From the IMG/VR virus record IMGVR_UViG_3300009159_000032: DNA of 64,000 nucleotides. One strand, given 5' to 3'. The notes beneath the pieces were generated by a model. The model was given only the letters and a program-made list of their open reading frames with translations, had not been told where the DNA came from and did no database searches. The position numbers and the translations under genes are program-made. Numbering within the stretch: position 1 is the stretch's first letter; the number at the start of each line of letters is the position of its first letter. Source of the DNA: a virus. Positions 1 through 64,000 of the stretch are shown here, in pieces.

Positions 1-1132
1 CAGCCAAGTCAGCGTAGGTAGCACTGTTTGTAGTAGCATTGAGTGTTGTGGCATATACCGTACCAAACCTGTTTGCAACTTGTCCGATATTTCCAGACCC
101 GCTTGTTCCGTTTTTTGTTATGCTAGATGCTACAAAAGTATCTGCATAAACTGCTCCAAAAGGATTATTGGTACTTCCAATATCAGTATCCTGACCAGTT
201 GCTGTTGTTGGTAATATTCTTAAACCAGATGTAGCATCTAAACTAATAATATTATACAATGTTCCGCCTTCAGTTGATGAAACACCAAATCCCATATTAG
301 TAAGTCTAGTTGTAAATTGAGCAGAATCAACTAAACTATCTTGTATAAAAAATCTTAAATTTCCAGACTGGATATTAATTCCTGAACTATTACTTGTAGT
401 TATTTGAGAAGAAAATGACGGATTTGTATATAGTACATACTCCGAAGCGTTTCTACCACCTAGTCTAAAAGTATCAGCGGCACTGCCCCATATTACTGGA
501 TTTCCGCTAACAGATTCTCCAGTAGTTGGATCAGAATTTACAAAAGTCATTCCTTGTACTACTTTTCCAAACCCAGCAACAACAGGAGTGCCTATTTCAA
601 ATTCATCATAAGAAGTTATTGCAACTGTAACAACATCTAATGATTCTGTTGAAGGTTGAATTTGATGCAATAATACATTATGATCATTACCTAACGTATC
701 AGTTAACTTAGTAAAAACAATATTAGTTGCATTTTGTTCAACAGTTTGAGGTCCGATTAGTTCCTCAACTGTACCGTTCCAATAGAATAATTGCCCTCTA
801 GATTCATCATACCATAAATCTCCCTTGGTTAGAGAAAGGTCACTGCTATTTGAACCTACTCCTAGAGCCGGTAAACCTTTGAATTCTGATCCGTTATAAA
901 ATTTTAATTTTTTATTTGACGTATCATACCATATTTGTCCTGTAACTGGTCTAGCTGGTTGTTTTGAATTTGCAAAATTTTCTAAAAGTTTAATCGAATT
1001 GTCATTGACAAATTGTCCGTAACCTGCATAATTTTTTCCTACTAGTGTAAGGTCGCAGGCTGTGGCATTGATTGCGCCGTCGTCGACTGTAGTAAGTTTT
1101 GAACCATTTGTTTTATTAATATTATATGCCAT
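1..1132 (-). CDS. Tail fibre/baseplate-associated protein (paralog family A), partial, runs off the window start
   Basis: Not in the ORF track (no stop in window). Hand translation from ATG at 1132: MAYNINKTNGSKLTTVDDGAINATACDLTLVGKNYAGYGQFVNDNSIKLLENFANSKQPARPVTGQIWYDTSNKKLKFYNG. Same N-terminal module as the next three ORFs. Ends at ...SATYADLA at the window edge, matching YYADIAE of 1136..2593. Confidence 0.85.
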   Translation of the reverse strand, partial: MAYNINKTNGSKLTTVDDGAINATACDLTLVGKNYAGYGQFVNDNSIKLLENFANSKQPARPVTGQIWYDTSNKKLKFYNGSEFKGLPALGVGSNSSDLSLTKGDLWYDESRGQLFYWNGTVEELIGPQTVEQNATNIVFTKLTDTLGNDHNVLLHQIQPSTESLDVVTVAITSYDEFEIGTPVVAGFGKVVQGMTFVNSDPTTGESVSGNPVIWGSAADTFRLGGRNASEYVLYTNPSFSSQITTSNSSGINIQSGNLRFFIQDSLVDSAQFTTRLTNMGFGVSSTEGGTLYNIISLDATSGLRILPTTATGQDTDIGSTNNPFGAVYADTFVASSITKNGTSGSGNIGQVANRFGTVYATTLNATTNSATYADLA

Positions 1133-1135
1133 TTT

Positions 1136-2593
1136 TTATCCTCTTACTACCATTACTTCAATTGTTCCTATATCATCAGAATCGTAGTCCTCTAATGCTT
1201 TTCCGATCAATGCTCCTGGTTTAGGAAATATTGTACTAATTGCTGTTCCTATTAGTTCTCCAGAGACCAATAAATCTCCTTTAGAAATTTTTCCAACTAC
1301 ACGACAAGGCACACGCCCAACAAGAGCAATTGCCACAGAATTTTCTAATTCTGAATTTAGTATCTGAGCAGGATCTGTTGTGACTATGCCAGCAACTTTT
1401 GAAGAATTAATATCTGTACAGGCAGTCACTTCGGCAGATCCGCCAAACATCACTACTGTCCCAGACGAATAATCTTTATCTGAAGAATATCTTTCTGCAA
1501 TATCGGCATAATATGATCTAGTTCCTGCAGGCAGTGTTAAAGCCGATCCGCCACTAAAAGTCCATTGACCGGTTATTATTCCAGATGCACTAGCTCCACC
1601 AGCATTTAACCCAGAAGTAAACACACTGGCCCAACGTGCATTGGCTGCGCCAAGACTAATAGTAGCGTCGGCTCCTGGAGAAAGTTTTCCAGCAACACTA
1701 AAGTCACCTGTTAACGTAACTGGAGATATACTAGACCCGCCATTTAATTCACTGGCATAAACTTTTGCAAATTTAAGGCTAGAGCTTCCTAACAGTGTAC
1801 TTGAATTCCCCGGAACTATGCTAGTTGCAATGATTTGAAATGGGTTTCCTTGAGTGTCAATATAGGCATTATTACCACCGTCTATGCCAATTTTAGTATT
1901 ATTAAAACTAACTGCATTTGTAAAAGTATAATTTCCAGTTATTGTTTCATTACTAGATTTATTAGCATAAGCTAGTTCAGAAGATACATCGGCTCCTGCA
2001 TCCATTGTGATGCCTCGACTAATAGAAGTTATGCCTGCTTGATATACTGCTTCTGTTGATTTTGCAGTAAAAGCATCATTAGAAATTACTCCGATTATCG
2101 CATCGTCAGCATACAATACGATACAATCGTGTGATACTGATCCAGCATCTAAAATTGCAACTGATTCTAATTTTGTTTTAGTTGTAGCGCCGATTACTTT
2201 TTCTGGACCGATTAAAATAAATCCATTATCGCCCTTAACATATAATTGCTCGTTATCTGTATCAAACCAATAGTCCCCTGTTTGGGCATTAATTGGTAAT
2301 GTTCCTGTTGATTCTGAGAAATTAAAAGACTTCCACTCGCTACCGTCATAGATTTTAGGTTTTAAAACGCCAGGAGTTCTATCAAACCAAATTTGACCTT
2401 GTATTTTATTAACAGGTTCTACTGTTCCAGCAAAATTTTCTAGCAACCATAAAAAATTATCATTTTGATATGTTCCATAACTAGTTACATTCTTACCAAT
2501 TAGATAAAGACTAGAAGAAGCCTGTTGATCAATTACACCATCTGCAATGGTAGTAAATGCCCTTCCGTCAAAATTATTTAAATTATATGACAC
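1136..2593 (-). CDS. Tail fibre protein (family A) with C-terminal Peptidase_G2-like intramolecular chaperone domain
   Basis: N-terminal LIGKN..YG...N.NF..LLENFA...P....GQIWFD module. C-terminal YADIAERY..GTVVMFGG..KVAGIVTTDPA..ALVGRVPCRVVG..KGDLLVS..IGKALEDYD motif. Confidence 0.75.
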   Translation of the reverse strand: MSYNLNNFDGRAFTTIADGVIDQQASSSLYLIGKNVTSYGTYQNDNFLWLLENFAGTVEPVNKIQGQIWFDRTPGVLKPKIYDGSEWKSFNFSESTGTLPINAQTGDYWFDTDNEQLYVKGDNGFILIGPEKVIGATTKTKLESVAILDAGSVSHDCIVLYADDAIIGVISNDAFTAKSTEAVYQAGITSISRGITMDAGADVSSELAYANKSSNETITGNYTFTNAVSFNNTKIGIDGGNNAYIDTQGNPFQIIATSIVPGNSSTLLGSSSLKFAKVYASELNGGSSISPVTLTGDFSVAGKLSPGADATISLGAANARWASVFTSGLNAGGASASGIITGQWTFSGGSALTLPAGTRSYYADIAERYSSDKDYSSGTVVMFGGSAEVTACTDINSSKVAGIVTTDPAQILNSELENSVAIALVGRVPCRVVGKISKGDLLVSGELIGTAISTIFPKPGALIGKALEDYDSDDIGTIEVMVVRG

Positions 2594-5017
2594 TTACGCT
2601 CCTCCTAGAGAAATTAGCCAATTTGAATATGTTCCAGTTGATCCAATAGTTGCACTTGCAATGGTTATGCCCACTGTTACTGTACTGATATATGATGAAC
2701 TAGATCTACTTGTGAGTGTTCCTGTTAATAAGTTTAACAGTGTTGTTTTATCTTGAACTACTACAGGTGCACCAAGTCCTAATGTTGCTGGTCCGCTGGC
2801 CTGCATGTAAATTACAGCACCCGGCGAGTAAGAGAATGTTACTGTAGTGGCCGCAGGTAATAGCGTTGGCAATGCTGGAGTAATTGTCACTGTACTGGCG
2901 GTAGTGTTTACACTAACAACTGTGGTATTTGTAGTGATAGGATTAGCAGTTATCTTATGACCACTTCTAATTCCAGCAACACTTGGCAATGATATTGAAG
3001 TCAATGACGATGTAGTCGGTGCTACTGAGTTAAATCTCACAGCATCTGGTATATCAGCCACATATATGCTGTCATATGAATTTAGATATTGTGTGTCAAT
3101 TGTTCTTACAAATGTCCAAGATCCTGCAAGAACTTGATAAAGTCTCACTGTTCTCTCAATCAAAGGCATAGGAGATGTAATGGTTATACTACCAGCTAGT
3201 TCAAAATCTGTAACCACAGTAGTTGTATTAGTGACAGTAGACCCTACAGACGGAACGTAAGTGATAGTCTGTCTTCTTGTACTGGTATTAAGATTGTCAA
3301 TAATATAAGTTGCTGTGGTTGCTACGTAATTTGTACACAATACTGAAACACGGGATCCATCAGGCTGTGCATATTCAGCATCACCATATCCGTCAACAGG
3401 TAGAGTAAGTTCTAAATAAGACAATATATCATCATCAATATTATCAAAATCAGTAATATCTAATGATAATGTGTAGGGTTTACGTCCATAATAACCGCCT
3501 AACTGTAATGCCAGTTCATTATCAACATATCTTTTGTTTGCACCATCATAACCTGCTGTAGGATCAGGCATATGAATAATTTTATTTGCATAGTTTAAAT
3601 TAACATTGCCACTACTAGGAGCCAGATATAAATCAGTAATACTAGGATTTACTAGTGTTGTGATACTGGTTCCAGTTAATTGAATATTAGTAATTGTTAA
3701 TGCTGATAACACAGGAAGATTTGTTAATCCTGGAGCAGCAGTAACATCATCACCGAGTCTATATTTTCCAGGACGGCTAGTGTCTGCCAATAAAACATTA
3801 GTTCCGCTGATTTTATATCTTTGATTATCGCTGGCTAAATTAACATCAATGTTTGACTGCCAAGCACTTATTAGAACACTGTTAACTACAGCATTTGTAT
3901 AGGTAAATTTATGATCTGTAGTTCCATGTAATATAATGCCGCCGCCCTCAACATAGGCGTTAGTTGCAGTTGTCTGTCCTGTGGCTAATTCAATATTAAT
4001 ATCTTGAACTTTAATTACACTTACATCTAAAGATGTTTGTGTTCCGATAACTGTTAGTCCGCCTCGAACGATTACATCACCTTGAATATCGACATCTGCA
4101 AGAGGGTTACGTCTACGTATACCTATTCTACTATTTGTAGAATCAATATGCATTGCCACTGCATTGGTGCCGGAAGAAACATTGTTGTAACGAATTTCTA
4201 AAGGTCTACCTTCAACTGTTCCACCAATAACACTTGTTCTAATTCCAGATGTTGTAACAAAAATTGCAATATCTGTATCTGTACCGATGCGAAGGCCATA
4301 GTCATTATATACATTAATTTTGCCAGTAAGGTTAAGATCGTCAACTTCAGTTAGTGCTGTAGTTGGATCAAATCCTGCTATTGTTTCGGCACTGGTAGCA
4401 GTTCCATAAAATTTAACACCAATTGTGGGATTAAGTGTAAGGCCAGGACGAATAGTTGAAGTATTATAATAAGCAAATTGACTGGAAAGAGGATTAATAT
4501 TAATAGTCGAAGTTGTCATTATTGCCCATCTTAGACCATTAGAGTAAAACTCAGTGGTAGGCACATCATCATTTAGTATGTAATCAAAGATACTAGATTC
4601 CTGCCAACCTTCAAGACCTGTTGTATCTGAATAACCTTTACCTGCTAATACCCACTCAGAACCATTCCACCATTTGAGAATACCGTCATTGGTGTCAACC
4701 CACATATCACCTACTACTGGATTAGTAGGTGAAGTATTGCTAATAATTGGACTACCGATTGGTTTAAATGTACCTGTGGTGTATACTTTTAATCTATTTT
4801 CACTGGTATCATACCATGTTTGACCTGTTATAGGAGATAGTGGTGCTGTTAGTCCCGCAAAATTTTCTAGTAATCCTACAAAATTAGTGTTTAAATACTC
4901 TCCGTAGTTGTTAATATTTTTTCCTACTAGAGTTAAACTAGTAGAAACTTGGTCTACACTTTGATCTGCTATTACTGCTAATGTTCGTCCATTTGTAAAT
5001 TTAATAGTGTAAGACAT
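2594..5017 (-). CDS. Tail fibre/baseplate-associated protein (family A), 807 aa
   Basis: SLTLVGKNINNYGEYLNTNFVGLLENFAG..GQTWYDT module; Thr/Ser/Val-rich beta-fibre body; coupled to neighbours. Confidence 0.75.
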   Translation of the reverse strand: MSYTIKFTNGRTLAVIADQSVDQVSTSLTLVGKNINNYGEYLNTNFVGLLENFAGLTAPLSPITGQTWYDTSENRLKVYTTGTFKPIGSPIISNTSPTNPVVGDMWVDTNDGILKWWNGSEWVLAGKGYSDTTGLEGWQESSIFDYILNDDVPTTEFYSNGLRWAIMTTSTININPLSSQFAYYNTSTIRPGLTLNPTIGVKFYGTATSAETIAGFDPTTALTEVDDLNLTGKINVYNDYGLRIGTDTDIAIFVTTSGIRTSVIGGTVEGRPLEIRYNNVSSGTNAVAMHIDSTNSRIGIRRRNPLADVDIQGDVIVRGGLTVIGTQTSLDVSVIKVQDINIELATGQTTATNAYVEGGGIILHGTTDHKFTYTNAVVNSVLISAWQSNIDVNLASDNQRYKISGTNVLLADTSRPGKYRLGDDVTAAPGLTNLPVLSALTITNIQLTGTSITTLVNPSITDLYLAPSSGNVNLNYANKIIHMPDPTAGYDGANKRYVDNELALQLGGYYGRKPYTLSLDITDFDNIDDDILSYLELTLPVDGYGDAEYAQPDGSRVSVLCTNYVATTATYIIDNLNTSTRRQTITYVPSVGSTVTNTTTVVTDFELAGSITITSPMPLIERTVRLYQVLAGSWTFVRTIDTQYLNSYDSIYVADIPDAVRFNSVAPTTSSLTSISLPSVAGIRSGHKITANPITTNTTVVSVNTTASTVTITPALPTLLPAATTVTFSYSPGAVIYMQASGPATLGLGAPVVVQDKTTLLNLLTGTLTSRSSSSYISTVTVGITIASATIGSTGTYSNWLISLGGA

Positions 5018-5023
5018 TTTTTG

Positions 5024-7261
5024 TTAAACCTTGATAATATAGTTCATAGCCAGATACGGATTCATTACCTTTGATCGATAGAAGCTAGATGTTGTTCCGC
5101 CGAATGTTGCAACTGGTGATAAACTATCTTGTACTGCATATTCCGATCCACCAGTTACTGTTGATGTACTGCCGCTTACTGCTTGAGCTACGTTTGGAGA
5201 ATTTGCTCCAGTTACTCGATAAGCAGTTCCTGGACTACTCGAAAATCCGTTATTCATATCATCAAATCCCAAAGGAAATCTACCTCTTAAATCTGGTAAT
5301 TTAAACTGACTTGCAATAATTGTTTTTCCGTAGGTATAGCCTATTGCAGAAAATAATTGTGGATAGTCGGTTTTATCAACTGTTGAGCCGTCACATAATA
5401 ACCACCATGTTCCGCCGGGAGGATTAGGTAATTCAATGCCGGCAAAAGGTATTACAGTACCTGCTGGAATTAAAAATTCATATACATCAGCTAACATTGT
5501 AGATTTTGTTGCACGATTAAGACCTTGTACAGCTGGATAACCAGCTAGTCCTCCTGGTCCAGGAAAAGAAAATCCTGTAATACTGCCTTGACTATTAATA
5601 CTATCAACTTCTATTTCAATGTTATTGATACCGTTTTGACCGCCTAGTGCTGATCCAAGAAGTATAATAGTATCATTGACTAGATAATCAGTACCTGTTG
5701 ATACAATAGTTGCAGTAGTATATGCTCCGCTAATTCTAGTAACGTTAAAAGTTGCACCAAAGCCTGTGCCTTGCCTTGCTGAAATATTTGTAAAATTAGT
5801 TCCGCCAACTGCAACCAATATCTCATCTTCTCCGACCATAGTTCCTAAAGGATTTCTATTTTGAATTGCAGACGAATCTAGCGTAGTGACCATTGTATAA
5901 GTTCCGCCAATACCTCTGTATCCTACTTTATTTGATGTAATTTCTCCTGCTAGATTAAAATCTGAAATAGCAGTTAATTGTGTGGCGCTAGTTGCCTTAC
6001 CGGTTAAATCACCAATAAATCTATTTGAATATATTTCATAGAAAGTTGAGGAACTTGTTCCTATTCTATATTTGTTACCTGTTAAAGGAGAAATAAGATC
6101 TCTAGCAGGACCTGTATAACCAAGTGCGCCAACAAATACTCCGTTGACTAATGTTGCGGTACTATTGAAAGTTGCTGTAGTGGACAATGTTATAGAATTA
6201 GAAAATACAGCTCTATTAGTAACAGTAAAAATTCCAGTAACTTCTAAGTTACCCGTGATCAGTGCATCGCCTATTAAATCAAATTCTTTTCTTGGTAATA
6301 TATTGTTAATACCTACTCTAGGAGGATATGTGCTACCTTCTAGTGTTAATACTTCGTTGTATAGATCATCTCTAAGAATTCTAAACCCAAATTTTCCTGC
6401 ATCATTTATATTTTCTGTTGCAAAACTATTATAGAAATTATTTTCTCTTGTGGCTTCTTTTTTTAATTCAAATGTGGGATCAAGGCCAATTGTTAGTCCA
6501 TTTTTTAAATTTAATTTTCCGTTTATAGCATTATCAATATCATTGCGAACAAAACTATTTCCAGGAACATAGGCTCTTGCTGGACTGGTAACAAATACAT
6601 TCTTAGATGCATAAGCAGTGGCATTGAGAGCTGCACCATTTGCAGAAGTAAGATTTAAACCTGCTTGTATTGTTGGGATTCCGTCAATTTTTGTCTGTGG
6701 TGTAAAACTATCATAACTAATAATTTCAACAGCATTGCCGTCAACATAATTTATAACAATATTGTGATAATTTCCTGATGTGTCTTTAATGCTTTCTGGT
6801 ATTGATCCTGTTTTTAACTCAGTACTTAGACTAGGACCTACTAATGTCCATGCAGCACCATCTAGTGTCAAAAACAACTGAGCTCTAGCAGTGTCAACCC
6901 AAATGTCACCAGCCACTGCACCGTTTGGTGAGGTTCCTTGCTGATAAATTCCGTTAATTGGTTTCCAATTTGCACCGGCTGCGGTGCCGTCATTGATTCT
7001 AAGTTTTTTATTGTTTTCGTCTGACGTATCAAACCATAACTGCCCTTCTATAGGATTTCTTGGTGGTTCGTTATTAGCAAAATTTTCTAACAGATGCAAG
7101 AAATTTGTTGATATCGCTTCTGCATATCCAGATGCATTTTTTCCCACAAAGGTAAGACTAGTGGCATCTCTGTTTAATCCTGCATTGCCTAATGTTGCAT
7201 CTTCTACAACAATGGGATCATTAATTTTTGCACCATCGGAAAATTTAATAGTATAACTCAT
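5024..7261 (-). CDS. Short tail fibre-like protein (family A) with C-terminal phage tail collar domain
   Basis: Family A N-terminus. C-terminal IPAGTVIPFAG..WLLCDGSTVDKTDYPQLFSAIGYTYG..FKLPDLRGRFPLG is the tail-collar signature; ends with the NPYLAMNYIIK motif. Confidence 0.85.
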   Translation of the reverse strand: MSYTIKFSDGAKINDPIVVEDATLGNAGLNRDATSLTFVGKNASGYAEAISTNFLHLLENFANNEPPRNPIEGQLWFDTSDENNKKLRINDGTAAGANWKPINGIYQQGTSPNGAVAGDIWVDTARAQLFLTLDGAAWTLVGPSLSTELKTGSIPESIKDTSGNYHNIVINYVDGNAVEIISYDSFTPQTKIDGIPTIQAGLNLTSANGAALNATAYASKNVFVTSPARAYVPGNSFVRNDIDNAINGKLNLKNGLTIGLDPTFELKKEATRENNFYNSFATENINDAGKFGFRILRDDLYNEVLTLEGSTYPPRVGINNILPRKEFDLIGDALITGNLEVTGIFTVTNRAVFSNSITLSTTATFNSTATLVNGVFVGALGYTGPARDLISPLTGNKYRIGTSSSTFYEIYSNRFIGDLTGKATSATQLTAISDFNLAGEITSNKVGYRGIGGTYTMVTTLDSSAIQNRNPLGTMVGEDEILVAVGGTNFTNISARQGTGFGATFNVTRISGAYTTATIVSTGTDYLVNDTIILLGSALGGQNGINNIEIEVDSINSQGSITGFSFPGPGGLAGYPAVQGLNRATKSTMLADVYEFLIPAGTVIPFAGIELPNPPGGTWWLLCDGSTVDKTDYPQLFSAIGYTYGKTIIASQFKLPDLRGRFPLGFDDMNNGFSSSPGTAYRVTGANSPNVAQAVSGSTSTVTGGSEYAVQDSLSPVATFGGTTSSFYRSKVMNPYLAMNYIIKV

Positions 7262-7263
7262 TA

Positions 7264-7917
7264 TTATGCTCCGACTCCGCTAATGCTTTGAACTCGCACA
7301 GTATAATCAATCTGTATCATTCTGTTTAGACTTTTTTGTATAGGATGGAAAATCACATGTGTTAGTAATAACGTGCCACCAGTAGAATCATATCCTACAA
7401 GACCAAGTTCATCAAACACATACTCACCGTCCAAATTAGAACTATTATCAAAGGCTGCTTGACCGCTAGGTTCTCCAAAATCTAATAAACAACTGACTAA
7501 TAAGTCACTATAGGTAGTCCCAATCAAATGTCTAGACTCCATAAAATTTCTTGTAGGGTCTAAATTTGCTGAACTAGCAGCGTCTACTGATTTAGAATAT
7601 GTTTCATTGTACAGTGTAGAATTCTGACCAATTGTATTAGGTGTTAGATATGTGATAATTCCTGTTGGATCAACACGACTGCCACCATTGCCAAAAGCCA
7701 TTTTACTGACCCATCCATATCCTTGATTACCAATACTGTTTACTAATGCAAGACTAAAATTTTCATAATGAATGGCATTGCGTTTGCTTACAAACACTTC
7801 TTTGGTTTGAGGATCAAAAATTTTAATGTGCCCTTGAAGGCTCACACCGCCAGTTTCGTCTGGTTTTTTGTTTTGTTCCTGTTGTTTATTTTGTTTTATT
7901 GTATTTTTTTCTTGCAT
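7264..7917 (-). CDS. Baseplate/tail-fibre attachment protein (weak resemblance to fibre N-terminal baseplate-binding domains); likely start at the second Met (7917)
   Basis: ORF track 7264..7923. KMAFGNGG..., FDELGLVG..LLTHVIFHPIQKSLNRMIQIDYTVRV. The late-promoter-like GATAAGTA (7930..7923) overlaps the first ATG and lies 5 nt before ATG 7917. Confidence 0.6.
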   Translation of the reverse strand: MQEKNTIKQNKQQEQNKKPDETGGVSLQGHIKIFDPQTKEVFVSKRNAIHYENFSLALVNSIGNQGYGWVSKMAFGNGGSRVDPTGIITYLTPNTIGQNSTLYNETYSKSVDAASSANLDPTRNFMESRHLIGTTYSDLLVSCLLDFGEPSGQAAFDNSSNLDGEYVFDELGLVGYDSTGGTLLLTHVIFHPIQKSLNRMIQIDYTVRVQSISGVGA

Positions 7918-7922
7918 GTTCA

Positions 7923-7930
7923 TACTTATC
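7923..7930 (-). promoter_or_regulatory. T4-type late promoter variant GATAAGTA
   Basis: Intergenic, 5 nt before ATG 7917. Confidence 0.5.
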
Positions 7931-7932
7931 CA

Positions 7933-9576
7933 TTATGTAACTACGTTGATTGTATTGCCCATTGCAGCATGAATTGTACATTGGTAATATAATGTTGTTG
8001 GGGCATTCATTGGTACTGTTATTACTGTTGTTCCTGTTGAACTACCACTAACTCCTGCGGTATAGGCTGCACCACCATTGCTTACTCTAATTTGAAAAGG
8101 GTGACTTGCGCCTGCATTATTAACAAAAGCATACGTAAAACCTCTATGTAGATAAAGAATAGGATCGTCAGTGTTACCTGCTACAATACCTGGTCCAGTA
8201 AATGTGTAAGCGCCTGTTCCGTTATTGGTAATATCCCAGGTCAATCCAGAAATACCTATTCCAGTAGCTCCTGTCGGTCCAGTTGCACCGGTCGATCCTT
8301 GAGGACCGGTAGCGCCGCCTGGATCCCCTGTTGCACCAACTGGGCCTGTTGCACCTGTGGCACCTGAGCCAGTAGCACCAATTGGGCCAGTAGCACCTGT
8401 GCTACCATTATTTCCTATTGGTCCAGTAGCGCCTGTAGAACCAGTAGCGCCTCTCGGACCTGTAGACCCTACAGGTCCTACATCTCCAGTTCTTGCAAAA
8501 GTCAGTACAACATTTGTCTGATCGTCAAATCTATATACACCACTGACATAAGCACAATCAATTTTAAAGTAACCAGATTCTTCAGTGATAGAAGTAATGG
8601 TAAAGATAGTAAAATTGCTAGGCAATGCATCAAGGCCCATTCTAAAATGTCCTTTTAGCGGGCTAGTGCTATCGTCAATAGTTCTTAAAAAACTTTGTAA
8701 ATCTGTACCGTTAATATCGTTATCGTCGATATATAAAATTGTAGCCTCAGGTAAAGATTGACTATCAAACTTAACTCGACCTGCGCCAGGATCTGTATCT
8801 TGAGTATTAGTGGAGAATCTGTAACTAACTGTAAGACCACCAAAACTTCCAGAAGGTCCTGTAGATCCTGTAATACCAGTACTGCCTGTTAGGCCGGTTG
8901 CACCAGTCGAACCTTGTGGTCCTGTACTACCTGTTGACCCAGTTGCACCTTCTCCGGTAGCTCCAGTAGACCCTTGAAGGCCAGTAGCGCCGCCTGGGTT
9001 ACCAGTATCTCCTTTTGGTCCTGTTGCACCTGTTGCGCCAGCAGGTCCTGTTGCACCTGTTGCACCTTGATAACCAGTGTTACCGATTGGACCTTCAGGG
9101 CCGGTAGCACCTGTAGATCCTGTTGTACCTTGTGCGCCTGTTGCGCCGTCTGGGCCTGTTGCACCTACTCCGGTAGCACCTTGAGGACCTGTTGCACCTG
9201 TACTACCAGTAGCACCATTAGGTCCAGTTGCACCAGCGCCTGTAGCACCTGCTAGTCCTGTTGCGCCGATATCTCCAGTAGCGCCAGTAGCGCCAATATT
9301 ACCGGTTGCGCCAGTAGAACCATCAACACCATTTAAACCATTAGAACCAGTTGAGCCCGAAGGACCAGTAGCGCCTTGTACACCAGTAGCACCAGTTGCT
9401 CCTGCGCCAGTAGCACCTTGTAAACCTGTTGCACCGGTTGATCCTTGTGCAGATGCTTGAATTTGTGCTTTAAAGTCGCTAAAAACTACCTTGTAACTAG
9501 TTCCGTCAGAAACAACTGGAAAAATTGTTGCATCTGTTACATTGGTTAGTGTCGTAAGTTGTGATATTCTTGCCAT
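7933..9576 (-). CDS. Collagen-like (Gly-X-Thr) fibre protein with central globular domain and C-terminal cupredoxin-like domain
   Basis: Two long G-X-Y blocks (GAT/GST/GPT) separated by a ~115-aa globular domain; C-terminus [34 protein letters not shown]. Confidence 0.85.
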
Positions 9577-9577
9577 G

Positions 9578-12500
9578 TTATTGACCTATTAAAGGATCTC
9601 CTGTTTCACTGTCTAAAGTATCTCCGGATTCAAGCACCAGATATTGATCAGTTGTAGTGTTCTGACCATAGTAATATTTATCTGGCATAAAAGATGGGCT
9701 CTCTAACAAGAACTGTATTTGATCTGTGTTGCGTAAATGGATATTAGAATATTCAAATCCAGTCACAACATCAGTCTTAATTACTACCTTAATTTCAGCA
9801 TCTTCTCTTGGTAAACTAGCCAATACTAAAACGTTAGTTCCAGTTATTGAAAACTCAGGAACAATTGTTTCATTACTTGATGTACCGTATGAATTAACTG
9901 AATCAGAATCGTATGCAATATCAGTACGTGTTCGAACATAGTCTAAACCAGGTTTTGTTAATTGGCGGCCTTGAACAAATACATCAATTTGATACTGTGT
10001 CGCAGTTGATGCGGAAAATGTCAACGGTGTTAGAGCATTTAGATCCCAAGTTGAAGTTCCGTATCTAATATTGTCTGCACCTGTGGCCCAATATGTAGTA
10101 GCAGTGGTCCAGGTTCTAACATTTTCACTTACATAAATTGTCTGTCCTGCACCTTGATCAACAACTATTGAACTTTCTTTGTGCAGAGTTTTAACACCTG
10201 TGCCTAATGTACCTCGTCTTAGGCTACTTAGTTTATTACCAGATAGTCTGTAGAATTCAATTCTTTCGCCGTTAATAAGAATAATACCAGGACGAGATCT
10301 AGCAACGTTAGGCGGTGTTAATACACTGGCATCCTCAACTGTGATCTCAGTGTCAGAGACTGTAAGATCAGCAGCTAATTGTGTAGAATTATTACCGCTT
10401 AGTCGCTTATAATGTGTTCTTCCTAAGTTGTCTCTAAAAATTCTATACCCTAATAACGATTCATTTGTTTTATCAACAACGCTCATTATTACTACAGTGT
10501 CACTTCCTTGTATAGATATTGATGGACTTACTATAATAGTCTTTTGATCACTTTCTAATCTGTAGTGAATATTTTTTGTTAAAGGTTTTCCATTAAGTTC
10601 AACCCATACATAGTTTGTACTTAATGCTGGTCTGGTTAATCTAAAAATTCCACTGCCGTTTCCAGGAAATCTTTCTCTTCTAATCAACGAATTATCGTGA
10701 TTGGTAAAAGTAGTTACTTTTAATGTACTAGAACTAGCAACACTGACTCTATCAGTAAAAATTAAATTTTGTCCTTGAACAATATAGTCATGATCGCGAA
10801 GTATAGTAATTGCAATTGCATCACCTTGTGAAATTGTGTCGACTGCAAATTCAATTAAATTTTCTTCTTGTCGAAGAGATAAGGCTGCACCAAAATATCT
10901 TCTAACGCCATTAACATATACTTCTAAGTGTGCCATGTCAGGAAGACCCTGAACATAATTGTAATGTTGATCAAAAGAGAAAGTTAACTGATTAGTTTCT
11001 GCAATATAATATACAGTATCGGGAGGACTTAATCTTGTACCATTTCTTTCAACAATTATTTGACTATGCAAAGGTCCAATTACACCCGGTGACTGGGATA
11101 ACACAAAAGTGCCGGTGCCAATATTGGCAGAAATATACTGATCATTGACTTCGCTGAATGCTTTGTGTTCGCCGGCAAACGCCCACGCTTGTAGTAGATC
11201 TCCATAATTTAAATTGTTAGTAAATCGTATAATAGCTCTGCCAGACATTCCCCCGTTAGTAGATCCCACTAAGGTATAGGCAGTTGATTTCACTCCGTTA
11301 ACTGTTACATACAAACTTTTAACGCTGGACTTGCTTACTGATAATTCAAAATTATTTTTTCCTGTAGCGGAACTAACGGCATAATGAGCTTTATCAATTA
11401 AATTCTTACCGCCAACATTCATTGTGGTAATTGACAAAAATTGTGGTGCAATCGTCTGAGCTCTAAATGGATCAAAACTGCCTCGGCCTGCATATTTCCA
11501 ATTGCCACCGTTAATTGTACTGTAGAAAACATGGCTAGTATTATTAAGAATTTGTGTGTAGTCTACTTCAACTCCGGTACCGTTAGTTGTTCCTGTTTTG
11601 CCTGTAGCAATACCCGTGATAAATCCTAAATCGCCATTAAAGTTTGCTTCACGCCACGTGTTCTCATAAATCATTTCAACATATTGGTCAGTACCATTAC
11701 TGTACAAAGTAACTTCGTATTGATACGCCGGAACTGTAGGAGTTTGCTCTCTTTTATTATAGTGCGATCCTTGGAATCTTAATCTCCAATATGTAAAATC
11801 ACCTATTGTTCCGCCACTCAAAAATAAGCCAGGAACTTCTCCGGTATCTAAAGGTTGCCCAGAACTTCCTACTGCCTGCCATAAATCGCAATATTCAATA
11901 TATATAGCAGGTTGAGTTAAAAATCCTAATTGAAGAGGTGTCCAAGATGAGTTTCCAGACCCAAATGTTAGGTATCCGTTAGTACCTACATAAACTTCAT
12001 CATATATAGAATCAAACATATTCCACTCAAATCCCAATGAGTACGGACCTGTTGATGTATCATCTCCAGCTGTTGACGCTATAGGAAAACTAATGTTTTC
12101 TTTTCTTGGAAGGACTACGGTTGAACTAAAATAAGGTCCTTGAATTTCAAGTAACGGACTATCTAATAATACTATTTCATTTGTCTCAAAATCAATAGTG
12201 TAATCAATAGCGTATGTTAGCACTGTGCCATCTTTGATAACTTCAACAGAACTAGTGTTTGGAGGAGTCATACCTATTGCATATCTAATAACTCCTACTT
12301 CAAGATAATGTTGTTTATTAATAACTAATCCAGTCCCTGATTCAGGATATGTAAAAATATTAATACCTAAACTATCAGAAACTCTTCCAGGAAGATTTTC
12401 TTCAGGTCCGTAACTATTTGTAGCACTAACAAATGCATCACCGTCAATGTTGATATCTTCGTAGTCGTTAGATTTGGTTAATACCAAATCTCCATCAAGG

Positions 12501-15500
12501 TTAGAATAATAGCCGCCGCCAGAAATATATGTGTCTAGATCAGGATCAACTATTGGACTACTGCCGTCGCTTGACTGTGTTCTAAAAATTATTGTAGCAG
12601 TAGAATTGTATATCTTGTTAACAGTAACAGTACTTTGATATCCGTTACCAACAAATGTAGGCATAATAGCATCTGGATTTGTTGCTGTAGTTCCATCAAT
12701 CCTAATTGTAGCGAACTTATTAGTTACTGTATTAAGAGTTTGAACATAGACATTAATTGATTCATTTAATTCAGGAACAAAATCTAACTGATAAGTGTAA
12801 GGATTGGGATTTAAGAAAGTAACTGTTCCTGTTGTAGTTGCATTAGTAGTTGTTGAAATTGTCACTGCCCATTGCGAAACACTGCCACCTTTGTAAGTTG
12901 AAGATGTAACTGTGTATATTGTGTTTGTTGTTAAGGCAGTAGTAGTGGATCCAACTTTAACTGTTTTAACATCTGGGTAATTGATTAAATCAAAGTAGAA
13001 TGTATTGGTAGTTGCATTAATGTTGGTATCGTTAAACTTAGCAGATATTCTTGGTCCTTTTGCTAGATATGCTCGTTCCTCGGGAATATAATCGTCCCAA
13101 TTGTTTACACCGTATGGCAATGAATCAAAACCACTAGATAAACCAAATGGTAATGTATCAACAGTAACCCCCGGATATTCTAATCCGTTCATTAATAGAG
13201 TTGCAGTATTACCTGGCATACCTGATGTAGGCTCATAGTAATCTCTAATACGATCAATAGCATTATATAACGCAGTGTCTTTTCTATATTCAATCTCAAT
13301 TTCTGTACGTTTAGAAATAATCTGATCAAATACTAGTCTTCCGTATTTTTTAGTGTAGCCTCTAAATTTATCAGTATAAGTTTCTATTGAGTAGTCGCCA
13401 GATAACACTCGTATACCGTTAAGGGTAACTGTTATATAATTTTTGTCTGGATTTGGTGCCCATGAAAGATCAAACTTGTTTGTTAATCCAGATGCAATAA
13501 ATCTGTCAGTGGCAGTTTTAGCGATAATTTCATCATATCCTGCAACACGATCAAATTTCATCTTAACAATGTTTGATCGAATTTTATTGTTTGACATAAT
13601 TACGCTAACCTTAGCAGGCGTCAGTGTAGACGGTCCTCCACCAATAACGTTTATAATTGGTGTAGCAGTATACCCAGAACCAGGATCTGTTACTATAATT
13701 TGTGTAACTTTTCCTAGTGCAATATAAGCAGTTGCTTTTGCGCCAGATCCAGTATCTCCAGCTTGTGGTACAATTTCAATTACCGGAGGAGTATCGTATC
13801 CAGCACCACCATCATATACCTGTACCGACTCTACAGAGTATCCGTAATTTTCTGCCCATGCCTTCCATGGGTAAACTGTTAGTTCTGGTCTACCAAATGT
13901 GATAGGCGTAAATTGTTTAGTTGATGTATCATACACAGACGGTAAATCAAAGTCTGTAGTAATAGACCGTGTAATATCAGTAGCTGTATAATTTGAAGAA
14001 AAGTTTCTTATTTTTGTATGATAAGGTTTAGTTTCTTCAATATAACTTTGATAATAACTTTCGTTGTTTAGTTTATAAACAGGTCTTTGATCCAAAGCAC
14101 CAGCATAATTAACTACATCAACTAGTGATGTTTTTAAAACCCAATCAAGCGATTTTTGTTCTGTTAACGCATGTTTGATTAATTTAAAGAACAATAAATT
14201 GTAGTATACTTTTAATTCTTTAACAAATACATCTTCAAGTAATCCTAAGAAAATATTTTTAATTTCTTTTGTAGGAGTTTGATCAAATAATGTTTGATCA
14301 AATCCAGCTATTTGGTCAAATCCGTATATTGATTCTGAATAATTCCATAAAGAATCAAGAAGTTGAATTGTTCCGTTTTCTTGATAGACTAAATCATAAG
14401 AATTATTGTAGGTACCAGTTGTTTGTGTGCTAGAAATTTTGCGAAGAATAATATATCTACCATCACCTGCATTTCTAATCTTAACATAATTACCTTCTGG
14501 AACTTCAATTAATGCAGATAATTGATACGGTGCATCTATAGTAGCTAATAGATCTTGAGCATTATTAAATGTTGCGTCAACCCAATCTATGTATTTCCAA
14601 TATAATGTTGTATCATAACTTTGTGAAGAAGCTCTATAGTACTCTTTTTTACTGTAGTCCCATTCGTACTTACTCCATTTATTATTAACATTACTATCAA
14701 CAGATACAATAACTGTAAATGGACGGACTACCACAGTTGGAGCAGTTACATATCCTGATCCAGGATTTATAATAGTTGCCTTAACTACTTGGCCAACAAT
14801 ATTAATTTCAGTTTCAATTATTGCACCATGGCCAGTACCTTCTATTGTTACAGTAGGACCAATATAATTTTTAGATGAAGAGATTGACGATGATAATTTT
14901 AAATTCTCAGCATGGTAGCCATAACCGCGATTAGTTATTACTACATTAACTATTTTTCCGTTCGTTACATTACATGACAATTCTGCACGTTTTAAATTTC
15001 TAGTGACAATGCTAAAATCTTTTTCTATTAAATCTTCTACTAAGAAATCATATTGTCCTAATAATGGGTTAGGCGGAGTATCTTTATCTAAAAATCTAGT
15101 TAGATTAACATAGTCAACTATATTATTCTTTTTAAGAATTGAATTTGCATATTCAACAAGAACTCGAGTAGCCCCTTGTTTGCTTACAAACATTGATTGT
15201 CTTGGTCTAACTGATACACCATAACGATTTCGACTAGATAATTTTTCATCAGGTACAGTATTGTTTAAACTGTCTACACCTACTATACTATCTAACATTT
15301 TGCTGATTAATTTTTTAGGAGGAATACTTGATTTATTACCTTCTTGTAATAACAACCATTCTGTATGTTTATTATTAATATTGTTTATTGAATCTAAACT
15401 AATTGACAAATTAATTTTAGTTCCAATCACACTTGATTGCATATTGGTTAACATGACTGCATTATCAGCAATTATGCCTGCAAATTTAATTCCTTGAGCT

Positions 15501-18500
15501 TTAGGATCTGCAATTATAGTTGCAACATTATAAGCACTTATTTTTCTTTCTACTCCTGCAGGAACTGTAGTTTTATTTTTTACCCAATAGTAATAAAAAT
15601 TACTAAAAGAATTAGATACTGGGTCCCATACTTGTTTTACAGATACAACTGAGTTATCAGAAAATTTTGGTTGTCCGCTTATGCTTTGGGCAAGGCCGTC
15701 AGTTGTATCAGATATCGCTAGCCACTGGCTAGGCAAGTAAGGAGTGCCCACCCATTCATAGACGTCAATCATCGATCCCGGAAACATACTATTCCAATTA
15801 TTTTTTCTAAATTCTAATTCGCCTTGTTCGTACCAAGTATACTTTATCGAACTTAGATCCCACCATAATTCGCCAACATGTTCATCTAACCAATTAGCTG
15901 TAGTATCTACAGATACGCCTGGAAGTCCAATAGAATAAATTGCAGGATCAAATAATGATTTATAACGAAGTTCTTGGTCTGCTATTCCTGAAATTTTTCC
16001 TTTAATAGGATCAATAATTTCTAAGTAATCGACAATACTATCTGTCTCAGTATCGATAGTTTTTATATTTTTAATATTATCTAGATCAACCAATGCTGTT
16101 TCTTCACGTAATGGGTACCAACTGTCTAAAGTGGTAGATTTAGATTCATATAGATACAACGCACCTATTTGATTGTTAATATAATTTTGGCCTGGTGCTC
16201 CTACAGTTATGTAACTATCAGCAACAAACATACTTTTTCCGTATATTTGATCAGTTGATACTCTATTATCAAATAGTTCTTCGGCAAAAACAAATTTATT
16301 TTGTTTTTTAACAAAAGAAAATACTGCACCCGAATTTTTTACTGTGGAATAAAAATTCACTGTGCCTGAGTCAAATGTTGTAGCAGACTCTCTAAGAGCA
16401 CTGTTTGAATCAAGAACATATTTAGGTGAGCCTGATTTTTGTTTTGAAAACACATCAAAGGTTAGGTAAGGTCGATGTGTAGACCCAATACTTGATACTA
16501 CTAACGTTTTTCCGTCAGACGATAAAGACATGTTAGCACCAAAATCATAACCATTATCAATAAACGGATTGCTAATTATTTGATTTAAACTATAACCAGT
16601 TAAATTTCCTATAGAATTGTATTGTGCTTCAAACACAAAAATCTTTCCAACTTTACCATTATCGCCCAGTGCTTTGGGTGCTGACACATATAGATAATCG
16701 CCAGAAGTATCCAATAATATTTTTTCTCCAAAACTATCACCAACTTTAACGTGATCAATTAACTCTGCATCAGTTATATCTTTTGTTATAATGATAGCAT
16801 TTGGTAAGAATGATGCTAGTCTTACATACCCACCGCCAATTGCTGACACTGCTAGTCTTTTAACTTGTCCTTTGTTTACTGCTATGCTATGACCGTATCT
16901 GTCGCCTGATGCAGGCACATGCCCTGACTGTCCAAAAAAGTTGATTACTGTGCTTGTAGACACAACATTGGTGCTTAAATTTAATGTAGTATAGAATATT
17001 GTTCCAGCATCATTATTAAATCCTGGGGCTGATACAACAACAAATTTAGAAAGATTAGAATTAGATGACACTGCTACATCCCAACCAAATTGTGCATATG
17101 ATTGAGGTATTGGACTTGTGAATACTGCTCTGTCAACAGCAGCCGCTGTAGGATTTTCAAAATCAAATTTAACTATCTGTATCAATCCTTCTTCAATTTT
17201 ATTTGATGCTGTGCTATTAGGATTCACAGTTGTAAAATGACTAGATGTATTTCCATACTTAACATGAGATGCCTTAGGTGCTCCGACTAATACCCACCCA
17301 CTGTCTTCGTCAAATTCAATTGACTGGCCAAACATAGGAACATTTGTTCCTGTAAAATATGTTGAGATTGACGAAGGATTAATATTTCTACCACCTGCAT
17401 AAATTAAACCGTTGGCGCCCTTGCCTGATTTATTATAAGCATACAATCTTCCGTATGATGGAGAAATTGATGATTTATAATTAGTTGAGGCAACAATTAA
17501 TTTACTACCTTTACTATTTCCTACTATTGAATACCCGTATTGTTGATTACTGTTAGCACCGAAATTTGTAGGAGAATCATAAAGTGTAGATTCAAAATTA
17601 TTAGTTTTTTGATATACTGCCCATTTTCCAGACCCACTATCATTGACCCAAATTTTTTCTTTGTTCCTAAATTTGTCAAAGGTTGGTAAAGTAGTTAGAT
17701 CATCAAATGAATCAAATCTAGAACTAACAAATTTGAATAATATTCCTATCTGAGGATCGTACGGTGTTGTTAAATCAGTTATAGTTGATTCAAGAATTAT
17801 TTGATTTAGCTCTGGTATAGATTCAACAGTATATACTCCATCAAGATACGGATCAAATTGTGAAATACTAATTATATCTCCAACAGATAGATTATGAAAA
17901 GAATCTGTAGTAACTAATAATGACGATCCAGGAATATAAATTGCAACATCAATTACTTTAGATGATAACTGTGTATAACGATAAACTCCCCAGTCTCCAT
18001 TATTTTCAAATCCAAGCCAAACTGTGTCACCGTCTTTAAGGGCTCTATTATTTGCAATATCTAATAGACTGTTTTTATTAAAAGCTGTTGCTGTAATATC
18101 ATCAATCCTCACATAACCGGCTACAGGAAGAGTACTGGCAATATCGCTGTACTTAGTTGTAGTACTAAATGGGGAGTTTCCATAATTATCAGGTTTTATT
18201 TGTACGTCTTTTGATTCAATATAAGAAATAAAATCTTTTGTAACGACAGGTTTTGTTTGAACAAAGTTAACAATCTGTGGATTTTCTTTAAACTCTGATT
18301 CATTTAAATTAAACTCAAGAGTTTGATCTGTAGAATACGCTCCATATTCGCCAACTCGAACTGCCCAGTCTTCGTAAAAATCTATATAACTTCCTTGAGA
18401 AATTACACTGGCTTTACTTAATTTTTCAACTGTATTCCTTGTGCCTTTTTCTTTGATAAATCCTTGATAAAACTTGTACTGACTAATTGCATTTGTAAAA

Positions 18501-21500
18501 ATATTATTAAGATAGGGTCTTGGTGTATATCCTATCAAATGTTGAGCCAACGATTGTTGACTTTGATCAAAGTTATCAATGTCTAAACTATAAAAATCGT
18601 CAAACTGTGCAATTTTATAATCAAAGTTTGGTAATAATTCTGCAACAGGTTTGCTACCTAATATTGACCATTGGTTGAAATTAAAAGTGTCTCCTCCAAT
18701 AATTTTTGTAATAGCAGTATAGTAATTGCCTGCATAAAATACAACATTACTTGCAGCATAATCGGTATATGGAGTCCAAGATGTAATATCAGCTTCGTCA
18801 TAGATAAAGCCAGGACTGAATAAATCTCCGTTCCAATTGTCAGTAATAAACCCTGATAGTTTGATTCGACGTTGTCTATATCCTGACTCATTATCGTATA
18901 TGACATCATTAAAATATGTATGATTGTTTAATACCAGTGTATGTTCTTTTTGTATTAAATTTAATCTAACAAAATAAATCCCGTCAGTGGTGTTTAGAGT
19001 TTTTAATGTAAAATCATTTTCTTCTCTATATGTTGAAATATTTTTACTTGATAACACTGCACCGTCGGCTTTTAAAACACTGTATTCGTAGAAAATATTA
19101 GTCAGGCTATCAACTACGGCTGAAGAATTTTTAAATTTTAATTTTTCTGCAAAGGGACTTAGTGTAATTACACTGCCTATTGCCCAATTTTGAGTTGACC
19201 AATAAATCAATTCTTTAGCTGAAAATTTCCAATCTACAATTTCTTGTACTTCTTTACTGTACTCATCAAAAATCAAACCTTGAGATTCTAGCCAGGTGCC
19301 ATATCCTAGTAATGCTGCATACACATCGTTGATATCTGCATATTCAATCCCGTAAGGTATTAAGGTAGTTACTTTTTCAAACCTTTTAGGATTTTTAATT
19401 GTTACACCGCCAATTTTAGGTAATTCAACAAGAGCTTGAAAATTTGCTGTGTTAAAAACTTTACCAGAATTATGACTTACTTTTACTCTGTAAAACTTTT
19501 CAAGATGTCTTACAATCTGTCCTTGTTTGTAAAATCTATAGCCATCATTGGTACTAACGGACACTGTATCAAAACCAGACATAGGATTTGCAGCAGAAGG
19601 TGCCCAATCAACATACGGAGAACTTTTTCCTCCTATTGTAATTGCAGGATCCACTGCTGTGAACACAGGCATATAACAAGTAAAATAAGGATTTTGTGTG
19701 TCATATCCTTTGATAGAATATCCCTTGTCCGTTTTTTGGACAATTACTCCACTAACTCCAATACTTTTTACTGGGCTACTTTTATCAAGGAAAATAGAAT
19801 AATCATTATCTGAAAGAAAAACTCCAGAACTAGCACTAGACGGACTAACACTGTCAATGGTAATTTTAAACTTGTCTTTATTAACAAAACCGCCTATTTT
19901 ATGTGTAAGTTTTGAATATACAAATGATGTTTCTGTTTTTAATTTTTCAAGATAGTTTCTATTTTTTTGTTTTCCTGCCTCAATTAAAAATACACTATAA
20001 CCAGATCCTAACAATTCAGAACCGGCTACTGTGTCTTGATAAAATTTTAAAACATCAAAACTATGAAAATCTACATTGTCTCCATATGTATATTGTCCAG
20101 CTAGATTCTTTTTGGTTCTGCTTGTGTCAAATAATAACGAACTATATGATGCTGGATCGGTCAAAGCCATTAATATCTGTACAGCATATGGCCATAAACT
20201 ACTTCTTCTCCACGATGTTTCAACTGGTCCTTGATCTCCAAATTCCCAGTTGGCATCAGTAGTTAGGTAGTCTACTCCGGTAGCAATATTTGCCTGTGTT
20301 GGCATCAATAATTTTCCGTTGTTGTCAACGGGTATAATATCTGCAAGACCGGGACGTGCATAGAGACTATTAATAGCTGTATTATTGGGATCTTTAACTA
20401 GTCCCTGTTCTAAATCATTCCATAAGATTTTATTACCTCGAGTGTATGGTGCAGGTCCGTATTCATTTTCCCACCATTGAGGTTGTTCTCTAAAACCCAG
20501 CATCTCCCATGGATGGGTATGAGGACGGTCTGTGTCAAAAAAGTATTTGTATGTAGCTCTCCATCCTCCAGGTAAAGGTAGTTTAGTAACTAAATCTTTC
20601 CCTGATTTAATATTCCAAGTCTTTGGATTATCAGACGCAGTTGTATTTTGTGAAAAATTAAATCCGTAAAATGCATCCCATTTTAAAAATTCTCTTGCAA
20701 GTATTGCGTTAATTTCTTTAGGTGCATAATCATTATTTCTAAATGCTCCAGGAAATACAGTATCAATATTAACTAATTCTGAGTCGTATTGCACTTTAAG
20801 ATTATTATAAATTCTACGCTCATACTCAAGAATCACAGCATCTCGGCTGTCACCAAAAGCAATCATTATACTGCCATCGTGCCCCTGGATCACTGTTTGA
20901 GATTCAACATAGGTATCGTCAACAAATATTTTTGGTTCAAATTTAGGATACAGTCCTAATTTAGTAGGTGTTGGCGGAATATAACATCCACGAGTGCTTG
21001 CATAGTCATCGACTCTAATCACATCACCTTTTGTTAAAGGAACTTTAATATGTACACTAGAATCATATAAATCAAATTCATAATCTGCACCGTGTAATAA
21101 CTGTGTTATATTGCCAATAGAATCAGTGTGATAAATGATTACTGATCTTTCAGATATTGTAGTTAAATTAAAATTAGACAATAAAGAATAGACAGTATTT
21201 CTACTATCGGTTACTGTGTAATTTCTTGTAACTGCATCTGTTCCATACCCTATCATATCGCTCATAGAATAAGGAAACATAACATCCTTGTTTACATTAA
21301 CATTATATAATGCAATATCAAGTGCTCTTGATGGAGTATACACTCCTGCTAGATTTGCAATCTGTTCTATTAATGCTAATTTAAATTGATTATAATGCTG
21401 TCCAACTAATCTTGTTGCAGAAATTAAATTAAACTCGTCATTAGCTACAAAATAACCTGCAAATACTAAAGGATTTTTATTAGAAATTAATCTTGTTCCA

Positions 21501-23887
21501 TATATTGAAGAATCTGGCAAATCACGTAGATTGCTAACACCTGGAAACATTCCCAAAAATTCCGGATGTCTATCAACTATTGTCTTGACATGGTCAGATA
21601 ATTCCGATAAAGTAAATTCAGATATAGGACCATTTAACGGGTTATTTGTCCACCCAGGAGAAGTCTCGTAATATCCAGTTGCACTAGGAATTGCAGAAGT
21701 GTTAATTCTAAACAACACCTTATCGCCGACTGTTAATGCTGATTTAAAAACTACAGAATAATTTCTACCAGAAGCAAATAAAGTATACTCATCTCCTAAA
21801 ACTTTTTTATCCTGATTAACATATACTTCAATGTTCAATGTTTGATAACCTGGATTATCAACTGCGGTAATTTGAAGTTCAGTAGTTGACTCAGAAATAA
21901 TATTATATTGTAGAATTGGTATCTGATATTCTGGTGTTTCTGACCAAACATTTACAAATGTAACACTGTTACGAGATATATTTTGTTTAATAAAGCCGCT
22001 AGAAACATTTATATCATAAGAAATATTATTATCAACAATAGTATTCGTATCGTTCATAAAATAGTTTTCAAATAGATAGTATGCTTGATTAGCTACATTT
22101 TTATATTTTAACGGGAAACCTAAAACTGAGTCTTTGATTCCTGAGCCGATCGCATATCCAAATATTTTTGTTCCTACAAAACCGCCTTTATACACAGATT
22201 CGTCACTGTAACTTATGCCAGTATTGTCAAATATATCAAATCTTGGAGCTTGATTAATAGCAGTTTTTTGCTGTGCTAAAATCCACTCAGTTCCGTTAAA
22301 CCACCAATTGGTGCCTTTATACTCTGTACCTTTTGTAACTGTAACTGAATCGCCCAATAAAGGCGTAACATCGTCTGCTTCTTCTAAACTAATTCTAAAT
22401 TTATCTTGTATTTTAACAAAGTTAACAACAAATGTTTTTCCATTAACAAAATTATCAGCGTCTGCTGTAAAAATAATTCTGTCACCTTGACCTATTTCTA
22501 CTCCGTCTACATAATAACCTAACTGTCCTTCAATTTCAGTAAAGACATCAGTAGTTGAAGTATCAATAAATTGAATATTAGGTTTAGCAAAACTTCCAAA
22601 ATTATCAAGCTGAAGATTAGCTTCAAACTCTATGATTGGTCTTTTGGCTTTATTTGCTACAGGGAATAGTAAAGGAATTTTATTTGCTTCAGCAGATATT
22701 TTAATTACATCTTCATGGAACCATCTATTATATCGAGACCAAGGATTTTTATCTTGACTAGCTCTATTAATAGTAACGTATTCTGGGGTTTCAGGAAAAT
22801 TGTTTGACTGATCAAATGCGTATTGATCAAACGCTTCAGTGTCAAATCTTTCGTCAAAAATAGATGTAAATTTTTCAGGTGTTTCTAAACTATCAATGTC
22901 AATTAATTTAATTTTATCTCCAACACCTTCAACGATAAAATGTTTATTTTTATATTCTGTAGGAGTAACATTGCCAACAAAGTCTATCACTAAACCGTTA
23001 GTTAATTGTATTCCATTATAAGAAGTATATTGTTTTTTTCCTACAATTTCTTTTTCTACATCAATACTACTGTTTTCTTCAATGTCTTTGATAACAAATT
23101 CGCCGCCGTTTAATTTGTCGGTTTCAGATACAAAATACAAAATTTTAGGTGATGTATTATCAATTTTAAGTGTAATGATGCCTTTTTTAATACCGTTATT
23201 TTCTGTGACTCTATACGGTGCTTCTTTACCGTCAACTCGACTTGTCTTAATCCAAAAAGGATTCTTAGAGTCTACATTAAACTTATAAGTCACTCCTCGG
23301 TATAATGTTAACTGCGGTGCAGGAGTTAGTCCGTCGGGTGTAAACACAAAATAAAAGCCGTCAGCGGTGTCTGTAACATTATAGGTGCTGACAATTTCTC
23401 TTTGCTGATTTCCTATAGCAACAGAGTCAGGCCCGTTAGGAAGCCAATAATAATTTTCAAAATTGACAAATTTATCCCAGTCAATATGTGGATTGTAAGA
23501 ATAAAATTTAGGTTTAAATAATCGATCTAATCTGCTAACATTTGCGCCTTCGAATTCAAGTTGATTGATAAGATCGTCATAAGAAGTTGATTTAATAATT
23601 TTTAAAATTTCATCTGTTATTACCAAAGCAGGTTCTAATTGATAATCTTGACGCAATTTTGAATTTGAATTAAGATAAAAATCTTTCTCAACATTATACG
23701 TTGGTGTGATTTTTCCACCAACCCAACCGTCAACTCTTTTTAATTGAGGAGGCTGTATTAACTGATCAATTGTTCCTGATAAAAATTTTGAATTCTTATC
23801 TGTTCTAAACAATACAGGCAACAGATTAGCCGATTTTCTCATCGGGTTATTATTTTTATCTGTTACTTGTGATAAATCATCTGACAT
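9578..23887 (-). CDS. Giant baseplate wedge protein (gp7-like position), 4769 aa, with beta-propeller and fibre modules
   Basis: Uninterrupted 14.3-kb ORF directly downstream of gp6; N-terminus [22 protein letters not shown]; FG-GAP-like repeats ([44 protein letters not shown]). Confidence 0.7.
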
Positions 23888-26800
23888 TAATATACTCCTA
23901 CTGAAGTGCTGTTAACAATATTTTCTGTTGTTCTAATTTGATTGGCTGTTATAGCATCAATAATTTCGATATCATTAATCGATGCTCCATTAATAAAAAT
24001 TTCATTATTTTGACAAGCAATTTCATACAAACTTCCAAATGGAATATCTGCTTTTGGCACTATAATAAAATTTGTAATGTCTGGTGTTAGTGAATTCATT
24101 ATATAAGTTGATAGTTCGCTGAAATAAAATGTTTGTCCAAATTCCCAATTTTCTAAATTAAAGAAATTCTCAATAGCTAATAAAATTTTTGTTTTCAATT
24201 CGTTGTCTGTTGTTGATCTAGAAGTATTTCTTACAGCCTTAAATGTTGCCTGTAAATTTCTAGTTGCTTTTGTACCAAATAAAACTTTATATTTTACAGG
24301 TTGGTATACTAGTTCATCACTTATTGATTTAATAGTTTCAAGAGATGATGAATAATTTTCTTCTAATGCCGAGCTTGTTGGAGGGAAAGGTTCGTTGCCA
24401 GAAGTTGTTGTTAACCAGTTTCTATATTCAGTATCATAACTCTTTGTTAATATAAAAATATCAATTAAGTTTGTTTTACTTGGATCTAGTCTTCTATCTT
24501 CACCACTGTTATGTCTATATTGGAACGTTAATCCTCTACGACCAGGTTTAGCAAAGTAATCAGATTCTAAGGTAAAAGAGTCTGTTGTGCTTGTTGAATA
24601 ACTTTTAATAACATCTACAGAAGAATCGTAGAAATAAAATAATTGACCGTCACTATATTGAGTTAGCGGTAATGGCACATCGTCTTCTGTAGGATAAGAT
24701 AAAATATTAGTTCCGTCTACAATAGAATATGTTAGGCCGTCAGTAGATTGTTTAAAAAATATAAACTTGTCTTTTTTACCTGTTTGAAAACTAACCGAGT
24801 CAGTGGCAACAATATTGTCAAATGCATCAGGATTTTCAATTTGTCCATCATCATATTCATCTAAGAACGATATTTTAATTTTTTTAGGTTCAACGTAGCC
24901 GTCTGCTTCAATAATATTCCCATCAATTTGCCATCCATAATCAAGACCTAATGGCAAAGTAGAGTACGCGGCATCAGAAACTCCCACTGTTACTGAGCAA
25001 GTTGAACGATAACCGCTTCCAGAATTTACAACTACTATTTCTGAAATACTGCCATTTTTTAGTAGAGGAATGAAATTTCCTCCAGTGCCAGGCAACGATA
25101 TTGTTATGTTAGGAGTTGTAACAAATCCAGAACCCCTGTTCTCTATATTAAAAGATGTAACACTACCTGCACTATTTGTATTAATTGATAATACTGCATT
25201 TCCGTAGTAGCTTGCAGGGGCAGGGTTGGTTGATAATATCTTAATTTGATCTTTAACTACTGTGTTTTTAATGAAGTCAAAGTTCTTTGATGTATTATCA
25301 AAATAAAACGCTGTTTCGTTTTCGCTTTCAAAAATATAATCAGTTACTCTGTATTTTACCTGATACCCAATACCTGTCCATTGAAATGCAAAAAGCCAAC
25401 TGGCATCTCTGTTATTGTTAGTGACGTCTTTCTGATAGACAATAGAAAAATTACCGTTTGAATTTAGATTTGTATCAGTAATAATGTACCACTGCCGAGT
25501 ATCAAGAGCAAAACTTAAACCAAAATTTCTTTTAGATAAACACAAATTAACTATATCAGTTTGCAGTGTATAACTGAATACCGTATCAAAAGAGGGGATA
25601 ATTTCTTTTGCAACAGCACCAGTTGGAACAAATTGTGTTAAAATTATTGGACCAGTACCGTCTGGTAATGTGCCTAAACCGCCATATGATCCGTCACCAA
25701 TTATCAATGCAGTTTTAGTCCATTGGAACTCTCGTGTTGTAGAATCCTGAACCGTGGTTAATGTGCCGTTAGGTAAAAAATATTTTCCTTCAGGGGGAAT
25801 AAATTTAATTAAACTGTTAGGTCTAATATAAGATAAATTATTTGAAGAAAATACACCTGCTTGCAATGGCGTGTTTAAAGAATCTTTAAAATAGCCAGTT
25901 GTTTGATTTGTTGACTTTGTAATCTGTTGCCAGTATACTTTAGGATCCAATAATTGTGGTCTTGCCCAATTATTCAGATAAAAGTTCCTCATGCTTGTTG
26001 ACTCGACAATAGGAATCATTTGATTTATAATTGCAGCATAAATTTCATTTTTATTGGTGTAAGAAAAATCAAAAGTTAACACAGTATTATCTTGATAGAT
26101 AGCACCGTCGCTGCCAAATACATTTGTACTAGAATATTTTCCGCTGACATCACTTAATTCAAAATATTTAGATATGCCACTAGAGATTCTGTTAACGCTC
26201 TTAACTTTAATAATATCTGCACCAGCAGTCAACGGAGCAATATTATAGTCTTCTCCTGTAACCATTCGATTTTGTGTATAATAAGCCTGCGGTGCTTTTA
26301 ATTTAATATTAGTATCAGATTCAGATCCTTCACTGTTAGTCACAGTATACTGAAGACTAAAAGTCATTGTAAGGTTATGTCTTTGACCAGATTTATTATA
26401 GTACGGAACTTGAATTTGTACTCCGTTAATTTGTTCGGGCTTGATAGAATATTTTAACCCGTTACTCTGTCTATAAAAAAATATAAAATTACCTTTGGGT
26501 AAGTTTCCGAAAAGGCCGTCGGCAAAGTTTAAATCAATTTGATCATTTTCTCGTGTAGTGACTGCAAAAATATTTCTTTGATTATTATTAAGACTATTAT
26601 AGATAACATTATTTCCTACAACATTATTAACCTTAGTCCAATTAACTGAATAATTTCCGTTGGCGTCAATCTGCCATAGCCATGTATCTGAATCGTTAAT
26701 ATTGCTGGCATTGATTCCAACAATTTCATTCGGCACAGGAGCATCAATATTAAAACTAGTAAGATTTAGTGTGCCTTGTCTAAAATGTGTAAAGAACCCT

Positions 26801-27552
26801 GTATTAGCACTAGAACTACCTTTTGAATCGTTTCTAAATAAAAGACTGAACTGATCTGCAGGTTTAGGCACAGATTCATAGATATATTCTTTTCCTGTGA
26901 ATTCGCAACTGGTAATTTCAAACGGCATTGAGATTCCGCCAATTGACTTAGAGAATGAAAAAACTGGGACATCGGAATTAGCTGAATTTATTTTATATTG
27001 TTCTGTAGGTATTGAACTGATTAATTTTTTATCGTAAGGTTTGCCAAACGTAGTACTACCTGGCATTGCTGAATTGAGTACGGTAATAAACTGTTGGTAC
27101 CAGTTTAAGTTACTAGAATCATTCCATGCTATAATAGAATTTGCAAGATTGCTACCATTTGCATCAAACACATTATCAGTGGTAGATATTGCTGTTAATT
27201 TCAACAATCCGTTAGCTGGAATATTTCGTGTAGCATTGTAATTGATCAGCTGTGCAAGACGCAGAATACTGTCACGACGCTGTGCAGTTTCTAAGAAATT
27301 TTCGCGGGCATTTAAATCAACACGGAAACTTAAATTCTGTCCAAGATATGCTATTAAGTCAACTAGTGCAATAAACTCGCTTGATTCAATATAATCATTG
27401 AAATCTTCAGGGTATTTTTCACGTAGATATGAAATCATTGTTCTACGTAGAGTTTCAAAATCGTAGCTCTTAAAGTCAGAATTTTTAAAAGATTGGTATA
27501 CCTTTTTCCAATCTTCGGCTACAAGTAATTTAGAATTTGTTGACGGAATCAT
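23887..27552 (-). CDS. gp6: Baseplate wedge subunit gp6-like
   Basis: FKSYDFETLRRTMISYL..FNDYIESSEFIALVDLIAYLGQNLSFRVDLNARENFLETAQRRDSILRLA; IKLKAPQAYYTQNRMVTGEDY; follows gp25. Confidence 0.9.
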   Translation of the reverse strand: MIPSTNSKLLVAEDWKKVYQSFKNSDFKSYDFETLRRTMISYLREKYPEDFNDYIESSEFIALVDLIAYLGQNLSFRVDLNARENFLETAQRRDSILRLAQLINYNATRNIPANGLLKLTAISTTDNVFDANGSNLANSIIAWNDSSNLNWYQQFITVLNSAMPGSTTFGKPYDKKLISSIPTEQYKINSANSDVPVFSFSKSIGGISMPFEITSCEFTGKEYIYESVPKPADQFSLLFRNDSKGSSSANTGFFTHFRQGTLNLTSFNIDAPVPNEIVGINASNINDSDTWLWQIDANGNYSVNWTKVNNVVGNNVIYNSLNNNQRNIFAVTTRENDQIDLNFADGLFGNLPKGNFIFFYRQSNGLKYSIKPEQINGVQIQVPYYNKSGQRHNLTMTFSLQYTVTNSEGSESDTNIKLKAPQAYYTQNRMVTGEDYNIAPLTAGADIIKVKSVNRISSGISKYFELSDVSGKYSSTNVFGSDGAIYQDNTVLTFDFSYTNKNEIYAAIINQMIPIVESTSMRNFYLNNWARPQLLDPKVYWQQITKSTNQTTGYFKDSLNTPLQAGVFSSNNLSYIRPNSLIKFIPPEGKYFLPNGTLTTVQDSTTREFQWTKTALIIGDGSYGGLGTLPDGTGPIILTQFVPTGAVAKEIIPSFDTVFSYTLQTDIVNLCLSKRNFGLSFALDTRQWYIITDTNLNSNGNFSIVYQKDVTNNNRDASWLFAFQWTGIGYQVKYRVTDYIFESENETAFYFDNTSKNFDFIKNTVVKDQIKILSTNPAPASYYGNAVLSINTNSAGSVTSFNIENRGSGFVTTPNITISLPGTGGNFIPLLKNGSISEIVVVNSGSGYRSTCSVTVGVSDAAYSTLPLGLDYGWQIDGNIIEADGYVEPKKIKISFLDEYDDGQIENPDAFDNIVATDSVSFQTGKKDKFIFFKQSTDGLTYSIVDGTNILSYPTEDDVPLPLTQYSDGQLFYFYDSSVDVIKSYSTSTTDSFTLESDYFAKPGRRGLTFQYRHNSGEDRRLDPSKTNLIDIFILTKSYDTEYRNWLTTTSGNEPFPPTSSALEENYSSSLETIKSISDELVYQPVKYKVLFGTKATRNLQATFKAVRNTSRSTTDNELKTKILLAIENFFNLENWEFGQTFYFSELSTYIMNSLTPDITNFIIVPKADIPFGSLYEIACQNNEIFINGASINDIEIIDAITANQIRTTENIVNSTSVGVY

Positions 27553-27571
27553 ATATTATCCAGTTATAGCA

Positions 27572-27579
27572 TATTTATT
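27572..27579 (-). promoter_or_regulatory. T4-type late promoter AATAAATA (gp6)
   Basis: Intergenic, upstream of gp6, downstream of a 9-bp hairpin (27584-27605). Confidence 0.7.
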
Positions 27580-27602
27580 TTAATAATAAACTGCGTAGTT
27601 TA

Positions 27603-28037
27603 TTAGCCGGCCAAGCCAACACGTTTATCAAATGATAATATCATATTATCGCTAACATCTGAGTTTCTATAACTTAAAGTTAACTCAAGAAGAAACCCAT
27701 AATCTTGTTCGACAATATTAATCAGAGTAGGCACTACTCGAGGATCTAAGTTTAATATTCTATCAATATCTGCCGCTATCTGTTGTTTTACTACAGGAGT
27801 TAATGGTTCGTAAATTAAATCCCATATGATAGAACCAAACTCAGGATTCATTACACGCTCGCCTTTACGTGTATTGAACTGATTGAGAATGTCTTGTTTT
27901 ATTAATTCATAGTCGTAGAGCTTGACATTAGTAGTAGTTTCATCAACTGTACTAAATCCTTTATAAAATTGACTGCGTTGTTGAGTTGTTACGTTGTCAG
28001 AATTGGCGGGTGTAATAATAGTATTTTTGTAGGCCAT
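27603..28037 (-). CDS. gp25: Baseplate wedge subunit gp25-like (GPW_gp25 family)
   Basis: LIKQDILNQFNTRKGERVMNPEFGSIIWDLIYEP motif. Start moved to ATG 28037 because the track start 28076 overlaps gp5. Confidence 0.9.
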   Translation of the reverse strand: MAYKNTIITPANSDNVTTQQRSQFYKGFSTVDETTTNVKLYDYELIKQDILNQFNTRKGERVMNPEFGSIIWDLIYEPLTPVVKQQIAADIDRILNLDPRVVPTLINIVEQDYGFLLELTLSYRNSDVSDNMILSFDKRVGLAG

Positions 28038-28042
28038 GATAG

Positions 28043-28050
28043 TATTTATT
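28043..28050 (-). promoter_or_regulatory. T4-type late promoter AATAAATA (gp25)
   Basis: Contains the gp5 stop; 5 nt before ATG 28037. Confidence 0.7.
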
Positions 28051-30304
28051 TGGCTGGATAGGGGCCGGCTCTCCAACTCTCGCCACTGCCAGTTTTGATC
28101 GGATTTCCGTCCCTATCTTTCCATACTTGTGCCTCATCTGGTATTTTTAATACTTGTGTTCTAATATAGCTTACTTGATCTCTAACTTTGGCAGCTGCTT
28201 CAGCTTTGGTTATGTTTCCATCTTTGTTAAGATCGAGTCCTTTATTTTGTTCGTAGGCTTTTGAAGGACTCGAAAATAAAACATAATCATTAGGTTTGCC
28301 CACTGCGGCTGGCCAAAGAATAGCCATATAAAGATCTTCTAAAGTTACACTAGATAATTTTGCAATAGGACCTGCTTTAAAATATTTTAACACATAATCC
28401 ATTTGTTGAACTCGTGTCATAGTTCTCAATTCATCTGTTGTTGTACCAAGACTTACCGCAGTTGGTCTAATAAACTGTATTAATCCAGTAGCGCCAATAC
28501 TATTCTGTATCCCAGGATCCATTGTTCTTCCTGTTTCAAAGGCCATACAACATAGTAAATCAAGGTAAGAACATTTTAATTCTGTTGCAACAACTTTGAC
28601 TTTTTTATAAAACTCAATATCCTTTGTCCAGTCAGTGGGCATATTGGCTCTATTATAATTTGGAGGATTAGGGTCTGCCGATGTGGCCGGTCCTTGATTC
28701 TGATAAGGATTAACTACACTACCAAAATTTGTCGGAGTCGGGTTAACCCCTGCTTCAGCATCTGTTTGCGGGCTTGCAAATTGAGCAGCATTTATACTCT
28801 CATGATGATCCCAAGGCTCGTGTGTAGGAACCCGCTTCATTATAGAAGTTAGGTCTTGATCTTTATAAAACTTGCCGTCGTCCCAGCCAACTTCTTTATT
28901 TCTGTTAGGTAATTTAAATTTAGGTAATGCTGTAGGAATTGCCGCAAAATTAGAAGCTGTAGCCTTAGTTGCACTTACTGGAGTTGGGCCATTCATGTGA
29001 ATTTGACTTGCTTTTTCAATGTATTGCCCTGTAGCTTTTACATTAAAACTTGCACCAGATTGTTGGTACATGTCATAACCTGACTTAATATGCATTTCGT
29101 TAGTGGCAAAATTTAACATACTACTACCTGCATAGTTGTGAAAGTTTTGTGCCGCAGTTTGAAATATACCGGCTGCGGCACCTACATTTAAATTATTACC
29201 AACTGAATAGGTAGCATCAGTGTCTACGTTGTGATCAAGAGAACCAGAATAGGTAATATAACCGTTTTTACTAACCATTAGCGTATGATTGCCTACAACG
29301 TCAGTTTGCATATTCCCGCCAACTGACATGTTTAAATTCCTTCCTGCCTCAATATTAATATCTCTATCTGCACGAAAATTAAAATCTTGCTCTGTATGAA
29401 TACTAACACTGTCAGCAGCATATATGTCTATCTTACCGTTACTAGTTAGTTCAATCCAGGCTGTACCTCCAGCATTAGCAATATAGATTAGATCGTGACT
29501 GTTATGTAATAAAATTTGATGCCCTGTTCGAGTGCGGATTCGCACTAATTCATTCTGCCCGTCTTTATCTCCGTCATCCATTACAAAAGTTGTGCCGCCT
29601 AATCTGCTAGTAGGCGCTGTTGCAACAGTAGAATATCCTACATAACTTTTTTTACTATTAGGATCAATAGGGCCAGGTGTTGATATTCCAAAAACTTTGC
29701 TCGGTATTTCTCTACGGGCACTACTTGATGTTATTCCACGAATAGTGTCTGTTAGCAAACCCTGTGCTAATAATCGATCAGCAAAAGGATGTATTGGTTT
29801 GTTAAAACTATCAGGACGAGGATTTGATAAATCTCTACCCTTCTTTAAAAATTCTGCAACAGGCAAATTTCTTGTTCCGTATTTTCTTTCTTGTTCTGCT
29901 GATATTGCAACATTCTGACTGGCAGCAATTCCGGGAACCATATGATTTTGAAATGTAGCGGGAATACAGCCGAGCCAATAACCGTCATTAGGTTCGCCGT
30001 CAATAAACATACAGATCACAGTTGTTCCAACATCTGGAGGTACAAACCACATGCCGTAACTTTTCTGTACGTCTTCAAAATTTGAAGAATTTGCACCTTC
30101 GTAAGCAACTGAACTGACTCCGTAAAAAGGCGTCATCTGTCTAACTATTACTGTTTCATTCTGAAGTGTAAGTGAACCGCTAACTGATTTAGCCAGTACA
30201 ACTTCTAAACTGCCCATACGAGCAGGATCGAGGTAATTAGTTACTACTCCCAACCAAGGACCGGGATGAGGTAATTTTGATTTTCTTCTTTTAAATTCTG
30301 ACAT
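28046..30304 (-). CDS. gp5: Baseplate hub/central spike gp5-like: OB fold, beta-helix, C-terminal SLT-type muramidase
   Basis: GVVTNYLDPARMGSLEV..YGMWFVPPDVGTTV..GYWLG (OB); GHQILLH..WIELTSNGKIDIYA beta-helix; MAFETGRT..GATGLIQF..QQMDYVLKYF (SLT catalytic Glu and GLxQ motif). Confidence 0.88.
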   Translation of the reverse strand: MSEFKRRKSKLPHPGPWLGVVTNYLDPARMGSLEVVLAKSVSGSLTLQNETVIVRQMTPFYGVSSVAYEGANSSNFEDVQKSYGMWFVPPDVGTTVICMFIDGEPNDGYWLGCIPATFQNHMVPGIAASQNVAISAEQERKYGTRNLPVAEFLKKGRDLSNPRPDSFNKPIHPFADRLLAQGLLTDTIRGITSSSARREIPSKVFGISTPGPIDPNSKKSYVGYSTVATAPTSRLGGTTFVMDDGDKDGQNELVRIRTRTGHQILLHNSHDLIYIANAGGTAWIELTSNGKIDIYAADSVSIHTEQDFNFRADRDINIEAGRNLNMSVGGNMQTDVVGNHTLMVSKNGYITYSGSLDHNVDTDATYSVGNNLNVGAAAGIFQTAAQNFHNYAGSSMLNFATNEMHIKSGYDMYQQSGASFNVKATGQYIEKASQIHMNGPTPVSATKATASNFAAIPTALPKFKLPNRNKEVGWDDGKFYKDQDLTSIMKRVPTHEPWDHHESINAAQFASPQTDAEAGVNPTPTNFGSVVNPYQNQGPATSADPNPPNYNRANMPTDWTKDIEFYKKVKVVATELKCSYLDLLCCMAFETGRTMDPGIQNSIGATGLIQFIRPTAVSLGTTTDELRTMTRVQQMDYVLKYFKAGPIAKLSSVTLEDLYMAILWPAAVGKPNDYVLFSSPSKAYEQNKGLDLNKDGNITKAEAAAKVRDQVSYIRTQVLKIPDEAQVWKDRDGNPIKTGSGESWRAGPYPAK

Positions 30305-30308
30305 TCTG

Positions 30309-33300
30309 TTAAGCCTGTTCTATCGGTGGTAAACCTAATCTTCTTCTTACAATAGGATCAGTGCCTTTATATGGAGGAGCATTAGGATCTCCTAATTTTT
30401 GTAATGATTGATTCATTAATTTATCTAAAGGAGACCCTACTGAGTTAGATAAACTGCCAAACTGAGATGTAACATTTTTTCCTAAATTTTCTATCTGTGT
30501 TAGATTAGATCCAGGGTTACCAAACGCCTGCTGGATACCACTGAACGCACCTTCTACGGATCCTGCTCCTGATAAACTAGCAGCAGATTTATATCCTATA
30601 CCGCCTAACGGATTTTGTAAACCTGCTGCAACATCATTTGCTGAAGCAGATCTCGGAATTAGATTATTCATCTGTTCTTGTAGTGACGAGAATTTTCCAG
30701 ATAACGAGTCAGTAGTGCCAAGGCCTAGAGCAGATAACGATGCTAGATTCCCAGAGCCAGGTAACGGTTTTGCCCCAGGCATTGGTGCTATACCTAGTCT
30801 AGCACGGATATAAGGATCTGTAGGATCTGCTTTGCCAAGAGCTTTAATTTGCTCAGGGGAAAGTCCTGCATAGGGATCGCCGTTTGCTAGTTTTTGTGCT
30901 GAAGCTGAAAGTCCTTGAACATTTATTCCAAATAAACTAGCGTTTCTTAATGCTTGATCAACTGGAATACCTTTTGCTGTAGCATCGGCAATTACGGCAC
31001 TTCGTTGTGCAGGAGTAAGCTCTGACGAAAAACTTCTTGCCGGAGTTGCCGCATAAGGAGCTTTTTGTTTAGGGGGAACTGCTGGTAGATTTTTCAATGT
31101 ATCTACTGCCAAACTACCCATGATAATTCCCTGCTCCTTAATTGCTTTTAGATTAACGTTTTGAGGAACTTCTTCAGCAATTGCTTTCATCTGAGGTGCA
31201 ACTTTGCTGTCAAGTTCGCCTTTAAGTCCAACTAGTTGTTGTGGGTCAATTCCTAATTTTGCGTATATTGCAGCTGGATTTGCTGTATGTCCGGGTAGAT
31301 TAACTCCGAATAAATCAGCGTTCCTCAATGCTTGTTCTGGGGAAATACCTTTTGATTTTGCATCTGCTATAACGGCTTCACGTTGACCTGCTGTTAAATT
31401 TGCGCCGGGTGCTGAAGCTTTTGGTAATCCGTATGAGTTAACATTTCCAATTTTATCTTTTATTTCAGCACCTAATGCGTCAGCAGATGTTTTAAAATCT
31501 AGGGCAGATTGTCGAGGATTATCTAATATTCCAGAGGCTGCTGTTTGTAGGCTTCTCATATTCGGAGACGATTCTAAATTTAAATTTTGAGTAGCGTCCA
31601 TTAATTTCCCTATGCCGCCCCCCATAGATGACCCTACAGATGAATTTAAAATATCGCCAGACGGGCCTGGTAATATTCCGTTGACTGTATCTCCAATTCT
31701 CCCCATAGCTGATGCCGATGCCGGTAATGCAAGTCCTAGACCTGCCAATGCGCCTGCATCTATTGATATTCCTTTGGCCAAAGGATTTATGCCAGAAAGA
31801 CTATCCCCCACAGATAGTCCCAGTTTATCGCCTACTTGATTTAACACTGACATACCTGGGCCAAGTGCTCCGCTAGTTTTTTTCAGTATTCCTGAAAGAT
31901 TTGCACCGTCTCCAGGTAATCCTGAAGTAGGTAGACCTCTTTGAATTAAACTGGTAAGTTGTACATCGTTTGGTTTTATACCAGATCGTGCCACATCTGG
32001 TGGCGCTGTGTCTATAACCTGTTGTTCACCTGGTTTATTTTCTTGTTCAAGTTTCTTAGTAGTTTCTTTCTGATTTGCATTATCAACTATCTGCCCAGGA
32101 TATCTCAATAAGTCGAGTCTTTGTTTAAATGCACCGTCTTTAAATGAGCTACGGCATTTTATTACTTGGTATATTCCGCTAAATGAAACATTAGTTTTAG
32201 AAAATAGTATATCTCCTGTTACTGGATCAATATCAATAGGATTTCTAAAATTAAGTCTGATAATAACTGGACCGTTGTTTATATTTGCTTCTCCTGATAT
32301 TGTGATTGCAGGATCTTTTAAAGAGGGTGTAAAATTTCCCATTCCTCCTGTAGTTAGAAAAAACGGATCTCCTAAAATTTCTAACTCCCCTTTAAGCAAA
32401 TTAACACTTTCTAAAATAGATTTATGAGTATTATATGCTAGTTGATAATAAGGATTTGTCTGTACTACATTTCCTCTACCAGTTATCGAACTAGCCTCGT
32501 CATCACTAAAAGTTTGAGGTCTATCATTAGGATCTTTATTAGCCTCTGCGCCGCCTTCTGGTGCTGCTTTAACTTCTGGATCGTTTGATGCTCCGGCGGC
32601 TTTATCAGTACCGGACTGATCTGTATTTCCCATTTTAGGATTAGCTGCTTGATAAAATAAATTATTAAAATTTAATTTAAATCCTAACACGTCAATGTTA
32701 TTTCCCGTGTATAGATAGTTGTATTCTCTTTTTACATAAGTTTGTAATTTTTTAGCATCAAATGTGCTGTATTGCTGTCCAGGTATTCTTGAAAAATGTA
32801 CTTTATAAGGTACTACCAAATATTGATATTTGAATCTCTGCATATTAAATGTAGTATCCATTTCAGTAGGAACAGAATGAATCATTACTTGAAAATAATC
32901 GATCATTCCATCACCTGCTTTGGCTTTTTCTATATCAACTAAAATATTTTCCCAGTACAAACTATCTCTAATTACTGTTTCAATAATTTCGTGTATATTA
33001 GAACCTTTGGCAAACTGTATTTGCCCCTTATATGGATCATAACGTCTATTAATATCGCCGGCTACCTCTGTTGCAGAAACTCTGCCTCGTGCTTCTCTTA
33101 TCATTTCATTCTGTGCTTCACTATTTGCAGACGACGAAGCTTTTGGTGTCTTAGATCCTAGAGAGGTAGTTCCTGGCGCTTCTTCAATTGGTGGAAATTT
33201 ATACACAACATTTGATCTTAAACTATTGTTTATACGTGCTTTTGCAATGCTGTTTTCAGGAGCATCTTTAGAAATATCTATGCCTTTACCAGCCTGGGGT

Positions 33301-34313
33301 ATGGTGGGAAAGTATATTTCATAGGTATCAACTACTTTAGCAGTTTCTCTTGTTTTTTCTTTTACACTTCTTTCAAGCACACTAAAATTTAACGCATCAA
33401 AAAAACTTTCAAATACTTCTTTTACAGTTTCGCCGTAGAATGAAATATCTGTATAAATTTGTCCGGGATTAGAAAATCCAAATTCGTTATATGGTATAGC
33501 TTTGCAACGGTATCTAGTTCCGTTCTCAGATACATCCATTTCTACACTGGTTATTTTAAGAGGATAATAACGTGTTGCATCAATAATTTCTGCTTCTGCA
33601 ACAGGTTGTTTATTTTTATCAGGGTATCCTAAAAAATCTATTTTTAACAAAAAACAGGCATTTAAATATCCTGTCCACCCTGCTGCTAGAGATGATACGT
33701 GCAGGGCTTCTATAAAACCATTAATGCTCAACGGTTCAAAAATTTCAAAAGAAATTCCAGTTGCTAAGGAAAGTCCTGTTTTTTCGTTTGGTGCTACTAC
33801 TGCATCAATATCAACTCCGTCAATGAACATGTCAAATCGACCAGGGCTTACTTTATTAAATTCTTCTACAACATTTTCATATGTTGTAGACGTTGTACCT
33901 GTTTTAAATGTTTGGGTAGTACTAGTTAATTTTCTTCCTGCTCTTTCATTTACCGTAGTTGTTTCGTAGACGTCAGATATAATACTTTCGACCTTAGTAG
34001 ATATTGCACCGGGCCCTTTGCCTTTTGAAGCTGCAATAACATATTTTAATTTTGAATCTCTATATCGGGCAGGATTTTTTAAATCGTCTGGTGTTAATGC
34101 TGCTAGTGTAAAATTATATGTGTTAGATCTATAACCGTTTAAAATATTAAGATTTTCGCCAGGAATTTTTTTAGGTACAGTAGCTTTATTTTCGTTTAGC
34201 ATTCCTTGCGATTCGTTAGATTGAGGAGTGTCATTCGTAGTAGTTTTTCCGTAAGCGCCTGCAGCCTGCGAAGCATACGGAGATTTAACAACTGCGGTGT
34301 TGGCGTCTTGCAT
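30309..34313 (-). CDS. Baseplate hub/tail protein (gp27-like position) with long low-complexity C-terminal extension
   Basis: Between gp53-like and gp5; NILNGYRSNTYNFTLAAL; LLKGELEILGDPFFL..FSGIYQVIKCRSSFKDGAFKQRLDLLR resembles hub C-terminal motifs. Confidence 0.6.
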   Translation of the reverse strand: MQDANTAVVKSPYASQAAGAYGKTTTNDTPQSNESQGMLNENKATVPKKIPGENLNILNGYRSNTYNFTLAALTPDDLKNPARYRDSKLKYVIAASKGKGPGAISTKVESIISDVYETTTVNERAGRKLTSTTQTFKTGTTSTTYENVVEEFNKVSPGRFDMFIDGVDIDAVVAPNEKTGLSLATGISFEIFEPLSINGFIEALHVSSLAAGWTGYLNACFLLKIDFLGYPDKNKQPVAEAEIIDATRYYPLKITSVEMDVSENGTRYRCKAIPYNEFGFSNPGQIYTDISFYGETVKEVFESFFDALNFSVLERSVKEKTRETAKVVDTYEIYFPTIPQAGKGIDISKDAPENSIAKARINNSLRSNVVYKFPPIEEAPGTTSLGSKTPKASSSANSEAQNEMIREARGRVSATEVAGDINRRYDPYKGQIQFAKGSNIHEIIETVIRDSLYWENILVDIEKAKAGDGMIDYFQVMIHSVPTEMDTTFNMQRFKYQYLVVPYKVHFSRIPGQQYSTFDAKKLQTYVKREYNYLYTGNNIDVLGFKLNFNNLFYQAANPKMGNTDQSGTDKAAGASNDPEVKAAPEGGAEANKDPNDRPQTFSDDEASSITGRGNVVQTNPYYQLAYNTHKSILESVNLLKGELEILGDPFFLTTGGMGNFTPSLKDPAITISGEANINNGPVIIRLNFRNPIDIDPVTGDILFSKTNVSFSGIYQVIKCRSSFKDGAFKQRLDLLRYPGQIVDNANQKETTKKLEQENKPGEQQVIDTAPPDVARSGIKPNDVQLTSLIQRGLPTSGLPGDGANLSGILKKTSGALGPGMSVLNQVGDKLGLSVGDSLSGINPLAKGISIDAGALAGLGLALPASASAMGRIGDTVNGILPGPSGDILNSSVGSSMGGGIGKLMDATQNLNLESSPNMRSLQTAASGILDNPRQSALDFKTSADALGAEIKDKIGNVNSYGLPKASAPGANLTAGQREAVIADAKSKGISPEQALRNADLFGVNLPGHTANPAAIYAKLGIDPQQLVGLKGELDSKVAPQMKAIAEEVPQNVNLKAIKEQGIIMGSLAVDTLKNLPAVPPKQKAPYAATPARSFSSELTPAQRSAVIADATAKGIPVDQALRNASLFGINVQGLSASAQKLANGDPYAGLSPEQIKALGKADPTDPYIRARLGIAPMPGAKPLPGSGNLASLSALGLGTTDSLSGKFSSLQEQMNNLIPRSASANDVAAGLQNPLGGIGYKSAASLSGAGSVEGAFSGIQQAFGNPGSNLTQIENLGKNVTSQFGSLSNSVGSPLDKLMNQSLQKLGDPNAPPYKGTDPIVRRRLGLPPIEQA

Positions 34314-34315
34314 TA

Positions 34316-34609
34316 TTATAATCCTAGAGCAGAAGTTATTGTACTAAGTTTTGGTAAGTATATTTTTTGTCCTGCTACTAAATCGTATACAGGATCTCTA
34401 ATAACATTTTTATTTCTCACAGCAAATACCCACCATAAGTTTACATCATTGTATAAATCATAGGCTAGTAAATCAGGACGATGTGTGTATTGTTGTGTAA
34501 CAGTAAAAAGAATATCGTCTAATTGATTGGGAATATCTCGTAATTTTAAAGTTTCGAGATAAGCACCATTGTTAATAGTGGTGTAATATGGGCTAGTTTT
34601 AGAGTACAT
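34316..34609 (-). CDS. gp53-like/LysM-fold baseplate wedge protein
   Basis: YTHRPDLLAYDLYNDVNLWWVFAVRN..DLVAGQKIYLP signature. Confidence 0.8.
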   Translation of the reverse strand: MYSKTSPYYTTINNGAYLETLKLRDIPNQLDDILFTVTQQYTHRPDLLAYDLYNDVNLWWVFAVRNKNVIRDPVYDLVAGQKIYLPKLSTITSALGL

Positions 34610-34610
34610 T

Positions 34611-42132: not shown

Positions 42133-42999
42133 TTAGGCGAAAAAATTTGATGGATCAAATTGTATAGGTACACTAATTTGATCCTCAGTTACTCCGGCTT
42201 CTCGCATTTCGTCCGTAGTATCAATTACCATCGGCTTAGCAGTGTTATTCTCACGTAGAGTCTCTATATGATTTTTAATTTTGTCAAAAATTTCTTTGTC
42301 AGTATTAGTTAAGAATTCGTTGATAAATTTAGGATCGCTAGTAGCTCCTTGACTACTTTCAATATGATATACACTGTCATTGATAATACCAATAGTAAGT
42401 TGATTTAACTTAGCAAAACTTTCTTTAAATGCTTTAATTTTGTCTTCTTCGCTGACAGACTCGTCGTTAACTAATTGAATAATTTTTTGAGTTTCAAATG
42501 TCTGTAAGGCACTACTAGTCATAGTTTTATAATTGATAGGACGTACATACACAGTCAAATCTTCATTAATAGGAACTTCTTCAGTCCATGTAATTTGAGT
42601 CTGTAGTTGATCTAGTAATCTACGAAGATCAACTTGATACTCGCTGTTGAACTCTGCTATATTAATAGGAACAGTCATGTACTCGCCGTAGGTAGCAATA
42701 CGGATTGCTATCAATATTACATCAAGATCTAAATTTGGACACTGCCAAGCGTTCTTAATATTTGGCATACAGTTTTGAATAACATCGACTACTGCCTGAC
42801 CATTCATGAGAGCATCGGGAATTTTAAGAGCTAATTCGTCTTTAGCTGTCATTGAGTAAACAGGAAATTCTCCGCTTTCTGGTAAAACTAAACTTCCTTC
42901 AGGCCAAAAGTTTCCCCCGCTGGGTAAACGAATATAGATTTTAGGTTGGCGCATCATGCCCATTAAGGGATTTACTGCTGGTTGTTGCTGTGGAACCAT
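42133..42999 (-). CDS. gp26: Baseplate hub assembly/tail assembly chaperone, gp26-like
   Basis: RQPKIYIRLPSGG..PVYSMTAKDELALKIPDALMNGQA..IQNCMPNI..DLDVILIAIRIATYGE. Confidence 0.8.
   Translation of the reverse strand: MVPQQQPAVNPLMGMMRQPKIYIRLPSGGNFWPEGSLVLPESGEFPVYSMTAKDELALKIPDALMNGQAVVDVIQNCMPNIKNAWQCPNLDLDVILIAIRIATYGEYMTVPINIAEFNSEYQVDLRRLLDQLQTQITWTEEVPINEDLTVYVRPINYKTMTSSALQTFETQKIIQLVNDESVSEEDKIKAFKESFAKLNQLTIGIINDSVYHIESSQGATSDPKFINEFLTNTDKEIFDKIKNHIETLRENNTAKPMVIDTTDEMREAGVTEDQISVPIQFDPSNFFA
42139..42145 (-). other. -1 ribosomal slippery heptamer T-TTT-TTC
   Basis: Minus strand reads TCA AAT TTT TTC GCC TAA; the -1 frame reads TTT TTT CGC CTA AGG CTT TTG TCG and continues through the 72-aa ORF. 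Confidence 0.7.
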
Positions 43000-43012
43000 G
43001 TTTTAACTCTCC

Positions 43013-43049
43013 GATAAATAACTTTGTAAAACTCTGCGTAGTATTTATA
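43013..43049. promoter_or_regulatory. Face-to-face late promoters GATAAATA (+, tape measure) and TATAAATA (-, gp26)
   Basis: 43013-43020 on +; 43049..43042 on -. Confidence 0.7.
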
Positions 43050-43075
43050 TACGCACAGAACCCTGGAAAATAACA

Positions 43076-45139
43076 ATGGCAGAAGTAACTGGACGAATAG
43101 GCGACGCAGACGTTGCCCTAGATAACGCAGCAACAGAGACTACTCTCCGAGCTCTTCTCATGGCCACTACTGGTTCAAAAGCTGAATATAAAAAGCTAAT
43201 GGCCATGGCTAGCAAAACACTTGATCCAAAAAAAGTTGATGCCGCCAATCAATCGTTGAGTCAAAATTCAGCAGTTATGGCTAAAGCATCTGTAGCTGGA
43301 AAAGTACTAGGTAGTGCTTTTAGTATATTAGGTTCAGTGTTAGGTGATATTACTGCTAGTGCATTTAAAACTGTTGGTAATTTAACAGATTTTGCCAAAG
43401 AGTTATTCAATGGTACAGCAACAGTAAGCGGAATTTTTGCTGCATTTAAAGATTTGCCGTTTGGGCTAGGACTAGTTGCCGGACTGTTTGAAACATTGGC
43501 AAAAATAACTGAAGAAAATTTAAACGCCTTCAGGCAACTATCAAAAGTAGGAGTTAACCTTGGCGGCGATCTAAATCAAATTAGGGTAGTAGCAAGCTCT
43601 GTAGGTTTATCAATGCAAGAATATGGAGAAGTTATTGCTGCCAATTCTGAGACACTATCTTTACTAGGAAAAAATGCAGATGAAGGCGCTGCTGCATTTG
43701 TAAAAATTAATAAAGGACTTACTACAGGTAATCTAGCAAATCAGTTATTAAGTCTTGGTTACGGATTTAGAGATATCAATGAACTCACTGCTAGTTATAT
43801 CAAAATCAACGGCGGCTTAACTGCATCGCAGTTAAAGAATACTAATCAAGTACAGCAGTCAGTTATTAACTACGGTAAAGAATTAGATGTGTTGGCACGA
43901 TTAACTGGAAAAAGTCGAGAGGCCCTGCAAAAGCAACAAGAAGAACAGGCTGCTGATTTAAACTTCCAATCATATCTTAATGGACTAGATGAAAATGAAA
44001 GAGAAAAAGCTAATGCTGCATTACAACTGGCAATGCAGAGTGGGGGCAAAGGCGCTGCTGACGCACTTAAATCTAAACTGATGGGACTACCTCCACTTAC
44101 TGAAGAAGCTCAAATGTATGTTGCAACCATGCAGGCTGGCGGTAAAAGTGTAGATGATTTTGCTGCAATAGTTAAAAATGGCAAAACTCTACAACAGAGT
44201 CAGAATCAATTAGACAAAGCCTTCAGTCAAGCAGTTGCTGGAAATATTAAAGACTTGAAACAATTTGAAACAGTTCTACGAGCTGGAGGAATGACTGGAG
44301 ATAAATTTTCTTCTACTCTGCAAGGTGTCCAAGCCGCAACAACTTCTTACATGCAACGAGGTATGACTGAAGAAGCTGCAATTCAACGAGCTTTAAATGA
44401 TGCAAGGAAAAAACAAATTGCACAAGAAAAGTCGGGTGCAGCACAAGCAGCTGAATCTGAAAGAGCATTGAAAGCTTTGAGTTCAGAGCTTATTGGAGCT
44501 ATGTTGCCTGTGTTCCAGGCGTTAACTCCTCTAGTACAAGATCTAGCACAAAAATTTATGGGCTTTGCTAGTAAGAATATGCCAATGATAACTGATGTTC
44601 TTACTAAATTTGTAACGGCTGTGGCAGACTTTCTTAAAGATTTATTTTCTCCTGGCGGCGTAGATCGCACCATGAAAAAAATAGAAGGTTGGATTGAATT
44701 GTTAGTTGGTAAAGTAATGGATATGATTTTAAAGAAGTTAAATCCGTTTCACGTTGATCTAACACCAGATCAACAAAGAGCTAGTGAACAGATGCGACAA
44801 AACCAAGAGAGTGGACTAACTGAAACTCCTGGGTTAGGGGCTTATGCCAGCGGTGGTATTACTAATAAACCGTCAATTTTTGGAGATGCGGGTTGGGAAG
44901 CAGCAGTTCCGTTACCAGATGGTAGAACTATCCCTGTAACTTTAAAAATGCCAGACCAACCAACCAATGTAGGTATGTCCAGTGTATCTAATAATACAGA
45001 CTCTAAAGATCTGTTAGACGAGCTACAACTGTTAAATAAGAACATAGCAACACTGATTACACATTCTAAAGCTAATGTAGATCTTGGACGAAGTAACCTT
45101 GATGCTCTTAAAGGATTGAACGGCAACCTGTTCGCATAA
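43076..45139 (+). CDS. Tape measure protein (gp29-like)
   Basis: Ala/Gln/Lys-rich helical 687 aa; C-terminal YASGGI....FGDAGWEAAVPLPDG motif typical of tape measures; divergent from the chaperone gene. Confidence 0.75.
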   Translation: MAEVTGRIGDADVALDNAATETTLRALLMATTGSKAEYKKLMAMASKTLDPKKVDAANQSLSQNSAVMAKASVAGKVLGSAFSILGSVLGDITASAFKTVGNLTDFAKELFNGTATVSGIFAAFKDLPFGLGLVAGLFETLAKITEENLNAFRQLSKVGVNLGGDLNQIRVVASSVGLSMQEYGEVIAANSETLSLLGKNADEGAAAFVKINKGLTTGNLANQLLSLGYGFRDINELTASYIKINGGLTASQLKNTNQVQQSVINYGKELDVLARLTGKSREALQKQQEEQAADLNFQSYLNGLDENEREKANAALQLAMQSGGKGAADALKSKLMGLPPLTEEAQMYVATMQAGGKSVDDFAAIVKNGKTLQQSQNQLDKAFSQAVAGNIKDLKQFETVLRAGGMTGDKFSSTLQGVQAATTSYMQRGMTEEAAIQRALNDARKKQIAQEKSGAAQAAESERALKALSSELIGAMLPVFQALTPLVQDLAQKFMGFASKNMPMITDVLTKFVTAVADFLKDLFSPGGVDRTMKKIEGWIELLVGKVMDMILKKLNPFHVDLTPDQQRASEQMRQNQESGLTETPGLGAYASGGITNKPSIFGDAGWEAAVPLPDGRTIPVTLKMPDQPTNVGMSSVSNNTDSKDLLDELQLLNKNIATLITHSKANVDLGRSNLDALKGLNGNLFA

Positions 45140-45142
45140 ACT

Positions 45143-46846
45143 ATGTCTTGGAAAAAATACTTTACACCTGTTAATACATCTGGATCCCTAAGTCCGTTGA
45201 GCGGATCTGACTACAAACCTACAGGTAGCAAACTAAATTACAGCAGTTACTTGCCAGATGTTTATTCTGGATTTCCAAATCGTGTTGATCGTTATAATCA
45301 GTACGATACTATGGACACAGACAGCGAAGTTAATGCTGCCTTAGATATTCTAGCAGAGTTTTGTACACAGCTAAACGAAGAAAACTCTACACCTTTTCAA
45401 ATCTTTTTCAAAGATCAAGCTACTCCGACTGAAGTTAAAATTATTAAAAAATATCTACAGCAGTGGACTAGATTAAACAAATTTCAAAAACGTATCTTCA
45501 AAATTGTTCGCAATGCGTTCAAGTACGGAGATGCGTTCTTTATTAGAGATCCAGAAACTAATGCTTGGTTCTACGTTGATGCAAATAAAGTTGATAAAAT
45601 TATTGTCAACGAGTCAGAAGGCAAGAAACCTGAGCAGTATGTTATCCGTGATTTGAATATAAACTTTGCTAACTTGTCTGCTACGCAGATTAGTCCTAAC
45701 AGTACTAATGCACCTATTCCTAGTGCTTACTCCGGACAGAGTGGCGGCTCACGTGCTATGACAGGCAGTTATCCTACAAACGTAGGAACACGTTTTCAAA
45801 TGAATCAAAACCAGTGGGCAATCAATGCTGAACACGTAATTCATTTGTCAATGAGCGAAGGGCTAGACAACAATTATCCTTTTGGAAACAGTCTTTTAGA
45901 GTCAATTTTCAAAGTCTACAAGCAGAAAGAATTGCTAGAAGATGCTATCATTATCTATCGTGTACAACGTGCTCCTGAGCGTAGAGTGTTCTATATTGAC
46001 GTAGGAAACATGCCTAGTCATTTGGCAATGAGCTTTGTAGAACGTGTTAAAAACGAAGTAAATCAACGCCGTATCCCTAGTGTTACTGGTGGCGGACAGA
46101 GTGTAGTTGACAGCAGTTATAATCCGTTGAGTATCAATGAAGATTATTTTTTCCCGCAGACTTCAGAAGGTCGCGGATCAAAAGTTGAAATTTTACCCGG
46201 CGGAACTAACCTAGGAGAAATTGATGATCTTAGATATTTCACTAATAAACTTTTTAGAGCCCTTCGTATACCTAGCTCTTATCTGCCTACTGGCCCGGAT
46301 GATGGAGGTAGTTCTTTCAATGATGGACGAGTAGGCACTGCTTACATTCAAGAACTGCGTTTTAACAAATACTGTGAACGTTTACAGAGTCTGTTAAACG
46401 AATCATTTGACTTGGAATTTAAAACTTACCTAATGAAAAAAGGTATAAACTTTGATCCAAACGTATTTGAATTACAGTTTAATCCTCCGCAGAATTTTGC
46501 TAGCTATCGTCAAACTGAAATGGACACAGCACGGATCACGGGCTTCACACAGATGATTGCCATTCCTCAAATCAGTAAACGTTTTGCCCTTAAACGCTTC
46601 TTAGGATTGACCGCAGAAGAGATGGCAGAGAACGAAGATCTCTGGAAAGAAGAAAACGGTTTGGACAAGAAAGCAGTTAGTGCCAGTGCTGAACTGCGTG
46701 GTGCAGGAGTTACATCAGGCGGCATGGAAGCTGATATGACTGGACTTGATCAAGCTGGGGAATTACCTCCAGAAGGTGCCGACCCTGCTGCTACTGCTGC
46801 AAATCAACCTGCTGGACAAACACCGGCTCCTCCACCGCCTGCTTAA
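45143..46846 (+). CDS. gp20: Portal protein, T4 gp20-like
   Basis: KQKELLEDAIIIYRVQRAPERRVFYIDVGNMP..EDYFFPQ..GRGSKVEILPGG.NLGEIDDLRYF..LFRALRIPSSYL. Confidence 0.95.
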   Translation: MSWKKYFTPVNTSGSLSPLSGSDYKPTGSKLNYSSYLPDVYSGFPNRVDRYNQYDTMDTDSEVNAALDILAEFCTQLNEENSTPFQIFFKDQATPTEVKIIKKYLQQWTRLNKFQKRIFKIVRNAFKYGDAFFIRDPETNAWFYVDANKVDKIIVNESEGKKPEQYVIRDLNINFANLSATQISPNSTNAPIPSAYSGQSGGSRAMTGSYPTNVGTRFQMNQNQWAINAEHVIHLSMSEGLDNNYPFGNSLLESIFKVYKQKELLEDAIIIYRVQRAPERRVFYIDVGNMPSHLAMSFVERVKNEVNQRRIPSVTGGGQSVVDSSYNPLSINEDYFFPQTSEGRGSKVEILPGGTNLGEIDDLRYFTNKLFRALRIPSSYLPTGPDDGGSSFNDGRVGTAYIQELRFNKYCERLQSLLNESFDLEFKTYLMKKGINFDPNVFELQFNPPQNFASYRQTEMDTARITGFTQMIAIPQISKRFALKRFLGLTAEEMAENEDLWKEENGLDKKAVSASAELRGAGVTSGGMEADMTGLDQAGELPPEGADPAATAANQPAGQTPAPPPPA

Positions 46847-46854
46847 GATAAATA
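46847..46854 (+). promoter_or_regulatory. Late promoter GATAAATA
   Basis: Immediately after the portal stop, 5 nt before ATG 46860. Confidence 0.7.
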
Positions 46855-46859
46855 TTCGT

Positions 46860-47099
46860 ATGCTATTAAACGAATTCATTTATTTCAACAGCACTAACGC
46901 CGATCTAAAGGATGACGAGCGATATAATCCTTTAGAAGATACTAGTGTAATCACAGCTAAGGATCTACGTAAGACTAGATTAACGCTAGATATGATTAAT
47001 AATCTACGTAAAGCAGGCGATGCTAGAGAAAAAGAGCAGAAAGAGCATCTTGATTTTGTTAAAATCATGTATGCAACACCTGCAGAAGCTCCTGCTTAA
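46860..47099 (+). CDS. Small prohead core protein candidate (gp67/68 position), 79 aa
   Basis: MLLNEF..RKTRLTLDMINNLRK; ATG 46860 lies 5 nt after GATAAATA. The track start 46746 overlaps the portal. Confidence 0.7.
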   Translation: MLLNEFIYFNSTNADLKDDERYNPLEDTSVITAKDLRKTRLTLDMINNLRKAGDAREKEQKEHLDFVKIMYATPAEAPA

Positions 47100-47129
47100 A
47101 ATAGCATAAGTTAATTTTTGCAGACGTTT

Positions 47130-47242
47130 TATAAATATTTCTGCAAAACAAATCAAAAGTGATTTAAAAAATCATGCCTCTCTGTCAGAAACGACTCGTT
47201 TTTGGCCTATTTCACATAACTAATTTAACTTGGCTGTAAATA
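47130..47242 (+). promoter_or_regulatory. Tandem late promoters TATAAATA (47130-47137) and TGTAAATA (47235-47242) for the head operon
   Basis: Both intergenic, each inside an inverted repeat. Confidence 0.7.
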
Positions 47243-47283
47243 CATCGACAGCCTTGCCGCATCTAATTAAGGAGAAAACCGCA

Positions 47284-48285
47284 ATGTCTAACAAGTTTGA
47301 ACAACTATTAGATTATCTTGTCAACGAAGAAATGGATAAGGCCAATGAATTATTCCATGAAATCGTTGTAGAGAAGTCTAGAGAAATTTACGAAAATATG
47401 ATCGCTGAAGAAGCGGACGAAGATGAATTAACCAAAGAAGCCCAACAAGACGACATGGACGAATCCATGGCCGAACCTGTTGAAGAAGAAACCACACTAG
47501 AAATTGGTGGGGATCAAGCTGATGGCCTACCAACTGATACTATGGATCCAATGTCTATGGGCATGGACGATTCAGAAGATGAAGAGCCAGGTATGGACGG
47601 CGACCTAGGTGGTATGGGTGGCGGAAGTTTAGAAGATAAAGTATTCGATCTAGAAGCTGAATTTGAAAAACTACAAGCTGACTTTGCTGCTCTTAAGGGC
47701 GACGAAAAGAGTGAGCCAGAGCACAGCGACGGTGAAGCTGATCCAGAATTTGGACCTTCAGACGACGATGAAGGCGGCGACGAAGACGGCGAAGACGGCG
47801 ACGAAGAAAAAGAAAACATGTACAGCGAACGTATGCTTACCCGTGAATATGTTGAGAAAGTCGGCAACGATTGGGACAACAAAAGTTCAATGAGAACACC
47901 AGGTCCAGTAGGTTCTGGCTCAGGTGACAAAGCTGGACAGACATCTGTTGATGGTAAAAGAAGTGTAGTTAGCTCTGCTAGCGGACGTCCTACAACCAAA
48001 GCCTCTGCACACAATATTCTACAAGGTGGAGTAGGTGAAGGCAACAATACAGGAACAAGTCCAAATGGTAAAACAGGTGGTCTAGTTGGTAATGTCAAAG
48101 GTGAATTTACCAATGGCGGTACACACAATGTTAACAATGTTAAGTCCGGTGTTAAAACACTAAAAGGACAAACAGGTTGGCCTAACAACAACAAATCAGC
48201 TGGTCCAGTAGGTTCTGGGTCAGGGGACAAAGCAGGACAGACATCTGTAACAGGTACCAAGTCTATCCTAGACAAAGCCCAATAA
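47284..48285 (+). CDS. Acidic prohead core/scaffold-like protein (gp67/68 position)
   Basis: SD AAGGAG before ATG 47284; MSNKFEQLLDYLVNEE; very acidic middle; G/S/T/K/N-rich tail with a duplicated 16-aa motif. Confidence 0.75.
   Translation: MSNKFEQLLDYLVNEEMDKANELFHEIVVEKSREIYENMIAEEADEDELTKEAQQDDMDESMAEPVEEETTLEIGGDQADGLPTDTMDPMSMGMDDSEDEEPGMDGDLGGMGGGSLEDKVFDLEAEFEKLQADFAALKGDEKSEPEHSDGEADPEFGPSDDDEGGDEDGEDGDEEKENMYSERMLTREYVEKVGNDWDNKSSMRTPGPVGSGSGDKAGQTSVDGKRSVVSSASGRPTTKASAHNILQGGVGEGNNTGTSPNGKTGGLVGNVKGEFTNGGTHNVNNVKSGVKTLKGQTGWPNNNKSAGPVGSGSGDKAGQTSVTGTKSILDKAQ
47902..48248 (+). repeat. 47-bp direct repeat, two copies exactly 300 bp apart (47902-47948, 48202-48248)
   Basis: 44/47 identical; encodes GPVGSGSGDKAGQTSV twice. 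Confidence 0.9.
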
Positions 48286-48298
48286 TTGAGAATTTGAG

Positions 48299-48925
48299 AT
48301 GCTATATCTTAGAGAACATTTAAGTTTTGATCAAGCAGGAGTCGTATTAGAGTCCGATGACAAGGATGGCAAGAACCTTTATCTAAAAGGTATTGCCATC
48401 CAAGGCGGTATTCGCAATGCTAATCAACGGGTTTACCCAGTTGACGAGATTGAGCGAGCTGTAAAAACTCTAAATGATCAAATACAAGAAGGCTATAGCG
48501 TTCTCGGAGAAGTAGATCATCCTGATGATCTAAAAGTAAATTTAGACCGTGTGTCCCATATGATTACTCAAATGTGGATGGAAGGTCCAAATGGTTATGG
48601 AAAGATGAAAATCCTTCCTACTCCGATGGGCAACTTAATTAGAACAATGCTCGAAAGCGGTGTAAAACTTGGCGTAAGTTCACGTGGCAGCGGTAACGTT
48701 AGCGACATGAGTGGCCATGTATCTGATTTTGAGATTATCACTGTTGATATAGTTGCACAACCTAGTGCGCCAGGAGCTTATCCTACACCGGTCTATGAAC
48801 ACCTGATGAACAGTCGTGGTGGCAATAGAGCAGTAAGGGTGGCACACGAGGTAAAAGAAGATCCTAAAGCCCAGAAGCATCTCCGTGAGGCGATGCTTAA
48901 CATAATAAATGGTTTAAAAACCTAA
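48299..48925 (+). CDS. gp21: Prohead core protease, T4 gp21-like
   Basis: NANQRVYP..LGEVDHPDD..VSHMI..GKMKILPTPMG..LGVSSRGSG..FEIITVDIVAQPSAPGA. Confidence 0.95.
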   Translation: MLYLREHLSFDQAGVVLESDDKDGKNLYLKGIAIQGGIRNANQRVYPVDEIERAVKTLNDQIQEGYSVLGEVDHPDDLKVNLDRVSHMITQMWMEGPNGYGKMKILPTPMGNLIRTMLESGVKLGVSSRGSGNVSDMSGHVSDFEIITVDIVAQPSAPGAYPTPVYEHLMNSRGGNRAVRVAHEVKEDPKAQKHLREAMLNIINGLKT

Positions 48926-48936
48926 GGAGACAAGCG

Positions 48937-50037
48937 ATGTTGGACGCATTCAAGAAGCTGGTCGAAAGTGGCATGATGTCAGAGGACGTAAAGTCTGAGA
49001 TTGAAACTGCATTTAATCAGAAAATTCAAGAAAACCGCGATCTAGTCACCGCTGAACTACGTGAAGAGTTTGCCCAACGATACAGTCACGATAAGACTGT
49101 TATGGTTGAGGCACTTGACAAAATGATCAGCGAGAGATTGGTCGCAGAAATGGCTGAGCTTGCAGAAGATAAGAAATCTTTAATTGAAACTAAAGTAGCT
49201 TATCAACGCAAGATGAATGAAGATGCTAGTGTACTAGAATCTTTTATCATGAATCAGCTAGGTAAAGAACTTGTAGAATTCCAAAATGATCGTAGAAAAG
49301 TTAGCGAGAATTTTGAAAAACTAGAACAGTTCATTGTAACTGCACTAGCAAGAGAGATTAATGAATTTGCCGTTGACAAACGTGATCTAGCCGAAACGAA
49401 AGTTAAACTAGTACGTGAAGCAAAATCACAATTTGATGATCTTAAGAAACAATTCGTTACACGCAGTGCCGCAATTGTGAAAGAGACTGTAGAACAAAAA
49501 TTAACATCAGAAATGAGACAACTCAAAGAAGATATCGATTCTGCACGTCAAAACGCATTCGGTCGCCGTTTATACGAAGCATTTGCACAAGAGTTTAGCA
49601 CAAGCTATCTAAACGAAAAATCTGAAACAGCAAAACTGTTAAAGATTATTGAGAAGAAAGATGTTGAGCTAGCTGAAGCAAAATCTGTTGTTACTGAAAA
49701 AGCAAAATTAGTAGAATCTAAGGATCGCGAAATTCGCGTTGCTCAAGATGTTGCTAAACGCAAAGAAGTAATGGCAGAACTGTTAGCACCGTTAGGTGCT
49801 GAACAAAAGGGAATCATGAAAGAATTGCTAGAGTCTGTACAGACTGCAAAACTTAATGAATCGTTTGACAAATACCTACCAGCAGTTATGGAAGGCAACA
49901 TCAAGAAAGTTACTAAGGCTCCTGCCAAAGAGATGATTACTGAAGGTGCAGAAATAACTGGAGATCGTGAAAATAAACAGCCACAGGTAGGCTTAGATAA
50001 CATTTTAGATATCCGCAAATTAGCGGGTCTAAAATAA
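48937..50037 (+). CDS. gp22: Prohead scaffolding protein, T4 gp22-like
   Basis: Glu/Lys-rich coiled coil between protease and capsid; SD AAGGAG. Confidence 0.85.
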   Translation: MLDAFKKLVESGMMSEDVKSEIETAFNQKIQENRDLVTAELREEFAQRYSHDKTVMVEALDKMISERLVAEMAELAEDKKSLIETKVAYQRKMNEDASVLESFIMNQLGKELVEFQNDRRKVSENFEKLEQFIVTALAREINEFAVDKRDLAETKVKLVREAKSQFDDLKKQFVTRSAAIVKETVEQKLTSEMRQLKEDIDSARQNAFGRRLYEAFAQEFSTSYLNEKSETAKLLKIIEKKDVELAEAKSVVTEKAKLVESKDREIRVAQDVAKRKEVMAELLAPLGAEQKGIMKELLESVQTAKLNESFDKYLPAVMEGNIKKVTKAPAKEMITEGAEITGDRENKQPQVGLDNILDIRKLAGLK

Positions 50038-50063
50038 TTTAATATTCAAGGAGAAGACATAAA

Positions 50064-51239
50064 ATGTCACAACTATTAAATGAAAGATGGTCAGAGACCA
50101 AAGAAGCTCTGCTTGAAGGCCTATCAGGTAACCGCAAGTCTTCTATGAGCGTTTGCTTAGAGAATACACGCAAGTACTTGGCTGAAAGTGCAACTTCTGG
50201 AGCTACAAGCTCTGGTAATATCGCAACACTTAACCGTGTTATCCTTCCAGTAATTCGTCGTGTTATGCCGACAGTTATTGCTAACGAAATCGTTGGTGTT
50301 CAGCCAATGACAGGCCCAGTTGCCCAGATCCACACTCTACGTGTTCGCTATGCTGATACCAGCAGTGGTGACAGCGTAATGGCTGGTGAAGAAGCACTAA
50401 GCCCATTCAAAATTGCTGCTGGTTACTCTGGCGCAGGTTCTACTGGTAAGGCTCAAACAACAGCCGTACTAGAAGGCCAACCAGGTAAGCGTATGAGCAT
50501 TCAAATCTTGAAAGCACCAGTCGAAGCTAAGTCACGCAAGCTATCAGCTCGTTGGACATTCGAAGCTGCTCAAGATGCTCAAGCAATGCAAGGTATTGAC
50601 ATCGAAGCAGAAATCATGGCTGCTCTTGCTCAAGAAATCACAGCTGAAATTGACCAAGAAGTTCTAGCTTCTTTACGTAGTCTAGGCACAGTTGAACAAA
50701 CTTATGACCAAGCTAGCGTATCTGGTACAGCTACATTCGTTGGTGATGAACACGCTGCTCTAGCTGTTCAAATCAACCGTGTTGCTAACTTGATTGCACA
50801 GCGTACACGTCGTGGTGCTGCTAACTGGGCTGTTGTTTCTAACCAAGCTCTTACAATTCTACAAAGTGCTACAACAAGTGCATTTGCTCGTACCACAGAA
50901 GGTACATTCGAAGCTCCTACAAACACCAAGTTTGTTGGTACATTGAACAATGCAATGCGTATCTATGTTGACGCATATCTTGCTGATACAGACGACAACA
51001 ACCAATGTCTAATTGGTTACAAAGGACCATCTGAAGCAGATGCAGCGGCATTCTATTGCCCTTACATTCCTCTAATGAGTTCTGGTGTTGTTCTTGACCC
51101 AGCAACCTTTGAACCAGTAGTTGGCTTCTTAACACGCTACGGCTATGTTGAGTTGACAAACACTGCTAGTTCTTTAGGTAACGCTGCTGACTACCTAGGC
51201 AAAGTGGCTATCACTTCTGCTAACGTTAGCTTCCGTTAA
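50064..51239 (+). CDS. gp23: Major capsid protein, T4 gp23-like
   Basis: LPVIRRVMPTVIANEIVGVQPMTGPVAQIHTLR; KSRKLSARWTFEAAQD; AFYCPYIPL..DPATFEPVVGFLTRYG. Confidence 0.97.
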   Translation: MSQLLNERWSETKEALLEGLSGNRKSSMSVCLENTRKYLAESATSGATSSGNIATLNRVILPVIRRVMPTVIANEIVGVQPMTGPVAQIHTLRVRYADTSSGDSVMAGEEALSPFKIAAGYSGAGSTGKAQTTAVLEGQPGKRMSIQILKAPVEAKSRKLSARWTFEAAQDAQAMQGIDIEAEIMAALAQEITAEIDQEVLASLRSLGTVEQTYDQASVSGTATFVGDEHAALAVQINRVANLIAQRTRRGAANWAVVSNQALTILQSATTSAFARTTEGTFEAPTNTKFVGTLNNAMRIYVDAYLADTDDNNQCLIGYKGPSEADAAAFYCPYIPLMSSGVVLDPATFEPVVGFLTRYGYVELTNTASSLGNAADYLGKVAITSANVSFR

Positions 51240-51259
51240 TCCAAATAGGATTACAATAC

Positions 51260-51286
51260 AAAACCCGCTTCGGCGGGTTTTCTTTT
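51260..51286 (+). terminator. Rho-independent terminator after the major capsid gene
   Basis: AAAACCCGC-TTCG-GCGGGTTTT followed by CTTTT. Confidence 0.9.
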
Positions 51287-51295
51287 GGACGTAAA

Positions 51296-51303
51296 AATAA
51301 ATA
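51296..51303 (+). promoter_or_regulatory. Late promoter AATAAATA (hydroxylase)
   Basis: After the capsid terminator, 4 nt before ATG 51308. Confidence 0.65.
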
Positions 51304-51307
51304 GACC

Positions 51308-51988
51308 ATGATACCAATCATAGAATTTAATCCTAATCCTTTTACTGATCACCTTAAACAAAACTGGAAAGGCATTAGAGACGAGTACTACTGGTACTTA
51401 AAAAAACACGGCATCATGGACGAGAATAATGTTATAACACAGAAAAAACTTCAAGATCATAATCCGTTGCCTAATTCAAACGACAGTTTATATACAAAAG
51501 AATGGACCAGCGATGGATTCTTTGTTAGACCAAATATCTTATGTGAAGATCAGCAGGCAAGAATACATTGGGGAGACGAGCCCTATCGGATGAAACCTGA
51601 AATATATGAATGTCCTAATATTTTACACATATACGAAACATGGAAAGAACATCTGGGGTCAATAGTGTTTAATATAAGTTATCCTGGCTCAGTATTAAAT
51701 CATCACTACGGAGTTGACCCTCAATATATCAGGATGCATGTCTGTATTAAAACAGAAGAACATTGTACATTTGATGTTGAGAATTATAGACGAGGCTGGA
51801 AGGACGGAGATGTTTTTGGTTTTGATGATGCAAATTGGTTTCATGGAACAAATCACAGTGTAGAAGGCAAACACGAACGAATTATATTACTAGTTGATAT
51901 TGCTAAAACACTAGTAAAACCTTGGGCAAAGACTTGGCCAGTACGTGATAAACGCCCGTTAGAGACTGTAAAAATTAATCCCTGGTAA
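51308..51988 (+). CDS. Aspartyl/asparaginyl beta-hydroxylase-family 2OG-Fe(II) oxygenase
   Basis: F..SYPGSVLNHHYG..RMHVCI..W.DG....FDD..FHG..H....RIILLVDI. Confidence 0.8.
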   Translation: MIPIIEFNPNPFTDHLKQNWKGIRDEYYWYLKKHGIMDENNVITQKKLQDHNPLPNSNDSLYTKEWTSDGFFVRPNILCEDQQARIHWGDEPYRMKPEIYECPNILHIYETWKEHLGSIVFNISYPGSVLNHHYGVDPQYIRMHVCIKTEEHCTFDVENYRRGWKDGDVFGFDDANWFHGTNHSVEGKHERIILLVDIAKTLVKPWAKTWPVRDKRPLETVKINPW

Positions 51989-51991
51989 ATA
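51984..51991 (+). promoter_or_regulatory. Late promoter GGTAAATA
   Basis: Overlaps the hydroxylase stop; precedes a structured leader and 52070. Confidence 0.65.
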
Positions 51992-52069
51992 CACTGTTCG
52001 CTCTTAATTGAGAGTTTATGCGGCACCCACCGCGTAGGCCTAGAACGCCAAACACAAAGGAGAAAACAA

Positions 52070-52996
52070 ATGGGACGTCCGATTCAAAAGAAATATTTTG
52101 GTAATACAAATTACCCGTATGACAATGACAGCACTGGTGGATTTACAGGTCTAGGGGGCGAAGGTGTTGCCTCAGTTACAATCAGTAACAGCGGTACTAA
52201 CTATTCTGTAGGTACAGTGGGAGCATTTTCTGCACCTAATATTGCAGGCGGTGTACAAGCTCTAGGTACTTTAGAAATTATTGGTACTGGAGCACTTCGC
52301 GGTAAAATTATGAGTGTAACTGTTACTGAACCTGGTACAGGTTATACAGCAGCACCTACATTTACCTTAACTACAGCAACTGCCGTTACATCTGCAACAA
52401 CAGGTACTAACGGTGCAACAAGATTATACCCGGCAGCAGTCGCTGGTATTGTTGTTGGTATGTTAGCTGTTGGTGCTAACGTAGGTACAAGTTCTTACGT
52501 AACAGCAGTAGGTGCAAACTATGTTGATGTAAGTGCAACAAATGCAAATACTGTTAACGCTTCGGTAAAATATCAAGACAATGGTATTGGTTTTGCTAAC
52601 ACTGTTGCAGCAACATCTTCAAAAGTTGATGCTATTACAATTACATCATATCTAACCACAGGCTCAAGTGCTGTTAGTGGTGGCGATATTATGAAACAAG
52701 TTGGTTCACGTCGTTACAAAGTACGTAACAGTCAAGGCGTTGGAGTAGTCAAACTAACTACAGGTACCAACGGTGCTGGAACACTAGCTGCAGGACAAAT
52801 GAGTGTTGTTGGTACTGACTGGGGTGGTTCAACATACTACTTTGAAAAAATCAATGCTAATACTGGTCGTGTGTTTACAAGAACTAGTACTAGTACTGCT
52901 GTATTCTCAGACGGTCAACTTGCTAAATGGACCATTGGTGCTGCTACAGGTACAACTGTTGCAACTGCACTTATTTCAATCTCTCATACAATTTAA
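52070..52996 (+). CDS. Virion structural protein (head/fibre decoration candidate)
   Basis: MGRPIQKKYFG N-terminus; T/G/A/S-rich; IMKQVGSRRYKV; own late promoter, strong SD and terminator suggest high expression. Confidence 0.65.
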   Translation: MGRPIQKKYFGNTNYPYDNDSTGGFTGLGGEGVASVTISNSGTNYSVGTVGAFSAPNIAGGVQALGTLEIIGTGALRGKIMSVTVTEPGTGYTAAPTFTLTTATAVTSATTGTNGATRLYPAAVAGIVVGMLAVGANVGTSSYVTAVGANYVDVSATNANTVNASVKYQDNGIGFANTVAATSSKVDAITITSYLTTGSSAVSGGDIMKQVGSRRYKVRNSQGVGVVKLTTGTNGAGTLAAGQMSVVGTDWGGSTYYFEKINANTGRVFTRTSTSTAVFSDGQLAKWTIGAATGTTVATALISISHTI

Positions 52997-53009
52997 ACTC
53001 AATTGTATA

Positions 53010-53039
53010 ATAAGAAAAGGGCTTAGGCCCTTTTCTTAT
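53010..53039. terminator. Bidirectional intrinsic terminator
   Basis: Perfect 13-bp stem ATAAGAAAAGGGC-TTAG-GCCCTTTTCTTAT. Confidence 0.9.
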
Positions 53040-53044
53040 GATCT

Positions 53045-53052
53045 GCTAAATA
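53045..53052 (+). promoter_or_regulatory. Late promoter GCTAAATA
   Basis: Just after the terminator, upstream of 53071. Confidence 0.6.
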
Positions 53053-53070
53053 TGTATAAAGGAAATCTGC

Positions 53071-54099
53071 ATGGCAACGGACGTAATTAGATACTCTGGT
53101 GATTTAAAAATAGCAACTGCTGTTGGCGGAACTATGACGTTTGACACCGGCGTCAATACTGGCAGTGTGATTATCACCGGTAATCTAACTGTAAGAGGAA
53201 CGCAGACTTATATCAGTTCTACAAATACCAATGTTACAGATAACATATTAGTTTTGAATTCTGGCGAAACCAACGGCTATGTAACCTTGGGTCAAGCAGG
53301 TATAGTAATTGATCGAGGTAATAACGCTAGCTCAACTTCGTCAGCACAGTTAATCTATGACGATACACAACCGTGGTCTGCTTATAGATATACTGCTACA
53401 ACTGGAACATCATATTCAGGACAATGGGTTGTTAAAGCACAAAATAAATTAAGTGCGATTCAAGTCTCAGCAATTAGGTTTGACGGACTGGGTCCTGAGA
53501 ATGACGGTAGATTAAATTTACTTGGCCGTGGTGTAGTAGGTATGTTGTCCGTTGCAGGACAAAATAATTATGCCAGTCGTGTTACACATGATGATGATAT
53601 TCCAAACAAGTCTTATGTTGATAATCGACCGTTTAATGGTTTGGCTACTTCAGCCGAATGGGCAGCGGTTTTAAAAGAAAGCACCGGTTCGGACACTTCT
53701 ATAGTACCAGCCGACAGTGCATTTTCTGGAGTTCCTAGTAAAATAACTACTTACATTGATGGTGTAACCAATATTATTGTACAACAAGGCACTGTTCAGT
53801 TTACCGGATTATCATTTATTGGTAATACAATTAGACCAAATACTAACAACACTAACCTAACTCTACAAACACAGGGTACAGGTACGGTTGTTGTAAATAA
53901 TGGACTGACAATTGGTTATAGTGCAGCAGCTCCTCAACCAAATGCTACCAGTGTAAAAATTTATACAACATCAACTCTAGGTGCTGGCAGTACAGGAATT
54001 ATGTTTACAACATTAGATAGAAGAACAATACCATCTAGTACTGCCCGTGGAGAATTAATTTCAGCAAGAAAGGCACTTGTCCTTTCAATAATATTTTAA
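53071..54099 (+). CDS. Fibre-associated structural protein
   Basis: GNLTVRGTQTYI..VTDNILVLNSGE..AGIVIDRG module shared with the 807-aa fibre; SD AAGGA. Confidence 0.65.
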   Translation: MATDVIRYSGDLKIATAVGGTMTFDTGVNTGSVIITGNLTVRGTQTYISSTNTNVTDNILVLNSGETNGYVTLGQAGIVIDRGNNASSTSSAQLIYDDTQPWSAYRYTATTGTSYSGQWVVKAQNKLSAIQVSAIRFDGLGPENDGRLNLLGRGVVGMLSVAGQNNYASRVTHDDDIPNKSYVDNRPFNGLATSAEWAAVLKESTGSDTSIVPADSAFSGVPSKITTYIDGVTNIIVQQGTVQFTGLSFIGNTIRPNTNNTNLTLQTQGTGTVVVNNGLTIGYSAAAPQPNATSVKIYTTSTLGAGSTGIMFTTLDRRTIPSSTARGELISARKALVLSIIF

Positions 54100-54108
54100 G
54101 GATTAGAA

Positions 54109-54429
54109 ATGGCAATCGCAAACGCACAACTAAGTTCATCAGCAAAGACTCCAGTTTTTGTGGCCGCAGGAGAAAACGCAGTTACTTGTATTATATTTTG
54201 TAATACCAGTTTAACTACAGATGCAACAGTATCTGTTTGGTTAGTACCTGCAACAATACCTGCCAGTGCAGCTAATCAAATTATCAATGAAATATCTGTT
54301 CCAGCAGGTGAAACTTTCAGTATTGACACAGAACGATTTATCATGGAAGACAGCGATAGTATACAAGCTCAAGCTAGTCAAAACTTAATTGTAACTGCTA
54401 CTGTAAGTTACGTTTCAACAGGCCAGTAA
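54109..54429 (+). CDS. Small beta-sandwich fibre-associated protein
   Basis: 106 aa; VPAGETFSI..FIMEDSDSIQA; SD AAGGA. Confidence 0.65.
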   Translation: MAIANAQLSSSAKTPVFVAAGENAVTCIIFCNTSLTTDATVSVWLVPATIPASAANQIINEISVPAGETFSIDTERFIMEDSDSIQAQASQNLIVTATVSYVSTGQ

Positions 54430-54430
54430 G

Positions 54431-55150
54431 ATGAAATTTTATAAAAGACAATCATTAAACTCTCATAGTCCGCAAGACAATACATTTGCTGTTGAGCAAG
54501 ACGGCCGAGCAATTATTGACACTACACAGAGTTTGAGACTACCTAGAGGTATTATTAGCCAGCGACCTACTGACACAGTACCTGGACAGATTAGACAAAA
54601 TTCAGAATTATCTGAAATTGAAACACTGGTTAATGCTGTATGGGAACGTAATCGTACTGTGCGTCCAGGAACAATTACTGTACAAAATTTAGGCAGCGGA
54701 AACTATTATAGTAATATTTTTGGTCCTTTGAATTCTGACTATCAACCTAGTTATGATAAAAGTGCAGCGAATATACAAGTATATGTTGATAATGTATTTC
54801 AAATTCCTTTTACAAATTACGATATAACTAATGACCCAAGTCCAGTGTCAGCGGAGACAACAGCTACAAGTACCGCAACTAGCTCTATACTTTATCTTGA
54901 TAATGTTATAAATGTTCAACCAGGATGTACTGTTAGCGGTTCTGCTTCACTAAGTCCGGGCACAACAGTACTTGGAACACTTACTGGAACAACTTGGGTT
55001 GAAATAAGCAGTCCATTAGTCGGCAACATTAATCCAGCTGTTAATCTAACGTTTTCTTTTAATACCGGTAGCTATATTGCGTTCACAGGTGACGTCCCTG
55101 CAAAACCAGTTGTGGCTGTATTAGGCTACGACGGTTACTTCCCTCCATGA
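54431..55150 (+). CDS. Fibre-associated structural protein
   Basis: SLRLPRG....RP....GQIRQN; NIQVYVDNVFQIP; coupled to the upstream gene. Confidence 0.65.
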   Translation: MKFYKRQSLNSHSPQDNTFAVEQDGRAIIDTTQSLRLPRGIISQRPTDTVPGQIRQNSELSEIETLVNAVWERNRTVRPGTITVQNLGSGNYYSNIFGPLNSDYQPSYDKSAANIQVYVDNVFQIPFTNYDITNDPSPVSAETTATSTATSSILYLDNVINVQPGCTVSGSASLSPGTTVLGTLTGTTWVEISSPLVGNINPAVNLTFSFNTGSYIAFTGDVPAKPVVAVLGYDGYFPP

Positions 55151-55183
55151 TTTGGGCCTATAAAGCACAAATATTACTTTCCA

Positions 55184-55191
55184 AATAAATA
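55184..55191 (+). promoter_or_regulatory. Late promoter AATAAATA
   Basis: Intergenic; precedes a structured leader and 55283. Confidence 0.7.
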
Positions 55192-55282
55192 CATCGATGC
55201 CAGCGTGTCTGGCAGAGTTATACTGTGGTAAACCCGCAATGCAAGGTGGTTATCCGTGAAACTCGGTGTATAGGGAGCAATA

Positions 55283-58200
55283 ATGGCCGTAGGTCGTATT
55301 ACAGGCCCGCTACTCGCAAGCAATCTGCGAAGAGACGGTGTCGACATAGCGTTTGAAACAGATCTACTGTACCTTGATGTAGTCAATGGCCGTATTGGCA
55401 TCAAGAAAGATACACCCCTATTCGAGTTAGATGTAAACGGCACAATCAACGCCCATAGGATAATTGTTAATACTGCCACTATTGGCCTAGTAACAATTAC
55501 CAGTACTACTTCTAGTAGTACAATGTCCACAACATACGGACCAATCTCAATCATTCCAGGCGGAAATGATCAAATTAATTTAGATGCAAATACTTTTGTT
55601 AAAGGCGATTTGCATGCCACCGGTGATATTACTGCTGACGGAAATATTCGATTAGGTGATACAACAGGCACTGATACACTGATAATTGATGCCGAAATCA
55701 AATCTGATGTGTTACCTTATATTAGCACAGGCTCAGTTGAATTTGTTGGAACAACCACCGCAACAATTTTTGTTACTAACACTAACATAGTTTCTGAATT
55801 TAGTTTAGGTAATACTAGTTCTTATTGGAACAACTCATATTTAGAAAATATTTTTACACGCCAGATTGACACTGCTGGCACTGCAACTGATATACAATTC
55901 TTTCCAGACATTCCGTTATTAGAAAGAACACTGAATAAATCAGTGACCATTAATGGGGATATTCGTGTTTACGGCGGAAATCCAATTGGTACGTTCCCAG
56001 TTGTAAACAACATTCTATATGTAAATGAAAACGGTAGTGACGACAATGACGGCCGTGCAATGGACTCTAGTCGTGCATGCCGTACAATTACTGGAGCAAC
56101 TAATAGTCCTTATTTTAAACAAGGCACAATTATTAGAGTAGCGCCGGGATACTACGCTGAAAATAATCCAATTAGATTATTGCCATATACATCGGTAGTT
56201 GGAGACAGTCTTAGAGCAGTGTTTGTTGAAGCAATGAATAAGACAGTAGACTTGTTCCATGTTAATTCTGGAGTATATATCACTGGTATGACTATGTTAA
56301 ATCTTCGCAGAGGAGAAGTAACTAGATATGCACCAGGTGGTGCAGGAACTTATACTACAGGGGCATATTGTGTGGCCTTCCCCCCATTACTTGATGATCC
56401 TATTGATGTATTCCACAGTCCTTATATTCAAAACTGTACCAATCAATCAGGTCCTTGGTTGTATGACGGTACAATGTTTTTACCAAATCAGACTGTACAA
56501 ATTCCTTTAGTGGTTGCAACTTCAACTTATATTGCAAATACTACTTCATTATTAGTAACAATACAGCCAGAAATTACTGCACAGCAACTAGAAATTGGAA
56601 TGTCAGTTAACGGATCTGGAATAACAATTGACGTTGATGTACCCGTTGCTACAATTGAATCTATTGAAAATCCAATTAATGGATATCGCTCTGCAAAATC
56701 ATTACTAACTTTAAATAAAGAGTTCATTAAAGATGAAGTGATTGCTTATGTTTACAATACATTTCCTGGATTCAGTTTTGACGAAACTGTTTGTCGCAGA
56801 GACACAGGATATATTGTTAATGCACTGATAAATGATGCCATACTAGGTGGTAATCAACAAATAGTTGAAGCAGGCCGTGCATATTATGAAGGCAACGTTC
56901 AAATACTAGGTGACGAACTAGGCCCGACAATAGCTGCTTTTAGAAGAATTAAAGATATTTCTTTAGATATTGTTGATAATGTTTCTGTAGTTAAAACTAC
57001 AGGCAACTCTGCAACTCAAACTATTAACACTTCAACTACTGGTGGTGCAATAGCTCAAGAAAATATTGTCATGCTAATAGATTTATTAGTTGACATATTA
57101 GAAAATAATGCAGGTTATGAAAATGCTGCTGCATTACTTAACGCTAATCGAGGATTCATTCAAGCTGAGACAGTGGCATTTGTAAACGAAACTTATGTAG
57201 GACAGCCTCTACCAAGTTTTACATATGACAGAGGTAAATGTTTTAGAGATGTTGGGTACATTGTTGATGCTGTTGCTAATGATTTATTATACGGTGGTAA
57301 CCAACAGTCTGTAGCAGCCGGTGTTGCTTATTGGACTGGAAATACTAGTTTAATACCTGGAGAAGTGGACGAAACAATAGCAGGGTTTACATATCTTGCA
57401 TCAATCGTTAGAGATATAGTTTTACAAAATGAATTCAAAGACGGATACCAAACAACGGTTACGCAGATAACAAATTTAACCACAGGTAGTAATGCGGCTA
57501 TTGAGTTAGTTGCTCGAAATGTTGGTATTATCAATGATATCTTAACTAACGGAGCAGACGCTGCACCAACTGTTATTAATAATTCGTTAACGCCTAGTTC
57601 AATTCCTGGAGTTACTGCTAGTTACAATTTAATTGTTGCAAATAAAAATTTCCTACAACACGAAGTTGTCAAATACATCGATGTCACGTTTACAAATTTA
57701 GATTTTGAATACAATGCTGTTAAGTGTGCTCGCGATACAGGATTAATTTTAGATGGGCTAGTATTAGACTTAGTTTATAACAGCAACAGTCAAAGTACGT
57801 TTGCTGGACTACAATATTGGGACCACGGTAGCACAGTGATTCCTGGAGAAGAAACAACTACAACAAACGCATTTGCATATTGTAAAACTGCAACTCAAGC
57901 ATTGTTAGCAGCAAACACTTCTCTAAGTACATCGTCATCGATCTTATTAGGACAGAAATTTGATGTATTCTTAGGTATATTGAACACTGGAACTAATGGA
58001 GTAACTGATATTATTGTTCCTAACGGCGTCATTAATTCAATGTTACAGCCTGTGGTTGACTACATACAATCTGAAAAATTGAATATAATTCAAGATACTA
58101 TTGATTGGATTGAAGCAAATAAAACTCCAGGATTCACTTATGACGATACAAAATGTCGAAGAGACATTGGCTATGTATTAGATTCAGTATGCATGGACAT

Positions 58201-61200
58201 ATTACGTGGCGGCAACAGACAAAGTGTACAAGCAGGTGTTTATTACTTTGGATATGACACAACCAGCACAGTACTAATTAACGAAATTCCTCAAACTAAT
58301 GCAGCTTATAAGTTCATGAAATCGTTAATTGACAAAGTTGTACAACGAGTTACTGTTACAAAAACTTATCAATCATTAGTTGAACAAAATACAGATCCTG
58401 TTGGAGCAACTGTACAAGAGTCTAGAGCAATTAGCAACAACATCGATCTGATTAGAGATATAATTAGAAAAGGACCTGCGGCTGCTCCAGAAAGAACACC
58501 GTTACCATTAACCCCTACTACTTCGACTAACATTGCCCGTGCATACGACATACTAACTGTAAATAGAGATTTCATTGTTGCAGAAGTAGTTGAATTTGTC
58601 AATGCAACTTTTATTCAACCATACGCATTTAATTATAATGAAAGCAAGTGTTTTAGAGATGTGGGATTAATTGTTGATTCTATTGCTACAGATATTATTC
58701 GTCGATCAAATACTAATTCATTAGAAGCAGGTTTAGCCTACTGGGACGGTGCAGTTAGTGTTATTGAAGGACAATTAAAAGAAACATCTGGAGCAATTCA
58801 ATATGCAAAAACAATAGCTCTAGATGTTATTGCAAATAATCCTGTTACAAGTTTCTATCAAAAGTCTGTAATTTATACTATACCAGGCACTACCTCCACT
58901 ACTAGTACTAGCGTAGTACAACAAAATATTAATTCTCAATTGCCAGGCGGAGAAGTTGCAAGAGATTTAGTGGACAGTAACTTTAATGCAATTACTACCA
59001 TTATACAGAATGGTCCTGCATACGCACCTACAAGTACAAATTCAACCCTTACACAATTTATTATTAATCTAAGCACTGTAACTAATAGTTCAGCGGTAGA
59101 AGACATTTTATATTTTGGAGAAACTTCAGTTTACCCAGTTGAAGATAAAAAAATGCCAGGAGAGTGGAGTGAAGACGGCTATGCTGACAGAAGAATTGAT
59201 CCTAATGGTTCAGGCGGCGGCGCCCTAGTAGACGGAAATGCTCCATCTCGTCGTAGTCCAATTAATTCTTTTGTATTTGATGCGTTTACACAAATTACTC
59301 AAGGCGGTCGAGGCATCCATATCATTAACGAAGGGTACGCACAGCTAGTATCTGTGTTTACAATTTTTTGTAATGTTGCCGTTGAAACTGCATCAGGCGG
59401 CATTGCTTCAATTACTAATTCAAACAATAACTTTGGTGACTTATGTTTGTTATCTACTGGTTACGGTTCAAGAAAGTTCGGCGGAACTATTTACAATCCG
59501 GCTAATCTTGCCTATAACGAATTAACTAATGCGTTTGAACCAAATGAATATTTCCCTCAAGGATATTTCCCAACCAATCAACAAGTATGTGTATTTGTTC
59601 CCGACCCTGCAAACAGACCTCACATTAGTTTAGTAATGGAAGTAGTTCCTCCTGATCAATATGTTAACTATGACGGTCAAACTGTTCCGTATGTTAACGA
59701 ACAAGGATTCCCAGGATTCTTAACAGCAATTGTTAACACTTCAAGTCTAACAACCAGTAGTTATACCATTGAGGCAGTAGATGTTACAGGTGTTGCGGTT
59801 GGCCAAACTGTATACATACGTGACCAATTTGGCTATGAAGCAGACGACAACGGTGCAGGAACTCCATACTTATCAACTGGTACTATAGTAATTGATGTAA
59901 CATATCAAACCATTACTTTAAGCAATCCTATTCTTCAAGGCGGCGGCCAATATGCTAACAATAACTATTTTAATATCTACTGTTGTGGCAATGCTTATTA
60001 TAATGTTATCACAAGTAAAACTTCTGCAAGTCCTTATCCAACTGGACAGAGTAAAATTTTAGGACAAGAAACTGAGACGATTGACGCAGTTAATTACTTA
60101 AGAAACACTGCGATTTCTATAGTTAATAATCAACCCGTAAACGCGATTAACAACACTACAGAACAAACTTTTAATTTATTAAAAACAGGCAACGGCACTG
60201 AATCGTTTATACAAGACCAATTAGGAATTATTACAAATGTGATACTTTCAGGACCTCAAGCAGCTCCTGCAGAAACTACAACTGGTACACTATTAACTAA
60301 TAGATCAGGAGCAATTAGCTTACTTGAAGCAAATAAAATTTTCTTACAAGATGAAGTAGTTGCATATACTGATACAATATTTGGCGGATTTACATACGAT
60401 GAAGGCAAGTGTTCAAGAGATACAAAATTAATTATTGATAGTATTGCTATAGATATGCTATATCCTGGAACAAGCCAAAGTACTTTTGCTGGCTTACAAT
60501 ATTGGGATCAAAGTGAAAGTGCAATACCTGGCGAAGAAACTACTACAACAAATGCTATTACCTATGCTAAGGGACTAGCCGCAACAGTTGCATTAAGTGC
60601 AGGAGGATCAACTCCGTCTGGGATTGTTACTTCAAGATTTAACGATGTTTTAAGTATTATTGCATCTGGAACTGTAGGAATAACCGATGCTATTACATCT
60701 AACGGATTACCAAGTACTAATGTTAATACACTAGCAGCGTATACTGCTGTTGTTAATAATACATCAACTATTATTTCTCAAACGATTTCTTATATTAATT
60801 CTAATAATCCAGGATTTGTATATGATCAAACAAAGTGTCGTCGAGACTTACACTATATTTTAGATAGTGTAGCATTTGATTTGAAACACGGCGGTAATAG
60901 ACAGAGTGTAATGTCAGGAGTCTACTATTACAATTATAATAGTACTAGTACTGCTATCACTAACGAGATACCTCAGACAGTTGCTGCCTATAATTTTATT
61001 AAAGCAATTATTGGAGATGTAATTACAGGAACTCCTATATCACCAAAGTACCAAACAGTTGAAGTTCAGATAACAAACTTAACTCCGGCAACTGTCGCAG
61101 AGACCGCTACATTACAATCTAAAATTGATATAATTACAGACATCATTGCCAACGGCCCTGATGTTGCAGGACCAAAAGTTCCTGTAGGACTAACAATATC

Positions 61201-61804
61201 AGCAAACACTAGCACAGTAAATGCATTTAGTTTACTAATGGCTAACAAAAATTTTATTGCCGCAGAAGTAATTGCTTATATTGCAAATGAGTTTGGCGGC
61301 TTACAATACAACAAACAAAAATGTCGTAGAGATGTTGGCCTAATGATAGATGCATTGATTGCAGATTTATCTACTGGCGGAAACTTTAGAAGTGTTGAAG
61401 CAGCAAAAACATATTATAGCAAAGACGGAACATATCATATTGTTACATTAGAAGATAATGTAAGAAATCAATTATTATTTGTTGACGGTAGTACAGTTAA
61501 TTTCTATCAAAGAAGTTATCAAAGTGCCAGCGGTTACTTATTTGAATATTGCGGTGCAGGCACGCAGTACGGTGCATTGCCTCAGGTAGGTAGAGTAGAT
61601 CCAAATCAGACTAAAGAAGTAGTTCAGTTAAATAATGGTAAGGTGTTCTTTACCTCAACTGATCAAAACGGCGATTTTAGAATCGGACCAACACTTGTTA
61701 TTAGTCAAGCAACTGGTGTACTATCCGGAAGAACATTTGAAAAGAGTTTATTCGCACAGATGACCCCGTTCATCTTAGCGGTTGAAGCAGGTGGTGGAGA
61801 ATAA
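55283..61804 (+). CDS. Large tail fibre/spike, 2173 aa: pectate-lyase-like beta-helix with eight inserted phycobiliprotein-like repeats
   Basis: ILYVNENGSDDNDG..CRTITGA..GTIIRVAPGYY.E..PI.L..SVVGDSLR beta-helix start; 8x Y/F-x3-C-x-R-D repeats; C-terminal FFTSTDQNGDFRIG. Confidence 0.8.
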   Translation: MAVGRITGPLLASNLRRDGVDIAFETDLLYLDVVNGRIGIKKDTPLFELDVNGTINAHRIIVNTATIGLVTITSTTSSSTMSTTYGPISIIPGGNDQINLDANTFVKGDLHATGDITADGNIRLGDTTGTDTLIIDAEIKSDVLPYISTGSVEFVGTTTATIFVTNTNIVSEFSLGNTSSYWNNSYLENIFTRQIDTAGTATDIQFFPDIPLLERTLNKSVTINGDIRVYGGNPIGTFPVVNNILYVNENGSDDNDGRAMDSSRACRTITGATNSPYFKQGTIIRVAPGYYAENNPIRLLPYTSVVGDSLRAVFVEAMNKTVDLFHVNSGVYITGMTMLNLRRGEVTRYAPGGAGTYTTGAYCVAFPPLLDDPIDVFHSPYIQNCTNQSGPWLYDGTMFLPNQTVQIPLVVATSTYIANTTSLLVTIQPEITAQQLEIGMSVNGSGITIDVDVPVATIESIENPINGYRSAKSLLTLNKEFIKDEVIAYVYNTFPGFSFDETVCRRDTGYIVNALINDAILGGNQQIVEAGRAYYEGNVQILGDELGPTIAAFRRIKDISLDIVDNVSVVKTTGNSATQTINTSTTGGAIAQENIVMLIDLLVDILENNAGYENAAALLNANRGFIQAETVAFVNETYVGQPLPSFTYDRGKCFRDVGYIVDAVANDLLYGGNQQSVAAGVAYWTGNTSLIPGEVDETIAGFTYLASIVRDIVLQNEFKDGYQTTVTQITNLTTGSNAAIELVARNVGIINDILTNGADAAPTVINNSLTPSSIPGVTASYNLIVANKNFLQHEVVKYIDVTFTNLDFEYNAVKCARDTGLILDGLVLDLVYNSNSQSTFAGLQYWDHGSTVIPGEETTTTNAFAYCKTATQALLAANTSLSTSSSILLGQKFDVFLGILNTGTNGVTDIIVPNGVINSMLQPVVDYIQSEKLNIIQDTIDWIEANKTPGFTYDDTKCRRDIGYVLDSVCMDILRGGNRQSVQAGVYYFGYDTTSTVLINEIPQTNAAYKFMKSLIDKVVQRVTVTKTYQSLVEQNTDPVGATVQESRAISNNIDLIRDIIRKGPAAAPERTPLPLTPTTSTNIARAYDILTVNRDFIVAEVVEFVNATFIQPYAFNYNESKCFRDVGLIVDSIATDIIRRSNTNSLEAGLAYWDGAVSVIEGQLKETSGAIQYAKTIALDVIANNPVTSFYQKSVIYTIPGTTSTTSTSVVQQNINSQLPGGEVARDLVDSNFNAITTIIQNGPAYAPTSTNSTLTQFIINLSTVTNSSAVEDILYFGETSVYPVEDKKMPGEWSEDGYADRRIDPNGSGGGALVDGNAPSRRSPINSFVFDAFTQITQGGRGIHIINEGYAQLVSVFTIFCNVAVETASGGIASITNSNNNFGDLCLLSTGYGSRKFGGTIYNPANLAYNELTNAFEPNEYFPQGYFPTNQQVCVFVPDPANRPHISLVMEVVPPDQYVNYDGQTVPYVNEQGFPGFLTAIVNTSSLTTSSYTIEAVDVTGVAVGQTVYIRDQFGYEADDNGAGTPYLSTGTIVIDVTYQTITLSNPILQGGGQYANNNYFNIYCCGNAYYNVITSKTSASPYPTGQSKILGQETETIDAVNYLRNTAISIVNNQPVNAINNTTEQTFNLLKTGNGTESFIQDQLGIITNVILSGPQAAPAETTTGTLLTNRSGAISLLEANKIFLQDEVVAYTDTIFGGFTYDEGKCSRDTKLIIDSIAIDMLYPGTSQSTFAGLQYWDQSESAIPGEETTTTNAITYAKGLAATVALSAGGSTPSGIVTSRFNDVLSIIASGTVGITDAITSNGLPSTNVNTLAAYTAVVNNTSTIISQTISYINSNNPGFVYDQTKCRRDLHYILDSVAFDLKHGGNRQSVMSGVYYYNYNSTSTAITNEIPQTVAAYNFIKAIIGDVITGTPISPKYQTVEVQITNLTPATVAETATLQSKIDIITDIIANGPDVAGPKVPVGLTISANTSTVNAFSLLMANKNFIAAEVIAYIANEFGGLQYNKQKCRRDVGLMIDALIADLSTGGNFRSVEAAKTYYSKDGTYHIVTLEDNVRNQLLFVDGSTVNFYQRSYQSASGYLFEYCGAGTQYGALPQVGRVDPNQTKEVVQLNNGKVFFTSTDQNGDFRIGPTLVISQATGVLSGRTFEKSLFAQMTPFILAVEAGGGE

Positions 61805-61815
61805 AGGAGATATAA

Positions 61816-62202
61816 ATGGCATTAATTCCATTAAACACGTTTAAGACAAAGACAAAAGTATTAGATACAAATACAACAGCAACAGCATACGTAGCACCTA
61901 TTGGTGTCACTAGCATTGTACTCATGGCACAGGTTGCTAATGTTGATGCAAACAATGCACATACAATTACATTCAGTCATCATAGACGATTTAGAGTGTT
62001 GCCCGATGCACAGGGTAACAATGCTCAGGATCCAAATGTGACAACAGAATTGGTTATGGATTTTGAAGTTCCGCCAAATGATTCTGCTAGTTTAATTACA
62101 GGTAAAATGATTTTAGAAGCACAAGACAGCATTAGAGCATATTCTGACACAGCTGGTACAATGAAATTAGTATTAAGTATTCTTGAAACAGCTAATAACT
62201 AA
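61816..62202 (+). CDS. Small beta-sandwich fibre-associated protein
   Basis: 128 aa; VPPNDSASL..KMILEAQDSIRA; SD AAGGAG. Confidence 0.65.
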   Translation: MALIPLNTFKTKTKVLDTNTTATAYVAPIGVTSIVLMAQVANVDANNAHTITFSHHRRFRVLPDAQGNNAQDPNVTTELVMDFEVPPNDSASLITGKMILEAQDSIRAYSDTAGTMKLVLSILETANN

Positions 62203-62224
62203 GATATTTTAAAAGAGAAATCTG

Positions 62225-64000
62225 ATGCCACGTTTATTAAGTAATAGAAAACCAGTTCTTCGACCTGAAGATCTAAAAGCAGATAGATGGGATTATTTAA
62301 ATCTCCAGAATGCCCAGCCTGCATTGGGTTTGGCACCTGCTAATAATGCTGGCTATACTTTGCAAACAGATGCAGACGGAAAAGTTACATGGTCTGATAC
62401 ATTAGGTCGTTTACAATTTGAAAATCAAATTATTGGAGCTACAGAACAAAACGTCGATATTGAAATCACTAGTTTAGATACTAATTCTGATATTGTATTA
62501 TCTCCTTACCAACAAGTCAGAATTCGTGGCGATCTAGCAGTAGATCAAAATGTAGAAATTACCGGCGACATAACAGTTACTGGAAATCCGTTAGGTACTT
62601 TTCCTATCAATGACAGAACTTTGTATGTTACTCCTAACGGTGATGACCGCAATGACGGAACAGCACTCGATGCTAGCCGTGCTTGCCGTACAATTAGCGG
62701 TGCTGTTCGCAGCCCTTTCTATACAGAAGGTACTACTATTAAGGTAGCAGCCGGTGTATATTTTGAAGATAATCCTATTCCTCTAAAGAGAGATAGTTCT
62801 GTTTTAGGTAACGATTTAAGAACAACATTTGTTGAACCTTTAAACAAAGATTTAGATTTATTCCATGTAAATTCTGGTGTATATATTGCACAGATGCAGA
62901 TGCGTAATCTACGTAGAGGTGCTGTAGAAAGATACGCACCAGGCGGCGCTGGAACTTATACTACAGGTGCTTACTGTGCAGCATTTCCTCCTAATTTAGA
63001 AAATCCTATTAACGTATATCATAGTCCGTACATTCAAAACTGTACCAACCAATCAGGTCCCTGGTTAAAAGATGGTACAATGTTTGTACCTAATCAAATT
63101 GTACAAATTCCTGTAGGTGCCGGCACTTCAACTTGGGTAGCAAATGTTAATACTATTACTGTAACTCTTTTTACTGGCACAGTTGCAGTTGGTATGGCAG
63201 TTAATGATGCTGCCAACGAAGGTTATAGAAATGCTCAACTGTTATTGCAGGCTAACAAGCAATTTTTACAAAGTCAAACAGTGGCCTATGTTAATGACAC
63301 ATATCCTCTATTAGATTATAACGAAGCACTCTGTTATCGAGATGTAGGTTATATTATTGATGCAGTTTCAGGTGATGCTAGATTTGGCGGCAATAAACGA
63401 AGTATTGAAGCCGGCCTAGCTTATTGGAGAGGCAATATTAGTTTAATTGAAGGACAACAAAACGAAACTGCCGATGCTATCAATTATCTACGTGACGTAA
63501 GTTTAGAAATTATCACCAACACTACTGTTACAAACATTTTTAACACGTTGACCAATCAGGTTCTTAATTTAAATTACGACAAAGGTGCAGTTGTTTCAAC
63601 TCGAGTATCTAGTAGTTTTGGAGTAATAACTTCAATTATACAAAACGGTGAAGGTGCTGTTCCAAATACCGTTGAAGATTTGTACGGATTAATTTACCCA
63701 AGCGGCTTAAGTCCTAACAGTCCAAATTCTGCATCTACAATTACTTCGATTACTACGGTTACTACAGGCACTTACTTAATAACATTAAGTACTGCCACAG
63801 TATCACCTAGCGACAATGCTACATTGTATTTTGGGGAAACATCAGTTTATCCTTTCTTAGATGCTGATATACCAAGTGAGTGGACATTAGCAGACGCCGA
63901 CGGCATATTTGCAGATCGTCGACTAGATCCTAACGGGTCAGGCGGTGGTGCCCTAGTAGACGGCAATGCACCATCATTGATCTCTCCAATTCAATCGTTT
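62225..64000 (+). CDS. Paralog of the 2173-aa fibre/spike, partial (runs off the window end)
   Basis: Not in the ORF track. Hand translation is open for 592 codons: MPRLLSNRKPVLRPEDL..LYVTPNGDDRNDG..CRTISGA..RYAPGGAGTYTTGAYC..HSPYIQNCTNQSGPWL..CYRDVGYIID..DRRLDPNGSGGGALVDGNAPS. Confidence 0.85.
   Translation, partial: MPRLLSNRKPVLRPEDLKADRWDYLNLQNAQPALGLAPANNAGYTLQTDADGKVTWSDTLGRLQFENQIIGATEQNVDIEITSLDTNSDIVLSPYQQVRIRGDLAVDQNVEITGDITVTGNPLGTFPINDRTLYVTPNGDDRNDGTALDASRACRTISGAVRSPFYTEGTTIKVAAGVYFEDNPIPLKRDSSVLGNDLRTTFVEPLNKDLDLFHVNSGVYIAQMQMRNLRRGAVERYAPGGAGTYTTGAYCAAFPPNLENPINVYHSPYIQNCTNQSGPWLKDGTMFVPNQIVQIPVGAGTSTWVANVNTITVTLFTGTVAVGMAVNDAANEGYRNAQLLLQANKQFLQSQTVAYVNDTYPLLDYNEALCYRDVGYIIDAVSGDARFGGNKRSIEAGLAYWRGNISLIEGQQNETADAINYLRDVSLEIITNTTVTNIFNTLTNQVLNLNYDKGAVVSTRVSSSFGVITSIIQNGEGAVPNTVEDLYGLIYPSGLSPNSPNSASTITSITTVTTGTYLITLSTATVSPSDNATLYFGETSVYPFLDADIPSEWTLADADGIFADRRLDPNGSGGGALVDGNAPSLISPIQSF

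Follow-up and report, generated by a model that had tools for sequence, protein, structure and literature searches.

What would a phage fibre gain from a motif by which phycobiliproteins hold their pigment, and why would it carry that motif eight times? Phycobiliproteins serve as antenna subunits in cyanobacteria, red algae and cryptophytes, and the question arises from an uncultured freshwater jumbo phage, of which a 64-kb window (the whole stretch of DNA that was analysed) was translated. A stop-free open reading frame on the plus strand at 55283-61804 encodes a protein of 2173 aa, here called P0001. As the initial annotation had stated, C-x-R-D occurs in it exactly eight times, at C504, 653, 815, 958, 1123, 1710, 1852 and 2014 (Cys codons at 56792, 57239, 57725, 58154, 58649, 60410, 60836 and 61322), where 0.03 occurrences are expected by chance from the composition of P0001; 11 of its 19 Cys residues lie outside the motif. 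Alignment of the copies leaves C, R, D, a second D at +11 and a Y invariant, and bears out the conserved context that had been described around the motif (A..LL..NK.FI..EV.AY ... KCxRDxGYIxD...DL..GGN.QS..AG..YW). The phycocyanin alpha sequence that the annotation had given was likewise correct, with 21 cyanobacterial cpcA genes giving the consensus AVYxKFPYTT...

By family similarity and late-module position, P0001 is assigned as a phage tail-fibre or virion structural protein. It matches PHROG 5342 (E 4e-103) and PHROG 4527 (E 5.5e-80), and also PHROGs 17885 and 701, families described as tail fiber, short tail fiber or virion structural. Its gene lies downstream of the portal and major head genes, and portal, head and baseplate genes flank it. 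The major head protein is 67-70% identical to those of Rak2/GAP32-type jumbo phages. Searches with the whole of P0001 against Pfam and against PDB sequences returned no match, and the names returned by a protein-language-model look-up were weak and unrelated. The features of the locus are as follows.

45143-46846: portal gene, upstream of P0001.
50064-51239: major head gene, upstream of P0001.
55283-61804, plus strand: P0001 gene, 2173-aa fibre-type protein (open frame, PHROGs, position).
55283-56662, plus strand: segment without repeats at the N-terminus, aa 1-460, including conserved core part 1 (aa 218-407).
56663-57100, plus strand: repeat 1, aa 461-606, Cys504, CRRD (A2 profile, hmmsearch E 1.9e-44).
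57104-57544, plus strand: repeat 2, aa 608-754, Cys653, a modelled copy (hmmsearch E 5.1e-47).
57593-58045, plus strand: repeat 3, aa 771-921, Cys815, KCARD (hmmsearch E 1.5e-40).
58034-58465, plus strand: repeat 4, aa 918-1061, Cys958 (hmmsearch E 3.7e-41).
58511-58942, plus strand: repeat 5, aa 1077-1220, Cys1123 (hmmsearch E 4.3e-43).
58943-59977, plus strand: central segment without full repeats, aa 1221-1565, including conserved core part 2 (aa 1310-1415).
59978-60241, plus strand: partial repeat, aa 1566-1653, limited to the C-terminal half and without C-x-R-D (profile positions 70-155, E 3e-9).
60284-60703, plus strand: repeat 6, aa 1668-1807, Cys1710 (hmmsearch E 2.8e-39).
60707-61150, plus strand: repeat 7, aa 1809-1956, Cys1852, the second modelled copy (hmmsearch E 2.7e-43).
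61193-61669, plus strand: repeat 8, aa 1971-2129, Cys2014, overlapping the C-terminal segment (hmmsearch E 1.3e-38).
61403-61783, plus strand: conserved core part 3 at the C-terminus, aa 2041-2167 (gp093, PHROGs 17885 and 3442).
61816-62202, plus strand: small conserved partner gene, 128 aa (gp094 similarity; PHROG 1276, of unknown function).
62225-64000, plus strand: paralogous fibre gene, truncated by the window's end; its one repeat lies at 63200-63643 (Cys codon 63332).

The non-repeat parts of P0001 are shared with a homologue that has no repeat at all, gp093 of SynMITS9220M01 (numbered here on the C-terminal 969-aa stretch translated in this analysis). Core parts 1 and 2 align to gp093 aa 478-650 and 631-733, respectively, and core part 3 is 48.5% identical to gp093 aa 837-967; the same C-terminal segment matches the C-termini of PHROGs 17885 and 3442. 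The N-terminal segment gives a weak, Bactofilin-like beta-helix match under the cut-off, and the central segment matched no Pfam family. The 128-aa partner resembles gp094, the next product after gp093, at 39% identity (E 3e-23). Repeats 6-8 are collinear with, and 43% identical to, repeats 3-5, while the paralogous fibre, 48% identical to P0001 aa 217-611, has a single repeat (the ninth complete copy of the window) where P0001 has five.

Relationship of these repeats to phycobiliproteins is supported by sequence profiles, profile-profile comparison and predicted fold. A profile of 35 copies, run against 177,635 PDB sequences, gave 92 matches, every one a phycobiliprotein, the best being C-phycocyanin alpha (E 2.4e-6); an earlier 9-copy profile had phycocyanin alpha as its sole match. 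The K-C-x-R-D-x-G-Y of the repeats falls on Lys83-Cys84-x-Arg86-Asp87 and Gly89-Tyr90 of phycocyanin alpha, within a HMMER local alignment of about 58 columns; in phycobiliproteins the bilin-attaching Cys84, with Arg86 and Asp87, is on helix E. With hhalign, the repeats met cpcA at probability 94.5 (E 8e-8), and cpcA plus cpcB at 94.9 over 123 collinear columns (PC-alpha 32-161). From the opposite direction, Pfam PF00502 (gathering threshold 22.2 bits) matched one of the nine single window repeats, at E 0.039 and below threshold; the family member P0006 stands above the cut-off at 26.3 bits, and the copies of another record, G002, sum to 28.5 bits.

A globin/phycobiliprotein-like fold, which the initial annotation had set beforehand as the test of its reading, was predicted by both AF2 models made without templates, of repeat 2 (pLDDT 78.7, pTM 0.78) and repeat 7 (pLDDT 72.9), with Z about 15. 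With VIA-align, the same eight phycobiliproteins came out on top of 48,161 chains for both models (Z 13.5-15.8, 121-150 residues aligned), among them PE-beta (Z 15.3 over 150 residues for repeat 2 and 15.8 over 144 for repeat 7), far-red APC (15.1 and 15.6) and the bilin domain of ApcE (14.4 and 14.5); phycobiliproteins rank above all other globins in each case. The top 50 or so Foldseek hits of the repeat 2 model are almost all phycobiliproteins, with TM 0.6-0.73 and two DosC globin-sensor chains at ranks 30-31. The N-terminal X-Y helical hairpin is absent from the repeats in both structural and sequence alignments: the former begin at chain residue 25-27 (41-43 in ApcE), the latter at PC-alpha residue 32-37, and successive repeats abut, leaving no space for a hairpin between them. 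As modelled, each repeat is an all-helical globin-fold core of 145-150 residues, spanning helices A-H (A, B, E, F', F, G and H) and without the X-Y hairpin.

The pigment site is far better conserved than its surroundings. Of 1710 copies from 150 giant proteins, mutually at most 50% identical, 95.6% retain the Cys, 95.3% the Arg and 98.4% the Asp, and the copies otherwise share about 25-30% identity. The second Asp (+11, 99.1%) and a Tyr (+27, 98.3%) are without a conserved counterpart in phycocyanin alpha, so that in these features the site is distinct. Each domain has a single conserved Cys, and none of the columns with at least 60% conservation is a His. Clustering at 50% identity divides the family as a whole into 1637 clusters, and a single protein can hold as many as 37 copies.

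Among light-harvesting phycobiliproteins, CpcA (PF00502) is closest by sequence, sharing the globin fold A-H, the K-C-x-R-D-x-G-Y motif, the same Cys-to-G-G spacing and collinearity to helix H. The repeats differ in a shorter B-E loop and in their own invariants at +11 and +27. Lacking the hairpin, they would not form the classical alpha-beta heterodimer, and (alpha-beta)3 discs and phycobilisome rods with linkers are not expected of a domain embedded in a fibre. In real phycobiliproteins the hairpin and the partner subunit shield the bilin; the repeats have neither, which counts against bilin binding. Phycobiliproteins are also antenna subunits of 160-180 aa, whereas the repeats stand in tandem within giant virion proteins. 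ApcE, which attaches bilin without a lyase, resembles the repeats in having a phycobiliprotein-type domain within a larger protein, but that domain is single and belongs to the phycobilisome. The BBAGs, globins of heterotrophic bacteria encoded beside bilin synthesis genes, have been described as 'self-assembling biliproteins' (Rockwell et al. 2023, PMC10151467). Their likeness to the repeats is by description; BBAGs are single cellular proteins, and neither they nor ApcE are tandem-arrayed or part of a virion.

If the repeats bind bilin, a source of it should be at hand. In the two most complete relatives of the source phage, G003 (328 kb, 92% complete, 19 repeat copies) and G004 (215 kb, nine copies), genes for a heme oxygenase and for a bilin reductase that depends on ferredoxin (FDBR) are adjacent to each other, in the same genome as the repeats and not next to them. 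These relatives' bilin-synthesis genes suggest that the virus particle may be pigmented. The nearest cultured homologue of their FDBR is that of Pelagibacter phage Mosig (40% identity). Neither genome holds a CpeT- or CpeS-family (T-/S-type lyase) gene, and neither holds psbA, from which the host of this clade is probably not a cyanobacterium. Among 15 large viral records picked solely by a related FDBR, 11 have repeats, including all six of those at least 55% complete, a co-occurrence confounded by the relatedness of the records. Pelagibacter phage Mosig and P-SSM2 carry bilin genes without repeats, so the repeats cannot be the sole purpose of phage bilin genes. Viral heme-to-bilin cassettes consist of hemO and pcyX or pcyA, in some cases with alaS; their purpose in phages of heterotrophs is 'still enigmatic', and no viral acceptor protein is named (Wegner et al. 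2024, PMC11480375). Such cassettes, and CpeT, are enzymes and likely ligand suppliers, whereas the repeats are a candidate acceptor.

Among 50,697 cultured-phage records, repeats were found solely in cyanophages (371 matching records) or marine entries, and thus where bilin is available. The giant tail proteins of T4-like cyanophages (for example S-PM2 p091 and, beside it, the 3779-aa neighbour of gp12; PHROGs 5342, 4527 and 701) belong to the same repeat family, and BFVD models of tail proteins from S-PM2, S-CAM1, S-WAM2 and S-H9-1 match the repeat model; none of the database names of the matched cyanophage and BFVD proteins mentions a phycobiliprotein relationship. Cyanomyoviruses have genomes of about 180-250 kb; the source phage is instead of Rak2/GAP32 type by its head protein. 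For some cyanophages, adsorption requires light but not host photosynthesis (Liu et al.). Light is needed for adsorption by S-PM2 and P-HM2, which have 11 and 5 repeat matches, whereas P-SSM2 and P-SSP7, in which no repeats were found, adsorb in the dark. The cpeT gene of S-PM2 and P-HM2 sits within the baseplate/fibre gene block.

The reading that we consider the best, and somewhat favour, is a virus-borne branch of the phycobiliproteins arranged in fibre arrays, each domain taking up a bilin at its Cys. A virion that may carry bilin-binding domains had been proposed in the initial annotation, and the heme oxygenase and bilin reductase of the relatives lend this contextual support; host-surface mimicry, also proposed there, found none. 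The repeats could instead descend from phycobiliproteins and now serve, free of pigment, merely to space out the fibre and set its length as rigid helical units, with C-x-R-D kept for folding or interdomain contacts. Copy number is indeed expandable (the two paralogues have five and one at the corresponding place, and one protein elsewhere reaches 37), a repeat-free homologue exists, the relatives are without a lyase, and bilin genes and repeats do not always go together. A spacer, however, fails to explain why the bilin-site Cys, Arg and Asp are retained at 95-99% in copies so divergent; an unpaired surface Cys is unusual for extracellular virion proteins, and repeats are found only where bilin is available. 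We regard this as possible but rather unlikely.

Other chemistry at the Cys/Arg/Asp/Asp/Tyr cluster, such as binding of another ligand or of a metal, redox sensing, or disulfides between chains that lock the fibre, would accommodate the near-invariant Asp +11 and Tyr +27. Yet no conserved His is available for heme ligation, there is only the one conserved Cys per domain, the neighbours of the motif are exactly those that hold bilin in phycobiliproteins, and in the genomes the repeats go with bilin synthesis rather than with pathways for other cofactors, all of which make such chemistry improbable. Least probable of these is an unrelated helical repeat that shares a short motif with phycocyanin by chance or convergence. 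The empty whole-protein searches, the short HMMER alignment and the unrelated language-model names speak for it; against it stand the E-value and uniform identity of the profile matches, the collinearity in hhalign, and whole-domain Z scores of about 15 in two independent models. Chance resemblance was tested, and is disfavoured by the profile, hhalign and structural matches alike.

If the favoured reading of a bilin at each Cys is followed through, the repeats, which stand in arrays between the three conserved parts of a virion protein of tail-fibre type, would each bind, late in infection, a linear tetrapyrrole resembling phycocyanobilin or phycoerythrobilin. This would be made from host heme by the phage heme oxygenase and ferredoxin-dependent bilin reductase or, in cyanophages, supplied by the host. 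It would be linked to the Cys through a thioether, its pyrrole nitrogens held by the Asp and a propionate by the Arg, as at Cys84 of phycocyanin. Since the jumbo relatives yielded no lyase of S- or T-type, the bilin would attach autocatalytically, in the manner of ApcE and the BBAGs, or, in cyanomyoviruses, with the help of CpeT. The outcome would be a fibre with eight or more pigments per chain. Most speculatively, such an array might render the fibre light-responsive, for example by light-gated adsorption, or protect and stabilise it in sunlit water.

In the literature searched, there is no report of a large phycobiliprotein branch occurring as tandem arrays in virion fibres. We advance only tentatively, as a doubtful extension, that these fibres are bilin-loaded photoreceptor arrays, at once the missing acceptor for phage hemO, pcyX/pcyA/pebS and cpeT (non-photosynthetic hosts included) and the light-sensitive component behind light-dependent adsorption. 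The repeats offer a testable candidate answer to what phage-made bilins are for, and also to what cpeT and pebS do in phages infecting Prochlorococcus, a host without phycobilisomes, and to how some cyanophages adsorb only in light. Small, lyase-free domains of this kind could serve as fluorescent tags and, if the fibres are pigmented, these would be the first virions known to bear a tetrapyrrole chromophore.

The open reading frame at 55283-61804 (+), 2173 codons without a stop, encodes the giant fibre-type protein. The initial annotation had claimed eight C-x-R-D motifs in this protein, and a script recovered exactly eight, at Cys 504, 653, 815, 958, 1123, 1710, 1852 and 2014, with every listed Cys codon position confirmed; composition alone would predict 0.03. 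These motifs hold 8 of the 19 Cys residues in the protein. When all six frames of the window were scanned, the next ORF proved to contain a ninth copy with like surroundings (Cys codon 63332), and there were none beyond these nine. In an alignment of 150-residue units, the copies are 24-38% identical to copy 1 and share five invariant columns, namely the Cys, Arg and Asp of the motif, another Asp eleven positions further along and a Tyr. A profile search added a partial copy, corresponding to the C-terminal half, at aa 1566-1653.

The arrays are expandable inserts between conserved fibre segments. This follows from three observations: repeats 3-5 recur as repeats 6-8 at 43% identity; a paralogue, encoded by the next ORF, carries one repeat at the place where the 2173-aa protein has five; and the non-repeat segments at aa 218-407, 1310-1415 and 2041-2167 line up in order with one uninterrupted stretch of gp093, a repeat-free homologue from Synechococcus phage SynMITS9220M01. 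A model in which the arrays are loop insertions in one globular core was not adopted, as the segments may equally be successive domains along the fibre.

The kinship of the repeats is not apparent from the whole protein. With the 2173-aa sequence as query, a Pfam scan gave just a sub-threshold Bactofilin match, phmmer against PDB sequences gave none, and megablast against phages also gave none. The Protein Atlas names DUF4214 and BrxE, unrelated and given at a recognition below the resource's own threshold of reliability, were discarded. A profile of the nine copies had twelve matches at E <=10 among all 177,635 distinct PDB sequences, every one a phycocyanin alpha chain. An alignment of 35 copies (A2), the additional ones collected from IMG/VR loci with a single repeat as query, yielded 92 matches among PDB sequences, all 92 to phycobiliproteins, with C-phycocyanin alpha the best (E 2.4e-6). 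In this profile match the consensus K-C-x-R-D-i-G-y-I falls on phycocyanin Lys83-Cys84-x-Arg86-Asp87-Ile-Gly-Tyr, and the G-G turn lies at an equal distance from the motif in the phage repeats and in phycocyanin. Profile-profile comparison, with cpcA and cpcB genes taken from cyanobacterial genomes as references, gave a probability of 94.5 (E 8e-8) for cpcA and of 94.9 for cpcA and cpcB together, over 123 collinear columns running from helix A to helix H (phycocyanin alpha 32-161). Within the public protein collection, the curated threshold of Pfam PF00502 is exceeded by one short family member; the window's own copies fall below it.

The fold, on which the initial annotation had staked its proposal, was examined by structural comparison, and the proposal survived. 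AlphaFold2, run without templates on an alignment of phage copies only, predicted a six-helix domain for repeat 2 (pLDDT 78.7, pTM 0.78) and for repeat 7 (pLDDT 72.9, pTM 0.70). When the two models were compared exhaustively with 48,161 PDB representatives, the identical eight phycobiliprotein entries led for both. These were phycoerythrin beta (Z 15.3 over 150 aligned residues for repeat 2; Z 15.8 over 144 for repeat 7), far-red allophycocyanin, the ApcE bilin-binding domain, further allophycocyanin and phycoerythrin chains and three ApcE chains from whole phycobilisomes. Below these, again for both models, ranked the photocobilin bilin-binding globin and then heme globin sensors, and Foldseek was consistent with phycobiliproteins as the leading matches. 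Since the structural alignments start at phycobiliprotein residue 25-27, the phage domain corresponds to the globin core and lacks the X-Y hairpin.

When 1.84 billion representative proteins were searched exhaustively with HMMER, 1637 clusters emerged at E <=0.001, headed by giant proteins with up to 37 copies within 6382 residues. Conservation was assessed over 1710 copies from the 150 best representatives, mutually at most 50% identical.

Conservation of repeat positions among 1710 copies
Motif Cys: kept in 95.6%
Motif Arg: kept in 95.3%
Motif Asp: kept in 98.4%
Asp at +11 from the motif Asp: kept in 99.1%
Tyr at +27 from the motif Asp: kept in 98.3%

The remaining positions in these copies are mostly unconstrained. 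By helix geometry, the Asp at +11 and the Cys, 14 residues or about four turns apart, would share one face of helix E. Heme was set aside as a ligand because no His is found among the conserved columns of the 1710 copies. Several variants of the domain were encountered. One sub-type (L005:3185-3658, L006:2862-3365 and L009:3188-3688, all loci from the survey) reads D-C-L-D-D rather than K-C-x-R-D, retaining Cys and Asp with Arg replaced by Asp. A small phage, represented by two IMG/VR records (L012, 36 kb and 92% complete; L013, 26.6 kb), has a single copy around L013:3881-4321 in which Cys has become Trp and Arg has become Thr while Asp is retained; no heme oxygenase or bilin reductase was found in its record, and this copy may be a pigment-free derivative. 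In a 2992-aa ORF of a 56.5-kb IMG/VR record (L002), many copies follow one another at intervals of just ~100-120 residues and align with the profile as far as position ~115. A shorter form of the domain, without the last helix, also exists.

Genes for bilin synthesis were surveyed in relatives picked via the portal protein. Of 18 IMG/VR records that were related or repeat-bearing, 16 have repeats. The two most complete relatives, G003 (328 kb and 92% complete, its portal 71% identical) and G004 (215 kb), each encode a heme oxygenase and a ferredoxin-dependent reductase of bilins (FDBR) in adjacent, overlapping genes; neither psbA nor lyases of the S-type or T-type families were found in these two genomes. 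A T4-type late promoter (TATAAATA) 5' of the cassette had one match in G003 versus 0.76 expected, and none in G004. In G003 (L101, G003:C1:162026-165409), Hsp20 and ClpS genes precede the pair and a gene for a CsgF-like protein (curli assembly) follows it. Starting instead from the reductase, repeats were found in 11 of 15 large viral records chosen solely for a related enzyme, these records being interrelated and not independent events; all six records at least 55% complete have repeats, and the four without are 20-50% fragments.

A reductase does not imply repeats, as Mosig and P-SSM2 have the former without the latter. Pelagibacter phage Mosig, the source of the nearest cultured homologue of the relatives' reductase (40% identity), lacks phycobiliprotein-like repeats at E 0.001, and its bilin must therefore have another acceptor or role. 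There (MT647606.1 39650-43977), ferrochelatase, three 2OG-Fe(II) oxygenases, heme oxygenase and bilin reductase lie directly 5' of neck genes. Among 50,697 cultured-phage records, 371 contain repeats, and each of these is a marine entry or a phage of Synechococcus or Prochlorococcus. The hosts of such Synechococcus and Prochlorococcus phages make bilins. Neither the repeat search nor the reductase search matched the enterobacterial, Vibrio, Xanthomonas and Sinorhizobium jumbo phages whose head proteins are closest. Together with the relatives' heme oxygenase and FDBR genes, this distribution indicates that repeats are seen only where bilin is at hand.

We regard homology to phycobiliproteins, with a retained bilin site, as established computationally with high confidence. 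The mechanism with most support is that the domains do carry bilin; on the site's conservation and the company of bilin genes, it is reasonably probable. The main rival is structural exaptation, in which the domains are pigment-free; given the Cys, Arg and Asp kept across the family, we consider it rather unlikely.

The full-text literature searched yielded no description of phage fibres or virions with phycobiliprotein-like domains. BBAG globins are described in heterotrophic bacteria, with phages mentioned solely for PcyX (Rockwell et al. 2023, PMC10151467). The purpose of heme oxygenase and FDBR in phages of heterotrophs has been called 'still enigmatic', a bilin-binding globin being raised merely as a possibility and no viral one named (Wegner et al. 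2024, PMC11480375). Cyanobacteriochrome-like GAF folds were described in siphoviral cyanophages in a 2025 paper, but that fold differs from the phage repeats. BFVD models with the fold of the repeat bear names such as 'tail protein', 'structural protein' or 'uncharacterized'.

The 2173-aa protein is assigned by PHROGs to tail-fibre and virion-structural families, and its gene lies downstream of the portal and major head genes. Elsewhere in the window are genes for gp25-like and T4 baseplate proteins, a fibre gene with collagen repeats and several giant ORFs. The major head protein shares 67-70% identity with its counterparts in Rak2/GAP32/CBB-type jumbo myoviruses. Directly 3' of the fibre gene, at 61816-62202 (+), is a 128-aa beta-rich protein (PHROG 1276) with a 39% identical counterpart behind gp093; it may act as partner or chaperone to the fibre. 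The collagen-repeat protein (7933-9576 (-), 547 aa, triple-helix repeats at Pfam E 1e-30) adjoins a 4769-aa ORF (9578-23887 (-)), and the phycobiliprotein-like repeat is absent from both. Between the baseplate and head modules, adjacent metallophosphoesterase and SMC/AAA_23 genes (36764-39563 (+)) resemble T4 gp47/gp46 (Mre11/Rad50-like). The stretch was found again in DNA sequencing runs of freshwater metagenomes from several studies, seawater rows with a small share being left out; no RNA sequencing runs containing it were listed.

Light-dependent adsorption offers a possible point of contact with phage physiology. In the dark, P-HM1 and P-HM2 fail to adsorb, the light-dependent adsorption of S-PM2 is independent of host photosynthesis, and P-SSM2 and P-SSP7 adsorb in the dark, P-SSM2 in fewer numbers than in light (Liu et al. 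2019, PMC6628666).

Repeat matches (A2), bilin-related genes and dark adsorption in four cyanophages
S-PM2: 11 matches; CpeT yes; FDBR no; dark adsorption no (light-dependent)
P-HM2: 5 matches; CpeT yes; FDBR yes; dark adsorption no
P-SSM2: 0 matches; CpeT no; FDBR yes; dark adsorption yes, fewer than in light
P-SSP7: 0 matches; dark adsorption yes

Between gp5 and gp12 of S-PM2 (NC_006820.1 163952-177267), cpeT is found 1.4 kb upstream of a repeat-bearing giant, the 3779-aa 'short tail fiber' gene, which is one of two such giants in this phage; in P-HM2, cpeT lies within the same baseplate/fibre block. The RefSeq record of S-PM2 places a string of tRNA features inside the 3779-aa coding sequence, which looks like an annotation artefact. 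The cpeT placements in S-PM2 and P-HM2 hint that the lyase-like CpeT may serve virion proteins. The association between repeats and light-dependent adsorption spans four phages, two of them of another morphotype or lineage, and is a lead rather than a test. We put forward a light-related function of the repeats tentatively, as a further and weaker step beyond the binding of bilin.
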